Shown: positions 1-64,000 of the stretch, one piece after another | Layout: each line of letters opens with the position of its first letter | How positions within the stretch are numbered: the stretch's first letter is position 1 | Assembly: GCA_030425295.1 (NCBI GenBank) | Contig: JAUIAT010000005.1 | Location: forward strand, 8,784-72,783 | From: Gammaproteobacteria bacterium | GTDB taxonomy: Bacteria; Pseudomonadota; Gammaproteobacteria; JAUIAT01 | Direction: 5' to 3' | Length of the DNA stretch: 64,000 nucleotides | Program-made: the position numbers and the translations under genes | Notes under the pieces: generated by a model | Told to the model about the DNA's origin: nothing | The model's database searches: none | Seen by the model: the letters and a program-made list of their open reading frames with translations, nothing else

Positions 1-1327
1 CAGGAATTTTACCTGGAATAGGATGCAACTCACCCACCGTAAGCCTATTATCTATTAAATATTTTTTAGCAACTCTTTGTATATCTGCAGGGGTCACTGC
101 CTTAATATTTGCAACCCAACCATCAACCCACTCAAGTGGAATATTAACAACTAGCGCCCTACCTAGTTCAAAAGCAAGATAAAATTGCGAGTCTTTTTGA
201 TAGGTATCACTAGCAAGCAGCTGTCTTTGAGCTCGCCTTAACTCTTTATTTGATAATTTATTACTTTGTAGGTATTTAATTTCATCAAACAATGCCTGCT
301 TAACAGTTTCAAGTTTAATACCTGACAAAGGGCTTGCCATAATTGTAAATAATCCATTTAATCTCTGGGCTATTGAGTAATCAATATCAGCTCCACCTAC
401 CAGATGTTGCTTGCGGACTAAATCACGGACAAACATACTATTTTCGCCAGAAGATAAAACTGAGCTCAAAACCTGTAGAGCATATGCATCTTTTTTATTT
501 TCTGCTGTTTTATACACGGGAACATTATAACCAAGTATTAACCAAGGCAAATTGGCTGGCGCATTGACTACAATTTTTTTAATACCTTTGGTTGGGGGAT
601 TAAGTTGAAAGCTATGATCTGGAACATGCCCACTCGGAATTGAGCCAAAATATTTTTCAGCCAAAGTTTTAACTTCATCCGCTTTTAAATCACCAGAGAC
701 AACAAGAATTGCATTACTTGGAACATACCAATCCGTATACCACATTTCTGCTTGCTGCATACTCATTTTTTTCAGATCGCTCATCCAACCAACCACAGGA
801 TTATGATAAGGATGGGCAACTTGAGCAGTAGCTTTAAATAGTTCATAAGTTGAGGCAATTGGCTGATCATCAGTTCGAAGGCGTCTCTCCTCCATAACAA
901 CCTGTCTTTCTTTTTCAAAAATCTTTTGATTAAAAACAACATTTTGCATGCGATCAGCTTCTAACCTAAAAGCTGTTGATAAGTTTTTCTTCAGCAAAGT
1001 CTCATGATACATTGTGAAATCATCGCTAGTCATGGCATTTGATTCAGCACCAACCGACTGCATAATTTTTGCAAAATCATCAGCCGAGTGATTTTTTGTT
1101 CCTTGAAATAGTAAGTGCTCTAGAAGATGAGATATACCACCAAGACCTGGCGGCTCATAAGAGGAACCGACCTTATACCAAACTTGTAGTGTTGCTGATT
1201 GGGATCTATGATCTGGCTTAAGGACAACAGTCAAACCATTATTTAACTTAAACTGGGTAACATCTGTTTGAGCTGTAGCTGAAAATGACAAAAACAAGCC
1301 CAACAGTAAAGCAGTCCATTGCTTCAT
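1..1327 (-). CDS. M16 (pitrilysin/insulinase) family zinc peptidase; the 3' end lies beyond the window edge
   Basis: Hand translation from the ATG at 1327-1325 gives MKQWTALLLGLFLSFSATAQ (signal peptide), then GGISHLLEHLLFQGTKN, the inverted zincin HxxEH motif. The frame stays open to base 1, so it is absent from the ORF track. Confidence 0.8.
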   Translation of the reverse strand, partial: MKQWTALLLGLFLSFSATAQTDVTQFKLNNGLTVVLKPDHRSQSATLQVWYKVGSSYEPPGLGGISHLLEHLLFQGTKNHSADDFAKIMQSVGAESNAMTSDDFTMYHETLLKKNLSTAFRLEADRMQNVVFNQKIFEKERQVVMEERRLRTDDQPIASTYELFKATAQVAHPYHNPVVGWMSDLKKMSMQQAEMWYTDWYVPSNAILVVSGDLKADEVKTLAEKYFGSIPSGHVPDHSFQLNPPTKGIKKIVVNAPANLPWLILGYNVPVYKTAENKKDAYALQVLSSVLSSGENSMFVRDLVRKQHLVGGADIDYSIAQRLNGLFTIMASPLSGIKLETVKQALFDEIKYLQSNKLSNKELRRAQRQLLASDTYQKDSQFYLAFELGRALVVNIPLEWVDGWVANIKAVTPADIQRVAKKYLIDNRLTVGELHPIPGKIP

Positions 1328-1366
1328 TATATCTTCCTAGTGAACGTAATTATTAACTCATTATAA

Positions 1367-2113
1367 CTATAAAATTTCCTTAAAGAAATCAACAGCATAA
1401 CGATAAGTTCGTTCGGCCGCAGTTTTATCATAAATACGACCCATGGATAGCTCCTTTTCAGGATCAAAAGAACCAGTTCTTGGATCAGTAAAAGAATGTG
1501 CGGCATTACCAAACATTGTGAAAGTCCAATCCGTAACATCGGCCTCAATCATCTCCTGGGCAAAACCATCAAAAGTTTTAGGCGGAACTTGTGGATCCTT
1601 ATAACCATGAAGGACCAACAAACTAGCTTTAATTTTCTCGGTAACAAGCTCATCTGATTTTGCTAAAACACCATGCGCACTTACACCTGCCTTAAAATCA
1701 GCTCCAGAACGGGCTAATTCAAGTACGCACATACCACCAAAACAGAACCCCATACTGCCAATTTTATCTTCCAAAACTAGTTCTTGATTACGGGCCACCT
1801 CCCAAGCCAAGCGTGCACGGCGGCGAACTAGACTACGATCTTCCAAAAATGGCGTAATTAGGCGGAAACAATCTTCAATATCTGACGCTACATAGCCGTC
1901 ACCATACATGTCGACAGCAAATACAACATAGCCTTCTTGAGCCAACCATTCTGCATATTCGATAACAAACTCACCTAAACCTTCGAAAGCATGATAAATA
2001 ATAACGGCAGGTTGCGGTTCTGAAATATCATTTTTATGAATTAGTTGACCTACTAGCCTTTGATCTCCGTCAAAATACTCAATTTCTTTTTTGTACATTA
2101 CTGTTCCTTGCAT
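1367..2113 (-). CDS. dienelactone hydrolase family protein
   Basis: 248-aa ORF with an alpha/beta-hydrolase layout and nucleophile elbow GFCFGG. An AAGGAA RBS favours the internal ATG at 2098 (MYKKEIEYF). Confidence 0.75.
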   Translation of the reverse strand: MQGTVMYKKEIEYFDGDQRLVGQLIHKNDISEPQPAVIIYHAFEGLGEFVIEYAEWLAQEGYVVFAVDMYGDGYVASDIEDCFRLITPFLEDRSLVRRRARLAWEVARNQELVLEDKIGSMGFCFGGMCVLELARSGADFKAGVSAHGVLAKSDELVTEKIKASLLVLHGYKDPQVPPKTFDGFAQEMIEADVTDWTFTMFGNAAHSFTDPRTGSFDPEKELSMGRIYDKTAAERTYRYAVDFFKEIL

Positions 2114-2282
2114 TATCGATTAATTATATCCATAAAAATAACACCCAAAGTACAGTATTGCTAGAGGTTTGACATTGATTTAGGATCTGCTAAAAGAATA
2201 TATAGAGATTAAAAATATCATTAAAGTCTTATCAAAAATACTAAAACCATCCTGCACTATCTGTAGAAAAAAATCAGACACA

Positions 2283-2912
2283 ATGACTAGCTTATGCTCT
2301 AGCTGTGTAGATAATTTACCGTTAATTAAAAAACCGTGCTTAACATGTGCAACACCAATGCCCGACAACTCAAGATCTATAAAATGTGGCAAATGTATAA
2401 TACATCCTCCCATCCAAACTAAAACAATCTCAGCATTTGAATATAAGCAGCCCGTCGATCAATTAATCACTAAATATAAATTTCATTATGACTTCACCGC
2501 CGGGCATATCCTTATCAAAACATTCATAAAATCAATTAAGCAAAATAACTCCAACCTACCAGAAGCAATAATTCCAGTGCCTCTACACAGAAAAAAAATA
2601 AAAAGAAGGGGGTTTAACCAATCAATTGAAATAGCAAAAATTATAGTTAAAGATCTAGGCATACCTATCCTAAGAAGTCATGTTATTAGAATTAAAAATA
2701 CCGATCCACAGTCTTCACTCCCATCAAACAAAAGAACTGATAATTTAAAAAATGCATTTGAATTAAAAAAAGAGATCCCTTACAAACACATAGCAATTAT
2801 TGACGATATTTATACAACTGGATCGACAATAACTAGTGTAGCGAAATTACTAAAGAAAAATGGCGTAGAAAATATTGAGATTTGGTGTTTAGCAAGAGCT
2901 ACCCTAAGGTAG
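2283..2912 (+). CDS. comF: ComF family protein (amidophosphoribosyltransferase-like, competence-associated)
   Basis: N-terminal Cys pairs (CSSC, CLTC, CGKC) and a C-terminal PRTase motif IIDDIYTTGSTI. Confidence 0.8.
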   Translation: MTSLCSSCVDNLPLIKKPCLTCATPMPDNSRSIKCGKCIIHPPIQTKTISAFEYKQPVDQLITKYKFHYDFTAGHILIKTFIKSIKQNNSNLPEAIIPVPLHRKKIKRRGFNQSIEIAKIIVKDLGIPILRSHVIRIKNTDPQSSLPSNKRTDNLKNAFELKKEIPYKHIAIIDDIYTTGSTITSVAKLLKKNGVENIEIWCLARATLR

Positions 2913-3145
2913 CTTGGCCGAAGAAGAAACTAATGTTACGCAGTCTTAGGATCTGTTAACAATTCATCTTGCAGCTGCAAATCCAGATAATTATAGCAGA
3001 CAAGGAAAAAACTAAAACGTTTTATTTTGAGAGAAAATAGGGCGAAAATTTCCGAAAAAGCGACGCAATGTATTATTTACACATAAGCGGCTTTTGAAGC
3101 GGGTTTTTCGCCCTAGATTGCCTAAAATAGAGCTCTAGTAACTAT

Positions 3146-4570
3146 TTACTTTTTCTTTTTCTTTGGCATGTATAGATCGGTAATAGTACCTTCATAGATC
3201 TCACTAGCCATCATAATACTCTCAGATAAGGTAGGATGAGGGTGAATAGTCAAACCAATATCTTCAGCATCAGCACCCATCTCAATTGCCAAGCAAAGCT
3301 CACCAATCAACTCACCAGCATTAACACCAACAATAGCAGCACCAAGCAAACGGTTAGTTTTAGGGTCAAATAAAAGCTTAGTTTTACCTTCAGTTCTACC
3401 AACACTCAAAGCACGCCCACTTGCCATCCAAGGGAATACAGCAGCTTCATACTCAACACCTTTTTCTTTGGCTTCTTTTTCAGTAAGACCAGCCCAAGCA
3501 ATTTCTGGATCAGTATAAGCAACAGAAGGAATGCACTGAGCATCCATGAAGTGTTTTTTCCCTGCAATTACTTCAGCAGCTAGACGACCTTCGTGCACAG
3601 CTTTGTGAGCCAGCATTGGCTGACCGACGATATCACCAATTGCAAAAATATTAGATTGATTAGTGCGCATTTGATTATCTACTTCGATAAAGCCACGATC
3701 AGTAACTACAACGCCTGCAGCCTCAGCACCAAGCTTGTCACCATTTGGACGACGGCCAACACCAACAAGTATTTGATCATAACGCTCTGGTTTTTCAGGC
3801 GCATTCTTACCTTCAAAAGTAACATAAAGACCATCTTTCTTAGCCTCAACAGCTGTTACTTTAGTCTCAAGCATAATGTTCTCATAACGAGATTTAATAT
3901 GCTTATAGAAAGGATCAACTATATCTTTATCAGCAGCTGGGATTAATTGGTCCATAAACTCAACTACAGAGATGTCACAGCCTAGAGCATCATAGACATT
4001 AGCCATCTCAAGACCAATAATGCCACCGCCTAGCACGAGCATACGGCCTTTAGTATTTTTAAGTTGCAGTGCTCCAGTTGAATTAAAGATACGGTCATCT
4101 TCAGGCAAGAAAGGCAAGTTAATAGGCTCAGATCCTGCTGCAATAATTGCATTTTCAAATTCAACTACAGTTTTGCCATCTTTGGTTTCCACTTCTAATT
4201 CATTGGCAGAAATAAATTTACCAACTCCGGTAACAACTTCAACTTTACGCTTCTTAGCCATCATGCCAAGACCGCCTGTTAAGCGACCCACAACTTGATT
4301 GTCTTTCCATTCAAGCAGCTTTTTAACATCAATCTTTGGTTTGCCAAATTCAATACCATGAGCGGCCATTTCACTTGCTTCATTAATAACCTTTGCTGCA
4401 TGCAAAAGCGCTTTAGAAGGAATACAGCCAACATTTAAACAAACACCACCAAGTGTTTCATAACGTTCAACAAGAATAACTTTTTTGCCTAGATCAGCGG
4501 CTCGGAAAGCTGCAGAGTAACCCCCAGGGCCACTACCTAGAACAACTACTTCAGTTTGTAACTTACTCAT
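3146..4570 (-). CDS. lpdA: dihydrolipoyl dehydrogenase (E3)
   Basis: FAD motif GSGPGGY, redox-active disulfide CLNVGCIPSK, C-terminal HPHPTLSE. Lies downstream of aceE-aceF. Confidence 0.95.
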   Translation of the reverse strand: MSKLQTEVVVLGSGPGGYSAAFRAADLGKKVILVERYETLGGVCLNVGCIPSKALLHAAKVINEASEMAAHGIEFGKPKIDVKKLLEWKDNQVVGRLTGGLGMMAKKRKVEVVTGVGKFISANELEVETKDGKTVVEFENAIIAAGSEPINLPFLPEDDRIFNSTGALQLKNTKGRMLVLGGGIIGLEMANVYDALGCDISVVEFMDQLIPAADKDIVDPFYKHIKSRYENIMLETKVTAVEAKKDGLYVTFEGKNAPEKPERYDQILVGVGRRPNGDKLGAEAAGVVVTDRGFIEVDNQMRTNQSNIFAIGDIVGQPMLAHKAVHEGRLAAEVIAGKKHFMDAQCIPSVAYTDPEIAWAGLTEKEAKEKGVEYEAAVFPWMASGRALSVGRTEGKTKLLFDPKTNRLLGAAIVGVNAGELIGELCLAIEMGADAEDIGLTIHPHPTLSESIMMASEIYEGTITDLYMPKKKKK

Positions 4571-4592
4571 AAATACTCCAATACTTTAAAAA

Positions 4593-5864
4593 TCACAGAA
4601 TTAACGTACGCAAATCAGCTAAGCAACTAGACAAAAACCGGCAGAATCTAGCAGCTTCTGCACCGTCAATTACGCGATGGTCATAAGATAAAGAAAACGG
4701 CAATATCAATTTAGGAATAAACTCGCCGTTCTCATAAACTGGCTTCATGCTTGATTTAGAAACACCTAAGATTGCTACTTCAGGCGCATTAACTATCGGG
4801 GTAAATCCTGTTCCACCAATACCGCCAAGACTTGAAATGGTAAACGAACCACCCTGTAGATCCCCAGGTTTAAGTTGTTTATTTCGAGCCTTTTCACTTA
4901 TTTCTCCAAGCTCTGCAGCTAATTCAAAAATACCTTTTTGATCAACATCTCTAACGACTGGCACCACCAATCCATCAGGTGTATCAACTGCAACTCCAAT
5001 GTGGTAATACTGCTTCAGAAGCAACGCATCACCTTCAGGAGATAGAGAGCTATTGAATGTAGGAAATTCTTTAAGAGCAGCAACTGCCGCTTTCATAATA
5101 AAAGCAAGAGGCGTTAAGCGAATATTTTTTTGGCCCGCAACTTTCTTTTGTGCCTGACGGAATGCTTCAAGATCAGTTATATCAGCCTCTTCAAATTGTG
5201 TCACATGGGGAATATTAACCCAACATCGATGCATGTGCTCAGCTGTAAGACGCTTAATTTTATTTAGAGGCATCTTTTCGATATCACCGAACTTAGTAAA
5301 ATCAACGGGAGGTATTCCAGGAAGAGCAGAACCGCCGCCACCGGTAGTCATTTGTTTTTTCACAAAGCTCAATACGTCTTCTTTTACAACACGACCTTTA
5401 GGACCTGAACCAGGAACAGATGACAAATTAACCCCTAGCTCAAATGCCATACGACGAACCCCAGGACCGGCATGAACGCTAGAATCATCTGGCATAACCA
5501 CTTTTGCTGGAGTAGGTGCTGCCTTAGGACTCTCATCAACCATCTCTACCTTTGTAGCAGGCTTCTCTTGAGCAGGTTCTTCTGATTTTACTTCTTCTTT
5601 AATAGGAATGTCTTCAGTTGTCTCTCCAGAAACTTCCATAGTACCTAAAAGATCACCCTCAGATACTTTATCCCCTTCGTCAACAGCAATTGTCTTAATC
5701 ACACCTGCAAATGGTGATGGAATTTCCATGGATGCTTTATCGCCCTCAAGAGTGACAATTGGGTCATTAGCCTCTATAGAGTCTCCAACTTGGACATTAA
5801 GCTCAATAACATCAACGCCAGCAGCGCCGCCTAAATCAGGAATTTTAATTTCTTTTATAGCCAC
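4593..5864 (-). CDS. aceF: pyruvate dehydrogenase E2, dihydrolipoyllysine acetyltransferase (single lipoyl domain)
   Basis: Lipoyl-lysine motif EGDKASMEIP, E3-binding domain GPGVRRMAFELGVNL, catalytic DHRVIDGA. A GTG at 5864 behind a GGGAGA RBS gives MAIKEIKIPDLG. The ORF-track TTG start at 5897 would overlap the aceE stop. Confidence 0.93.
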   Translation of the reverse strand: MAIKEIKIPDLGGAAGVDVIELNVQVGDSIEANDPIVTLEGDKASMEIPSPFAGVIKTIAVDEGDKVSEGDLLGTMEVSGETTEDIPIKEEVKSEEPAQEKPATKVEMVDESPKAAPTPAKVVMPDDSSVHAGPGVRRMAFELGVNLSSVPGSGPKGRVVKEDVLSFVKKQMTTGGGGSALPGIPPVDFTKFGDIEKMPLNKIKRLTAEHMHRCWVNIPHVTQFEEADITDLEAFRQAQKKVAGQKNIRLTPLAFIMKAAVAALKEFPTFNSSLSPEGDALLLKQYYHIGVAVDTPDGLVVPVVRDVDQKGIFELAAELGEISEKARNKQLKPGDLQGGSFTISSLGGIGGTGFTPIVNAPEVAILGVSKSSMKPVYENGEFIPKLILPFSLSYDHRVIDGAEAARFCRFLSSCLADLRTLIL

Positions 5865-5884
5865 TTTAATAACTCTCCCAGGCC

Positions 5885-8569
5885 TTAGGTTGTCCAAGGA
5901 TCCAAACGCTTAGGATCAATGCCAAACTTTTTCATTGCAGATTTAACAGACTCTTTAGGAACTTCGCCTCTATCTGCTAAAACTTTTAGAGTTAAGTAAA
6001 CAACCCAACCGGCATTTACTTCAAAATACTTTCTTAATTCAGATCGAGTATCACTACGACCATAACCATCAGTACCAAGCACATGATAGTCGCCAGGAAC
6101 ATATTGCCTGATTTGATCAGCATGAAGTCTAATGTAATCAGAAGTTGCGACAACGGGGCCTTTAGTACCCTTCAGGCAATCACTAACGTAAGTAGTTTTA
6201 TGTTGTTTAGGATCTAAATGGAGACTATTATACCTCTCAACATCCATACCATCTCGTCTTAACTCGCTGAAGCTTGTAACGCTCCAAACACTTGTCGCCA
6301 CACTATATTCATTTTCAAGAATTTCTGAAGCTTTAATTACTTCATTTAAAATTGTACCAGAACCTAGCAACTGCGCTTCGACTTTAGCTTTAGAAGAAGA
6401 TTTTTTAAATCTATACATTCCCTTCTTAATACCTTCTTCAACACCTTTTGGCATGGCTGGATGGGTATAATTTTCATTCATTACCGAGATGTAATAATAG
6501 ATATCCTGTTGATCCACATACATTTTCTGCATACCATCATGCATTATAACTGCAAGTTCATAAGCAAACGCTGGATCATAAGCTCGACAAGAAGGAACAA
6601 AACTAAACATTAAATGATTGTGGCCATCCTGATGTTGCAAACCTTCGCCAGCAAGAGTTGTACGACCTGCTGTAGCTCCTAGCAAAAAGCCTCTAGCTCT
6701 TATATCACCAGCAAGCCAGCACAAATCGCCCGTTCTCTGGAAACCGAACATAGAGTAATAAATATAAATAGGTAGCATTGGCAAATCATTATTTGCATAA
6801 GAGGTTGCAGCGGCTAACCAACTTGCCATTGACCCAGACTCAGATAAACCTTCTTCAAGCAACTGCCCATCCTTGGCCTCACGATAAGCCATAATCTGAG
6901 ACTGATCATATGATTCATAACGTTGACCAACTGCAGAGTAGACCCCGATTTGACGAAATAAACCTTCCATACCAAACGTACGTGCCTCATCTGCAACAAT
7001 TGGCACAATATGTTTTTTTAATTCTTTTTGCTTCAACAAAACACCGATGATTCTGACAAACGCCATAGTTGTCGAAATTTCATGATCACCTGTACCCTCT
7101 AAAAGCTTATTAAATGCAGCGAGCTCGGGTATATTCAATTTTTGTTTGCCCGGGTGACGAGCAGGAAGATAACCCCCGAGAGTTTTACGCTGTTTATGCA
7201 TAAATTTAATCTCAGGACTATTCTTTTCAGGGATATAATAATCTACTTTCTCTATTTGCTTATCAGATAGAGGCAAACCAAAACGCTTGCAGAACACCTT
7301 CAAATCATCAGAAGACATTTTCTTTGACTGATGAGCAGGGTTCATTCCCTCACCTGCCGAGCCCATACCATAACCCTTAACAGTTTTAGCTAAAATTACT
7401 GTGGGGCGACCATTATTCAAAGAAACAGCTTTTTTATAGGCATTGTACATTTTGTTAAAATCATGTCCGCCATACTCAAGCTCTAACAGATCTTTATCAG
7501 TCCAATCGGCTATCATTGCAGCAAGCTCAGGATCTCGTCCAAAGAAGTTTTCTCTAAGATACTCTGGACCGTTCACATTAAAACGCTGGAAATCTCCATC
7601 AACGCAATCAGTTAAATGTTTAAGCAAGGTTCCATTGTGATCTTTTGCAAAAAGCTCATCCCATTTACTATTCCAAAGAACTTTAATTACATTCCATCCA
7701 GCACCACGATATAAACTATCAAACTCTTGAATCACTTTACCGCTTGCACGAACTGGGCCATCTAAGCGGAGTAAATTACAGTTAACAACAAAGATAAGGT
7801 TATCAAGTCTTTCACGCGCGGCTATAGATAAAGCACCTGCAGATTCTGGCTCATCCATCTCACCATCGCCCAAAAATGCCCAGATTTTGCGTTCAGAATG
7901 TTCGCCAAGCCCTCTGTTATCTAGGTACTTAATAAATCTTGCCTGATAAATTGCTTGCAAAGGACCAAGCCCCATAGAAACTGTTGGCAGGCTCCAATAC
8001 TCTGGCATTAACCAAGGATGAGGGTATGAACTTAAACCTTTAGCATTTGCTTCTTGTCGAAAGCGATCAAGCTCATCCTCTGAAAATCTACCTTCAAGAA
8101 ATGATCTCGCATACATGCCTGGGGATGCATGACCTTGGTAAAAAATAAGATCAGCTCCTCTATTTTTGGTAGCAGCTTTAAAAAAGTATTGAAAACCAAC
8201 CTCGTATAATACAGCTGAAGATGCATAAGTTGCTATATGTCCACCTAACTCAGGAGCTCTTTTACCAGCTCTAACAACCATGGCCATAGAGTTCCATCTA
8301 AGATATGAAAGTAACTTACGAGCGTTATCAAGATCTTTTTGAGGCAGATTTTCTTCTTTTTCTGCAGGGATAGTATTCAGATATGCGGTTGCGGTTGCAA
8401 CTGGAGGAGTCACGCCAGCCTGTTCAGCTTCAAGCGCCAGTTGACTCAAGAGAAACCTAGCTCTTTCTTCGCCTTCAACACGTATTACCGAAGCTAACGC
8501 TTGACGCCATTCAGCTGTCTCAGGTGGGTCAATATCGTACCCATTTTGTCCGAAAATTTCCTCTGCCAT
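5885..8569 (-). CDS. aceE: pyruvate dehydrogenase E1 component (homodimeric type)
   Basis: About 890 aa. The N-terminus DPPETAEWRQALASVIRVEGEERA resembles E. coli AceE. The ATG at 8569 (MAEEIFGQ) is more plausible than the track's GTG at 8602. Confidence 0.95.
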   Translation of the reverse strand: MAEEIFGQNGYDIDPPETAEWRQALASVIRVEGEERARFLLSQLALEAEQAGVTPPVATATAYLNTIPAEKEENLPQKDLDNARKLLSYLRWNSMAMVVRAGKRAPELGGHIATYASSAVLYEVGFQYFFKAATKNRGADLIFYQGHASPGMYARSFLEGRFSEDELDRFRQEANAKGLSSYPHPWLMPEYWSLPTVSMGLGPLQAIYQARFIKYLDNRGLGEHSERKIWAFLGDGEMDEPESAGALSIAARERLDNLIFVVNCNLLRLDGPVRASGKVIQEFDSLYRGAGWNVIKVLWNSKWDELFAKDHNGTLLKHLTDCVDGDFQRFNVNGPEYLRENFFGRDPELAAMIADWTDKDLLELEYGGHDFNKMYNAYKKAVSLNNGRPTVILAKTVKGYGMGSAGEGMNPAHQSKKMSSDDLKVFCKRFGLPLSDKQIEKVDYYIPEKNSPEIKFMHKQRKTLGGYLPARHPGKQKLNIPELAAFNKLLEGTGDHEISTTMAFVRIIGVLLKQKELKKHIVPIVADEARTFGMEGLFRQIGVYSAVGQRYESYDQSQIMAYREAKDGQLLEEGLSESGSMASWLAAATSYANNDLPMLPIYIYYSMFGFQRTGDLCWLAGDIRARGFLLGATAGRTTLAGEGLQHQDGHNHLMFSFVPSCRAYDPAFAYELAVIMHDGMQKMYVDQQDIYYYISVMNENYTHPAMPKGVEEGIKKGMYRFKKSSSKAKVEAQLLGSGTILNEVIKASEILENEYSVATSVWSVTSFSELRRDGMDVERYNSLHLDPKQHKTTYVSDCLKGTKGPVVATSDYIRLHADQIRQYVPGDYHVLGTDGYGRSDTRSELRKYFEVNAGWVVYLTLKVLADRGEVPKESVKSAMKKFGIDPKRLDPWTT

Positions 8570-8702
8570 ATCTACCCTTTTAGCAATTCGTTTGGTCGGC
8601 ACATGTTAACATGGAATTGTTATCTGATCCAGCACACCCTGCGCCGCATTTAAGCCTTGCTACGAAGATAAAATAAAAGAGCAGCAAGAGCATTAAACCA
8701 AA

Positions 8703-9563
8703 TCACCAGAGGGTAATCATAGCCATGACAACTAACCAGATAATAACTGCCCTTTCAAGCATTTTCACACCGTCAAGTACAACTTTTCCAGCGCCATTGG
8801 CTTTTAGATTAGACTCAAACTCAAGAGCGTCAAAACCTGCATCAAGGTATTTCTCTTCGCTTCCTTTAAGGCCAGCTGGCAATAGTTTTACTATAGAGTT
8901 AAATGCGGGGCCAAATTGTCCAGCCAAGGCAAAGCTTACTGCTGCCAAACGCTGTGGAACCCAATCAAAAATTGCCTTTAAAGCCGCCGCCTTTCCTTTC
9001 AAAGCAGGGCCAAGTGGTTTTTTCTCACCAGCAACATAGCCGACTAAGTTTTCAATAAAACAGTAAAGCAAAGCCCCCTCTGGACCAAACAAGAAAAACC
9101 AGAAAACAACACCAAACACCCAAATCAATGACTTATTCAGCAAACTGTTAATAACAGCTTTAGCAACTGCTTTTTCATTAGCTTGTACAGCAGAACCACT
9201 AAACTGACTAGCAGCTCCTGCAGCGGCCTTCCAATCTTCTTTTTTACAAGCTGCAAAAAATTCTTTTAAATCAATCCTAACGTTACTTACTTTCAAACAA
9301 TATAAAAGAGCTAAAAGGCCAAACAAAAGTTCAGGCAAGTTAAAGCCCCAATCTAAGGTTAGATACTCAATAATTTCTACAATAATTAGCAGAGGAAGAA
9401 TAGCTATAACTAAATCACCATAACCACCCCAAAGAGGAGATGACCCCATCAGCCTACGCAACCCCTTCCAGTAATGCTCAAATATATCAAAACGCTGCAA
9501 AGCCTCACCCCAGGCTGAGAACCACTGAAAAAGCACGGCAATCAATATAACAAAAAAAGTCAT
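8703..9563 (-). CDS. ampE: AmpE-like inner-membrane protein (CobD/CbiB superfamily)
   Basis: 286-aa polytopic protein. The motif DWVPQRLAAVSFALAG matches E. coli AmpE DWVPVRLAGVVYALIG. It lies next to aceE, as in E. coli. Confidence 0.65.
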   Translation of the reverse strand: MTFFVILIAVLFQWFSAWGEALQRFDIFEHYWKGLRRLMGSSPLWGGYGDLVIAILPLLIIVEIIEYLTLDWGFNLPELLFGLLALLYCLKVSNVRIDLKEFFAACKKEDWKAAAGAASQFSGSAVQANEKAVAKAVINSLLNKSLIWVFGVVFWFFLFGPEGALLYCFIENLVGYVAGEKKPLGPALKGKAAALKAIFDWVPQRLAAVSFALAGQFGPAFNSIVKLLPAGLKGSEEKYLDAGFDALEFESNLKANGAGKVVLDGVKMLERAVIIWLVVMAMITLW

Positions 9564-9791
9564 AACCCACTCCCTTGAAAGGCATTCCTATTATTTATAG
9601 TATAAACAATGAGTTATGCAAACTCAACTTTAGACCCTATTAATAAATAATCTTTACGGCCGAAAATGCATATCATTCGTGCAAACTTGCCCTTTAACTT
9701 ATTAAATAGCTAAAATATTCCCCTCATTAAAGGACAAATTTTTACTAAATTCTTAGCAGTTTAGCTCTGAAACACGAATTGTAAACAGACC

Positions 9792-10961
9792 CTAGTCGCG
9801 ACGCAGCCTCTCTTTGGTGGCCAAAGGCGTCGGATAAAGCATAACCACAATATATGAAGAGATAACAAATGTAATTATGGTAGTTGTTTGCAGCATATAG
9901 CTCGCTGTACTATCAATCAAACCAGACATAAGAGCCACAGAGGTGACCAACAAAGAAAATTCACTAACTTGGCCAAGTCTGACACCAACTTCATTGGCAA
10001 CATGTTTAGTTTCCTGAACATTACGGAGCAGAAAAGAAAACACTGCTGGCTTAACAAGAAGAATGACTGCGGCCAAAACCAAAGATGGGATAATAACTTC
10101 TGGAAGAACGTTTAAATTCAAACCCGCACCAATAGAGAAGAAAAACATCACCAAGAAGAAATCACGCAAAGGCCTTAAACTTTCAGCAATATAGAATGAC
10201 AATGGGTTAGCCGCCAAAGACACCCCTCCCAAAAATGCCCCAATCTCATATGACAAGCCAGATTTATGGCCAAGCACAGACAGGGTCAAACACCAGCCGA
10301 CTGCCACTAGAAAAGTATATTCACGAATACGGTCAAACCTTGCTAAAAGGGGGCGTAAAACATAACGCTCCACAACAAAAGCAAATAACAAAAGACCCGG
10401 CAAAGCACCCAACAACCAGGCAATATCAATCCACACAAAGGTGTCAGTACCAGCAGCATTTAAAGCCAATAAAGTAGCAATAGCGATCAAATCTTGCATC
10501 AAAAGAACACTAATCATTACCTCACCAGTATGCTGATGATGCAAGACTGTCGTCGGTAATAACTTCAAACCAATAATGGTACTTGAAAATATCATTGCAG
10601 CACCAACAACACAGGCAGCTTCCCAACTGTAACCAAACAAACGACTTATAATCACACCTACAGCAAAAAATACTATGGCGCTAATTACAGTAACCAAACT
10701 GGTGCGCCTAAACATTTGCAATAAATTTTGTGGGTGAAGATGCAATCCTAGGAGAAACAGAAGGAATAGTATACCTGTCTCACCAATTACATGAACAATT
10801 CGCAGATCGGTTATCATTGCGGCACCCCAGGGGCCAACTACAATACCCAATACAATATATCCAACTAACAAAGATTGTCTTGTAAAAAGAGCTGCTGTTG
10901 AAAACACACTAGCTCCAGCGAAAATCAAAAACAATGAAAAAATAAAATCGTATGGATACAT
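9792..10961 (-). CDS. cation:proton antiporter (Na+/H+ exchanger / Kef-like membrane domain, no KTN domain)
   Basis: 389 aa, about 11-12 hydrophobic helices, a profile typical of the CPA family. Confidence 0.75.
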   Translation of the reverse strand: MYPYDFIFSLFLIFAGASVFSTAALFTRQSLLVGYIVLGIVVGPWGAAMITDLRIVHVIGETGILFLLFLLGLHLHPQNLLQMFRRTSLVTVISAIVFFAVGVIISRLFGYSWEAACVVGAAMIFSSTIIGLKLLPTTVLHHQHTGEVMISVLLMQDLIAIATLLALNAAGTDTFVWIDIAWLLGALPGLLLFAFVVERYVLRPLLARFDRIREYTFLVAVGWCLTLSVLGHKSGLSYEIGAFLGGVSLAANPLSFYIAESLRPLRDFFLVMFFFSIGAGLNLNVLPEVIIPSLVLAAVILLVKPAVFSFLLRNVQETKHVANEVGVRLGQVSEFSLLVTSVALMSGLIDSTASYMLQTTTIITFVISSYIVVMLYPTPLATKERLRRD

Positions 10962-10969
10962 TTAACTAC

Positions 10970-11614
10970 CTAGATATTTAGTTCAGATAAAATTCTTTCG
11001 AACACCTCGTCAACTTTTCCAACACCCTGGACCTCAACAAACTTGGGACAGTCAGTTGATAATCCTCGATAAAACTCGACCATTGGCGCAGTTTGCTTGT
11101 GGTACACATGCAAACGATGCCTGACAGTTTCTTCTTTATCATCTTCACGCTGAACCAAGGGATCACCAGTGATATCATCTACCCACTCCACCTTTGGCGG
11201 ATTAAAAATTTTGTGATAACTACGACCAGACCCTGGGTGAGAAAGTCTACCGCTCATACGCTGTACAATTTCCTCATCATCAACCACAAGCTCTACTACA
11301 TAATCCAAATCAATCCCAGCCCGATCCAATGCTTTAGCCTGCACTAAAGTTCTTGGAAAACCATCAAGCAAGCATCCGTTTTTACAGTCTGGCGCAGAAA
11401 CTCTATTTTCTACAAGATCAATAATTACGGCATCTGGAACTAACTTACCAGAGTCCATATATTCTTGAGCCTGCCTACCAAGGTCAGTGCCTTCACTAAC
11501 GGCTGCACGCAACATATCGCCGGTCGAAATTTTCGGTATATTTAAATGGGCAGCTAATTTTTCTGCCTGGGTGCCTTTGCCCGCACCTGGAGGGCCTAAA
11601 AGTATAATTCTCAC
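10970..11614 (-). CDS. adk: adenylate kinase
   Basis: [17 protein letters not shown]-loop, with a LID region. GTG start. Confidence 0.95.
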
Positions 11615-11705
11615 AGCTTTATCGCTCGACTAAAAACGCTCACATTTTGAGCATTATAACAAATTGTAAAAAAATCTTCACGCAACTAAAAAATATAAAT
11701 TCTTA

Positions 11706-12071
11706 CTACTGACTACCAGCAGTAAAAACATATCGGACAACAGACATTTTTTGCTCTATTTTTTCTCTTAGAATCCTAGCTTTTTTGGCATTATTTGTGT
11801 TTGCAAGCTCATTTTGCAATTTAATAATCCGCAAACCAAAGTATGAATCGCCAGACAAAAACCTATTAACATCTTCCTTAAAGGCTTCGACCATCTTATC
11901 AATAGAATCACATGAGACCTCACCATGAAAATCTCCAACATGACATTGCCTATATGCCTTAATAAGTTTTTCTGGATTTGTCATATAGTATTGATGATTA
12001 TGCTTCACTTCACATCCGGTTGTTAGGATACCTAAAAACACTAAAACCAGCAAATTAACTAAATTCTTCAA
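11706..12071 (-). CDS. small lipoprotein, function unknown
   Basis: Signal peptide with lipobox LTTGC. The mature part has two spaced Cys (YRQC...VSC) and a helical tail. Confidence 0.5.
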   Translation of the reverse strand: MKNLVNLLVLVFLGILTTGCEVKHNHQYYMTNPEKLIKAYRQCHVGDFHGEVSCDSIDKMVEAFKEDVNRFLSGDSYFGLRIIKLQNELANTNNAKKARILREKIEQKMSVVRYVFTAGSQ

Positions 12072-12089
12072 TTCAGTAGATCCTTACAA

Positions 12090-12401
12090 TCAATTTGGCA
12101 CTATAATTGGAATCATGGCCAAAAGAATCAATACAATAGCTACAAAAACCATAACCGCGACAGAACTCAGTGGGGCCTCAACTGGGCTTTTGCGATGCTT
12201 ATCATAACGAACATATGCACCCAACAACAAACCAGAAGCCGCAACATAACATACTACTCTAACAAGCTCTCTAATATGCTCCTCGATCAAAAATATATTA
12301 CCAAAGACCTCTCCTAAATCAGCAGCTTTTTGTGCAGCATGCACCTCGGAAAAAAATAAAAAGCTAGTAACTAAAAGAAATCTAATAATATTTCTAGGCA
12401 T
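12090..12401 (-). CDS. small secreted/membrane protein (signal peptide plus two hydrophobic helices)
   Basis: 103 aa. Signal peptide ends at EVHA/AQ. Two TM segments are separated by the basic loop RYDKHRKSP. Confidence 0.45.
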   Translation of the reverse strand: MPRNIIRFLLVTSFLFFSEVHAAQKAADLGEVFGNIFLIEEHIRELVRVVCYVAASGLLLGAYVRYDKHRKSPVEAPLSSVAVMVFVAIVLILLAMIPIIVPN

Positions 12402-12516
12402 AATAAAACCCTATTAAAAAACTCACTTCTCAGAACCCATGATTGGAGCAAAATAATTGCTACGAATCATTATTACACAACCCAGCAACCACCGCAATTA
12501 GCATCATAGCGGCAAT

Positions 12517-12602
12517 CAGCAGAGCCTGCCAGGAATTGTACAATTCAAGAAAACTCTCAGATTTGAGTGCGATTTTGATGAAAAAATGAGCGGGAGCTGC
12601 TG
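12517..12602. repeat. MITE-like element, family CAGCAGCTCCCGCTC (copy 1, inverted relative to copies 2 and 3)
   Basis: The reverse complement starts CAGCAGCTCCCGCTCATT and ends AATTGTACAATTCCTGGCAGGCTCTGCTG. Related copies lie at 46057-46115 and 57954-58032. Confidence 0.75.
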
Positions 12603-12613
12603 AGCGGCAATCG

Positions 12614-13156
12614 TCAGTGGCTTTCACTGATCACTGACCGAATCCTTCCACTACGACCAACGATTAAACGCCAGACCTCCCCACCATCCACTAGAAAAGA
12701 AAAATGCCCATGCCGACCATCGGTGAAACCGCTTGGCAAAAACACCAAACGATCCGACTTACCAAGGCTTGCATGCCAAGATAAATACCCCTTACGGCTC
12801 ATTAACTTATGACACACCACAGAATCTTGTTTGTAGTGCTTAATTTGCCAGCCGGAAGACCAATCCGTCCCACACAAAGAGTGAAATCCGCAAGGACATA
12901 TTGTTTCTGTTCTACGCTGGAATATTGCAGTTGATCGGGCCATACCAATATCTGAAGATAAATTCCTCAAGACTGATAGATAACTACTTCGCCGGACATA
13001 GTTCCCATAAAAGTCAGTGGCAAAAAATAAACCAGTAGACAATATTAACAGAACTAAGCTGAGCTCAAGGAAAGAAAATCCGCGATCACTTACTACGCAA
13101 CTTGGGTATAATTTTAGCCTCAGCGATCTTATTACCTTTAATTTTAACAACCTCAA
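12614..13156 (-). CDS. GspH/FimT-type minor (pseudo)pilin
   Basis: Prepilin-type N-terminal motif G/FSFLELSLVLLILSTGLFFA. Only TTG starts are available (13156 or 13150), and the 5' end overlaps the upstream gene. Confidence 0.6.
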   Translation of the reverse strand: MRLLKLKVIRSLRLKLYPSCVVSDRGFSFLELSLVLLILSTGLFFATDFYGNYVRRSSYLSVLRNLSSDIGMARSTAIFQRRTETICPCGFHSLCGTDWSSGWQIKHYKQDSVVCHKLMSRKGYLSWHASLGKSDRLVFLPSGFTDGRHGHFSFLVDGGEVWRLIVGRSGRIRSVISESH

Positions 13157-14390
13157 TAGGATATCCTGCGATTCTTAAGCAGACTTGGCTTTCAGGCAGC
13201 ATTTCAAGGTGCTCGACAATCACACCACTTAAAGTTCTAGGCCCAGACATAGGAAGCTCAAGACTCAACAGGCGGTTTAAATCTCGAATATTCAGCCTTC
13301 CTTCAATTAGGTAAGCCCCGTCTGCTGACTGCCTTACTCCATGCTCAGCAGCTGACCAATCAGTTGTAAATTCGCCAACGATCTCTTCTAATATATCTTC
13401 CATTGTAACCAGGCCTTGAATTTCACCGTATTCATCAAGAACCATAGCAATTCGCCTTCTCTCCCGCTGGAAATTAAATAACTGGACGTCGAGCTGAGCA
13501 CCCTCTGGAATAAAATACACTTCTTCAGCAGCATCTAACAATACCGTTTTATTCATTTTATTTTGGGCAAATTTATTCAATGCCGAACGAACATGCAGCA
13601 TGCCCTTAATGGATTCCAAGCTACCTTGATAAACAGGCAACCAGGTATGCTGAGTAGAAGAAAGCCTTTCCAAAATATTTTCCCAACTTTCATTCATATC
13701 AATACCCTTGATATCATGCAAAGGCACCATAACATCTTCAACAGTTGCATCGGCAAGATCCAAAATGCTAACCAGCATTTGTTTATAATGAGAAGAAACT
13801 TTGCCAGCAGCATCACTTAGCACTGTGCGCAATTCGTCTATAGACAGATGCTCAACTGTACTAGCTTTCTTAACATTCACCTGAAAGCACCAAAGAATAC
13901 CATTAGATACAGTTGTCGAAAGCCAAACTACGGGATATAAAAGTTTAGCCAACCATTTCAAAGGCAGAGAAAAGTGATATGAAATCCAGTCAGGCTTTAT
14001 AGCTGCAAAAGTCTTAGGGGTGATTTCACTAAACACAAGCAAAATCAAAGTAACGGCGATAGTTGCTAAAAAAACACCAAACTCACCAAACAAACGTACT
14101 GATAGCACAGTCGCCACCGCTGAAGCCAACACATTAGCAAAGGTATTACCTATTAAAATAACCCCCAACAACCGATCAGGACGCTTCAGCATATCTTGAA
14201 CACGAACACTAGCCTTATGCCCTTTCCTTGCGCGATGCCTTAGTCTGTAACGATTAATAGACATCATCCCTGTTTCAGAGCTTGAGAAAAAAGCCGAAAT
14301 AAAAACTAGCAAAATAAATAGTGAAATAAGCAATAAGAAAGACTCAGATATCAATATGTTTCCCCAGGTAGACCAGACTAAAGTCATCAC
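13086..14390 (-). CDS. HlyC/CorC family transporter (DUF21-CBS pair-CorC_HlyC)
   Basis: 434 aa with a four-helix N-terminal membrane domain, a CBS pair and a C-terminal transporter-associated domain. Confidence 0.85.
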   Translation of the reverse strand: MMTLVWSTWGNILISESFLLLISLFILLVFISAFFSSSETGMMSINRYRLRHRARKGHKASVRVQDMLKRPDRLLGVILIGNTFANVLASAVATVLSVRLFGEFGVFLATIAVTLILLVFSEITPKTFAAIKPDWISYHFSLPLKWLAKLLYPVVWLSTTVSNGILWCFQVNVKKASTVEHLSIDELRTVLSDAAGKVSSHYKQMLVSILDLADATVEDVMVPLHDIKGIDMNESWENILERLSSTQHTWLPVYQGSLESIKGMLHVRSALNKFAQNKMNKTVLLDAAEEVYFIPEGAQLDVQLFNFQRERRRIAMVLDEYGEIQGLVTMEDILEEIVGEFTTDWSAAEHGVRQSADGAYLIEGRLNIRDLNRLLSLELPMSGPRTLSGVIVEHLEMLPESQVCLRIAGYPIEVVKIKGNKIAEAKIIPKLRSK

Positions 14391-14441
14391 GTATAATCAT
14401 CATACCTCAACATACAACCATTAGAAAATAGTAAAAGCATT

Positions 14442-15881
14442 ATGTTTGATAATTTAAAATCTAGACTTAATAAAACCATTCGCAATCTGCGCGGCCAAGG
14501 TCGTTTAAGCGAAGAAAACATCAAAGCAACCCTAAAAGAGGTCCGCGTCGCACTGCTTGATGCTGACGTTGCCCTTCCCGTAGTTACTAAATTTCTTGGA
14601 CAGGTTAAAGATAAAGCGCTAGGCACCGAAGTTCTAGAAAGCCTAAAACCTGGCGACATGATGATAAAAATCGTCAAGGATGAATTAACTAAGCTACTAG
14701 GACACAAACACAGCGAATTAAACTTAAAAGCCCGCCCACCTGTAGTCATTTTAGTAGCAGGTCTTCAAGGTGCTGGTAAAACAACTAGCGTTGGCAAGCT
14801 TGCACGCTGGCTTAAAGAAAGCAAGAAAAAATCAGTTCTGGTCACCAGTACCGATATTTATCGCCCCGCCGCTATTGACCAGCTAGAAACTCTTGCCGAA
14901 CAAATTGGGGTTAGCTTTTACCCTAGCAGAACAGACCAAGACCCGAAACTAATTGCTGATAACGCAATCGATCAAGCCAGAAAAAGCCTAACTGATGTTG
15001 TAATCATCGATACAGCCGGGCGTCTTCATGTAGATGATGACATGATGAAAGAAATTAAAGATTTGCACAAAGCAACTAACCCAGTTGAAACTCTTTTTGT
15101 AATTGACAGCATGCTCGGCCAAGATGCTGCTAATAGTGCTGCTGCCTTTGCTGAAGCATTGCCCCTAACAGGCACAATACTCACCAAAGTTGATGGTGAC
15201 GCGAGAGGTGGTGCTGCTCTATCAGCTGTTCACATGACAGAAAAACCCATTAAATTCATGGGTACTGGCGAAAAAACTGAGGCGCTAGAATCTTTTCACC
15301 CCGAAAGGATAGCATCACGAATTCTTGGCATGGGAGATCTTGAGTCACTATTCGAAAAAGCTGAGAAGCAGATAGATAAAGATAAAGCCAAAAAGCTAAC
15401 TTCAAAGCTCAAATCTGGGCAGGGGTTCAACTACGAAGATTTTCGTGATCAAATGGCACAAATGCGCAAAATGGGTGGAATGAAAGACATCCTCGGCAAG
15501 CTTCCAAATATGCCAAATCTACCATCAGCTGCAACTAATCAATTTGGCGATAATATGCTAAAACAAACTGATGCTATTATAGGATCAATGACTCCAGTTG
15601 AAAGAAGAAACCCTCAATTACTTCAAAACTCTACTAGCCGGCTTAAACGTATAGCTGGTGGTGCAGGAGTTACCCCGAAAGATGTGAAAAATCTCATTCG
15701 CCAATTCTCTCAAATGCAAAAAATGATGAAAAAATTCAAAGGCGGCAAGATGAAAAACATGATGGGTATGCTTGGCAGCAAATTGGGTGGCGGCATGACA
15801 AAACTTCCTGGAATGCCATCTATGGCGGGAGGGATGCCTTCGCAAAAAAACAAGAAAAAGAAAAAGAAAAAGCGTAAATAG
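14442..15881 (+). CDS. ffh: signal recognition particle protein Ffh
   Basis: GTPase motifs GLQGAGKTT, DTAGR and TKVDGD. Met-rich M domain and a lysine-rich tail. Confidence 0.95.
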   Translation: MFDNLKSRLNKTIRNLRGQGRLSEENIKATLKEVRVALLDADVALPVVTKFLGQVKDKALGTEVLESLKPGDMMIKIVKDELTKLLGHKHSELNLKARPPVVILVAGLQGAGKTTSVGKLARWLKESKKKSVLVTSTDIYRPAAIDQLETLAEQIGVSFYPSRTDQDPKLIADNAIDQARKSLTDVVIIDTAGRLHVDDDMMKEIKDLHKATNPVETLFVIDSMLGQDAANSAAAFAEALPLTGTILTKVDGDARGGAALSAVHMTEKPIKFMGTGEKTEALESFHPERIASRILGMGDLESLFEKAEKQIDKDKAKKLTSKLKSGQGFNYEDFRDQMAQMRKMGGMKDILGKLPNMPNLPSAATNQFGDNMLKQTDAIIGSMTPVERRNPQLLQNSTSRLKRIAGGAGVTPKDVKNLIRQFSQMQKMMKKFKGGKMKNMMGMLGSKLGGGMTKLPGMPSMAGGMPSQKNKKKKKKKRK

Positions 15882-15917
15882 CAGCACTTCCCGCTAAGAA
15901 TAATATACGCCAAGATT

Positions 15918-16093
15918 CTGTCATTCCGCGACTTGATCGCGGGATCTAGCTTCATGGATCCCGCGGTCAAGCCGCGGGATGACAGATTTGAGCCTGCCGC
16001 GGGATGACAGATTTGAGCCTAGAGACAACCTAATCTTAGCACACATTACCCATAAGCAATTGATTTTCTACAAATAAAACTCGAAGCTCGGGT
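15918..16093. repeat. composite palindromic/MITE-like element (copy A)
   Basis: 68-nt hairpin at 15918-15985 (29-nt arms, 26/29 complementary). It is followed by a 2 x 25-nt tandem GCCGCGGGATGACAGATTTGAGCCT (15971-16020) and an about 70-nt tail. The whole element is homologous, in inverted orientation, to 34204-34418. Confidence 0.85.
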
Positions 16094-16115
16094 CAATATA
16101 CTTTAGCGAAATTGT

Positions 16116-17912
16116 TTACTTTAAGTCCGATAACACAATATTAATAAAATCAGATAAAGCCATAGGCTTATAAAAATAAAAACCCTGAGCATAATCGCAT
16201 CCACAATCTCTAAAAAATTCTGCCTGAACTTTAGTTTCAATGCCCTCAGCAACAACATGCATATCAAGAGTTTTTGCAAGATCTAGAATAGGCACTATCA
16301 TGCTATTTTTCTCAGGTACAATATTAATCTCATTAATAATACTACGATCCAGCTTTAGAGTTCTAATTGGAAGTTGCCCGAGCCTTTTCAAAGAGGAGTA
16401 ACCTGTGCCAAAATCATCAATAGCAGTACTTATACCAAGAGAGGCAATATCTTCAATATTCCCCTGAAAATCCTTAATAGATTCAACAAAAAATGACTCT
16501 GTAATCTCAAACTCAAGAAGCGACGGTAATTTAGTGTCCTGCTTCACAGCATTTCTAACTTGCTCCATAAAATGATCATCTTTTAACTGCAATCCAGACA
16601 AGTTAACAGCGAAATAAATATTCTTATCAGTCTTCTTAATTACTTCATTTAATGAATTTAAAGCCTCAGAAAAAATCCACTCCCCAAGAGGCAAAATTGA
16701 CTTATTCAATTCTGCAGCATATATAAATTCAGATGGAGCAACCTTTCCTAAGATCTTATTTTCCCATCGGCACAACACCTCAACCCCAACAATACGATTA
16801 TCAGCTAATCTTACAATAGGCTGATATTCTATATAAAACTCTTTATCCAAACTGCCAGACTTTATGATCTTCTCAAGCTCAACATGCACTTTATGCTTTC
16901 TTTCAATTTCCTCAGAAAAAAAACAATACTGCTCTTTTCCTAAATATTTAGCTTCATACATTGCATGATCAGCATTCTCTCTAAGCACCTGGGGCGATTC
17001 TCCAGATATTGGATAACAAGCAATTCCTATACTAACCCCTATGTGCAGCCTAATATCATTTACATAATAATCTTTAGATACATTATCAATTATTCGTTGA
17101 GAAATTTTACTGGCATCTTCAGGGCTCTGAATTTCGCATATCAGTAAAGCAAACTCATCGCCGCCAATTCTTGAAACACAAGGCTGTTGATTGTTCTGGC
17201 TGATAATATCAGAATCTCGAACAACTCTTTTAATTCTCTGAGCCACCATTTTTAAGAGCTCATCACCAATATCATGACCATAATTATCATTTACATATTT
17301 AAAATTATCTAAATCCAAAAACAACAGTGCAAAAATCGCCTTATTTTTTCTGGCAAGATCTATGTAAGACCCTAGGTACTTATCAAAGCTATGCCTATTA
17401 TAAAGACCTGTAAGACTATCATGACGCGCTAAAGACGAGAGCTTAGTATTAGTCCTAGCTAACTTTTTTTTCTTATCACTAAGATCCTCGATAGTCTCTT
17501 TCATTTGGCTTTGCTGTTTATAATACTCTAGAAAAGTGTTTACTTTACTAGTTAAAATCAATGGATCTATAGGCTTCATCAGGTAATCTACAGCACCGAC
17601 TTCATGACCTTTCAAAATATATTTTTGCTCTTTACTAATTGCAGTTACAAAAATAATCGGGATGTGTGAAGTTTCTCGTCTTGCCTTCAAATGACTAGCA
17701 ACCTCGAAGCCATCCATTTCTGGCATTTGCACATCCAAAAGGATTAAAGCAAAATCTTCTTCCAGGCATAAATGCAAAGCTTCCTTGCCTGATTCTGCAA
17801 AAACACATTCAGCCTTAACATCTTCCAAAGCTGACCCCATAGCAACTAAGTTGCTTTTAACGTCATCTACTACTAATATTTTTGGCAAAACGTTCCTAAC
17901 CACCTCATGCAC
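16116..17912 (-). CDS. response regulator REC-GGDEF-EAL protein
   Basis: REC (LILLDVQMPEMDG), GGDEF (RIGGDEFALL), EAL domain (EVLCRW, DDFGTGYSSL). The start is uncertain: GTG 17912, GTG 17903 or TTG 17888. Confidence 0.9.
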   Translation of the reverse strand: MHEVVRNVLPKILVVDDVKSNLVAMGSALEDVKAECVFAESGKEALHLCLEEDFALILLDVQMPEMDGFEVASHLKARRETSHIPIIFVTAISKEQKYILKGHEVGAVDYLMKPIDPLILTSKVNTFLEYYKQQSQMKETIEDLSDKKKKLARTNTKLSSLARHDSLTGLYNRHSFDKYLGSYIDLARKNKAIFALLFLDLDNFKYVNDNYGHDIGDELLKMVAQRIKRVVRDSDIISQNNQQPCVSRIGGDEFALLICEIQSPEDASKISQRIIDNVSKDYYVNDIRLHIGVSIGIACYPISGESPQVLRENADHAMYEAKYLGKEQYCFFSEEIERKHKVHVELEKIIKSGSLDKEFYIEYQPIVRLADNRIVGVEVLCRWENKILGKVAPSEFIYAAELNKSILPLGEWIFSEALNSLNEVIKKTDKNIYFAVNLSGLQLKDDHFMEQVRNAVKQDTKLPSLLEFEITESFFVESIKDFQGNIEDIASLGISTAIDDFGTGYSSLKRLGQLPIRTLKLDRSIINEINIVPEKNSMIVPILDLAKTLDMHVVAEGIETKVQAEFFRDCGCDYAQGFYFYKPMALSDFINIVLSDLK

Positions 17913-19692
17913 ATCCTTTATATTTGCCAGAAGCTAGTAATCTGCAGGCTTCTACACGTGACATAGGTTTACCTAGATGATATCCTTGACCGAAGCGACA
18001 ACCTTCATTTTTCAAAAATAGGCATTGCTCTTTTGTTTCAACTCCCTCGGCAATTGTCTGAATACCTAGATTTCTTGCCATGGCTATAATTGCTTTCACT
18101 AGTGCACCTCCATCACTTGACTCCCCTAGACTCCCCACAAAGGCGTTATCTATTTTTAGGGCGCAAACAGGCAGATTCCTCAGATCTACAAGTGATGAGT
18201 ACCCTGTTCCGAAATCATCTATAAGAAATTTAACTCCATGACCTGTAATTTTTTGCAAAAGTTCCACTAGCTTAGGTTTATTTTTCATTAAAACAGACTC
18301 AGAAACTTCTAACACTAAATCTTTTAAACTTATACCATGCTCAGAGGCTTGCATCATAAGCTTATTATAAAAATCGCCAAATTGTATTTGTTTCCCAGAG
18401 ATGTTCACAGCTAACTTCACTCCCTTGAAATCTTTTGACTGCCAGTCTTTTAAAACCTTAAAAGACTCAGATAAAACCCATTGCCCAATAGCGTGAATAT
18501 CTCCAGACTCTTCAGCGATAGCAATAAATTGATCAGGGTTCATATCGCCAAGATTTTCAGAGCGCCACCGAAGTAAAGCTTCAAAGCCAAAGATCTCTAA
18601 TTTTTTCAAGTTATAAATTGGCTGAAAATTCAAATAAAATTCATTTTTTTCAATAGCAAACTTCAAATTAGACTCTATTTCTAGGCGACTACCATACTCT
18701 TTCTGCAATGATTTGTTATAAAATTGAGATTGATTCTTGCCCATTGATTTTGCACGGTACATCGCTATATCTGCACTGCGCATAATTGTAGTAACATCTT
18801 GTCCAGCAAAAGGGAAACAAGCCACACCTATGCTAAAAGTAGGAGATTGATTGATCCCAGATACAACTAATGGATCAGAAAGAGCATTAAGCAAATGCTT
18901 TGCAACATTGCCCGCCTCACGATAATTATCAATATAGTTTAAAATAATCCCAAACTCATCGCCGCCAAGCCTTGCAACGATGTCAGTTTGTCTCACATTA
19001 TTCAAAAAAACCTGACTAATCTGCTTTAAAAGCTGATCCCCAGCATCATGCCCCAATGTATCATTAACTATTTTAAAATTATCTATATCGCAAAACAGCA
19101 AGGCAAACTGCTTATTGTAACGCTTACACTCTCTAAGTATTCTCGCTAATTCAACTTCAAATTGCCGTCTATTATAAAGATGGGTTAATGCGTCTTGATT
19201 TGCAAGATTAGACAATGCTTTATTTCTGGCTTTAAGTTCGGCTTTAACGACTCTAAGCTCACCTACTGTTTCAAGATAGTTAACTTTTTTATGCTTTTGC
19301 ATTTCAATAAAAATTTTTATTTTTGAAGCAAGAATACTCTCATCCACGGGGTAAAACATATAGTCTACTGGACCATATTCATAACCTTTGAACATCTTCT
19401 GTTTTTTATCGTTTTCAGATAACAAGAAGATAATTGGTATAGATTGAGTCTTTTTTCTTCTCCTTAGCAAGCTAGCAACCTCATACCCATCCATTCCGGG
19501 CATATCAGCAGCAATTATCACTAAATCAAAACTAGACTCTATTGCCATTTTCAAAGCCTCATGCCCAGAATCAGAGGCAGAAACATCTACATTCAAACTA
19601 GAACAACATTTTTGAACTTTATTGAGGTGCTCTTCATTTAAAGCAGCAAGCAATATACTTGTCTTTAAACTATGAGTTTTATCATTTGACAT
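17905..19692 (-). CDS. response regulator REC-GGDEF-EAL protein
   Basis: REC (VIIAADMPGMDG), I-site RQTD five residues before RLGGDEFGI, EAL (EALLRW, DDFGTGYSSL). Confidence 0.9.
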   Translation of the reverse strand: MSNDKTHSLKTSILLAALNEEHLNKVQKCCSSLNVDVSASDSGHEALKMAIESSFDLVIIAADMPGMDGYEVASLLRRRKKTQSIPIIFLLSENDKKQKMFKGYEYGPVDYMFYPVDESILASKIKIFIEMQKHKKVNYLETVGELRVVKAELKARNKALSNLANQDALTHLYNRRQFEVELARILRECKRYNKQFALLFCDIDNFKIVNDTLGHDAGDQLLKQISQVFLNNVRQTDIVARLGGDEFGIILNYIDNYREAGNVAKHLLNALSDPLVVSGINQSPTFSIGVACFPFAGQDVTTIMRSADIAMYRAKSMGKNQSQFYNKSLQKEYGSRLEIESNLKFAIEKNEFYLNFQPIYNLKKLEIFGFEALLRWRSENLGDMNPDQFIAIAEESGDIHAIGQWVLSESFKVLKDWQSKDFKGVKLAVNISGKQIQFGDFYNKLMMQASEHGISLKDLVLEVSESVLMKNKPKLVELLQKITGHGVKFLIDDFGTGYSSLVDLRNLPVCALKIDNAFVGSLGESSDGGALVKAIIAMARNLGIQTIAEGVETKEQCLFLKNEGCRFGQGYHLGKPMSRVEACRLLASGKYKGCA

Positions 19693-20266
19693 TATTACCC
19701 CCGTCCAACTGATTCAAACGAGATGCAATTTGATCTAACTCTAAAACCTCATCGACTTTAGTGATTGCCAAAGCTGATCTAGGCATTTCACTAGATAACG
19801 CAGTTTCAGGGTTCTGCACAATTGTATAACCTCCCAAGTCATGTATTTTTTTGATACCCAAAGCCCCATCGCTATTGGCACCAGTCAACAAAACGCCTAT
19901 TACTTTATCTTTATAAACATGAGCCGCTGAATCAAACAGCACATCAATGCTAGGGCGAGAAAAATTCACTCTCGGATCAGCGGATAATGACAAGCTAGTT
20001 TTGTCTTCGACTAAAAGATGATAACCGGGGGGAGCAACATAAGCCTTACCTCGATTTATTTTTATTTTATCCACTGCCTCAAGCACATCTAAGCTACTCG
20101 CCCTATTGATATGCTGCACATAATAATTATCACTTCCTTCTTTGATATGCTGAACTAAAAAAATAGGTATTGAAAAATCTTCATGGAACTTACTAAAAAT
20201 TTTGTAGAATGCCTCTAATCCACCTGATGACGCCCCAATAACTATAGCCTCAAAACAATTACTCAT
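19682..20266 (-). CDS. cheB: CheB-type protein-glutamate methylesterase, catalytic domain only (no REC)
   Basis: 194 aa starting directly at the esterase domain (AIVIGASSGGLEAF). ATGA overlap with CheR. Confidence 0.85.
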   Translation of the reverse strand: MSNCFEAIVIGASSGGLEAFYKIFSKFHEDFSIPIFLVQHIKEGSDNYYVQHINRASSLDVLEAVDKIKINRGKAYVAPPGYHLLVEDKTSLSLSADPRVNFSRPSIDVLFDSAAHVYKDKVIGVLLTGANSDGALGIKKIHDLGGYTIVQNPETALSSEMPRSALAITKVDEVLELDQIASRLNQLDGGNNVK

Positions 20267-21111
20267 GACTTCCTCTGATATATTCGGTATTTCTCATCCA
20301 CAACTTCAAAGTCATTTTCCACCTCTGTAAACCGTAATGTTTCTTTAGACCCGAGACAAAGATAGCCTTTGTGACACAAGCTATCTCTAAATAATTTTAG
20401 CACCTGGTTTTGTAAATTTTTATTAAAGTAAATTAATACGTTTCTACATAGGATTACATTCATTTCACCAAATGATCTGTCGACTGCTAAGTTATGATTA
20501 GCAAAAGTGATCCGTCTTTTTAGAAAATCTCTTAATTTAACCGCATTATAGCTACTCGTATAATATTCTGATAAACCAGAGGTACCACCAGCTTTATTAT
20601 AATTTTCAATATATTGCTTTACATTTGACGCATCATAAATACCAGTTTTTGCACACTCTAAAGCAACCTGATTAAAGTCAGTAGCATAAATTGTAGCTCT
20701 GTCCAGAAAACCTTCTTCGTGCAATAAAATAGCCATAGAAAAGACTTCCTCACCAGTTGCACAACCTGCATGCCAGACTTTTATATAAGGATAAGTTTTA
20801 AGTTTTGGAATAATATTTTCTCGAAAAGACTTGTAAAATTCAGGATCACGAAACATCTCTGTAACTGTGATAGACATTTGTCTTAAAAAAACCTCGAATA
20901 GCCCTTCATCGTATAAAAGCCTATCTGCTAACTGCAAATAAGTATCAAACTTATGATCCAGCATAAAACCAGTGACTCTTCTACGAAGAGAGGCATTGGC
21001 ATACTCATGGAAGTCATATCCATAAATTTTCTCAACAATATCTAAAAGACACTGTAGAGCTAAATTATCTTTCTTTTCATCTTCCATCGAAACCTCTATT
21101 TTGAAAGCCAT
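20263..21111 (-). CDS. cheR: CheR-type protein-glutamate O-methyltransferase
   Basis: TEMFRDPEFY, VWHAGCATGEEVFSMA and ILCRNVLIYF motifs. An alternative ATG at 21087 sits behind a GAGG RBS. Confidence 0.85.
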   Translation of the reverse strand: MAFKIEVSMEDEKKDNLALQCLLDIVEKIYGYDFHEYANASLRRRVTGFMLDHKFDTYLQLADRLLYDEGLFEVFLRQMSITVTEMFRDPEFYKSFRENIIPKLKTYPYIKVWHAGCATGEEVFSMAILLHEEGFLDRATIYATDFNQVALECAKTGIYDASNVKQYIENYNKAGGTSGLSEYYTSSYNAVKLRDFLKRRITFANHNLAVDRSFGEMNVILCRNVLIYFNKNLQNQVLKLFRDSLCHKGYLCLGSKETLRFTEVENDFEVVDEKYRIYQRKS

Positions 21112-24100
21112 ACTTTCATCATAGATAGGAGCTGATCTGTATCTATAGGCTTAGTGATATAATCACTAGCTCCTGCCGCTATACACTTTTCCCGATCTCC
21201 TGACATTGCTTTTGCAGTCAAAGCTATAATTGGAAGGGTTTTAAACTTACTATCTTTCCTAATTTCTTTCATAGCTTCATACCCATCCATGACTGGCATC
21301 ATAATATCCATAAGGACTAAGTCTATATTTGCTTCTTCATTAATTTTATCTAAAGCCAATTTTCCATTAGTAGCAATTATTACCTGCATGTCATAGTCTT
21401 CTAGCTCACTTGAAAGTGCATATACATTTCTCATATCATCATCGACAAGCAAAACCTTCTTACCGACTAAAGATTCGTTACCTTTATTGATCATATTAAT
21501 AGTAGAGTGAGAATTACCACCTGATTTTTGATCGACGCTATACAAGAATAAAGTCACTTCATCCAAAAGCCTCTCTGGAGCATCAGATCCCTTTACAACA
21601 ATACTAGAGGTATATTTTTGCAGACGCGCATGCTCATCTTCCGACAACTCCCGCCCTGTGTAAATTACAATATTAGGCATTTGATCAATTGATGAGTCCA
21701 ACTTATCTAACAAGTCAAAACCGGACTCAGTTTTAAGATTTAAATCCAAGATTACACAATCAAAGTCATTATTTGTTATTTGGTTAATTGCAGCTTCAGA
21801 GTTTGAAACTGTGACCACTTCGGCATCTTTATTTTCAAGTAAAGTTTTTATTGCAGATTGACTTGTCAGATCATCTTCAACAACCAAAACAGATTTAATA
21901 TCAGCGCCTTCGGCTTGATGGATCCTATCAAATACTTCTTTCAAAGCATCCTCATCTGCAGGTTTTTTCAAATAACCAATTGCCCCTTTTTTCAATATAT
22001 CTGGACTCTCCTCTCTACCAGAAATGACGTGCACAGGTATATCTTTAGTTTCAGGGTTGTCTTTTAAGGTTGAAAGAACAATCGTTCCATCTACATCTGG
22101 CAGCCCAAGATCTAAGACAATTGCAGAAGGCTTTATTTGCTTAGCCATAGCTATCGCCTCACGACCAGAACTTGAGGTGACACATTGATATTTTTGCTCT
22201 TCCGCAAAGTCTTTAATAATATTGGCAAAGGCAACATCATCTTCAACCACCAAAAGAGTTGGTTTATTAGGATCAAGTTCAGGAATTTGACTTGTAGATA
22301 TATTTACATCCTGAATTTCTGGTTTAACCTCTATAGTTTCTGAAGAGTCTGTAACGGTTACTTTATCAGTAGAGATGACTTTATCTGTAGCCAAAGCCCC
22401 TCTTTCACCTATGGGCAAATATATACTAAATCTACTTCCCTGCCCTTCAATGCTTTCAAGCTCAATCGAACCACCTAATAAATCAGTCATTGCACGCGAT
22501 ATAGCTAATCCTAAGCCAGTACCACCGTATTTACGTGTAGTTGAACCTTCAGCCTGCTGAAAAGCCTCAAATATTTCTTGCTGTTTATCTTTAGGGATAC
22601 CAATTCCTGTATCAATCACCGAAAATACCACTGAATCATCATTAGAATAAACATGCCCAGATAAACTTACATTTGTCGATGGGAGCCCAATTCTAAGAAG
22701 AACAGAACCTTTCTCAGTAAATTTAAATGCATTTGACAAGAAATTACGCAATATCTGTGTTAAACGTAATTTATCTGAAAATATACTGACGGGCACTCCA
22801 TTATCAATTTCAATTTTAAACTGCAAATCAGATTCTTCAGCAACGTGATCCATTTGCTGCCTAATATCATCACAAAGAGATTGAATATTAAATTCTGTCA
22901 TCTCAATTTGCATTTTGCCCGCTTCAACTTTAGACAAATCTAAAATATCATTAATCAAATTTAAAAGATCTTTACCCCCGCCATAAATAACCCTAGCAGA
23001 CTCTACCTGCTTGTTATTCAAATTTCCTTCCTTATTATCCGCCAGTTTCTTGGAAAGAATTAGCAAACTATTAAGTGGAGTCCTCAATTCATGGGAAACA
23101 TTAGCTAGAAATTCGGATTTATACTTGCTGGACAAAGCTAAATCTTTCGCTCGCTGCTCTAGCTCTTCTCTAGTAGCCTGAATTTCTTTATTTTGCTTTT
23201 CAAGACGCTGTGTTTTTTCAGCCATTTCTTCATTAATTACTCGCAATTCTTCACTTTGTGTACGTAGCTCTTCTTCTGAAGCTTGAAGAGAATTGGCTTT
23301 TTCTTCTAATTCTTCATTACTAGCCTTCAACTCTTCTTGTTGAGTTTGCAACTCTTCTTGTTGCTCTTTAAGCTTTTCAGTCATTCCTTGAGACTCTTCT
23401 AGTAATTTTTGAGTCTTTTCATGAGCCAACACATTACTAATAATTACACCTAATCCCCTAGAGACTTCATTTATAACCTCACAATCACCATCAGAAAATG
23501 GTGTAAAAGTTGCAAGCTCCACAACACCAATAATTAAATTTTCATGGAAAATAGGAGAAACTATAACCTGTTTTGGTGTTTCACTGCCCAGACCAGATGT
23601 AATATGAATATATTCTTCTGGAACATCTGTTATTGAAATAATCTTACGCTCTAAAGCACACTGCCCGACCAAACCTTCGCCTAATTTAAAGCTATTAGAG
23701 ATACTTTTTCTTTTGCTATAGGCAAAACTGGCAAACAATTTTAATATTTGATCTGAAGACTCTTTATCAAAATCTTCAATCATATAAAACGCTCCAAATC
23801 CTGCTTTTAATGTATTAGAAAGCTCATTAATTACTGTTTGCATTAAAGCAGATAAATCATGCTGACCTTGAGATAAGCCAATAATTCTAGCCGTATTAGT
23901 CTTTATCCAAATCCGTTGTTCATTATTTTCTTCCAGTTTTTGTAAATCGCCTTTCATTTTTGCAAGAGCCAAACCTAGAAGATCTTTCTCACTTCGAGGA
24001 ATAATCTCAACACTAAAGTCTCCTTCACCAATTTTTTTAGCAGAACTGGCAAGCTCCTTCGTATTATCAATAAGGCTTTTAAAAACACTTGAAAGCTGAC

Positions 24101-25136
24101 CTATCTCGTCAGAGCTATTAACACTTACATCAACATCAACATCACCTTTGCTAAAATCTTCAGCTGCTAACTTTAACTTGGAAATAGGCTTAGCAAGATT
24201 TTTTGATATATACCAAGACAGAAAGCTGCCCACTCCAAAAGCTGCAACCAAAATCAAAATCATGGCAAATGTCATCCAAGTGATTTTTGATTTAGAGAGT
24301 TCCAAATGAGCATTAGCAATACTTTGCAGCTTATCGCCCAAGATAGCATCCATTCTCAAACTATAATTTTCAAGACTAACCATTAGTTGCGCTTTTTCAC
24401 TCTCTAAAGCTAATATTTTTTCAACGGCAAGTTTAATTTCGGATTTGTGCTTTTTAAGCTCCTCAAGCCAAGTAGATTCTTGTCTATTTAGATTTAACAA
24501 TGATAACTTCGCAAACCAAGAATCAACGTCAAGCAAAGAATCTTTTACTTTATCTTTTGTTTCGCTACTTTGATTTAACATATACCCGCGGGTAGCTGAG
24601 AATAGCTCATGTAAGTTTAGTTCAATTTCTAAGACTGCTTCTTTTTTGGCGTCATATTGTCGATCAGATTTATTTAAATTAACCTGCCATTGATCGTCCA
24701 AAACATCAACAGTACTTTGCTTTATATAACGAGATAGTTGACTGGTTTCTGAGATCTGCTCATTTTCAAGCTTAAATACCTGATTTGCGATATCTAGAAA
24801 TGGTTTAAGATTTTCATCTAAAGATTTTAAATAAGATTTTTCATGGTCAGATAGTGGCGTAGATTGATAAATGTTTAAAAAGTCTTTAAAGTCCTGAATA
24901 TTAGACTTAAAGTCATTTTGTTTTTCTGGGTTTTTACTTTCAAGATAATCCAACAGATCCTTAATTGCTTCTTTCTCATTAATTTCCATTTCTAAAGCTG
25001 AATTGATTTTCAAAGTATCTTGCTTAATAGCATTATTAAAAATACTCCAACTCCATGACATGGAAAGAAAAGAAATAATACCAATAAGAAGTAGCGGAGA
25101 AAGGATAGAAACAAGCATCTTCTGGCGTATTTTCAT
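21096..25136 (-). CDS. hybrid sensor histidine kinase (2 TM, HAMP, GAF, coiled coil, HisKA-HATPase, three REC domains)
   Basis: H-box SHELRTPLNSL, G-box GGTGLGLAISR, and REC aspartates in VLDLGLPDVDG, ILDLNLKTESG and LMDIMMPVMDG. A GAGGGA RBS favours the ATG at 25136; the track start is the ATG at 25193. Confidence 0.9.
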   Translation of the reverse strand: MKIRQKMLVSILSPLLLIGIISFLSMSWSWSIFNNAIKQDTLKINSALEMEINEKEAIKDLLDYLESKNPEKQNDFKSNIQDFKDFLNIYQSTPLSDHEKSYLKSLDENLKPFLDIANQVFKLENEQISETSQLSRYIKQSTVDVLDDQWQVNLNKSDRQYDAKKEAVLEIELNLHELFSATRGYMLNQSSETKDKVKDSLLDVDSWFAKLSLLNLNRQESTWLEELKKHKSEIKLAVEKILALESEKAQLMVSLENYSLRMDAILGDKLQSIANAHLELSKSKITWMTFAMILILVAAFGVGSFLSWYISKNLAKPISKLKLAAEDFSKGDVDVDVSVNSSDEIGQLSSVFKSLIDNTKELASSAKKIGEGDFSVEIIPRSEKDLLGLALAKMKGDLQKLEENNEQRIWIKTNTARIIGLSQGQHDLSALMQTVINELSNTLKAGFGAFYMIEDFDKESSDQILKLFASFAYSKRKSISNSFKLGEGLVGQCALERKIISITDVPEEYIHITSGLGSETPKQVIVSPIFHENLIIGVVELATFTPFSDGDCEVINEVSRGLGVIISNVLAHEKTQKLLEESQGMTEKLKEQQEELQTQQEELKASNEELEEKANSLQASEEELRTQSEELRVINEEMAEKTQRLEKQNKEIQATREELEQRAKDLALSSKYKSEFLANVSHELRTPLNSLLILSKKLADNKEGNLNNKQVESARVIYGGGKDLLNLINDILDLSKVEAGKMQIEMTEFNIQSLCDDIRQQMDHVAEESDLQFKIEIDNGVPVSIFSDKLRLTQILRNFLSNAFKFTEKGSVLLRIGLPSTNVSLSGHVYSNDDSVVFSVIDTGIGIPKDKQQEIFEAFQQAEGSTTRKYGGTGLGLAISRAMTDLLGGSIELESIEGQGSRFSIYLPIGERGALATDKVISTDKVTVTDSSETIEVKPEIQDVNISTSQIPELDPNKPTLLVVEDDVAFANIIKDFAEEQKYQCVTSSSGREAIAMAKQIKPSAIVLDLGLPDVDGTIVLSTLKDNPETKDIPVHVISGREESPDILKKGAIGYLKKPADEDALKEVFDRIHQAEGADIKSVLVVEDDLTSQSAIKTLLENKDAEVVTVSNSEAAINQITNNDFDCVILDLNLKTESGFDLLDKLDSSIDQMPNIVIYTGRELSEDEHARLQKYTSSIVVKGSDAPERLLDEVTLFLYSVDQKSGGNSHSTINMINKGNESLVGKKVLLVDDDMRNVYALSSELEDYDMQVIIATNGKLALDKINEEANIDLVLMDIMMPVMDGYEAMKEIRKDSKFKTLPIIALTAKAMSGDREKCIAAGASDYITKPIDTDQLLSMMKVWLSK

Positions 25137-25343
25137 TAAGTAGTCCCTCAAAATTCCATTTCTAAAGTGACCTAAAATCAGCACCCCAAACATACATGGG
25201 TTTTAATTAATTATAGTTTTATTTAATTATAGAATGATGAAACAATAATTACCAAAAATGCTCTCTGGACATTAGCTCAGATTGCTGGTTATGATTAGGG
25301 CCTGCTGACTATTCATTTTTTTCTATTCACGAAAGGAACTCGT

Positions 25344-26477
25344 ATGAATAATGATCTAAAACACGTAATTGTTGCTGGCGCAGGAAGACTTGGCCAGTGT
25401 GTATCTCACCTCTTAGCTAGAACAAAACAGTACCAAGTACACCTCTGTGATTTACATGTTCCTGACGAAGGGTGGCGCAGTGAAAATCTTATCTGCCATC
25501 AAAGTGACATGACAAATTTTGACCAAATAAAGGCGTTAGTCGAAAAACATCCAATCAAAGCAGTTGCATCTTGCCTTCCATATTTCTGTAACCAAGAGCT
25601 GGCTACTAATGTCAAAAAGCTTGGGCTCAGTTACTTTGATTTAACTGAAGATGTCAGTACAACCAACGCAATTAGAAAGCTTGCAAAAGATAGCGATCAA
25701 GCCTTTGTACCTCAGTGCGGACTAGCCCCTGGCTTAATAGGAATTGTTGGAAATTACCTAATGTCTTCATTTACACATATTGAGTCAGCGAAGCTTAGAA
25801 CTGGGGCTCTGCCTCAGTATTCAAATAATACCATGCGCTATGCATTCACATGGTCAATCGACGGTTTAATTAACGAATACGCTCAACCTTGCGTAGGGAT
25901 TGAACGTGGAAAAATATTAAACTTCCCCCCTCTTGATGGTCTAGAAAATCTACAAGTTGATGGAATTGAGTATGAAGCATTCAACACCTCTGGAGGCCTT
26001 GCGACTCTCTATGAACTTTACGAAGGGAAAATTGATACTTTAAACTACAAAAGTATTAGATACCCAGGCCATTGCCAATATATGTCTTTTTTGATGAATG
26101 ATCTAAAAATGCGAGATGATCAAGAAACTCTTAAGTCTATCCTACAAAACGCGATTCCCTTCACTCAACAAGATGTTGTTGTGCTTTATGTTTCTGTGAA
26201 GGGCAATAGAAATGGTAGATTAGACCAAGAAACTGTAGTGCTCAAATTCTATCCACAAGAAATTGATGGCCATACTTACACTGCTCTACAGCTAACCACT
26301 GCTTACAGCTTAACCACAGCAATAGATATGGTTTTAAACAACCCCGAAAAATACAAAGGATTTGTGCATCAGCATGATATTTCTTGGGAAGATTATCTAG
26401 CAAATCAATTTGGCGGACAACTTAAAAATTTATTGGAGAAAGACGAATGGATATTCAAAAAATCCTTACAGGACTAA
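25344..26477 (+). CDS. saccharopine dehydrogenase family oxidoreductase (possible lysine 6-dehydrogenase)
   Basis: N-terminal Rossmann motif [11 protein letters not shown]. Size fits the Sacchrp_dh family. Overlaps the downstream ALDH7 gene by 31 nt. Confidence 0.7.
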
Positions 26478-27970
26478 AGTTAGATAAAATTGAAACTGGT
26501 GCAAGCACAGGATCCAATTGGTGGTCAGATAAAAAAGGAAGCAAACTAAAGTCTTTCAACCCTACAACTGAAGAGTGTATAAGTGAAATTTACCAAGCAG
26601 ATGAAAAAGATTACGAACAGATAGTTAAAAAAAGTTCTGAAACTTTCAAGACTTGGCGCATGGTGCCAGCCCCAGTTCGTGGCGATTTAATTCGTCATAT
26701 GGGCGATGCTTTAAGAATGAAGAAAGATTTGCTTGGTAGCTTAGTTGCATTAGAAGCTAGTAAATCTAAGCAAGAAGGTGACGGCGAAGTACAAGAAATG
26801 ATAGATATGGCTGACTTTGCAGTCGGGCAATCTCGCATGCTGTATGGCAAAGTTATGCAGTCAGAGCGTTTAGAGCACAGAATGATAGAGCAATGGCACC
26901 CTCTTGGTGTTGTCGGTGTGATTAGCGCATATAATTTCCCCGTTGCTGTATGGGCATGGAATGCATTTATTGCAGCAATTTGTGGGAACACTGTAATTTG
27001 GCGACCATCCTCAAAAACTCCTTTATGTGCTTTAGCAGTTCAGCAAATTTGTAATGAAGTTATGGAGAAAAATGGCTACGATGGCATTTTTTCTACTTTT
27101 GTTTCCGAAGACCTTGGGTTATCAAATAAATTAGTTGCAGATACTCGCATACCACTAATCTCATTTACTGGATCAACTAACGTCGGACGTCGTGTTGCCC
27201 AGACCATTGCTGGTCGCATGGGAAAAGCTATTCTTGAGTGTAGCGGTAATAATGCTATGATAATTGATGAAACTGCAGACCTTGAAAAAGCTATTCCAAC
27301 TATTGTTTTTGGCGCAGTAGGCACGGCTGGCCAAAGGTGTACGAGTACGCGCCGCGCAATTATTCATGAATCTATTTTCGATAAAGTCGTGAACTCATTG
27401 GTTAATGCTTATGGCAAAATTCGCATCGGTGATCCACTCGATCAAAATAACCATATGGGGCCGCTGATCGATGGCAAATCAGTAGATCTATATGAAAAAG
27501 CTATTGTAAAAGCAAAAAACGAGGGTGGCGAAGTTTTATTTGGTGGCAAGGCAATTGCGGGCAAAGGGCACTTTGTTCAACCAACTATTATTCGCGCTGA
27601 AAATCACTGGGAAATTGTGCAAGAAGAAACTTTTGCACCAATTTTATATGTAATGCCTTATAAAGACCTAGATGAAGCTATTGCTATGCAAAATGGAGTT
27701 GCTCAAGGATTATCTTCAGCGATATTAACTAGTGATCTTCGTCGCGCAGAAAGGTTTTTATCTGCCAAGGGAAGTGACTGTGGTATTGCTAATGTAAATA
27801 TTGGCACTTCAGGTGCCGAGATCGGCGGTGCTTTTGGCGGAGAAAAAGATACAGGAGGTGGTCGAGAAGCTGGATCAGATTCTTGGAAGGCCTACATGCG
27901 GCGCCAAACTGTCACCATTAATTGGAGTGATGAGCTACCCTTGGCCCAAGGTATTAAATTCGAAATTTAA
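26447..27970 (+). CDS. ALDH7-type aldehyde dehydrogenase (alpha-aminoadipic semialdehyde / piperideine-6-carboxylate dehydrogenase)
   Basis: The C-terminal block [64 protein letters not shown] is near-identical in pattern to my recollection of animal ALDH7A1. Catalytic GTAGQRCT is present. Confidence 0.9.
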
Positions 27971-28013
27971 AAACAAGAAATACTTGAAACAATAGATATA
28001 GAGTTATGACTCT

Positions 28014-29135
28014 TCAAGGGCTAGGGTTACTATTGTCAACTTGTGGATCATCAGACCTTCCTGCCTTTATTGTTGATACTACCTCTGCTGCCAGGCTTGC
28101 AAGGCCTTTAAACATTTCCCCTATTTCTTTGGCAAATGCCTGTATCTCAGATAGGGACTCAACTGCATGTTCTTGCGCAGCTCCAGCTTGGTCACCCAGT
28201 GATCTAATACCTGATTCAAAACCTTCGAACACTTTAACCAAAGAGTCAGAGGCTTCACTAATTTTATTATCTAAATCAGCTATATCTTTTTTAAGAGAAG
28301 CATGGCCCTGACTTAACTCACCCCGAATATCTTCTAAAAATGCCACAACCACAAATAAAATATTATTCGATGCAACATTGTTATATCTTTCTTTAAAGCT
28401 TTGTGCTTTATCAGAGAAATCCTTGAACCTACTTCTTATTTGTGCACACTTCCTATTTATAAGTTTTTGCCTAATTTCCTCTCCAAACTCGGCTTTAATG
28501 CCATCCTTAATATAGGCCTTCACAAGACCGTTTAATTCAGACGGATCCAGGTCTTTTTTAATATCTTCACGAGCCGCATCTATATAAACTTTCCTGACTC
28601 CTAACCCAGAATGTCCAGGCTGGCTGTTTATTTCATCAGTAGCAAGGTCAGTTAACACTTCATTTTTAAGATCAGCTAATTCTGCTTTAGTAAGACTTTC
28701 AAATTTGTCTTCAGCTAATTTATCTAACTCATCACTCTCAAGCTTACTTAATTCTTCAGAAAATATTAGAGAGTCCTCTTTCAAGAGTTCATTCTTAATC
28801 TTTTTAAGAGTTTCTTTACCAGCATCGATGAGACCTTCTTGGCCTAGTTGAACAACTTCACCTGGATTTGCTTTCCTAGCAACGTCAATGGCCCCTTTTT
28901 CAAATTCACTACTAGAATAACCAGAGGCCCCGTCATATTTGACAGACAAATCATTAGCGAACTTAGCAAAATCCTTATACGCTTTTATAAAATTTTCTAA
29001 TTCATCTTTAATTTTTGGGTACACTTTTTCATCGTACGTCAACTCCCAAGCCAATTTATAATTGGAAGATGATTTTTCTAAATATACCCTTTTCTTACCC
29101 AGGCTCTCTATATATAAATCTCTATATGTACCCAT
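28014..29135 (-). CDS. hypothetical all-helical protein (orphan; no signal peptide or TM)
   Basis: 373-aa ORF rich in K, E and D with coiled-coil character. No motif I recognise. Confidence 0.5.
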   Translation of the reverse strand: MGTYRDLYIESLGKKRVYLEKSSSNYKLAWELTYDEKVYPKIKDELENFIKAYKDFAKFANDLSVKYDGASGYSSSEFEKGAIDVARKANPGEVVQLGQEGLIDAGKETLKKIKNELLKEDSLIFSEELSKLESDELDKLAEDKFESLTKAELADLKNEVLTDLATDEINSQPGHSGLGVRKVYIDAAREDIKKDLDPSELNGLVKAYIKDGIKAEFGEEIRQKLINRKCAQIRSRFKDFSDKAQSFKERYNNVASNNILFVVVAFLEDIRGELSQGHASLKKDIADLDNKISEASDSLVKVFEGFESGIRSLGDQAGAAQEHAVESLSEIQAFAKEIGEMFKGLASLAAEVVSTIKAGRSDDPQVDNSNPSP

Positions 29136-29221
29136 TTACGCAGCCTCAAACATTTAACTTGGTATAATTATAGACAACTTTTTAACCTATTACAGGCTAA
29201 ATTTATATTTCAAAACGCCAG

Positions 29222-30379
29222 TTAACAAAAAGCTTTGTGCCCCGTTAGATACTGTCCTACTATCAAATGATGAATATTATCAGTCCCCTCATAGGTATAA
29301 ACTGACTCTAAATTCAACATATGACGAATCACGTGATACTCAAGGCTAATGCCATTCGCACCTAATAGATCACGGCAACGACGAGAAATATCTAATGCAT
29401 TTTTACATGCATTCATTTTGGCCATTGAAATCATAACAGGCGGACACTCACCTTTTTCTTTTAATCTGCCCATTTGTAGATTAAAGGCTTGGGTTTTATT
29501 AATCTCAGTAAACATATCTGCCAATTCTTTTTGAATTAATTGGAAAGATGCAGCAGACTTGCCGAACAATTCACGATCTTTTAAATAAGCCAATGTCCTA
29601 TCAAAGCAATCAGTAGCAGCACCAACAGCACCCCAGGCAATACCATACCTTGCTTCGTTCAAACAACTCAAAGCTGCAGATATGCCCTTCTCTGTACCAG
29701 GCAAGAAATGAGAATCTGGAACAAAAACTTTATTTAGCTTTACCTCACCAACCTTGGCAATTCTTAAAGACATACGCTGAGGGATATCTTTCGCTTCGAA
29801 CCCTTCGAAGTTTTTCTCTACTATAAACCCCCTAATTCCATGATCAGTTTGCGCCCAAATAATACCAATATCTGCAATGGGAGAGATACCAATCCATTTT
29901 TTATTACCATTCAGCTCCCAGCCACCAGAAACCTTCTTAGCTGTTGTTTGTAAATTTGAAGGATCAGAGCCACCACTTTCTTCAGTCAAACCAAAGAAAG
30001 ACAAACACTCCCCCTTAGTCATTTTTGGTAAAAATTTCTGCTTAATTTCTTCAGTGCCATACTTGAAAATTGGGAACATACAGAGAGAATTTTGGATTGA
30101 AACAAAACTACGAATAGCACTATCGGCTTTTTCTAGCTCCTGACAAGCAAGCCCATAGGCAACGTCTTTCATTGCCCTTCCACCATACTCTTTAGGCAAT
30201 TTAATACCCAGAATACCAGCTGAAGATAGACGAGGAATAATTTCTTTAGGGAAAACACTTTGTTCGAAAGCGTCGGGCATACTAGGTATAACATCGGCAT
30301 AAACCCACTTATTAATTGAGTCTCGCAATTTGAGTTCATCTTTAGATAGTTGATCATCGAGCTTTAAAAAATCTTCCAT
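29222..30379 (-). CDS. gcdH: acyl-CoA dehydrogenase, glutaryl-CoA dehydrogenase-like
   Basis: GLTEESGGSDPSNL, IRGFIVEK and a C-terminal YEGTDNIH pattern typical of GCDH. An AGGGAAG RBS favours the ATG at 30379 over the track start 30406. Confidence 0.8.
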   Translation of the reverse strand: MEDFLKLDDQLSKDELKLRDSINKWVYADVIPSMPDAFEQSVFPKEIIPRLSSAGILGIKLPKEYGGRAMKDVAYGLACQELEKADSAIRSFVSIQNSLCMFPIFKYGTEEIKQKFLPKMTKGECLSFFGLTEESGGSDPSNLQTTAKKVSGGWELNGNKKWIGISPIADIGIIWAQTDHGIRGFIVEKNFEGFEAKDIPQRMSLRIAKVGEVKLNKVFVPDSHFLPGTEKGISAALSCLNEARYGIAWGAVGAATDCFDRTLAYLKDRELFGKSAASFQLIQKELADMFTEINKTQAFNLQMGRLKEKGECPPVMISMAKMNACKNALDISRRCRDLLGANGISLEYHVIRHMLNLESVYTYEGTDNIHHLIVGQYLTGHKAFC

Positions 30380-30476
30380 AATATACTTCCCTATATTGTT
30401 TTGCATGCCATATAAATAGAATGTTATAGTAATTTTCAGTCTATAGACAATTGATTTTTAAATGGAGTTAATTTCA

Positions 30477-31640
30477 ATGAAATACCAAATAGCAGTCGGA
30501 CTAACTGGCTTGATAATTGCAACCTCATCATTCGCTGGGGGAACATCAACTACAGGCACATCAACCAGCGGGCAAACGATGCAAGCTTTCACTGCTGTTG
30601 CGGATGACCCTTCAGCTGTGTATTACAATCCTGCGGCACTTGCATTCTTAAAAGGGACACAGATATACGGTGGAGCGTCAATTAACATCCCTATCCAAAC
30701 CTACAGAAGCACTTCGGCAAACACTACAAGATCAGTAGCGCCAAGCGTTGGTCCTAACCTATACTACACATCACACGCTAACAAACTTGCTTACGGTGTA
30801 GGTGTTTACTCACCTTTTGCTCGCAAAACGAAATATGACTCAAATGCGGCAACGGGCAATATGGCAATGAATGCCCATATAGTTAGAGTAGATTTAACGC
30901 CAACAGTTGCATATGCATTAACTAAAAATATTGCTTTTGGCTTTGGCCTAGTCGGAAGCTATACTGACACTCATCAGGACATGTTTGGCTTAGATGAACA
31001 AGCTAATGGATTCGGCTGGTCGGTTCAAGCAGCCACCATGGTAAAACTTACCGATAAAGTTAATTTTGGTGCAGTTTATCGCTCACGCCAATCTGATAAA
31101 TTAAGCGGAACTGGATCCAATGGCCAAACAACTGGCCACTATAAACTGCATATGCGATATCCTGACATAGTTAATTTAGGACTAGCCTGGCATGCGTCAT
31201 CTAAGCTTTTAGTATCAATTGGTTTTGATAGAGAATATTGGAAGGATGTCGGCAAACTGATAACTCGCAGATATAATAATCCTATTCTTGACCCACAAAT
31301 AACTACACTTGCATCACATAACTCAAATAACTATAGAGTTGGTGCTCGCTATACATTTGACCCTAAAAATCAAATTCGATTTGGTTATGGCTATTATGAA
31401 AGAGCAACTCCATTTAGAAATATCGTAGCTGCACAACCAGATTATAATTTTAATGCCTTAGCATTTGGTTATAGTCATACTTGGAATCAGTTTAGATTCG
31501 ATGTTGGATATGAGGCAAATATTTCTGGAGATACTGTAAGCCACAGCGCCAGCCCATTAACTGCAGGAAAATACAAACTAACCGCCCATATGATCCAGTT
31601 TGCAATCAAGTATGATTTTGCTAAGCAATGGATTAAATAA
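30477..31640 (+). CDS. outer-membrane transport protein, FadL/OmpP1/TodX family
   Basis: Signal peptide MKYQIAVGLTGLIIATSSFAGG and the N-terminal motif DDPSAVYYNPAALAFL. Beta-barrel-like alternating pattern. GGAG RBS before the ATG at 30477. Confidence 0.8.
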   Translation: MKYQIAVGLTGLIIATSSFAGGTSTTGTSTSGQTMQAFTAVADDPSAVYYNPAALAFLKGTQIYGGASINIPIQTYRSTSANTTRSVAPSVGPNLYYTSHANKLAYGVGVYSPFARKTKYDSNAATGNMAMNAHIVRVDLTPTVAYALTKNIAFGFGLVGSYTDTHQDMFGLDEQANGFGWSVQAATMVKLTDKVNFGAVYRSRQSDKLSGTGSNGQTTGHYKLHMRYPDIVNLGLAWHASSKLLVSIGFDREYWKDVGKLITRRYNNPILDPQITTLASHNSNNYRVGARYTFDPKNQIRFGYGYYERATPFRNIVAAQPDYNFNALAFGYSHTWNQFRFDVGYEANISGDTVSHSASPLTAGKYKLTAHMIQFAIKYDFAKQWIK

Positions 31641-31785
31641 CTAAAAATAAAGTTAGGCTGCTGAGGCTAAGGTAGTCAGTAGCCTACAAGGGAAAATCAG
31701 ACCAAACTAAACCATATCTAATTGGAATATAGTCATTATTATACTATGTTTGTAATATGCCCATTGATAGGGATACTGAGACGAT

Positions 31786-34128
31786 ATGGAAAGAAAAACT
31801 GAAACTATATACGAATGGATTATGCTGCTGGCCAATGAAATGGATCAACAAGGCATCCGTCCAACCATTTCTAAAATAAAAGCAAAAGTAGGCAGAGAAG
31901 TTTCACAAGCTCAAGTTGCCAAATACCTTAGAATTTGGAAAAAAGAAAAGGCTGAAATAGACAAGCCTGTTAAGTGGGTTAATTCACAAGAACTTCACGA
32001 TGATAAACAAACTGACGAAAGCGATTCCGAAGGTAATGTATCGGTAGCCGTAAAGAAACAAACCGCTCAATTGACGCAATCACTTGCCCTGGTTCGCGCG
32101 ACTCTAGAGGCCACAATCGATGGCATTCTCATAATAAGTAAAGAAGGTAAGCTAGTCGACTGGAATAAAAAACTTATTGAAATAATGCACGTCCCGGAAC
32201 AGGTACTTATGAGTCGTGATGAAGAAGGTGGAGTTGCAATGCTTTTAGAGCAGGTTGCCGACCCCCAATCACTTATGAACGATATCATGTACTGTATGCA
32301 GAACCCAGAAGCATCAGTTAACCTAGGTGAAATGCTTTGTAAAGATGGCAGGATAATTGAAAGATACTCACAACCTCACATTGTTGATGGCGAAATTGTC
32401 GGTAGAGTTTGGAGTTTTCGTGACATTACTGAACGCAAACAAACCGAGCTTGAACTTCTCCTCAAAAATCGAGCGATGGAGGCAAGCCCAAATGGCATAT
32501 TTATTTTAGATGCTATTAACAACAACCTGCCTATGCAATATGTAAACCCTGCATTTGAAAACATGACAGGGTATGCAAGCTCAGAAGTATTGGGTGAAAA
32601 ATGCATTTTCTTGCAAAATAAGTACGATAAGGACCCCCAAAGCCACAAACTTGAAGAGATAATTCATCAAAAAGAAACAAACAAAGTAGAAATGAAATGC
32701 TATAAGTTTGACGGCACCTCATACTGGGGAGAAATCCATATAGCACCAGTGCCAGACCCTAATGGTGACATTAGATATTTTGTAGGAATTGTTGTTGATA
32801 TTACTGATAGAGTTAAACTTAGAAAGCAACTTGAACATCAAGTCACACATGACTCATTAACAAGCCTTCCTAACCGGGCATTACTTTGGGACCGTTTACA
32901 TCAAGCAACACTCCATGCAAAAAGAAACAAGCGTATTGTTGCTGTTTTATTTATTGACCTAGATAGATTCAAACTGATAAATGATAGCCTAGGCCATTTA
33001 TTAGGGGATAAGCTCTTGGAAGAAGTTGCAAACCGCTTACTTGCAACAGCTCGAGAATATGACACTGTATCAAGGCTAGGTGGAGATGAATTTGTAATTG
33101 TTTTGGCTGGTATTGAGCAAGAAGAAGATGCTGTAAACTGTGCGATGAGAGTATTAGAAGAAGTGTCTAAACCATACCAGATTCAAGGCCACACATTAAA
33201 TACTACAGCTAGTATTGGCATATGCTTTTATCCAAAAGATGGTAAAACTGTTGAGACCTTGTTAAAACATGCTGACTTATCAATGTATCGAGCAAAAGAA
33301 AAGGGTCGTAACAACTTTAAATTCTATACAAGCGGATCCAACAAGGCAGTTAATAGACTATTAAAAATTGAAAATAATTTGCGGACAGCGCTACAAAATC
33401 ACGAGTTTAAACTTGTTTACCAACCAATTATTGAAATTAAAACAGGAAAAGTTATTGGTTGTGAGTCACTTATAAGATGGCACAACCCTGAACTAGGCCA
33501 AGTTAGACCAGATGAATTCATCCCCATCGCAGAAGAAAACCGTATCATCGGCAAAATTGGTGAATGGGTTCTAGCTAGGTCCTGTAAAACTATCACATCT
33601 CTAGAAGAAATTGGAATACAAAATTTCAATATGGCAGTTAATTTATCTGCTAGAGAATTCAAGCAGAAAGGCTTAATTGATTTAATCTCAAAAATATTGC
33701 GCAAATACAGTATTGACCCAAAACAAATTCATTTAGAAATTACTGAAAGAGTTGTAATGGAAGACATAGAGTACGTAATTGATATACTAAATAAATTAAA
33801 AGATCTTGGAGTTCACATAGAACTAGATGACTTTGGAACTGAGTATTCATCTTTAAGTTACTTAATAAGGCTACCGATTGACGCCATAAAAATTGATCTT
33901 TCATTTACCAGAGCATTGTATGCAAAAGCAGAAAACGAATCATTGGTTAAGTCAATAATAGCTCTTGGGAAAAGCCTAGGAATCAGGATAATTGCTGAAG
34001 GCATAGAAAATCAAAAACAATATAATTTCTACAAAGAAAATAAATGTGACTTTGGGCAAGGTTATTTAATGTCTAAACCTTTATCATATGATGAATTAAT
34101 TGAATTTTTGAAAGCACAACGAATCTAA
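31786..34128 (+). CDS. multidomain c-di-GMP protein: KfrA_N-like N-terminus, PAS, LOV-like PAS, GGDEF, EAL
   Basis: I-site REYD plus RLGGDEFVIVL. EAL domain (ESLIRW, LDDFGTEYSSL). Two PAS cores. Confidence 0.9.
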   Translation: MERKTETIYEWIMLLANEMDQQGIRPTISKIKAKVGREVSQAQVAKYLRIWKKEKAEIDKPVKWVNSQELHDDKQTDESDSEGNVSVAVKKQTAQLTQSLALVRATLEATIDGILIISKEGKLVDWNKKLIEIMHVPEQVLMSRDEEGGVAMLLEQVADPQSLMNDIMYCMQNPEASVNLGEMLCKDGRIIERYSQPHIVDGEIVGRVWSFRDITERKQTELELLLKNRAMEASPNGIFILDAINNNLPMQYVNPAFENMTGYASSEVLGEKCIFLQNKYDKDPQSHKLEEIIHQKETNKVEMKCYKFDGTSYWGEIHIAPVPDPNGDIRYFVGIVVDITDRVKLRKQLEHQVTHDSLTSLPNRALLWDRLHQATLHAKRNKRIVAVLFIDLDRFKLINDSLGHLLGDKLLEEVANRLLATAREYDTVSRLGGDEFVIVLAGIEQEEDAVNCAMRVLEEVSKPYQIQGHTLNTTASIGICFYPKDGKTVETLLKHADLSMYRAKEKGRNNFKFYTSGSNKAVNRLLKIENNLRTALQNHEFKLVYQPIIEIKTGKVIGCESLIRWHNPELGQVRPDEFIPIAEENRIIGKIGEWVLARSCKTITSLEEIGIQNFNMAVNLSAREFKQKGLIDLISKILRKYSIDPKQIHLEITERVVMEDIEYVIDILNKLKDLGVHIELDDFGTEYSSLSYLIRLPIDAIKIDLSFTRALYAKAENESLVKSIIALGKSLGIRIIAEGIENQKQYNFYKENKCDFGQGYLMSKPLSYDELIEFLKAQRI

Positions 34129-34203
34129 TTTTAAGGTCTTTTGGCAATTGATTTTACAACCCCTAGCTCCCTTATTTAAAAGACTCAAAATCACTTGCTC
34201 CCA

Positions 34204-34418
34204 ACCCGAGTTTCGAATTTTATTTGTAGAAAAGCAATTACTTATGGATAATGCATGCTAATATTTGGTTATCCCGCAACCACATTCTGTCAGCGAATTA
34301 GTTAACATCTACAATCCCGCAACCATAATCTGTCATCCCGCAACCACAATCTGTCATCCCGCGGCTTGACCGCGGGATCCATGAAGATAGATCTCACGAT
34401 TAAGTCGAGTAATGACAG
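34204..34418. repeat. composite palindromic/MITE-like element (copy B)
   Basis: ACCCGAGTTTCGAATTTTATTTGTAGAAAAGCAATTACTTATGGATAATG... matches the reverse complement of 16025-16093. It also has 21-nt tandem units ATCCCGCAACCAYAATCTGTC and a terminal palindrome GTCATCCCGCGGCTTGACCGCGGGATC. Confidence 0.85.
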
Positions 34419-34476
34419 TGTTTTCATCTCTTTACTACTGTTAAAGCATAGAAATTGATTATTTAAAACTCATAGC

Positions 34477-35910
34477 TCATGCACTCTCAAGACAAGCTTC
34501 AGCTTCAGGACTTAAAGCCCAAGAAGTAAGGACTTTATTAGGGTCATGCAATTTTTTCATAGCTTCTCTAAATTCAAATTCATCCCCATAATGATGCGAC
34601 CAATATTCATCTCGATCAAAATCTGCTAGCCATCCAGATAAATATCGCTTAGATCCAACAGCTAATAACATAGAGTTAATATACTTAAGCTTAGATAGAA
34701 TAGTCTCACTCATGTGCTCATCAACCCCCATTGGCAAGATAGCCAAAGCAAACAAATGATTCGTTGGCGGCCGCATAAACAACCTTGGCAATGACCTATC
34801 ATTAATAGGCTGGAATCGACAGCTTGCAACTTGCGGAGGTAATATATTCAATATCTCAGGCAAAACTTTACTCAGACTACTTGCCGAGATAAAGCAGTCA
34901 ATCCAGGGGTGAGGCCTATTCCAGTCACCAGTCTGATGCATTTGTTTAAATCTAATTTGATACCTTTCATAAAATTCAACAGTTTCAGTGTCAGAAATAT
35001 CAGAACATTGCCAAAAATTAATATAAGGTAAGAAATTTTCTCCTGTTGGAGGAGATTGAGGGGTGTCATACTCACAACCAAGATGTAAAGCATAAACCCA
35101 ATGAGCATATGGTTCACGCTTTCCTTTATTAAAACGGGTACCAGGGATACAAGGAATTGTAAAAGTTTCAATGTGATCACAAATACGATTACATTTGAGA
35201 TTCACTTCTGCATCAATGCAAGCATCTAAACTATCAAATAATAAAGTCCAAGATCTTGTATATTTTTTAAATCGCCTTAATCTCAAAGTAGCTTTTGTAG
35301 TTATCGATGAATAGCCAAGGTTAGATAATGATGAATGAAATAGTTTTTTATCCTTCTGCCAATTACACTTAACATGCTTACCATTTCCAGTAAGAACCTC
35401 GAGCGATTCAACAGTACTAACAACAGGACCATAAATGTGACTATTCGAAGCAATACCACCAACTGCTAAAACTCCGCCTAACGTGATGTCATCATTTGCC
35501 ATTGTAACCTCTGGTATGACACCATCTGACAAACAAGCTTTCTTGATTTCACCCCAATTAGCTCCAGTTTCACAGGTTATTGTCATGTTATTTAGGTCAG
35601 GCGCTTCAATATTATTCAAATTGGTTAAAATCACTGACAGTGATTTAAACCCAGCAATTGACTGGCCGCCTTCACTTAAACCTTTGCCTCTAGGAGTTAA
35701 AGCTAAATGATGCCTATTCGCATACTCAACTAGTAATTTTAATTGAGCAATGTTATGAGGTATTGCTACCCCAGAGCAATCACCCTTAACCAAGCGTCCA
35801 AAGTCATGATTCGCCTGATTCAAACTGTCTTCATCACGCATAAGCCTCAGACCTACAAACTTTTCACAGTCTTTCAGACATTGCTCAGACCAATCAGCTT
35901 TATTCGGCAT
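34477..35910 (-). CDS. FAD-linked oxidase, cytokinin dehydrogenase (CKX)-like
   Basis: FAD_binding_4-type N-terminus (TPRGKGLSEGGQS). The C-terminal RPHPWIDCFI resembles the plant CKX signature PHPWLNxF. Confidence 0.7.
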   Translation of the reverse strand: MPNKADWSEQCLKDCEKFVGLRLMRDEDSLNQANHDFGRLVKGDCSGVAIPHNIAQLKLLVEYANRHHLALTPRGKGLSEGGQSIAGFKSLSVILTNLNNIEAPDLNNMTITCETGANWGEIKKACLSDGVIPEVTMANDDITLGGVLAVGGIASNSHIYGPVVSTVESLEVLTGNGKHVKCNWQKDKKLFHSSLSNLGYSSITTKATLRLRRFKKYTRSWTLLFDSLDACIDAEVNLKCNRICDHIETFTIPCIPGTRFNKGKREPYAHWVYALHLGCEYDTPQSPPTGENFLPYINFWQCSDISDTETVEFYERYQIRFKQMHQTGDWNRPHPWIDCFISASSLSKVLPEILNILPPQVASCRFQPINDRSLPRLFMRPPTNHLFALAILPMGVDEHMSETILSKLKYINSMLLAVGSKRYLSGWLADFDRDEYWSHHYGDEFEFREAMKKLHDPNKVLTSWALSPEAEACLESA

Positions 35911-37039
35911 TTTCTGCCTTCCTTGTGCAAAAAGGTTTATGAGCTTTTTTTTCTGCTATATCTGTTTCAAACTCAACCCAACTTTCTTTAGGGGCCCCGT
36001 TTTCTCTGGAATAAAAAGCTTCTTTATCCTGACAATTTGTTTGGTGCCACCCTTTTGGATACCAGTAATCTGGGCCTTGCCAAGGAGACATACCCTGACA
36101 ACGGCTAGCCCAATTTGAAAAAGACCGGTCATTTGGTCTCGACCAGCACTCAGCTCTTATTTGCCATGGGGCTGGAGATTGACAATTATTCCGCTCCCAA
36201 TTTGCTCTTTCCCAAGCTTTACGAGCTTGCCATTCTTGTCGCATCTCATCTTCCCAGCTCATACCCCATTTATCACGGTTTTTCCAGCTTTCTTCAGATT
36301 CAGGCAACCAACTATACTTAGGCTGTTCGCTTTTCCAATCTCTCCAATTCTGCAATTTTCTTCTGTTACTAGTTTCCCAGGAAGGCTCATTATCAAACCA
36401 CTGTATAAGAATATTCCAGCAAGCTTCAAAGCAATGATATACTAAGCGACAAGCAGCGTTCCTTTGTTCTGGATGCAAATTAATTTCAAAAAGATCACGC
36501 TCCATCTCATTTTCAAATACCGCATGCGACTCTTCGACTTCCAAGTGGTTTTTATCAAAATATTTTAATTTACCTTCCCATCCTTGTCTGCTGACATATT
36601 CTGACACTTTCTTAAACAAAATATGGCCGGTCCCCTCAAGGGCTAGCAATAAAACTATTCTCAAAATTTCATCATCAATCCAAAGGGCTTCAGCCATAAT
36701 TCTATTGGCATTATCGCGTGTTACTTGGTGTTCTTCACTAAATAACCAGCGAATATCAAATGTTTTTTCTCCCCACAACTGCTCGAGATCAGAAAGATAC
36801 CAAAGGTCATGAGCTTTATCTTCAATGCAATGATGGCGCGCAATTTTGTGCAAATAGGGATCGCTAATGCTATTCGCATTAATTCTTAATACATCTTGGA
36901 AAGTAAATACCCAAAAAGCAACTTTAGGTATAAACATTTTAAACATTTCAAATGGTGGATTTTTTTCCAGCTGAAGAAAAAAAGGATGACTTTCAAATTC
37001 CTTTTGCTTTTTTTGAATATAAGATTTCACTTGCTTCAT
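35900..37039 (-). CDS. heme-oxygenase-like (di-iron/TenA-PqqC-CADD fold) protein with a Trp-rich C-terminal extension
   Basis: N-terminal ESHPFFLQLEKNP and candidate ligand motifs HHCIEDKAH, LALEGTGH and HLEVEESH. The last approximately 165 residues contain at least 17 Trp. Confidence 0.45.
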   Translation of the reverse strand: MKQVKSYIQKKQKEFESHPFFLQLEKNPPFEMFKMFIPKVAFWVFTFQDVLRINANSISDPYLHKIARHHCIEDKAHDLWYLSDLEQLWGEKTFDIRWLFSEEHQVTRDNANRIMAEALWIDDEILRIVLLLALEGTGHILFKKVSEYVSRQGWEGKLKYFDKNHLEVEESHAVFENEMERDLFEINLHPEQRNAACRLVYHCFEACWNILIQWFDNEPSWETSNRRKLQNWRDWKSEQPKYSWLPESEESWKNRDKWGMSWEDEMRQEWQARKAWERANWERNNCQSPAPWQIRAECWSRPNDRSFSNWASRCQGMSPWQGPDYWYPKGWHQTNCQDKEAFYSRENGAPKESWVEFETDIAEKKAHKPFCTRKAENAE

Positions 37040-37286
37040 TTTCTTACTCCTGTAAATTTTTTCTTAGCCAACGATAAATCGCACTTGATATTAAGGCATA
37101 AAAGTATTTGAAAAACAATGGGATAAGTTTTATACAAAATAGCAAAAATCCTCAAATGAGTTAAAATATAACACTCCCTTTTGACATTTGGTGTTGAAAA
37201 GTGGAAATATCTAGAATACCTTGAAAACATTAAACTGTATGACTAATTGTCAAAAGGGACTAATAACCGAGTAAGGAGACAACGTT

Positions 37287-38858
37287 ATGAGCAAAGATTT
37301 AGATTATCTAATTATTGGTGCGGGACCGGCAGGACTCCAGCTTGCATATTTTCTTCAACAAAATAACCATAGTTATGCTGTATTAGAAAAAGGCAACAAG
37401 GCTGGTGTATTTTTTGAGAAATTCCCTGTGCATAGAACTTTGATATCAATTAACAAAGTATTTACTGGGTATGATGATCCTAACTATAATCTTCGCTGGG
37501 ACTGGAACTCTTTAATAAGCGAAAATGATGATCTAAAATTCACAAAATACACAAAAAAATACTTCCCAGATGCGGACCTAATGGTAAAGTATTTAAATGA
37601 TTTTGCTAATAAATTAAATCTCAATATTAAATATAATTCAGATGTTGAAAAAATTTCACGCTATGGGGGTTTTGTTGTTCAAACCAAAGATGGCAAAACT
37701 TATAAAGCAAAACGCCTAATTATGGCAACAGGAGTTAGCAAACCCTATATTCCAAACATACCAGGCATTGAATGCACCGAACAATATGTAGACCTCAGTC
37801 TTGACACAAAAAAATACGAAAACAAAAAAGTATTAATTATCGGTAAAGCTAATTCCGCTTTTGAAACAGCTGATCACCTAATTGGATCCGCAAGCTTAAT
37901 ACATATGGCAAGCCCTAATCCTATTAAAATGGCCTGGCGCACTCATTTTGTTGGTCATGTAAGGGCTGTGAATAATAACTTCTTAGATACCTATCAACTA
38001 AAAGCACAAAACGCTATAGTTAATGCTGACATCGAAAAAATCGAGAAAAAAGGTGATCATTACAATGTAACAATTGCTTATACTTTAGCAAACAAAGAAG
38101 TCGAAGTTCTGCAATATGATCATATAATTTGTTGTGCCGGATTTAAATTTGATGCTTCTATCTTTGATGATACATGCAAACCTAAACTTGCTATTAAAAA
38201 TCGCTTCCCTAAACAAAACGAACATTACGAATCAGTAAATATTCCAGATTTATACTTTGCAGGAACCATTATGCAAATGCGTGATTTCAAGAAAAAGCAA
38301 TCTGGTTTTATTCATGGATTTCGATACAATGTGCAATTCTTGGCGCAATACCTTGAAAACAAATACTATAATACAAAATGGCCACATGAAGTCATCGCTA
38401 ATGATCCAAAATCGTTGACTGAAGCTTTAATTAAGCGAGCCAACAGTAGCTCATCTCTTTGGCAGCAAACTGGCTATTACTGTGACGCCATTGCTTTTGA
38501 CGAAAACTTGGGTAAGTTTAAATACTATAAATGCCTACCAAAAGACTATGCACTAAACGAAGCGTTTAAAAATACTAAACATGTATTTTTACTAACTTTA
38601 GAGTTTGGTTTAGAGCGTATCCATAGAGCAAAATATGTTTTCGCAATTGAAAGAATTCATAAATTTGACGCAGACAGAGCAGAAGAAAGCACGGGCATTC
38701 ACCCAATTGTTTATCATTACAAAGACAATAACCTTGAATCTACTCATCATTTAATTGAAGATTTTTATAGCGAATGGTTAGAGCCTGAACATATAGATCC
38801 ATTAGAAAAATATTTGGAAAATTGTTTAGATAAAATTAAAAAACCCCAAACTGCTTAG
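37287..38858 (+). CDS. two-dinucleotide-binding-domain flavoprotein (FMO / pyridine nucleotide-disulfide oxidoreductase-like)
   Basis: DYLIIGAGPAGLQLAYFL (FAD) and KKVLIIGKANSAFETADHL (second Rossmann motif). AAGGAG RBS. Confidence 0.65.
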   Translation: MSKDLDYLIIGAGPAGLQLAYFLQQNNHSYAVLEKGNKAGVFFEKFPVHRTLISINKVFTGYDDPNYNLRWDWNSLISENDDLKFTKYTKKYFPDADLMVKYLNDFANKLNLNIKYNSDVEKISRYGGFVVQTKDGKTYKAKRLIMATGVSKPYIPNIPGIECTEQYVDLSLDTKKYENKKVLIIGKANSAFETADHLIGSASLIHMASPNPIKMAWRTHFVGHVRAVNNNFLDTYQLKAQNAIVNADIEKIEKKGDHYNVTIAYTLANKEVEVLQYDHIICCAGFKFDASIFDDTCKPKLAIKNRFPKQNEHYESVNIPDLYFAGTIMQMRDFKKKQSGFIHGFRYNVQFLAQYLENKYYNTKWPHEVIANDPKSLTEALIKRANSSSSLWQQTGYYCDAIAFDENLGKFKYYKCLPKDYALNEAFKNTKHVFLLTLEFGLERIHRAKYVFAIERIHKFDADRAEESTGIHPIVYHYKDNNLESTHHLIEDFYSEWLEPEHIDPLEKYLENCLDKIKKPQTA

Positions 38859-39067
38859 AAATTGGTGACCATCTTTATAAGCAATATAGCGCTATCCACT
38901 TATTTCTAGACAAGGCGCAAACAAAGCAAGGTGAATGGTTATTAACTATGAAGATGGTCATCTTACAGAGTTTTACTTCAATCTCAATAATATAAATTTA
39001 AGGTTTTATTAAGATTCAAACTTTATAATCTAGAGATAATTAAATTACGTAAGCAGAGATTACTTTT

Positions 39068-49248: not shown

Positions 49249-49687
49249 AATAAAATAAATAATCCATAACAACTCCACTATTAGCTTGAGCTTCAAACTT
49301 TTTCGGCATAATCTTTAATCCCTTTTGCTTCAATGACTTCTCAAACCTACCAATCAAACTAACTTTTGCGAAATAAACTCTAATATCCATATATGACCAA
49401 TCGTAACTAACCTGTCTAAGCGCAAAATCTTTAAAAGGCAAATTAGCTATACCCTCTAAAAATTTAATAGAAGATTTATATTTTTTAATAAACAAAATGT
49501 GCCTATCATCCTCTTTTTTCTGATGCAGCAATTTTTTATAACTCCCATTTAGCCGACTAATTTTGTTATTAATAGAGGCCACATGCTTCGCCAAAATCCC
49601 ACTCTCTGAATATATGACGTATGAGTTATATAACAAGAACCCTGTTACTCCCGATAAAATCAAGAAAAAAATTATTCTAAACAACAA
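49232..49687 (-). CDS. PilN-like pilus assembly protein (assigned by position and topology)
   Basis: Starts directly with a TM helix (FRIIFFLILSGVTGFLLY), followed by a coiled-coil segment. Divergent from mrcA, as pilM-N normally are. The start codon is uncertain. Confidence 0.4.
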   Translation of the reverse strand: MLFRIIFFLILSGVTGFLLYNSYVIYSESGILAKHVASINNKISRLNGSYKKLLHQKKEDDRHILFIKKYKSSIKFLEGIANLPFKDFALRQVSYDWSYMDIRVYFAKVSLIGRFEKSLKQKGLKIMPKKFEAQANSGVVMDYLFYYGFDY

Positions 49688-49778
49688 AAAAGTCCCTAAT
49701 AAATTTTTAGAAAATTTTATATTCTAGGATAGTTTTTTCAATACCGTATTTTTGCTTTCTATATGTTAAAATACCTTT

Positions 49779-52100
49779 ATGAACATAATCTTACAGACAG
49801 GCCAAAGGGTTATTTTTGCTTTTCTTAGCATGTGCTTAAGCGCCCTTCTAATTATAGTTCTAATCTACTTCTACCTAGATGAACACTTACCTGACGTTAG
49901 CAACCTGCAGAATGTGCAGTACCAAGTGCCAATGCAAATATACACAAGCGACAAAAAATTAATTGGCACATTTGGCGGCAAATATCGCTTACCAGTAAAA
50001 TTTGATGAAGTACCTATAATGCTTGCCAATGCTTTTGTCGCAATTGAAGATCATAGATTTTATTCGCACTTAGGAGTTGATTTCATAGGCTTTATGAGAG
50101 CCGCTAAATCTCTTTTAAAGACTGGCAGAAAATCTCAGGGGGCTAGCACCATTACAATGCAAGTAGCCAGGAATTTTTTCCTAACAAAACAAAAAACTTT
50201 CACTCGCAAATTTAAAGAAATACTCCTAGCCCTCAAGATAGACCAATCATTATCTAAAGAAGAAATTCTCACTCTCTATATGAATAAAATTTACCTAGGC
50301 CAAGGCGCTTACGGAGTCGCTGCCGCTGCTAAAATTTATTATGGAAAGCAGCTAAAAGACCTAACCCTACCACAAATAGCAATGATAGCCGGACTGCCCC
50401 AGGGACCTTCAAAGTCCAACCCTATATCAGCCCCCAAACGTGCCTTGGCCCGCAGAAACCAAGTACTTTTAAGGCTCTGGCAAAACAAATACATATCTAA
50501 AGAAATGTATAAAAAAGCCATTCTAGAACCAATTACTGCCAAACTACATAGACCAAAAAGTGAGTTTTATGCCCCATATATAGCCGAGACTGTAAGAAGA
50601 AAATTAAAATCAATACTTGGTGAAGCTGTCTATACTAGCGGAATACATGTTTACACCACTATTAACTCGAAACTCCAAAGAGACGCACAATTAGCCATAA
50701 TCACAGGACTTTTAAATTATGATCAAAGGCATGGCTATCGTGGAGCATTAGATAACTGGGGTAAATCCAAAATTGAAAACATACAAGGCTGGTCAAAAAA
50801 ACTTAAAAAAATTCCTACCTATAGCACCCTGCAACCTGCAGTAATAATTGACGTTGAAAAACAACAATCTACAGCCCTTCTAAAAAATGGAAATATTGAA
50901 ATTATCCCCTGGGAAGGAATCAGATGGGCAAGAAAAACTAGCAAGTGGGGATGGCCAGGCAAAGAGTTAAAATCTGCGAAATCAGTACTTAAAGAAGGGG
51001 ATCTAGTATATCTATCCCGAAAAAATAATTTCTGGAATCTCGCTCAAGTCCCAAAAATTGAAGGCGCTATAATTTCCATCTCTCCTAAAAATGGAGAGAT
51101 AAAGTCGCTAGTAGGTGGGTTTTCATTTAAAAGAAGCCACTTTAATAGAGCGACTCAAGCAAAACGCCAAGCTGGATCAAGCTTTAAACCTTTTATATAT
51201 TCAGCTGCTCTAAATAAAGGATTAACTCTAGCTACGGTTTACGATGACTCGCCTATAGTCCTTACAGATAGCGGAATTAACGCATACTGGCGCCCTAGCA
51301 ACGTAAGCCATAGGTTTCATGGATCGACTAGTCTGCGTGAAGCACTTATCCACTCCAGAAATATTGTTTCTATAAAAATACTACAGGACATAGGTATTCC
51401 TTACACTCTTGACTATCTTAAGAGATTTGGATTCAACCCGGAGCGCCTTCCACACTCGTTATCTTTAGCTTTAGGCTCAGGACTAACCAGCCCGACTCAG
51501 CTTGCTGTAGGGTATACGACATTTGCAAATGGTGGCTATAGAATCCGTCCCCATATGATCAATAAAATAATAGATCAAAGAGGTGAGATCGTTTTTGAAG
51601 CCTCCCCTTTGACAGCTCACAAAGATGCCGCGCCGGTACTTTCACCAGAAAATGCATTTCTTATTAATGACGCTTTAAAAGATGTCATTCAAAATGGAAC
51701 AGCAACTAAAGCAAAAAGACTAAATCGCAAAGACATCTCAGGAAAAACTGGCACTACCAATGATATGCATGACGCCTGGTTTATTGGATATCACCCACAC
51801 CTAGTCACTGCTGTATGGGTAGGCTTTGATATACCTAAATCAATCCACGAATATGGAGCGCAGGCAGCTCTGCCAATTTGGATTGACTATATGCAGAAAA
51901 TTCTACCTGACCTTCCAGTCACAATTTCACAGAAACCACCGTCAATTATAACTGCTAGAATTAATCCTCAAAATGGCTTGCTAGCAAACCCTAACAATGA
52001 AAATGCAATTTATGAAATATTTAGGGCGTACCACGCACCAAAAGAAACAGAGCCTTCAAAATCCCAAAATCAGGAAGATAGCCTAGAATATTTATTTTGA
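49779..52100 (+). CDS. mrcA: penicillin-binding protein 1A (bifunctional glycosyltransferase/transpeptidase)
   Basis: GT51 motifs IEDHRFYSHLGVD and RKFKE. Transpeptidase motifs SSFKP, SRN and KTGTT. Confidence 0.93.
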   Translation: MNIILQTGQRVIFAFLSMCLSALLIIVLIYFYLDEHLPDVSNLQNVQYQVPMQIYTSDKKLIGTFGGKYRLPVKFDEVPIMLANAFVAIEDHRFYSHLGVDFIGFMRAAKSLLKTGRKSQGASTITMQVARNFFLTKQKTFTRKFKEILLALKIDQSLSKEEILTLYMNKIYLGQGAYGVAAAAKIYYGKQLKDLTLPQIAMIAGLPQGPSKSNPISAPKRALARRNQVLLRLWQNKYISKEMYKKAILEPITAKLHRPKSEFYAPYIAETVRRKLKSILGEAVYTSGIHVYTTINSKLQRDAQLAIITGLLNYDQRHGYRGALDNWGKSKIENIQGWSKKLKKIPTYSTLQPAVIIDVEKQQSTALLKNGNIEIIPWEGIRWARKTSKWGWPGKELKSAKSVLKEGDLVYLSRKNNFWNLAQVPKIEGAIISISPKNGEIKSLVGGFSFKRSHFNRATQAKRQAGSSFKPFIYSAALNKGLTLATVYDDSPIVLTDSGINAYWRPSNVSHRFHGSTSLREALIHSRNIVSIKILQDIGIPYTLDYLKRFGFNPERLPHSLSLALGSGLTSPTQLAVGYTTFANGGYRIRPHMINKIIDQRGEIVFEASPLTAHKDAAPVLSPENAFLINDALKDVIQNGTATKAKRLNRKDISGKTGTTNDMHDAWFIGYHPHLVTAVWVGFDIPKSIHEYGAQAALPIWIDYMQKILPDLPVTISQKPPSIITARINPQNGLLANPNNENAIYEIFRAYHAPKETEPSKSQNQEDSLEYLF

Positions 52101-52181
52101 TCACACCATAATAATTGCGAAATCTAGGCTTGTATCCTATATTAAAACAAGGGTCATTAGTTTCTACGGAGAGATCAAAAA

Positions 52182-52697
52182 ATGCAGAGGTACGAGTTCA
52201 TTTTTGCTTCAGCGATCATTATTCTACTAGCAACTATCATGATTCGTGTATATGTTGTGTATAACACCCCATTTACCCCCTCTGACGTTCAGCTTCCCAA
52301 TCTTAATTGGATTGGGGTTATTGACTATAACAACGATGGAAAAGTATCTAAAGAATCAATAATAAAAGGTGAAGACTTATTAATTCATGCAGAAAACCCA
52401 TTAAACAATAATCTTAACAAGATAAGCAAACTTCACCACATAACAGACCTTGATACGAGCAAGGATTCTGTTCTGACTATCCATGATCCACAGTATGAAC
52501 GCCTTAAAGTTCTATTCATAGAGCAAACTGATGAACTGCCTTCAGAGCTTAGAACTCTTGATCAAGTTGGAATATACGGCATTAGACTTAATAAAATAAC
52601 TTCGCACCGTAAGCACGCAGTAATCCTAGGTGATAGCTCCGAAAGGCTCATACATCCTGTACCCAAAGAAGTAAAGCAAAAAAATGAAGAGAAATAA
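52182..52697 (+). CDS. hypothetical membrane-anchored protein
   Basis: N-terminal TM (FIFASAIIILLATIMIRVYVV). No other motif is certain. Confidence 0.45.
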   Translation: MQRYEFIFASAIIILLATIMIRVYVVYNTPFTPSDVQLPNLNWIGVIDYNNDGKVSKESIIKGEDLLIHAENPLNNNLNKISKLHHITDLDTSKDSVLTIHDPQYERLKVLFIEQTDELPSELRTLDQVGIYGIRLNKITSHRKHAVILGDSSERLIHPVPKEVKQKNEEK

Positions 52698-52758
52698 AAT
52701 AATTAAACCTTAAACTGTGCTAAAATGATCGCAGAGAAAAAATCCAAATAGGGAAATA

Positions 52759-54015
52759 ATGAGCTCAAACTCAGCTAAAAATGCACATATACTTGCGATT
52801 ATAGCATGCGTCTTAGCGTCTTTGTTTTATTGCTATGAGTTTTTCATACGCCTAATGCCAACCACAATGACTGATGAATTAATGGCATTTTTCAACATGG
52901 ATCACGGCCTACTTGGTCTTCTAGGAGGGGCATTCTTCTGGGGGTATGCACCCATGCAAATTCCAGCCGGACTTATTCTGGACAGAATAGGAGCAAAAAA
53001 AACACTAGCATTTGCTATGGTTTTCTGCTCTTTAGGCACATTCTTGTTTGCGTTAACCTCTAGCTTTTCTTTAGCCTGCTTATCAAGATTTATTATCGGA
53101 ATTTCAGCATCTTTTGCCTACCCAGGCACTCTTCTCCTAGCAGCCAAAGCCTTTAAACCTAAATTCTTCACCTCAATCGTTGGGATTGTGCAACTTTTCG
53201 GAAGCACTGGAGCAATAATTGGTGTTGGTCCTGTTGCTTATGCTGTAAGCCATTGGGGATGGCAAGCTACCGTTAATTTTGGTGCATCGGTAGGGTTAGC
53301 CCTAGCTTTATTATTCTGGTTTGCAACAAAAAATCTTAAAACTCAAATCGCGCCACACAACCCAGAATACAATGCCCATAACGAATGGAGCCGCTTAAAA
53401 AACATCCTTCAAAACAAACAAAGCTGGGCAGTAGGTTTATTCTCTTTTACTATCTGGGGCCCTATTTCTGTATTTGCTACCTTCTGGTGCGTACCATTCT
53501 TGACTGAACAAGGTTACAGTATGGCACAAGCAAGCTTGCTGGATAGCTGCATATGGATTGGTGTTGCTCTTGGAGGCCCAATATTAGGCGCTATTTCTAA
53601 TATTATTGGAAAAAGAAGAATACCAATAGCTTTTTGTTCTATTACTGCTATTTGTACAGCATCCACATTCCTATACTTACCTCACCCTAGCGTTTACACC
53701 CTGGGGATAGCAATGTTTTTCTTTGGTGTAGCTGCTTCAGGACAAGCTGTCACATTTGGTATAGTTCAGGACATGACACCTTTATCAATTCAAGGTACGG
53801 CATTTGGGTTTAATAATATGGCGATTGTTATGGGAGGAGTAATGCTAACCCCTCTTGTCGGAGGACTTGTTGAAATATTTTCAGGATTTCTACCCCTAAC
53901 CGAAGCTTACAAAGTCGCGCTTTCTGTAATTCCAATTTGCAGTCTAACTGGTCTTTTTACGAGCATTTTTCTAATAAAAGAGACAAATTGCACCACAACT
54001 TATAAAAATAATTAA
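52759..54015 (+). CDS. MFS transporter
   Basis: 418 aa, 12 predicted helices, with the loop 2-3 motif GLILDRIGAKKTL. Paralogous to 60798-62090. Confidence 0.85.
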   Translation: MSSNSAKNAHILAIIACVLASLFYCYEFFIRLMPTTMTDELMAFFNMDHGLLGLLGGAFFWGYAPMQIPAGLILDRIGAKKTLAFAMVFCSLGTFLFALTSSFSLACLSRFIIGISASFAYPGTLLLAAKAFKPKFFTSIVGIVQLFGSTGAIIGVGPVAYAVSHWGWQATVNFGASVGLALALLFWFATKNLKTQIAPHNPEYNAHNEWSRLKNILQNKQSWAVGLFSFTIWGPISVFATFWCVPFLTEQGYSMAQASLLDSCIWIGVALGGPILGAISNIIGKRRIPIAFCSITAICTASTFLYLPHPSVYTLGIAMFFFGVAASGQAVTFGIVQDMTPLSIQGTAFGFNNMAIVMGGVMLTPLVGGLVEIFSGFLPLTEAYKVALSVIPICSLTGLFTSIFLIKETNCTTTYKNN

Positions 54016-54309
54016 TTTTAACAAATCCTATGTTTACTATGATTTCAAGACAAAAAGTGACAATTAATAGAACAAAAACACAGAAACCTTAAAAAAATCT
54101 TAAATAAACTGTTGCGAAACATGTTTCTTTTTTCTACAATGGTTTTCCTGCCTTTTTTGTTTTATTTTTAAACATAAGCAAAATAAGGCACGTTGGTGCC
54201 AACTAACCTCCAAGTATACTTGAAAAAAGTTGGCACGCTGTTAGAATCACAATGATTAGTTAGGGAATAACCTGCTTAATCTTGTGTTAAATAAATGGAG
54301 AGGAAACTT

Positions 54310-54588
54310 ATGAGCACAACTGAAAACGTAAAAATTCAGCACAAGACATCCGCTGGTCAGCAGCAAGCATTGAGCCAGTCTGTAAAACAAGCTCTTGATA
54401 ACTACTTTGCGCAACTAGATGGTCAAGAACCAGCTAATCTTTATCAATTAGTACTGGACGAGATGAGACTTCCTCTACTTGAAGCTGTAATGCAATATAC
54501 AAATCAGAACCAAAGCAAGGCTGCTATTATTATGGGGCTAAGCCGCGGAACTTTACGTAAATTGCTAAAAATTTACAACATGCTTTAA
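54310..54588 (+). CDS. fis: DNA-binding protein Fis
   Basis: [26 protein letters not shown]...[15 protein letters not shown] aligns with E. coli Fis. A GGAGAGGAAA RBS favours the ATG at 54310. Confidence 0.92.
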
Positions 54589-54689
54589 TAGTTGTAGAGA
54601 CTTATGGGGGAGCCATTCTTTCTGCAGCATCCACTTCGATGGATACTCAAACAGCTCCCTCTTAAATTTCCATTCATAAGGGATTTAAC

Positions 54690-55349
54690 ATGAAAACGGA
54701 AATTGAAGAAATCTTCGAAACCCAAATTACTAAAAAGCCAACATCAAAAAACTCACCTAACCCAATCAAGAACAGAATAAGACAACCAAACACGTTCCAA
54801 AGCTCAAAACTATTCACAGCAACTAATGCTTTAAACCCTCTAATCCAGGCGGCAACCCCAATACTTACTATTGCAACCAGAATTAATAAACTTCCAGAAA
54901 ATACCGACTATGAAGACTTATCTGAATCACTAATTCATGAAATAGAAGCCTTCGAAAGCCAAGCACAAAAATTTGAATACGACCCTAACACTGTACTTGC
55001 AGCAAGATATTGCCTATGCGCCCTGCTTGACGATTTAATATTACAAAGCAAGTTAGAGCCAAAACACCAAAAGAGCTCACATATACTTTGGCACTTTCAT
55101 TCTGAATCAATAAATGATGCCAAAGCTATTGCAATTATTCAACGCTGCCAAGAAGAACCCAAGAAATACCTTGATGCACTTGAATTAATGTACCTAATTC
55201 TAAGTCTTGGTTTTGAAGGAAATTTACGCCATGACAACCAAGGCTATAAGCTACTACAACAAACAAGAAACGATATATACCATCAAATTAGGGGATTAAG
55301 AGGGGCGCCTGAGGCCCCTCTACCAGTTCATATAGAGGAAAGGGACTAG
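54690..55349 (+). CDS. icmH: DotU/IcmH (TssL-family) protein, cytoplasmic domain only
   Basis: NPLIQAATPILTIATRINKL, AARYCLCALLDDLIL and LDALELMYLILSLGFEGNLR match DotU-family signatures. It ends without a TM helix. Confidence 0.85.
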   Translation: MKTEIEEIFETQITKKPTSKNSPNPIKNRIRQPNTFQSSKLFTATNALNPLIQAATPILTIATRINKLPENTDYEDLSESLIHEIEAFESQAQKFEYDPNTVLAARYCLCALLDDLILQSKLEPKHQKSSHILWHFHSESINDAKAIAIIQRCQEEPKKYLDALELMYLILSLGFEGNLRHDNQGYKLLQQTRNDIYHQIRGLRGAPEAPLPVHIEERD

Positions 55350-55355
55350 AACCAT

Positions 55356-57899
55356 ATGAAACCTAACGCTAAAGAGCTTAACTGGAAGTTTGCTGGAATC
55401 ACAACAAAATTTGCAATTATTACCGGATTAATCTGGTGGCTATCTCCCTTTCTTCAGTTCGGTGAATCCAGACCTTTTGCTGACCCAAGCATAAGGCTTG
55501 TGATAATAGGTGGTGTTTTAATTCTCTGGGGAATAAGCAGCTTCAGACTAGCAATTAAATACATCGACACAAGCAACAACCCACCGCATACCCCTGGATT
55601 CTGGCAACTGCTAAAAGAAATAACGCCTTGGTTCTTCAAGAATAAACTTCAAAAAAACATTAGCAAGCCTTGGACCTGGATTATAGGAGATACTAAGTCT
55701 GGAAAGTCTACTATCGCTATAAAATCTGGACATTCACAACTGGAAACTTGTGCACATAGCCTTTTTCAAGCTTGGAAATCAGAAGATGGTATTACCTTTG
55801 AAGTATCTATAGAAAACTGCCATTCACTGAAAATTCTGCTATCTATATTTCAAGTTCTACGACTTGGAAAAACGCCCGCCGACAAAGTCTTGATAGCAAT
55901 TCCCCCTCAAGACCTAGTCAACAATAAGCTCCAAAGCTGGCAAAAGACTCTAGGTTCAGCCTTAAACTCAAAAAAATTTAAAAAAAGCCCAGTACAAATA
56001 GTTGTCACTCAAGCAGATCAAATACCTGGTTTTATTGCATTCTCATCTTCAATATCAAAATTACAGCAAGAATTACCATTTGGCTTCAAGCTTACTGACA
56101 ACCTTACGACCTGGAACACCGTATTTCATAACACTTTCCAGAAATTTATTGATGAATTACACAAACATTTAATTACCGAGCTACATAAAGAGCATGACCT
56201 ATCAAAACGCCAAACTATTGCGGAATTTCCACTGCAAATCACACAGTATTATAAATTCATAGAACAAACATGCAGACAGCTGCATATGCTTGGGGCACCA
56301 GCTATCGAAGCAGTTTACTGGACTAGCTGCATAAATAAAAATGAATCAAACGACCTAATATCACCTTGTATAGAGACCAAGTTCCCCACTATTAGAGCAA
56401 ATATTAAAAACTTTGAACCAATTGAACAAACTTTTTTTGTTCATCATCTTTTTAAGTCGTTTAATAGAAAACAAAAAATTGGCAGCAAGAAAAAAATTAT
56501 ATTTGCATGCCTCTGCATACTATTAGTAGGAGTTATTTCCTTTAACATATCTAAAAACAAATTTAACCCCTTATATTTAATGGAAAAAAATCAAAAAAAT
56601 ATAGGGTTGCAGCTTATACCAAACAATTCCAGTCTATTTGCTCAGCAAGTTCAGTTAGAAGAAAAATATTCAGCGCGATCACTCAACAATCAATTAGAAA
56701 AAGCTGGCAAAGATCAACAAAAACAAATTCTTTCTAACTTTATTGCCCGATGGAAAGAAGGAATCACCAATATTCAGCTACAAAAGATTGATAACCTCTA
56801 CAATGCATCAAAATATTTTCAAGAAGGGGTCACCTTAACCACAGCCTTAAACAGCGCAAAAGCTAATATTTTTTCAAACCATAACCCTGCCTATGTAAAT
56901 ATAGAAATGCGTAATCAATTCCCCCGTTTGACAGAACTCACAGAAGACGATTTGACAAACTTAAAAACTAACTTTGAAAATCTAGCTGCCAAAAGCAAAA
57001 CTTGGATGAATTCAGACAACCCCGAAAAAGAGATTTTCAAATTTGTTAAAAATCGATTTGCCACTTCCGACAAAAAAGTTGATAGCCTAGACTCTTTATT
57101 GCTCTTAAGTGCGAAGCTTCCATCACCCCTAGATAAATCAGTTTTTGAGTTTGCTGAAAGTTTTTGGAAAACAGCTCTTGCTATAAGTGCCAATTATATT
57201 CATGTCAATTGGAAAAATGACATTTATCCAGCTTTTGCACACAGCCTTCAAAATAAATATCCTTTTGCTATAAATTCAAATCAAGGCGAAATATCCCTAA
57301 ACAATTTATATGACTTTATAGGGCCTAAAGGAAAACTCACGCAATTCATGACAAATTACATCAAGGATTTCACATCATTGGAAGATGGTAAGCTACGATG
57401 GAAACAACTAGACGGGGCTAAACTTAAAATAGACGATCAGGCTCTAGATTTATTTGCCCAATCACGAGCCCTGCAACAAATGTTTTACGACAAGAGAAAC
57501 ACTGCGGATCACCCAGAAGTTGGGTTCACCCTTATAGCTACTGATCTTAGCCCACAGACCTCACAAGTTATTCTTGATATTCAAAATTCAAAAATTATAG
57601 CGTCACCAAGCGACATGAATGTTAATAAAGTTAAGTGGACAGGCTTGCCAAACCCTACAGCTTCATTAGAATTTATTACAGATAAAGGCAAAACAGAAAA
57701 AGTAGAACAAACAGGTGATTGGGCATGGTTTAAGCTCCTTGATGGAGCGCACATCAACGGAACAGACGATCCACGCCGCTTTAATGTTATATTTGACCTT
57801 AATGGTCATGCAGCCAAGTTCATATTGATTGCAGATTTAAAAAATAATCCATTTGAACTGTCTCACTTACACGAATTTACAATTCCTAAAGACTTGTAA
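55356..57899 (+). CDS. icmF: IcmF (TssM-family) protein
   Basis: Two N-terminal TM helices, Walker A GDTKSGKST (about 55686-55712), a third TM (IIFACLCILLVGVISF), and a large C-terminal domain. It starts 6 nt after dotU. Confidence 0.8.
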   Translation: MKPNAKELNWKFAGITTKFAIITGLIWWLSPFLQFGESRPFADPSIRLVIIGGVLILWGISSFRLAIKYIDTSNNPPHTPGFWQLLKEITPWFFKNKLQKNISKPWTWIIGDTKSGKSTIAIKSGHSQLETCAHSLFQAWKSEDGITFEVSIENCHSLKILLSIFQVLRLGKTPADKVLIAIPPQDLVNNKLQSWQKTLGSALNSKKFKKSPVQIVVTQADQIPGFIAFSSSISKLQQELPFGFKLTDNLTTWNTVFHNTFQKFIDELHKHLITELHKEHDLSKRQTIAEFPLQITQYYKFIEQTCRQLHMLGAPAIEAVYWTSCINKNESNDLISPCIETKFPTIRANIKNFEPIEQTFFVHHLFKSFNRKQKIGSKKKIIFACLCILLVGVISFNISKNKFNPLYLMEKNQKNIGLQLIPNNSSLFAQQVQLEEKYSARSLNNQLEKAGKDQQKQILSNFIARWKEGITNIQLQKIDNLYNASKYFQEGVTLTTALNSAKANIFSNHNPAYVNIEMRNQFPRLTELTEDDLTNLKTNFENLAAKSKTWMNSDNPEKEIFKFVKNRFATSDKKVDSLDSLLLLSAKLPSPLDKSVFEFAESFWKTALAISANYIHVNWKNDIYPAFAHSLQNKYPFAINSNQGEISLNNLYDFIGPKGKLTQFMTNYIKDFTSLEDGKLRWKQLDGAKLKIDDQALDLFAQSRALQQMFYDKRNTADHPEVGFTLIATDLSPQTSQVILDIQNSKIIASPSDMNVNKVKWTGLPNPTASLEFITDKGKTEKVEQTGDWAWFKLLDGAHINGTDDPRRFNVIFDLNGHAAKFILIADLKNNPFELSHLHEFTIPKDL

Positions 57900-57953
57900 A
57901 TTCGTGACATAACTGCATTCGGTAATCCAGAGAATATACGTAAACAGATTTTC

Positions 57954-58032
57954 CAGCAGCTCCCGCTCGATTATGGAGCCCCCAGATTTGGCGCACTTCC
58001 TTAAATTGTGCAATTCCTAGCGGGAACTACTG
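57954..58032. repeat. MITE-like element, family CAGCAGCTCCCGCTC (copy 3, most complete)
   Basis: Termini CAGCAGCTCCCGCTCG and CTAGCGGGAACTACTG form imperfect inverted repeats (13/16). Confidence 0.8.
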
Positions 58033-58149
58033 TATATTTACCCAGAAAGCTTGAAACCTACTGTTATACCATTTTCTGGAATGCCAAGCCTATATCGGTT
58101 ATCCTGTTCCTACTTCAACGGATAAACAAAGATCAGGAAATTACTCTAT

Positions 58150-59793
58150 ATGCCAAAAGTTTTTGATCAAAATAAAACATGGCCCACCCTATGCACTCTC
58201 GCAGCAATGCTGCTAACTTTCTCCATTATTACAATTATATTCTCACCTACCTGGCTTGATTTTGTTTATGAGCCTGTTCAACAGTTCTATATGAATGTTA
58301 GCTGGCACTTTTGGAAATATGGAAATTGGCTTGTCCCTCACGACGAAACAGGTGTATATATCTACAAGCCTCCAATGCAATTTTGGCTAACAACCTTACT
58401 GTGGAGTGTATTTGGCGTAAAGCCTTGGACCTTAAGAATTTTCTCTACAATATTTGCAATTTTAACAACAATCATTGTGACAACAGCGTACAATCGACTT
58501 TACCCAAAAGCAAAAATTAATGCCTCTTTACCAGCAATATTTTTACTTGGCAGCTATTATTTTTTTCATACAGCAATATACTATAAACAAGACATGCTTC
58601 TAACATGCTTCACCGCCCTTACAATACTAGGAGTAATTGAAGCTGGAACCAAAAGACAGTTACTTGGCTGGCTAATTTTTACTGCAGGAAGTATTGGTGC
58701 TCTTCTAACTAAAGGTCCAGTGGTTTGGTTATATGCTCTACCTATAGCAATAATCTGGCCGTATTTTGACAAGAGCATTGAGTCTTTAAAAACTTGGTAT
58801 ATAGGTTTGTTTAGTGCTTGCGTAATTTCTGGCCTTAGCATGTTAATTTGGCTCATACCTCTGTCTCATGCATTAGACCTTAAACTACTTCAATATATTA
58901 AAGAAGTAGGTTTTTCCCACAACCTCCATCACTCACCTAAGCCATGGTATAGATATTTTATTTTGCTCCCAACAATGCTTCTAATATGGACCGTCCACCC
59001 ATATTTCTGGAAATGTGTAATTAAGTTTAATGAATTGCAAAAAGATTGGAAAATGAGGCTAATTGCTACAAGCATTTTAATTCCACTTATCATTATGACC
59101 TTGATTCCTGCAAAGGAATCACGTTATATAATGCCTCTATTCATATTAATTGGAGTATTTTTTGCACAAATAGCAATAAAAATTGAAAATAAAAACTCAA
59201 CAAACTTTTATCTTGCAAGATACAGGGCGTTTAACTTAGTTATGTCAATTTTTTCGATGTTATCTGCAGTATGTATTCTTTTACTAACAAAGAGCCTGAT
59301 CGTTAAAATAGGCGCTAATATGCCACCGTCAAGAATTGCTTTTACTCTTGCTATATGCAGCATACTCTGGCTTTGTTTATATCTAATTAGAACTAAAAAT
59401 CTCGTGCCATATCTTCTTACTCAAGTTGCAGGAGTGCTCATATTAACCATCCCATTTGCAACGCTAGTGCTACCATCCAAACAAAAAGAATCAAAACTGC
59501 GACCATTTGCCAAATGCCTGAAAAATTTATACCAAAGCAAAAACCCAATGGCATATTATAAAAATCAACTAGGATATCTTAATGTTGTCGCAACAGAACT
59601 TCCTCCTGGGCCAGTTTTCCAAAATGAAGAAGGCTTAAGTAAGTGGAGAAAAGAAAATTCTAGTGGTTTTGTTATTTACAAAATAAAACAATCAAAAAAA
59701 ATTACTACAAATGGGATACTTTGTGACTTCAAAACCACAAAAAAAAATAGATATTTTGTTTGCCCATCAACTTTAGAGTGTGAAAAATTATGA
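58150..59793 (+). CDS. GT39/GT83-type polyprenyl-phosphate-dependent glycosyltransferase (ArnT/PMT-like)
   Basis: 547-aa polytopic protein with the N-terminal loop motif YKPPMQFWL. Confidence 0.75.
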   Translation: MPKVFDQNKTWPTLCTLAAMLLTFSIITIIFSPTWLDFVYEPVQQFYMNVSWHFWKYGNWLVPHDETGVYIYKPPMQFWLTTLLWSVFGVKPWTLRIFSTIFAILTTIIVTTAYNRLYPKAKINASLPAIFLLGSYYFFHTAIYYKQDMLLTCFTALTILGVIEAGTKRQLLGWLIFTAGSIGALLTKGPVVWLYALPIAIIWPYFDKSIESLKTWYIGLFSACVISGLSMLIWLIPLSHALDLKLLQYIKEVGFSHNLHHSPKPWYRYFILLPTMLLIWTVHPYFWKCVIKFNELQKDWKMRLIATSILIPLIIMTLIPAKESRYIMPLFILIGVFFAQIAIKIENKNSTNFYLARYRAFNLVMSIFSMLSAVCILLLTKSLIVKIGANMPPSRIAFTLAICSILWLCLYLIRTKNLVPYLLTQVAGVLILTIPFATLVLPSKQKESKLRPFAKCLKNLYQSKNPMAYYKNQLGYLNVVATELPPGPVFQNEEGLSKWRKENSSGFVIYKIKQSKKITTNGILCDFKTTKKNRYFVCPSTLECEKL

Positions 59794-60527
59794 AATTATC
59801 AGTTGTAATACCTATGTTTAATGAGGCAGAAAATGCTGAAAATTTAGTTTCTGAAGTAAATAGCGCCCTTGAAAACATTGACCACGAAATAGTTATAGTT
59901 GATGACAAAAGCACAGACAATACTGCTGAAATATTAAAAAAATTGCAGAGCAAATTCTCTCAATTAAAAGTGGTTTGCCACAAAATTAATTCAGGACAAA
60001 GCACAGCCATTGCAACGGGCGTAATAAATGCATCAAATGATACCATTGCAACCTTAGATGGCGATGGACAAAACCCACCAGATCAAATAATTAATTTATT
60101 AATGACTGCCGAGAAAACTTCTGGTTCTGTAGAAAAAGCTGTAGAAAATTACTTATTTGCAGGGCACAGACAAAAACGCAAAGACAACTTACTAAAGCTT
60201 ATTTCATCAAAGCTTGGCAATGGGATTCGAAGATCATTACTAAAAGATGATTGTCCAGACACTGGCTGCGGCTTAAAACTATTTAGCAAAAAAGTATTTT
60301 CAAGCATACCTCACTTTAACCATATGCACCGCTATTTACCTGCCTTATTTAAAAGACAAGGTCTTGGAGTCGTTAATGTTCCTATATCACACAGATCCAG
60401 AGAATTTGGGAAATCTAAATATGGTTTCTGGGGGCGCCTAAAAGTTGGAATTTTTGATCTTTTTGGTGTAGCATGGCTAATTCGTCGTCCATGTAATGAA
60501 CACAGAATTAAAGAAAATGCTCAGTAA
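59790..60527 (+). CDS. GT2 polyprenyl-phosphate glycosyltransferase (ArnC/DPM1-like)
   Basis: LSVVIPMFNEAENA, VDDKSTDNT and DGDGQNPP motifs. ATGA overlap with the upstream gene. Confidence 0.85.
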   Translation: MKLSVVIPMFNEAENAENLVSEVNSALENIDHEIVIVDDKSTDNTAEILKKLQSKFSQLKVVCHKINSGQSTAIATGVINASNDTIATLDGDGQNPPDQIINLLMTAEKTSGSVEKAVENYLFAGHRQKRKDNLLKLISSKLGNGIRRSLLKDDCPDTGCGLKLFSKKVFSSIPHFNHMHRYLPALFKRQGLGVVNVPISHRSREFGKSKYGFWGRLKVGIFDLFGVAWLIRRPCNEHRIKENAQ

Positions 60528-60801
60528 TTTAATGACAATAAACGGCATTTGGATCACAATCGGCCTCTTAGGGCAGTTGATGTTTTCAATGCGCTTTGTG
60601 ATACAGTGGCTGGTTAGTGAAAAGCATAAAAAAAGCATCATACCTGAAGCTTTTTGGTACTTTAGCCTAGCTGGTGGAATAATACTATTTTCATACGCCG
60701 TTCATATCAAAGATCCAGTATTTATTTTAGGCCAAAGTATTGGTATTTTTATATACCTACGAAACATTTATTTTATTAAGAAGCAAAAAGTTACGGCATG
60801 A
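60496..60801 (+). CDS. lipid-A-disaccharide-synthase N-terminal (LAB_N) domain membrane protein
   Basis: GQLMFSMRFVIQWLVSEKHKKS...FWYFSLAGG...ILGQ is the LAB_N pattern. The true start may be the ATG at 60517 or 60532. Confidence 0.7.
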   Translation: MNTELKKMLSNLMTINGIWITIGLLGQLMFSMRFVIQWLVSEKHKKSIIPEAFWYFSLAGGIILFSYAVHIKDPVFILGQSIGIFIYLRNIYFIKKQKVTA

Positions 60802-62090
60802 GAAACAATACTTCCAACATTTCAAGAGCATATATTATTTGGTTTTTAGGGGCACTGTTCTTCCTACTCGAATATTTTATCCGAGTATCTCCTGGGGTTA
60901 TCACAAAAGATCTAATGCACGACTTAAACATTCATGCAGAAATGTTGGGCTGGTTATTTGCATTTTTCTACTATGCTTATGTGCTTATGCAGCTTCCTGT
61001 AGGAACTCTAGTTGATAGGTTTGGACCACGAAGATTACTTGTCGGCGCGACTATAATGTGCTCTTTTGCATGCTTTTTGTTTGCCATCATGCCAAACATT
61101 CATGTTGGATTAATGAGTCGTGCTCTCATGGGAATAAGTGCTTCATTTGCCTTTGTAAGCACATTAAAATTAGTATCGATATGGTTTGAACCTAAAAGAT
61201 TTGCCCTACTTGCTGGAGTAACTCAAGCTATGGGAATGGTAGGCGCAATTCTTGGAAACGCTCCGATTGCATATCTATTTAATGCATTAGGGTGGCGACA
61301 AAGCATGGGAATAGTTTCATTAGTATTTATATTATTAGGAATATTAATGTTTGCTGTAATTCGTGATCAAGACCCATCAAAATCTAATCATGCAGTCGAC
61401 CACGAAAACCCTATTAAAATTCTGCCAAATATTAAGCATGTTATTCTAAATAGAAACACAATGCTTAACTGTCTATTTATAGGCTTACTTTTTGGACCAA
61501 CAGCAAGCTTTGGTGAACAATGGGGAGCTTCATTCTTGTCTTCAGCTTATGGAATAAACAATACAACAGCAGGAGCTGAAATTAGCGCTATTTTTATTGG
61601 TCTAGCAATAGGCTGCCCTCTTATGGGATGGATATCTGACAAACTTGAAACTAGAGTACAACCAATGAAAGTCGCAGCCTTAGTTTGCCTAGTACTTCTG
61701 ACATCAATTCTTTATAACCAACAGCTCGGGCTAAGCTTTATGCAAAACCCTAAAGCTAGATATGCAGCCTTTTTTGTCTATGGATTGTTTAATTCTGGAA
61801 TTGTTGCTTCGTACGCTTACGCTTCTGAAATTAACCCGCACAGACTAACAGGTATAGCCCTAGGTGTAGCAAATATGGCATCTGTAATTCTTGGGTCAGT
61901 TCTACTACCTATTATTGGCTATATTTTAAAGTGGCATCAAAGTTTGAGCGCGTCAGGAACCCCTATTTATTCGGTACATGACTATCAAATTGCATTTAGC
62001 GCTTTGCCAGTTTGTTTAATTATTGCATTTTTGATAAGTTTCACATTAAAAGAAACTCATTGCTCAAGAGTTGAAGATATAACAAACTGA
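60798..62090 (+). CDS. MFS transporter
   Basis: 430 aa, 12 helices, motif GTLVDRFGPRRLL. ATGA overlap with the upstream gene. Confidence 0.85.
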   Translation: MRNNTSNISRAYIIWFLGALFFLLEYFIRVSPGVITKDLMHDLNIHAEMLGWLFAFFYYAYVLMQLPVGTLVDRFGPRRLLVGATIMCSFACFLFAIMPNIHVGLMSRALMGISASFAFVSTLKLVSIWFEPKRFALLAGVTQAMGMVGAILGNAPIAYLFNALGWRQSMGIVSLVFILLGILMFAVIRDQDPSKSNHAVDHENPIKILPNIKHVILNRNTMLNCLFIGLLFGPTASFGEQWGASFLSSAYGINNTTAGAEISAIFIGLAIGCPLMGWISDKLETRVQPMKVAALVCLVLLTSILYNQQLGLSFMQNPKARYAAFFVYGLFNSGIVASYAYASEINPHRLTGIALGVANMASVILGSVLLPIIGYILKWHQSLSASGTPIYSVHDYQIAFSALPVCLIIAFLISFTLKETHCSRVEDITN

Positions 62091-62150
62091 TGTTAAGCAA
62101 AAAGGCGAAGACTGCGTAACATCAGTAACTAATTAATCTAGGAACCCCCC

Positions 62151-63344
62151 ATGAGAGAACAATTTTATTCAGATCTTGAAAAAGAACTAGAAAATCTAAA
62201 AGAAAACGGATTATTTAAAGAAGAACGCATAATTGCCTCACCTCAAAACTCAAAGATTTTTTTAGAGGGTGGCGCTAAAGTTCTAAATTTTTGTGCTAAT
62301 AACTACTTGGGTCTTGCTAACAACCAAGAGCTAGTTCATGCCGGACAAAAATACCTTGAAGAATTCGGTTTCGGTTTATCTTCAGTAAGGTTTATTTGTG
62401 GCACTCAAACTATTCACAGAAAGCTTGAAAATAAAGTAAGTGAATTTTTGGGCACAGAAGATACTATTCTTTATACGTCTTGCTTTGATGCTAATGGGGG
62501 CCTGTTTGGCACCGTTTTAACAGCAGAAGATGCGATCATCAGCGACCAATTAAACCATGCCAGCATTATTGATGGAGTAAGACTTTGCAAAGCTAAAAGA
62601 TTTCGATACAAAAATAGTGATATGAGCGACCTTGAGGCTCAACTTAAGGCTGCCGATGAAGATGGGGCTCGCTATAAAATGATAGCCACTGATGGTGTAT
62701 TCTCAATGGATGGTTTTATTGCGAAACTTCCTGAAATCTGTGACCTTGCTGATAAATACGATGCTTTAGTAATGGTTGATGATTCACATGCTACAGGTTT
62801 TGTTGGTGGAAAAGGTAAAGGCACCCCAGAATATCATGGAGTAATGGATAAAATAGATATAATTACAAGCACATTCGGCAAGGCTCTTGGTGGAGCTACA
62901 GGTGGATTTACCAGTGGTCGGCAACCTTTAGTTGAGATGTTACGCCAAAGATCTCGCCCATATCTGTTCTCTAACTCACTAGCACCTGTTGTTGCCGCAA
63001 CCTCTCTTAAAGCTTTAGAGCTTATAGAATCATCAGATGATTTGCGAATTAACCTAAATAACAACAGCAAACTATTTAGATCACAAATGACTAAACTAGG
63101 TTTTGATCTACTGCCTGGGGATCACCCAATTATTCCAGTTATGTTGTATGATGAAGTTAAAGCTGTTGAAATGGCAGACAAACTATTAGAACACGGAATT
63201 TATGTTATTGCCTTCTCTTACCCTGTAGTACCAAAAGGAGAAGCTAGAATTCGCGTTCAAATTTCTGCTGCACATACAACACAGCAAATAGAGAAAGCAG
63301 TAGAAGCGTTTGCAACTGTTGGTAGAAATATGGGAGTCATCTAA
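62151..63344 (+). CDS. kbl: glycine C-acetyltransferase (2-amino-3-ketobutyrate CoA ligase)
   Basis: PLP-dependent class II aminotransferase fold with the PLP-lysine region [10 protein letters not shown]. Followed directly by tdh. Confidence 0.92.
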
Positions 63345-63345
63345 A

Positions 63346-64000
63346 ATGGCAATGATGGACGTATTAAGCAAACTTGAACCTAAACAAGGCATTTGGCTAC
63401 AGCAAGACATAGTGCCAAAAGTCGGACCACGTGACGTCCTCATAAAAATCAAAAAAACTGCAATTTGTGGGACTGACCTTCATATTTATAAATGGGATAA
63501 CTGGGCACAAAACACAATTCCTATTCCTCTGACTGTGGGGCATGAATATGTTGGTGAAATTGTTGAACTTGGTCGAGATGTTCACGAATTTCATATTGGA
63601 GATAGAGTTTCAGGAGAAGGGCATATAACGTGCGGATTTTGTAGAAATTGCCGTGCAGGTCGCCGCCATCTTTGTCGTAACACAATGGGAGTTGGTGTCG
63701 AACGTCCTGGCGCATTCGCAGAATATTTAGCTATTCCTGCGTTTAATGCATTTAAAGTTCCATCCAGCATTCCAGATGACTTAGTATCTATATTTGATCC
63801 ATTTGGAAATGCAGTTCATATGACCCTATCTTTCGATGTTGTCGGTGAAGATGTTCTTATAACTGGTGCTGGGCCTATTGGTATTATGGCTGCAGCAATT
63901 TGTCGTCATATTGGAGCTAGAAAGATCATTATAACTGACGTCAACAAATACCGCCTTGATCTTGCCAGCAAGTTTGATATTACTGAAGCTGTTGATGTTT
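63346..64000 (+). CDS. tdh: L-threonine 3-dehydrogenase (N-terminal part; continues past the window)
   Basis: Hand translation gives [20 protein letters not shown]...ICGTDLHIY...[12 protein letters not shown]...[15 protein letters not shown]...[13 protein letters not shown]. These are zinc-ADH motifs characteristic of Tdh. Confidence 0.92.

Follow-up and report, generated by a model that had tools for sequence, protein, structure and literature searches.

The 64-kb window, by which we mean the whole stretch of DNA analysed, contained five tightly packed genes on the minus strand encoding for a hybrid sensor kinase, a CheR-type methyltransferase, a CheB-type methylesterase and two c-di-GMP regulators, here termed A and B (Table 1). 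The ORF coordinates matched those of a first-pass annotation of this DNA exactly. This packing is not a product of chance, as dozens of genomes have the genes in the same order. The kinase gene ended with the stop codon TAG (21098-21096), and two candidate ATG codons were present for CheR, at 21111 and 21087. The latter is preceded by the Shine-Dalgarno sequence AGAGG and yields a protein of 274 aa, the same length as the recorded product P0001, and the kinase/CheR junction is therefore probably an 8-nt gap and not an overlap. CheR and CheB shared the ATGA overlap at 20263-20266 that had been described before, CheB and regulator A shared 11 nt (19682/19692), and regulators A and B shared 8 nt (17905/17912), with GTG as the start codon of regulator B. 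The kinase itself probably starts at ATG 25136 (1346 aa, versus 1365 aa from the first ATG), which is supported by an existing gene call of 1346 aa. The promoter match upstream of the kinase is only a candidate, because such matches were no more numerous in this region than the shuffled expectation.

Table 1. Genes, protein domains and candidate promoter of the operon (kinase residues in the third column).
Feature	Position	Residues	Strand	Evidence or remark
Candidate sigma-70-like promoter match, TTGGTA-18-TATAAT	25226..25255		minus	in 150-bp gap upstream of kinase
Hybrid sensor kinase	21096..25193		minus	ORF list
4HB_MCP_1, periplasmic four-helix-bundle sensor, MCP type	24753..25136	20-147	minus	Pfam 37 bits, cut-off 27
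HAMP	24060..24209	329-378	minus	Pfam
GAF	23439..23864	444-585	minus	Pfam
Signalling helix with EEL heptad array	23124..23405	597-690	minus	sequence, conservation, AlphaFold model
HisKA (DHp)	22917..23120	692-759	minus	Pfam; phospho-acceptor His701, codon 23091-23093
HATPase_c catalytic domain	22410..22775	807-928	minus	Pfam
Three REC of kinase	21117..22265	~977-1092, ~1103-1222, ~1247-1359	minus	Pfam
CheR	20263..21087		minus	Pfam, start re-read (ORF from first ATG: 20263-21111)
CheB	19682..20266		minus	ORF, Pfam
Regulator A	17905..19692		minus	ORF, Pfam, motif inspection
Regulator B	16116..17912		minus	ORF, Pfam, motif inspection

The Pfam domains of the kinase and two TM-like segments fitted the architecture previously assigned to it (2 TM, HAMP, GAF, coiled coil, HisKA/HATPase, three REC). 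The TM-like segments (residues ~26-53 and ~302-330) flank the sensor, which is of the 4HB_MCP_1 type here, whereas CHASE3 stands in this position in most relatives. The H-box motif around His701, SKYKSEFLANVSHELRTPL, was invariant in 66 orthologues, and the phospho-acceptor Asp was intact in all three receivers (D1028, D1150 and D1296).

CheR consisted of CheR_N plus CheR domains (Pfam) with the conserved motifs FR(D/E), ATD and CRNV(L/M)IYF. It belonged to a subfamily of more than 8000 members, and its nearest solved structure was 5FTW (117 bits). CheB, with 194 aa, comprised the methylesterase domain only (Pfam 193 bits, full profile) and no REC, as already recognized in the first-pass annotation; its catalytic triad of Ser (GASSGG), His (VQH) and Asp (NSDG) aligned with 1CHD/1A2O. 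Judged from sequence, both enzymes look active. As CheB has no receiver, demethylation is not under the classical phospho-feedback.

The two regulators had been described as a pair of REC-GGDEF-EAL proteins, which Pfam confirmed for the domains of both; an intact receiver was found in regulator B only. Regulator A carried intact output motifs (GGDEF, RxxD I-site, EAL, DDFGTG, EGVE) and a receiver without the DD pair, the phospho-Asp (Ala instead), the conserved Thr and the conserved Lys. With every phospho-acceptor hallmark lost, this domain is by its residues a pseudo-receiver. The receiver of regulator B, with phospho-acceptor Asp60, was 37% identical to Pseudomonas putida CfcD over the first 160 residues and was followed by the intact catalytic motifs GGDEF, EVL, DDFGTG and EGIE. 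The kinase probably phosphorylates regulator B directly.

Neither Pfam searches of the 50 non-overlapping ORFs in the 64-kb window with 94 aa or more nor phmmer searches of every window ORF of at least 70 aa detected MCPsignal, CheW, CheA, Hpt or a stand-alone REC. This agrees with earlier statements that the window holds no MCP, CheA, CheW or CheY and no HPt to bridge the kinase receivers to the regulators. The absence of HPt is no paradox, because the receiver of the homologous kinase RsbK has been reported to be inhibitory and not a relay step. In one relative (L168), REC and Hpt genes follow cheB.

Signalling helix and EEL heptad array

Between GAF and HisKA, Leu occupied heptad position 'a' of the kinase helix at residues 615, 622, 629, 636, 643 and 650, followed by Met at 657, and Glu-Glu pairs occupied positions 'f,g' (residues ~613-656). 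Across orthologues the array ran without gaps relative to the invariant H-box, and the Leu at each seventh residue from 615 to 685 was mostly 88-97% conserved (59-64% at 3 of the 11 positions). Conservation of the EE pairs was 68-86% at 613/614, 620/621 and 648/649 and 52-70% at 641/642, with Gln frequent beside them (QQEEL). An AlphaFold model, built from a single sequence and of low confidence in the GAF part, predicted a single unbroken helix from GAF into DHp (residues ~568-719, pLDDT 82-92). CheR-adjacent kinases had 2-7 in-phase EEL heptads (median 4, one with none) and other kinases at the same loci almost all 0-2, an excess that is confounded by common descent because the CheR-adjacent kinases are all orthologues. 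EEL arrays were also present in a few proteins whose neighbours are not known (P0255, P0186).

The EEL heptad array, in fixed register with His701, is likely the methyl-accepting element, and we propose E613/614, E620/621, E627/628, E641/642, E648/649 and E655/656 as candidate methylation sites. The array did not match the MCP methylation consensus [ASTG]2-x2-[EQ]2-x2-[ASTG]2, so this CheR must recognise its sites in another way than canonical CheR does.

An independent fusion of CheR with such an array was found in a family unrelated to the kinase family (loci L081-L160). Each 5'-complete ORF with an NEELQS/T array (5-12 heptads, coiled coil) had the architecture CheR_N-CheR-PAS-[array]-PAS, and a REC-less cheB lay just upstream in most sufficiently long loci. 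These fusions have a Glu-Glu-Leu heptad array similar to that of the operon described here and the same pairing of CheR with REC-less CheB, but their array is joined to the methyltransferase, between two PAS domains and without a kinase domain. A literature search on the NEELQS/T motif found no publication.

Homology and distribution of the module

The kinase showed homology to P. putida CfcA (L034; 39.6% identity, 986 aa) and to the RsbK-like kinase of L062 (36.5% identity, 674 aa), which sits in an rsbV-rsbW-sigB-rsbY-ferritin-rsbK-rsbM cluster. CheR was 44-49% identical to RsbM-like and CfcB proteins and CheB 44.6% identical to P. putida CfcC. By these homologies the operon belongs to a known, widespread family including RsbK/RsbM of Bacillus cereus and CfcA/B/C of P. 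putida. In this family the substrate of a CheR-type enzyme would be a sensor kinase, methylated on a helix, and not a chemoreceptor; here the kinase is wired to two c-di-GMP enzymes. The homologues contradict the first-pass view that the arrangement is not experimentally characterised. The rarity which that view implied did not hold either: among 80 loci compared, the module of kinase, CheR, REC-less CheB and REC output occurred in dozens of genomes from many phyla (Pseudomonadota, Bacteroidota, Bacillota, Cyanobacteria, Gemmatimonadota, Planctomycetota, Verrucomicrobiota and Myxococcota), and "127 RsbK-like sensor kinases in 10 bacterial phyla" are cited in PMC4574943. A co-occurrence check suggested at the outset found the complete five-gene block in three Legionellales/Coxiellaceae/Thiotrichales (Legionellales-like) genomes with differing flanking genes, and the shorter module across phyla.

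A GAF-kinase-REC gene lay directly upstream of cheR in 63 of the 68 loci with sufficient upstream DNA. At 63 of 80 loci cheR was followed by cheB, and 61 of these 63 CheB proteins were without REC; an MCP signalling domain within 10 kb was found at one of the 80. The outputs encoded downstream varied among relatives (kinase, GGDEF, GGDEF-EAL, PP2C) and the kinase helix was constant.

Proposed mechanism and alternatives

We consider it probable that the locus encodes for a two-component system equipped with a covalent tuning device of its own, of the RsbK/RsbM and CfcA/CfcB/CfcC family. The initial proposal that the adjacent hybrid kinase is the most likely target of CheR and CheB gained support from the homology to RsbK/RsbM and CfcA/B and from the reported methylation of RsbK. 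Purified RsbM moves 14C-methyl from SAM onto RsbK (PMC4574943; restated in PMC12848376), and the signalling helix (S-helix) is reported as the target by PMC4574943 and by Chen et al. 2012, which it cites. Without RsbM the output becomes constitutive, and the receiver of RsbK acts as an inhibitor (PMC4574943). That the kinase feeds c-di-GMP enzymes was likewise supported, as c-di-GMP production by P. putida CfcR (REC-GGDEF-EAL) needs His496 of the homologue CfcA; other cfc mutants reportedly keep the crinkly-colony phenotype (unpublished results cited in PMC4951495). In the literature we found no report of CfcA methylation for the P. putida cfc cluster, nor of methylation for any CheB-containing family member.

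Published work on homologues supplies helix methylation, the inhibitory action of the receiver and the connection between kinase and diguanylate cyclase; from these we infer the following steps for this organism. The membrane hybrid kinase would sense via its periplasmic four-helix bundle, HAMP and GAF, and the signal would run along the signalling helix, continuous into the DHp helix with His701. The Glu-Glu pairs, one per heptad, would be methylated by the adjacent CheR homologue with SAM, and the methyl groups would be taken off by the REC-less CheB homologue, which might also deamidate neighbouring Gln. The methylation level would set or reset kinase output; in B. cereus the kinase is kept off by methylation together with its own inhibitory receiver. 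Phosphate from His701 would pass directly to the intact receiver of regulator B and shift the GGDEF/EAL balance, and regulator A, not being phosphorylatable, would probably be constitutive or paired with regulator B. The three kinase receivers may be inhibitory or phosphate-sink domains and not parts of a relay requiring HPt.

It is possible, if rather unlikely, that methylation represents a static set-point or lock and not adaptation. In that case the default state would be a kinase shut off by CheR, as in B. cereus, and CheB would chiefly deamidate Gln to mature the sites or oppose CheR at steady state, without stimulus-dependent feedback. B. cereus and its Paenibacillus/Bacillus relatives use CheR alone (loci without paired CheB were L011, L012, L014, L046, L062, L063, L077 and L078), CheB has no receiver here, and the Gln residues beside the EE pairs would also fit. 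However, outside the Bacillota cheB directly follows cheR in most members, a point in favour of reversible modification, and the receiver that lies beside CheB or is joined to it in L003, L004, L008 and L080 hints that demethylation is regulated in these lineages. In chemoreceptors, CheR and CheB prefer certain substrate conformations, and this preference can alone yield feedback, as in E. coli chemotaxis.

We regard it as very improbable that the enzymes target acidic pairs in receivers, either the three of the kinase or those of the two regulators, instead of the signalling helix. The operon encodes five receiver domains, and CheR-dependent methylation of E/D pairs in the Salmonella response regulator PhoP is reported in PMC8546571. 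RsbK methylation, however, has been placed on the S-helix and persisted in D827 receiver mutants (PMC4574943), what the kinase shares with the CheR-fusion family as a conserved element is a coiled coil of EEL heptads and no receiver, and the helix stays constant while the downstream regulators vary.

Similarly improbable is that CheR and CheB are ordinary chemotaxis enzymes that are merely co-expressed and serve MCPs and a CheA/CheW cluster elsewhere in the genome: they match standard Pfam families with intact catalytic residues, some Legionella species encode a chemotaxis system (PMC2824747) and the MCP absence concerns the 64-kb window, but this CheR subfamily is tied to GAF hybrid kinases and rarely near MCPs (counts above), RsbM methylates RsbK, P. 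putida has MCPs and yet its orthologous CheR/CheB are reported without a chemotaxis role, CheB is without the receiver that CheA uses to control it, and the scores fall far below the NCBIfam equivalog cut-offs (CheR 80 vs 435, CheB 155 vs 293).

Comparison with known systems

Canonical MCP adaptation in E. coli and B. subtilis has in common with the operon the CheR/CheB catalytic domains, Glu pairs seven residues apart, a long helix after HAMP and an MCP-type four-helix-bundle sensor at the N-terminus. In contrast to those systems, the operon is without MCP signalling hairpin, CheA and CheW, the kinase is fused to the receptor, the array does not match the MCP site consensus and CheB has no receiver; the predicted form of the methyl-accepting helix is a two-stranded signalling helix (Leu at 'a', polar residues at 'd'), whereas that of MCPs forms a four-helix bundle. 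The analogy to the Wsp system of Pseudomonas (WspA-F, WspR) drawn in the first-pass annotation stands at the level of logic, methylation-tuned sensing leading to a receiver-controlled diguanylate cyclase. It does not extend to the components beyond the CheR and CheB homologues: the MCP WspA, the CheW-like proteins, the CheA-REC hybrid WspE and the full-length CheB WspF are all missing here, and the output proteins carry EAL too, unlike in Wsp.

B. cereus RsbK resembles the kinase in its periplasmic helical sensor, HAMP, GAF, signalling helix, HisKA/HATPase and REC, the CheR-type gene lies immediately 3' of the kinase gene in both, and both have a partner regulator with enzymatic output. EEL heptads also precede the H-box, in the same place, in the RsbK-like kinase of L062. 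RsbK differs in having one receiver instead of three, CHASE3 instead of a 4HB_MCP_1-type sensor and no paired CheB, and its output runs through a REC-PP2C phosphatase (RsbY) to sigma-B instead of two REC-GGDEF-EAL proteins. Helix methylation is experimentally shown in B. cereus and predicted by homology here. The P. putida cfcABCDE order of kinase CfcA, CheR CfcB, REC-less CheB CfcC and receiver protein is like that described here, with identities of 40%, 46% and 45% for CfcA, CfcB and CfcC, respectively. Its fourth gene encodes for the REC-kinase CfcD and CfcR is encoded elsewhere, whereas here two GGDEF-EAL regulators replace CfcD within the operon. CfcA controls a REC-GGDEF-EAL regulator and c-di-GMP, akin to what we propose for the kinase of this operon.

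Gene content and layout of the operon

By homology, the window system is a member of the family of methylatable hybrid kinases represented by RsbK/RsbM of Bacillus cereus and CfcA/CfcB/CfcC of Pseudomonas putida. The first-pass annotation had regarded the arrangement as experimentally uncharacterised, which did not hold, as this family has been studied and is widespread. ORF calling agreed exactly with the positions initially given for the five minus-strand ORFs. Both CheR starts proposed earlier are present as in-frame ATGs. A ribosome-binding site (AGAGG) precedes the ATG at 21087 by 7-11 nt, and this start matches a 274-aa public product (database entry P0001), so that the kinase and CheR genes are probably separated by 8 nt and do not overlap. 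The ATGA overlap between the CheR and CheB genes was seen in the sequence. The genes for CheB and regulator A overlap by 11 nt and those for regulators A and B by 8 nt, with GTG as the start codon of regulator B. A promoter and terminator scan of the operon gave no more matches than expected from shuffled sequence.

Coordinates of features in the window and in related loci
Feature	Position	Strand	Basis or remark
Regulator B	16116-17912	-	ORF calling
Regulator A	17905-19692	-	ORF calling
CheR/CheB ATGA overlap	20263-20266	-	sequence read
CheR in-frame ATGs	21111 and 21087	-	sequence read
Kinase stop TAG	21098-21096	-	sequence read
Hybrid kinase	21096-25193	-	ORF calling
ORF, 373 aa	28014-29135		no Pfam or PADLOC match
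PAS-PAS-GGDEF-EAL protein, 780 aa	31786-34128	+	6.6 kb from operon
FAD-binding protein	34477-35910	-	PF09265
ORF, 379 aa	35900-37039	-	no Pfam or PADLOC match
ORF, 852 aa	39068-41626	+	no Pfam or PADLOC match
Release factor 2	44112-45215	-	
Programmed +1 frameshift site	near 45139-45155		GGGGGTATCTTTGAC
tRNA-Lys(UUU)	45275-45350		
Shikimate kinase	46785-47336		
Secretin (PilQ-like)	47787-49687	-	
DotU and IcmF-like genes	54690-57899	+	
Single-domain REC and Hpt genes	L168 9586-10451		after cheB
REC gene	L003/L004 ~10830-11310		between cheR and cheB
CheB fused to REC or REC-kinase	L008 8985-11429; L080 10759-12585		
CheR fusions with NEELQS/T heptads	L105 4756-6600; L103 4136-6618		

Every domain named in the first-pass annotation was recovered by Pfam, which added to the kinase an N-terminal 4HB_MCP_1 sensor flanked by two TM-like segments. 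The resulting order of helical periplasmic sensor, HAMP, GAF, signalling helix, HisKA, HATPase and C-terminal REC domains is the architecture of the RsbK/CfcA family. The window kinase showed 39.6% identity over 986 aa to CfcA of the P. putida cfc locus (L034) and 36.5% identity over 674 aa to the RsbK-like kinase of a sigB cluster (L062). The link to B. cereus RsbK runs via the architecture and gene context of the latter locus, the RsbK sequence itself lying outside the comparison. The sensor differs, being 4HB_MCP_1 in the window kinase and CHASE3 in RsbK-like kinases, and so does the number of REC domains, with three in the window kinase and in P. putida CfcA (by Pfam) and one in RsbK-like kinases. 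All three receivers of the window kinase carry the full phospho-acceptor residue set.

Among solved structures, that of CheR from Bacillus subtilis (5FTW) is closest to the window CheR, which retained the conserved SAM-binding and catalytic motifs in an alignment to 5FTW and 1BC5, and the catalytic Ser, His and Asp of CheB were kept in an alignment to 6YMZ and 1CHD. According to Pfam, CheB is a bare methylesterase domain (residues 8-184 of 194 aa) without an N-terminal receiver. CheR was 46% identical to CfcB and 44% to the RsbM-like protein, and CheB was 45% identical to CfcC. Both scored far under the thresholds of the NCBIfam equivalogs for the chemotaxis enzymes, in keeping with a separate subfamily. 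This CheR subfamily comprises more than 8000 database clusters at E<1e-20, with 50-62% identity even across phyla. In genome annotation, a cheR or cheB gene belonging to this subfamily should not be counted as evidence of chemotaxis.

Both regulators kept the GGDEF, EAL/EVL, DDFGTG and EG(V/I)E motifs, and regulator A also kept a canonical RxxD I-site. The receiver of regulator B contains the acidic pair, the phospho-Asp, the Thr/Ser and the Lys. In regulator A all five hallmarks are lost: Ala-Ala replaces the acidic pair, and Ala, Leu and Tyr stand at the positions of the phospho-Asp, the conserved Thr and the conserved Lys, respectively. A pseudo-receiver as a family trait was ruled out: the orthologues of regulator A in the three most closely related five-gene blocks retain a normal receiver, and the loss is therefore specific to the window lineage. 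It represents a recent conversion of a receiver to a pseudo-receiver in this lineage. A third c-di-GMP protein is encoded near the operon (see table).

A Pfam scan of all 50 non-overlapping window ORFs bore out the earlier statement that no MCP, CheA, CheW or HPt lies within the 64 kb. There were no matches to MCPsignal, CheW, Hpt, H-kinase_dim or P2 and no single-domain receiver among these ORFs, and MCPsignal also gave no match by phmmer with one of the related loci (L031) as positive control. The absence of CheW is based on the Pfam scans, since the separate CheW probe lacked a positive control.

Among the other genes of the window, those for DotU and IcmF-like proteins are consistent with type IVB secretion of the Dot/Icm kind and with a host resembling Legionellales. 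The taxonomic guess of Legionellales was supported by these genes and by the closest CheR relatives, which came from Legionellales, Coxiellaceae and Thiotrichales MAGs. Five window ORFs without Pfam domains had no PADLOC matches either. Three ORFs of 852, 373 and 379 aa without match to Pfam or PADLOC are candidates for secreted effectors in a Dot/Icm organism; the first of these starts in the stretch of lowest GC content of the window (38-40 kb, 31% GC). The FAD-binding protein has a cytokinin dehydrogenase-type C-terminal domain, which belongs to a plant-like enzyme family and is unusual for a bacterium. The gene for release factor 2 contains a classical programmed +1 frameshift site, because of which the ORF list shows only the 305-aa downstream part, and a tRNA-Lys(UUU) gene is located just upstream. 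The secretin gene, followed by small ORFs without Pfam matches, probably closes a pilMNOPQ cluster for a type IV pilus, and a shikimate kinase gene lies downstream of it.

Distribution of the module and studied homologues

A scan with one genome per species yielded 80 loci with related CheR genes, in which ORFs were annotated using probes for single domains taken from the proteins of the window operon. These loci span Pseudomonas, Alcanivorax, Colwellia, Bacteroidota, Paenibacillus/Bacillus, Nostoc/Anabaena, Gemmatimonadota, Planctomycetota, Verrucomicrobiota, Myxococcota and others. The recurring module consists of a GAF-HisKA-HATPase kinase with one to three REC domains, followed by CheR, a REC-less CheB and a receiver protein. 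A hybrid kinase was encoded immediately 5' of cheR in 63 of the 68 loci with at least 3.5 kb of upstream sequence, and cheB immediately 3' of cheR in 63 of 80 loci, with 61 of these 63 CheB proteins lacking a REC domain. An MCP domain within ±10 kb was found at a single locus (1/80). The fourth gene of the module mostly encodes a REC-kinase and sometimes REC-GGDEF (L006, L033, L054) or REC-GGDEF-EAL (L047, L056).

The closest relatives of the window CheR are encoded in the full block of five genes, including both REC-GGDEF-EAL genes. The co-occurrence across Legionellales and other taxa that had been suggested for checking was seen in three genomes, namely a Legionellales MAG (GCA_002708265.1), a Coxiellaceae MAG (GCA_029210045.1) and Thiotrichales bacterium 19X7-9 (GCA_021713415.1). 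The chromosomal neighbourhoods differ, which makes the block a conserved cassette within this section of the Gammaproteobacteria. Variants also occur. At L168 single-domain REC and Hpt genes follow cheB, at L003 and L004 a REC gene separates cheR from cheB, and at L008 and L080 CheB is fused to REC or a REC-kinase. Judged from gene content, this suggests that in some lineages CheB is under phosphorylation control or a phosphorelay is used.

Bacillaceae and Paenibacillus loci encode the kinase and CheR with no CheB. The neighbours at L062 are a STAS protein (RsbV), an anti-sigma kinase (RsbW), a sigma factor, a REC-PP2C protein (RsbY) and a ferritin, which are components of the B. cereus sigB cluster as described in the literature. 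This cluster has seven genes, with rsbK and rsbM in one operon (PMC4574943). According to the same article, the hybrid kinase RsbK is methylated on its signalling helix by the methyltransferase RsbM, a picture repeated in PMC12848376, and RsbK-like kinases, as cited there, number 127 in 10 phyla (PMC4574943). Purified RsbM moves a 14C-methyl group from SAM to RsbK, the RsbK receiver is inhibitory and not a relay step, and RsbM has no paired methylesterase (PMC4574943). Within the family, methylation of the kinase by the adjacent CheR homologue is known only for this CheB-less RsbK/RsbM pair. For CfcA and RsbK, salt or temperature has been reported as a cue. L034 is the P. putida cluster for which the genes cfcABCDE have been named, cfcA (PP_3761) encoding a multisensor hybrid kinase (PMC4951495).

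The predicted methyl-accepting helix

Between GAF domain and H-box the window kinase reads QQEELQT QQEELKA SNEELEE KANSLQA SEEELRT QSEELRV INEEMAE. We aligned 66 orthologues ungapped, anchored on the invariant SHELRTPL motif. A Leu recurs every seven residues (615-685) and was 88-97% conserved at eight of 11 positions and 59-64% at the other three. The Glu-Glu pairs before Leu were the next most conserved residues, with 67-86% Glu among the orthologues at E613/E614, E620/E621 and E648/E649 and 52-70% at E641/E642. In this heptad register Leu occupies 'a', polar residues 'd' and the Glu pairs 'f,g', a pattern characteristic of signalling helices of marginal stability. AlphaFold, run on a single sequence, predicted an unbroken helix from the end of the GAF domain (~568) via the array to DHp helix 1 (~719), with pLDDT 82-92 over the array and a poorly modelled GAF part. 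In-phase EEL (Glu-Glu-Leu) heptads numbered two to seven in CheR-adjacent kinases (median 4, one with none) and zero to two in almost all other kinases of the same loci, an excess that is no independent statistical test because the CheR-adjacent kinases are orthologues.

Methylation sites of MCPs follow the consensus [ASTG][ASTG]-x-x-[EQ][EQ]-x-x-[ASTG][ASTG]. Scanning for such sites, with a Tsr fragment as positive control, gave no strict match in the window kinase and one among 68 orthologue helices. MCP-type consensus sites on the helix were accordingly rejected, and the misfit points to a distinct kind of putative methyl-accepting helix and not to a displaced MCP adaptation region.

An exhaustive HMMER search with kinase residues 604-665 returned almost exclusively orthologous kinases among its top 150 matches, which are hence no independent test by themselves. 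One odd fragment among the matches (database entry P0242, TNEELQSSNEELETTNEEL) was used to gather 80 metagenome loci. Every 5'-complete array ORF in these loci encodes a protein of ~620 aa with the order CheR_N-CheR-PAS-[array]-PAS and 5-12 in-phase heptads. In most loci of sufficient length a REC-less cheB, its domains checked with Pfam, lies directly upstream of the fusion gene. The fusion family was common in soil metagenomes. A word-indexed protein search with a 58-aa coiled-coil segment returned nothing usable, probably due to low complexity, and literature searches on the motif and on 'CheBR'-type names found nothing relevant. Two unrelated architectures thus link a similar array with CheR and CheB, one through an operon and the other through gene fusion, as expected if the array is the substrate, and its fusion to CheR in a second family supports the array as putative substrate.

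Proposed mechanism and comparison with known systems

The initial prediction that CheR and CheB act on the adjacent kinase is the best-supported reading, drawing on homology, synteny, the helix and the fusion, from which we infer methylation, its sites and its reversibility in this organism. The sensor, HAMP and GAF domains would govern the signalling helix, CheR would methylate its Glu pairs and CheB would reverse this, so that kinase activity would be set or reset. His701, the phospho-acceptor in the H-box, would hand its phosphate straight to regulator B, and regulator A would work without phosphorylation. The kinase's own receivers would be inhibitory or sink domains, as reported for RsbK, in which case the lack of an HPt poses no problem; the REC and Hpt genes of L168 indicate that a relay may operate in part of the family.

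It is a tentative and on balance rather unlikely possibility that the CheB-containing version represents a two-component adaptation device, in which CheR and a receiver-less CheB read the conformation of the helix and bring about stimulus-dependent, reversible multi-site methylation of an EEL array. The array would then be a methyl-accepting module that is portable and differs from the adaptation region of MCPs. If so, the c-di-GMP output would be transient and sensitive to change and not to level, and the same module would also serve the CheR-PAS-coiled-coil fusion proteins. The conserved array offers concrete residues for mutation. The family is very large and present in many phyla. Its CheB-containing versions may give true adaptation or only a set-point, and the window provides a clean, compact example with both c-di-GMP enzymes in one operon of a Legionellales-like bacterium with Dot/Icm genes.

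The locus would represent use of the CheR/CheB toolkit outside chemoreceptor arrays, on a classical histidine kinase. In the canonical MCP-CheA-CheW-CheR-CheB pathway CheB carries a receiver that is phosphorylated by CheA, whereas the window CheB is without one. The Wsp system likewise combines CheR and CheB with a WspA-type MCP, the CheA-REC protein WspE and the CheW proteins WspB/D, whereas none of these was found in the window by Pfam.

Follow-up and report, generated by a model that had tools for sequence, protein, structure and literature searches.

A Glu-Glu-Leu heptad array in a hybrid histidine kinase as a candidate methyl-accepting helix for adjoining CheR and CheB enzymes

As usually taught, covalent sensory adaptation by glutamate methylation belongs to chemoreceptors. 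In Bacillus cereus, the CheR-type enzyme RsbM methylates the histidine kinase RsbK in vitro, on the helix that leads from GAF to HisKA and that the authors call the "S-helix" (PMC4574943). Methylation holds RsbK off, and loss of RsbM makes sigma-B constitutive (PMC4574943). That study cites 127 RsbK-like kinases in 10 phyla, and SAM-dependent methylation of a kinase by an adjacent CheR-type enzyme is described for B. cereus RsbK only (PMC4574943). The RsbK work thus concerns one organism and involves no demethylase: the methyltransferase is an orphan, no CheB takes part, and cheB deletion was without effect, data not shown (PMC4574943).

A second described system is the cfcABCDE cluster of Pseudomonas putida KT2440. 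CfcA (PP_3761) is a CHASE3/GAF hybrid kinase, and CfcB and CfcC are CheR and CheB proteins. We found no report of CfcA methylation in the CfcA literature searched, nor, in the accessible literature, a demonstration of methylation for any CheB-containing kinase variant. The S-helix itself, as defined by Anantharaman, Balaji and Aravind in 2006, is said to be a coiled coil of about 40-90 residues running from a sensor domain to the DHp domain. It reportedly carries a central ERT signature, and EE-L repeats are said to fall outside the definition.

Here, we describe a kinase of this kind in a 64,000-nucleotide stretch of gammaproteobacterial DNA, hereafter the window. The gene (positions 21096-25193, minus strand, as are all features below) encodes a hybrid histidine kinase of 1365 aa. 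Pfam assigns it a 4HB_MCP-type sensor (4HB_MCP_1, aa 20-147), followed by a TM segment, HAMP (329-378), GAF (444-585), HisKA (692-759), HATPase_c (807-928), and three REC domains (Response_reg) at about 978-1090, 1100-1215, and 1245-1360. A FapA match at aa 576-691 fell below the family cut-off and was treated as coiled-coil noise. The kinase is a member of the RsbK/CfcA family, in which a CHASE3 or 4HB sensor precedes HAMP, GAF, the helix, the kinase core, and REC; relatives within it carry CHASE3, 4HB, or dCache sensors or HAMP arrays. It shares 34% identity over 818 aa (E=1e-129) with a Planococcaceae RsbK-like kinase whose gene adjoins a CheR-type gene and a REC-PP2C gene, an RsbK-RsbM-RsbY-like gene content (locus L070). 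B. cereus RsbK was absent among the 120 proteins listed for the Planococcaceae orthologue query, which came from Lysinibacillus, Priestia, Niallia, Fictibacillus, and similar genera; the RsbK-family comparison rests on these Bacillaceae/Planococcaceae kinases rather than on the B. cereus RsbK sequence itself. Anatomy, homology, and the genomic co-variation described below are direct observations of the present analysis.

The kinase heads an operon-like series in the order kinase, cheR, cheB, response regulator, response regulator, with overlaps of 4-16 nt. The cheR gene (20263-21111, 16-nt overlap with the kinase stop) encodes a 282-aa CheR-type protein-glutamate O-methyltransferase with CheR_N (PF03705, 1.8e-7) and SAM-binding CheR (PF01739, 5.5e-40) domains. 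Alignments were obtained with three solved CheR structures, 5FTW, 1BC5, and 1AF7, the nearest being 5FTW at only 117 bits, and the protein matches the CheR-type gene product of L070 at 48% identity over 275 aa with no gaps (275 bits). Against the NCBIfam chemotaxis CheR equivalog it scores 79.6 bits, far below the cut-off of 435. The cheB gene (19682-20266, 4-nt overlap with cheR) encodes a methylesterase of 194 aa that consists of the catalytic domain only; Pfam finds no N-terminal receiver domain, and CheB lacks a receiver in nearly all related loci. Its motifs GAS13SGG, QH40, and NSD133GA align with their counterparts in the solved CheB 6YMZ, and S13, H40, and D133 are what we take, from Salmonella CheB, to be the catalytic Ser-His-Asp triad. 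Without a receiver, CheB offers no evident route for feedback, which counts against an adaptation model. Two REC-GGDEF-EAL response regulators follow, assigned by Pfam: one of 595 aa (17905-19692, 11-nt overlap with cheB), the likely output, and a second of 598 aa (16116-17912, 8-nt overlap with the first).

Membership of a chemotaxis cluster was considered for the CheR/CheB pair and rejected. From 10 to 36 kb of the window, the listed ORFs include no chemotaxis genes besides cheR and cheB, and the chemoreceptor-tip motif, absent throughout the window, was found within 10 kb in only 1 of 82 related loci. Thus, the pair is not part of a chemotaxis cluster. The kinase itself has no Pfam match to the MCPsignal domain and no C-terminal pentapeptide tether.

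The feature of interest is an array of ten heptads (aa 607-679, nt 23157-23375) between GAF and HisKA, which reads KLKEQQEELQ TQQEELK ASNEELE EKANSLQ ASEEELR TQSEELR VINEEMA EKTQRLE KQNKEIQ ATREELE. An earlier, sequence-only reading had quoted this string and its coordinates, and both are identical to the minus-strand translation of 21096-25193. It had also placed the array between the GAF domain and the H-box, which agrees with the Pfam domain bounds, and had located the H-box His codon correctly: the phospho-accepting residue of SHELRTP is His701, encoded by CAT at 23091-23093. The strict seven-residue register that it described is borne out as well. E-[ED]-[LM] recurs in a single register in seven of the ten heptads, and three heptads are degenerate (NSL, QRL, KEI). 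Of 15 heptads read in this register, 13 have a hydrophobic residue at one fixed position, and the two positions preceding it account for 18 of the 26 Glu residues. The EELKAS segment that the same reading singled out (E620-E621-L-K-A-S) is present, and no other heptad of the array fits the classical EExxA(S/T) consensus of E. coli; the remaining six of the seven EE heptads read EELQTQ, EELEEK, EELRTQ, EELRVI, EEMAEK, and EELEQR. The family motif of the EE-L heptads is instead x-[QN]-E-E-L-x-x.

Two trivial origins were set aside. Chance or low complexity is ruled out as a source of the array by a shuffle test: 200,000 composition-preserving shuffles of aa 597-690 yielded at best four in-register E-[ED]-[LM] triplets, versus the seven observed. 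Tandem Repeats Finder detected no DNA-level tandem repeat in the region. Hence, the periodicity exists at the protein level only, and an origin by recent slippage or duplication is rejected.

AlphaFold2 (alignment A1) predicts a continuous helix over aa 593-719 (23037-23417), comprising the GAF-to-DHp linker and DHp helix 1. The helix is unbroken through His701, with a mean pLDDT of 91.5; its linker part is also termed the S-helix or adaptation helix. At the place of the central ERT signature, the window kinase has EKT (aa 659-661), and Bacillaceae relatives have EERT. Signaling helices in many kinases are typically continuous and polar in their core. Glu-rich heptads are also found in numerous coiled coils unrelated to this one, for example P0252 and P0259, which counts against reading them as methylation sites.

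The continuous, polar-core helix fits the proposal that the array is a structural or signaling coiled coil only, transmitting conformational changes of HAMP/GAF, while CheR and CheB act elsewhere: on the kinase REC domains, on the REC-GGDEF-EAL regulators, or on an unlinked chemoreceptor. There is precedent for such a target, in that CheR can methylate the response regulator PhoP in Salmonella (PMC8546571). Moreover, relatives that lack cheR retain both the coiled coil and a downstream REC-kinase partner. We nonetheless judge this proposal improbable. RsbK is methylated directly on the same helix (PMC4574943), and chemoreceptor genes are absent nearby. The conserved neighbor of the window-type CheR subfamily is the kinase, whereas the downstream outputs vary (REC-kinase, REC-GGDEF-EAL, REC-PP2C). 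Finally, a purely structural coil does not account for the loss of EE pairs precisely in those relatives that lack cheR.

This last pattern is observed across relatives. The genome sample comprised 80 loci, the best-scoring of at least 597 matches to a query that included the linker; 76 had readable downstream DNA, and the loci are phylogenetically clumped, with, for example, many Streptomyces. Three or more E[ED][LMI] triplets are present in the linker of 30 of 35 cheR-adjacent kinases but in only 5 of 41 kinases without cheR (Fisher p=6e-11), and the median number of triplets is 4 in the former and 0 in the latter (MWU p about 1e-12). Collapsing the sample at about 70% core identity leaves the association at p=1.4e-5. 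Two clusters at 60% identity are mixed, and within them the triplet count is 3-5 for cheR-linked kinases and 0-3 for the others. The exceptions are five cheR-linked kinases with only two triplets and five kinases without cheR that have three. Metagenomic loci, retrieved separately, were consistent with the association in 8 of 8 cases, including two HAMP-array kinases, P0125 and P0128, that differ in both traits. An equal frequency of the repeat in kinases without CheR/CheB neighbors, which the sequence-only reading had named as evidence against itself, is therefore not what is found. Its interpretation of the array as a CheR/CheB substrate gains support from this co-variation, from the metagenomic loci, and from RsbK methylation (PMC4574943). 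Helix methylation as such is already known for the RsbK family (PMC4574943); the view of the array as a candidate substrate stands supported.

Searches with the coil alone were informative to different degrees. A word-indexed homology search with a 126-aa linker query returned only fragments of at most 221 aa, which say nothing about architecture or context. A HMMER search of the full database with an 84-aa coil query gave 670 matches. Among the 150 matches listed, 145 proteins were newly fetched; 116 of these contain an H-box, and CheB-CheR fusions are absent from the 145. Accordingly, CheB-CheR fusions are more distant relatives of the motif. The statement in the sequence-only reading that similar repeats occur in CheB-CheR-PAS fusions is borne out in both proteins checked, P0158 of Nodosilinea and a 1407-aa Nostoc protein (L004), each of which has five copies of in-register N-E-E-L heptads. 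In Nostoc, 695 nt separate the fusion gene from that of an RsbK/CfcA-family kinase.

In these fusions, the repeat comes directly after the CheR domain, a position that would suit an interaction module. One could accordingly propose that the EE-L heptads act as a surface that docks or tethers CheR and CheB, akin to the MCP pentapeptide, which this kinase does not have, and that the modified residues lie elsewhere, for example in the HAMP region or DHp. We consider this highly unlikely. An acidic helix with several copies in strict register is closer to the heptad-spaced sites of MCP methylation helices than to known tethers, and published work locates RsbK methylation on the S-helix, not elsewhere (PMC4574943).

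On balance, we think it probable that the array serves as the methyl-accepting adaptation helix, or S-helix, in a hybrid kinase of the RsbK/CfcA type and as a substrate of the adjoining CheR and CheB. In favor are the in-register motif within one long helix, the operon-like gene order, the kinase and CheR homology, the co-variation with cheR, the remoteness from chemotaxis clusters, the RsbK precedent, and the occurrence of the repeat right behind the CheR domain of the fusion proteins. Six Glu residues, each immediately preceding a heptad Leu or Met, are the leading candidates: E614 (H-87, 23352-23354), E621 (H-80, 23331-23333, within EELKAS), E628 (H-73, 23310-23312), E642 (H-59, 23268-23270), E649 (H-52, 23247-23249), and E656 (H-45, 23226-23228, in NEEM), numbered relative to the phospho-accepting His. 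EE pairs at H-52/H-59 and from H-73 to H-94 occur in 42-64% of cheR-linked kinases versus 2-20% of others. The EE pairs of the H-24 heptad show no enrichment among cheR-linked relatives, and by this count E677 (H-24, 23163-23165, in REEL) is a weaker candidate.

The methylated sites of RsbK are reported to be E439 and E446 (Chen et al. 2012), which with H505 would lie at H-66 and H-59. Presumably, then, window E642 corresponds to RsbK E446. If those positions are right, the window kinase has Glu at the H-59 site (E642) and Ser at the H-66 site (S635). Of the Bacillaceae RsbK-like relatives listed, every one has Glu at H-59, and only three lack it at H-66.

The notion is that the array would form a parallel coiled-coil stalk through which input from HAMP-GAF reaches DHp helix 1 and His701. 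With Leu at one core position, Glu-Glu just before it, and a polar residue (N/Q/S/T) at the other core position, the helix pair would be marginally stable and switchable. In several heptads, the CheR of the adjoining downstream gene would form a methyl ester on the Glu that immediately precedes the hydrophobic residue (candidates E614, E621, E628, E642, E649, and E656), and the receiver-less CheB would hydrolyze the esters. Neutralization of charge would alter coiled-coil packing or rotation and thereby tip the DHp-CA core toward kinase or phosphatase activity. The stalk would then be connected to c-di-GMP turnover by phosphotransfer to the pair of co-transcribed REC-GGDEF-EAL regulators. We infer the methylation of the window kinase, the Glu residues used, the direction of the effect, and any role of CheB in adaptation. 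This CheB-containing, c-di-GMP-output variant, which resembles P. putida cfcABC, is a predicted methylation system.

What CheB contributes is the point on which a further alternative turns. CheR could methylate the helix once, as a maturation step or "off-lock" of the sort proposed for RsbK/RsbM, with CheB mainly a deamidase or vestigial and with no reversible adaptation. The B. cereus precedent of an orphan methyltransferase and an inconsequential cheB deletion (PMC4574943) is in keeping with that alternative, as are the lack of a CheB receiver domain and the absence of cheB from 10 of 35 cheR-linked loci. We regard it as rather unlikely, however. In the other 25 of 35 loci, cheB is kept next to cheR; the catalytic-motif residues of the window CheB are present; and its gene overlaps its neighbors as if translationally coupled. 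Furthermore, Gln is found at none of the candidate Glu positions of the array, and thus a CheB deamidase would have no substrate there.

At the other extreme, we tentatively entertain, for this kinase and the many others accompanied by both cheR and a receiver-less cheB, a complete MCP-style adaptation system inside a two-component kinase, operating without CheA, CheW, or chemoreceptor arrays and using six or seven reversibly methylated Glu residues; we see this as possible rather than expected. The methylated stalk would then provide a memory of past stimulation and adapt the c-di-GMP output. The ease with which CheR and CheB reach the helix would vary with conformation and supply the feedback in place of CheB phosphorylation. 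The number of EE heptads ranges among relatives from 2 to 7 or more and varies by whole-heptad insertion; in such a system, it could set the dynamic range. The motif in CheB-CheR-PAS fusions could likewise be an in-cis substrate.

The methylatable-kinase mechanism is already known from RsbK but has been little studied, and the window very probably provides a further example. Across at least ten phyla, the EE-L heptad array goes together with cheR adjacency and can serve as its sequence signature. The majority of cheR-linked loci also carry a receiver-less cheB, and their outputs include second-tier kinases, PP2C proteins, and c-di-GMP enzymes. The array therefore offers a simple predictor of methyl-accepting kinases and of which Glu residues to mutate, and a tractable test of chemotaxis-like adaptation in ordinary two-component systems. 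For annotation, genes named "CheR" or "CheB" beside such kinases are not to be taken as chemotaxis genes.

Compared with known systems, the locus is closest to RsbK in layout: both kinases run from an extracytoplasmic sensor through HAMP, GAF, a long helix, HisKA, and HATPase to C-terminal REC, with a CheR-type gene directly downstream and EE-L heptads 45-90 residues before the phospho-His. The window kinase differs in its 4HB_MCP-type rather than CHASE3 sensor, in having three REC domains instead of one, and in two extra heptads. The module, moreover, includes a CheB gene, and in place of the REC-PP2C protein RsbY and sigma-B it has two REC-GGDEF-EAL regulators; its output therefore differs from that of the RsbK module. 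A REC-PP2C partner (RsbY) is the mark of the sigma-B module, not of a methylatable kinase as such.

With cfc, the locus shares the clustering of kinase, CheR, and CheB, as well as a c-di-GMP output through a GGDEF/EAL response regulator. In the Pseudomonas loci L014, L036, and L066, the order is kinase, cheR, cheB, REC-kinase, with 4-5 EE-L heptads. There, a REC-HisKA-HATPase kinase follows cheB and CfcR is encoded elsewhere, whereas in the window the two REC-GGDEF-EAL genes follow directly. In the CheB-CheR-PAS fusions, by comparison, the repeat is part of the enzyme's own polypeptide rather than following a GAF domain. Like the S-helix, the predicted helix of the window kinase sits between a sensor domain and DHp. 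With MCPs, finally, it shares Glu pairs every seven residues on one coiled-coil face, modifying enzymes of the CheR and CheB families, and an N-terminal sensor from a four-helix-bundle family also found in MCPs. Unlike an MCP, the kinase has no MCP signaling domain or pentapeptide, and no CheA or CheW is encoded among the ORFs listed at 10-36 kb; its motif is x-[QN]-E-E-L-x-x, with one of the seven EE heptads fitting EExxA(S/T), and presumably lies on a parallel two-helix stalk that feeds DHp rather than on an antiparallel four-helix bundle.

The window kinase is encoded on the minus strand as a 1365-aa hybrid histidine kinase ORF (21096-25193). By ORF translation and Pfam, it comprises a 4HB_MCP-type sensor (aa 20-147), HAMP (aa 329-378), GAF (aa 444-585), HisKA (aa 692-759), and HATPase_c (aa 807-928) domains, and three C-terminal receiver domains. 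The database copy, P0121, has 1346 aa, 19 residues fewer than the longest ORF; therefore, the true start is probably the ATG at aa 20 (MKIRQK...). The array peptide quoted in the sequence-only reading matches the translation exactly at aa 607-679 (nt 23157-23375, minus strand), and the H-box His codon indeed lies at 23091-23093 on the same strand, as His701. When the array is laid out as heptads, 13 of 15 repeats share a hydrophobic residue at one position. Of the 26 Glu residues, 18 fall in the two positions just before it, and the other core position is polar (Q/N/S/T). The strict seven-residue register that had been proposed holds: seven E-[ED]-[LMIV] triplets occur, all in the same register, whereas 200,000 shuffles of aa 597-690 that preserved composition never gave more than four in one register. 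Because Tandem Repeats Finder reports no DNA-level tandem repeat under the array, the periodicity is kept only in the protein. From 12 aligned family members, AlphaFold2 predicts aa 593-719 to be one unbroken helix (mean pLDDT 91.5) that spans the array and DHp helix 1, including His701; the DHp turn and helix 2 come next.

Four genes follow the kinase on the minus strand, each overlapping the preceding gene by 4-16 nt. They specify a CheR methyltransferase (20263-21111), a 194-aa CheB consisting of the methylesterase domain only (19682-20266), and two REC-GGDEF-EAL response regulators (17905-19692 and 16116-17912). Both CheR and CheB can be aligned to solved structures of their kinds, and CheB carries the GAS13SGG, QH40, and D133 motifs. 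No chemoreceptor-tip motif occurs within the whole 64-kb window. P0122, at 48% identity the closest relative of the kinase, is encoded on an 11-kb contig of GCA_022599615.1 in the same gene order: kinase, cheR, cheB, REC-GGDEF-EAL.

In the tandem overlapping regulator pair (16116-19692, minus), two paralogous outputs within a single operon, GGDEF is kept in both proteins, with EAL in one and EVL in the other. A 780-aa PAS-GGDEF-EAL protein is encoded about 7 kb from the kinase (31786-34128, plus); therefore, the window specifies three GGDEF-EAL proteins. Elsewhere in the window, whose G+C content is 37.7%, the C-terminal half of a 379-aa ORF (35900-37039, minus) is charged and strikingly rich in Trp (...WRDWKSEQPKYSWLPESEESWKNRDKWGMSWEDEMRQEWQARKAWERANWERNN...), and a 373-aa ORF (28014-29135, minus) is highly charged and helical-looking, with no obvious family; the 101-aa ORF overlapping the latter on the opposite strand is probably spurious. 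An Ffh (SRP54)-like protein (14442-15881, plus) ends in a poly-lysine tail, KNKKKKKKKRK, and the 120-aa ORF antisense to its gene (14387-14749) is probably not a gene.

Full-length relatives of the kinase share a strongly conserved DHp, including the motif DLLxLINDILDLSKIE, as well as the linker's C-terminal portion, but differ in how many EE-L heptads they have. The 84-aa coil alone, searched with HMMER against 1.84 billion representative proteins, yielded 670 matches at E <= 0.001. Among the 150 of these that were listed, an H-box lies shortly C-terminal of the repeat in 116 of 145 newly fetched proteins. The coil most often consists of a four-heptad unit, QQEELRx xNEELEE QxxxLxx SExxLxx, in one to three copies.

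The predicted co-occurrence of the repeat with CheR/CheB neighbors was found in two samples. For the first, one genome per species was scanned for family DHp motifs with a query that included the linker, and the best 80 of at least 597 matches were taken with 10-kb flanks. These loci derive from Bacillota, Bacteroidota, Cyanobacteria, Actinomycetota, Gemmatimonadota, Chloroflexota, Acidobacteriota, several proteobacterial classes, and others; CheR and CheB were identified by HMMs with the two window proteins as seeds. Downstream sequence of at least 1.5 kb is available for 76 kinases, and a same-strand cheR adjoins 35 of them; the linkers of these 35 contain a median of four E[ED][LMI] triplets, versus zero in the 41 without cheR (Mann-Whitney p=1e-12, kinship ignored). 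At least three triplets are present in 30/35 cheR-linked kinases versus 5/41 others (Fisher p=6e-11, again ignoring kinship). After clustering at ~70% kinase-core identity, with no formal tree correction, 31 cheR-linked clusters average 4.15 triplets and 12 others 1.48 (p=1.4e-5). Two clusters at 60% identity are mixed; within them, triplets number three to five in the cheR-linked members and zero to three in the others. The EE pairs commoner in cheR-linked kinases fall at H-52/H-59 and from H-73 to H-94, counted back from the phospho-accepting His. Kinases without cheR keep the Leu register with Glu replaced (e.g., QQRELQQTNEQLEQKAQ, SQELENRQKALQASNAELEEK), and their stalks tend to be shorter. 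It could be that the helix is purely structural and that CheR and CheB act elsewhere, but that reading leaves the co-variation of EE-L heptads with cheR unexplained, and we regard it as unlikely.

The second sample consisted of eight relatives looked up in metagenome and genome assemblies, and the rule holds in all eight. P0122, P0125, P0126, P0127, P0129, and P0148 have at least three in-register heptads and an adjacent cheR, with cheB also present in four of the six; P0128 and P0143 have at most two and lack both cheR and cheB, with the downstream REC-kinase retained. A chemoreceptor motif lies within 10 kb in only 1 of 82 loci, and nearly all CheB genes in the loci encode ~190-210 aa, that is, receiver-less proteins. 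In relatives, cheR/cheB are most often followed by a gene for a REC-HisKA-HATPase "second-tier" kinase, an arrangement that suggests a two-tier phosphorelay. In locus L003 (3303-6194), an EE-L-like stretch (HNEELLAQQDELQAQQQELRATLEFL) is found also in a second kinase upstream.

Nostoc locus L004 is among the five exceptions without cheR that reach three triplets; there, a CheB-CheR fusion gene (13113-17384, minus) lies 695 nt from a HAMP-array family kinase, on the opposite strand; fusion proteins are thereby linked to this kinase family. The sequence-only reading stated that such CheB-CheR-PAS fusions carry a similar repeat, and two proteins bear this out, each with five in-register N-E-E-[LI] heptads: P0158 (CheB_methylest, CheR, PAS_10, HisKA, HATPase, REC) and the 1407-aa Nostoc protein (CheB domain aa 51-229, CheR domain aa 256-514), whose heptads are C-terminal of the CheR domain.

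RsbK-family homology, anatomy, and cheR co-variation are shown here and give good support to the array as a candidate CheR/CheB substrate. We infer methylation of the window kinase, the list of sites, the direction in which methylation acts, and any role in adaptation. The array would serve as a parallel dimeric stalk in which one core position holds Leu, the other holds a polar residue, and Glu pairs just before Leu flank the dimer interface. By analogy with RsbK and with the methylation helices of MCPs, whose sites are also seven residues apart, CheR would esterify the Leu-adjacent Glu in several heptads. Esterification would remove charge repulsion and alter packing or rotation in a helix continuous with DHp helix 1, and so shift the kinase/phosphatase balance; the methylated state of RsbK is "off". 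The output would be phosphorylation of both REC-GGDEF-EAL proteins. The receiver-less CheB would reverse esterification and, because there is no CheA to phosphorylate it, any feedback would have to come via conformation-dependent substrate access. A docking role for the array strikes us as unlikely. A one-way methylation "lock" with no real turnover is plausible in cheR-only loci but less so at the window locus, where a conserved cheB with its catalytic motifs in place overlaps cheR.

Judged by sequence, the window system belongs to the RsbK family. Bacillus cereus RsbK has the order CHASE3, HAMP, GAF, S-helix, kinase core, REC, and is methylated "on a signaling helix" by RsbM, the product of the same operon; purified RsbM labels RsbK from 14C-SAM, and loss of RsbM leaves sigma-B constitutively high (Chen et al. 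2015, PMC4574943). The same paper refers to 127 RsbK-like kinases distributed over 10 phyla and notes that RsbM lacks a paired methylesterase (PMC4574943). The genomic association of RsbK with CheR was found by de Been and colleagues, as a 2026 paper recounts (PMC12848376). In gene content, Planococcaceae locus L070 resembles RsbK-RsbM-RsbY: a CHASE3-GAF kinase with one REC, an abutting CheR-type gene, and a nearby REC-PP2C gene. The window and L070 kinases are 34% identical over 818 aa (E=1e-129), and the sole linker gap in their alignment is exactly two heptads. The window CheR and the L070 CheR-type protein are 48% identical over 275 gapless residues (275 bits), versus only 117 bits for the nearest solved CheR structure, 5FTW. 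In all Bacillaceae RsbK-like proteins listed, H-59 is the second Glu of a SEEL heptad, as is H-66 in all but three. In 2012, Chen et al. reportedly found RsbK to be methylated at E439 and E446, with H505 as phospho-acceptor; we take these residues to be exactly H-66 and H-59. In the window kinase, H-59 is E642 and H-66 is S635.

The cfcABCDE cluster of Pseudomonas putida is a second known relative. CfcA (PP_3761) is a CHASE3/GAF hybrid kinase required for CfcR diguanylate-cyclase activity; in the literature searched on CfcA we found no statement about its methylation. The Pseudomonas loci in our sample contain kinase, cheR, cheB, and REC-kinase genes and four to five EE-L heptads. For RsbK the principle is already in print. 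A CheB-containing, multi-site, c-di-GMP-output variant may be new, as may a simple rule: EE-L heptads track cheR adjacency.
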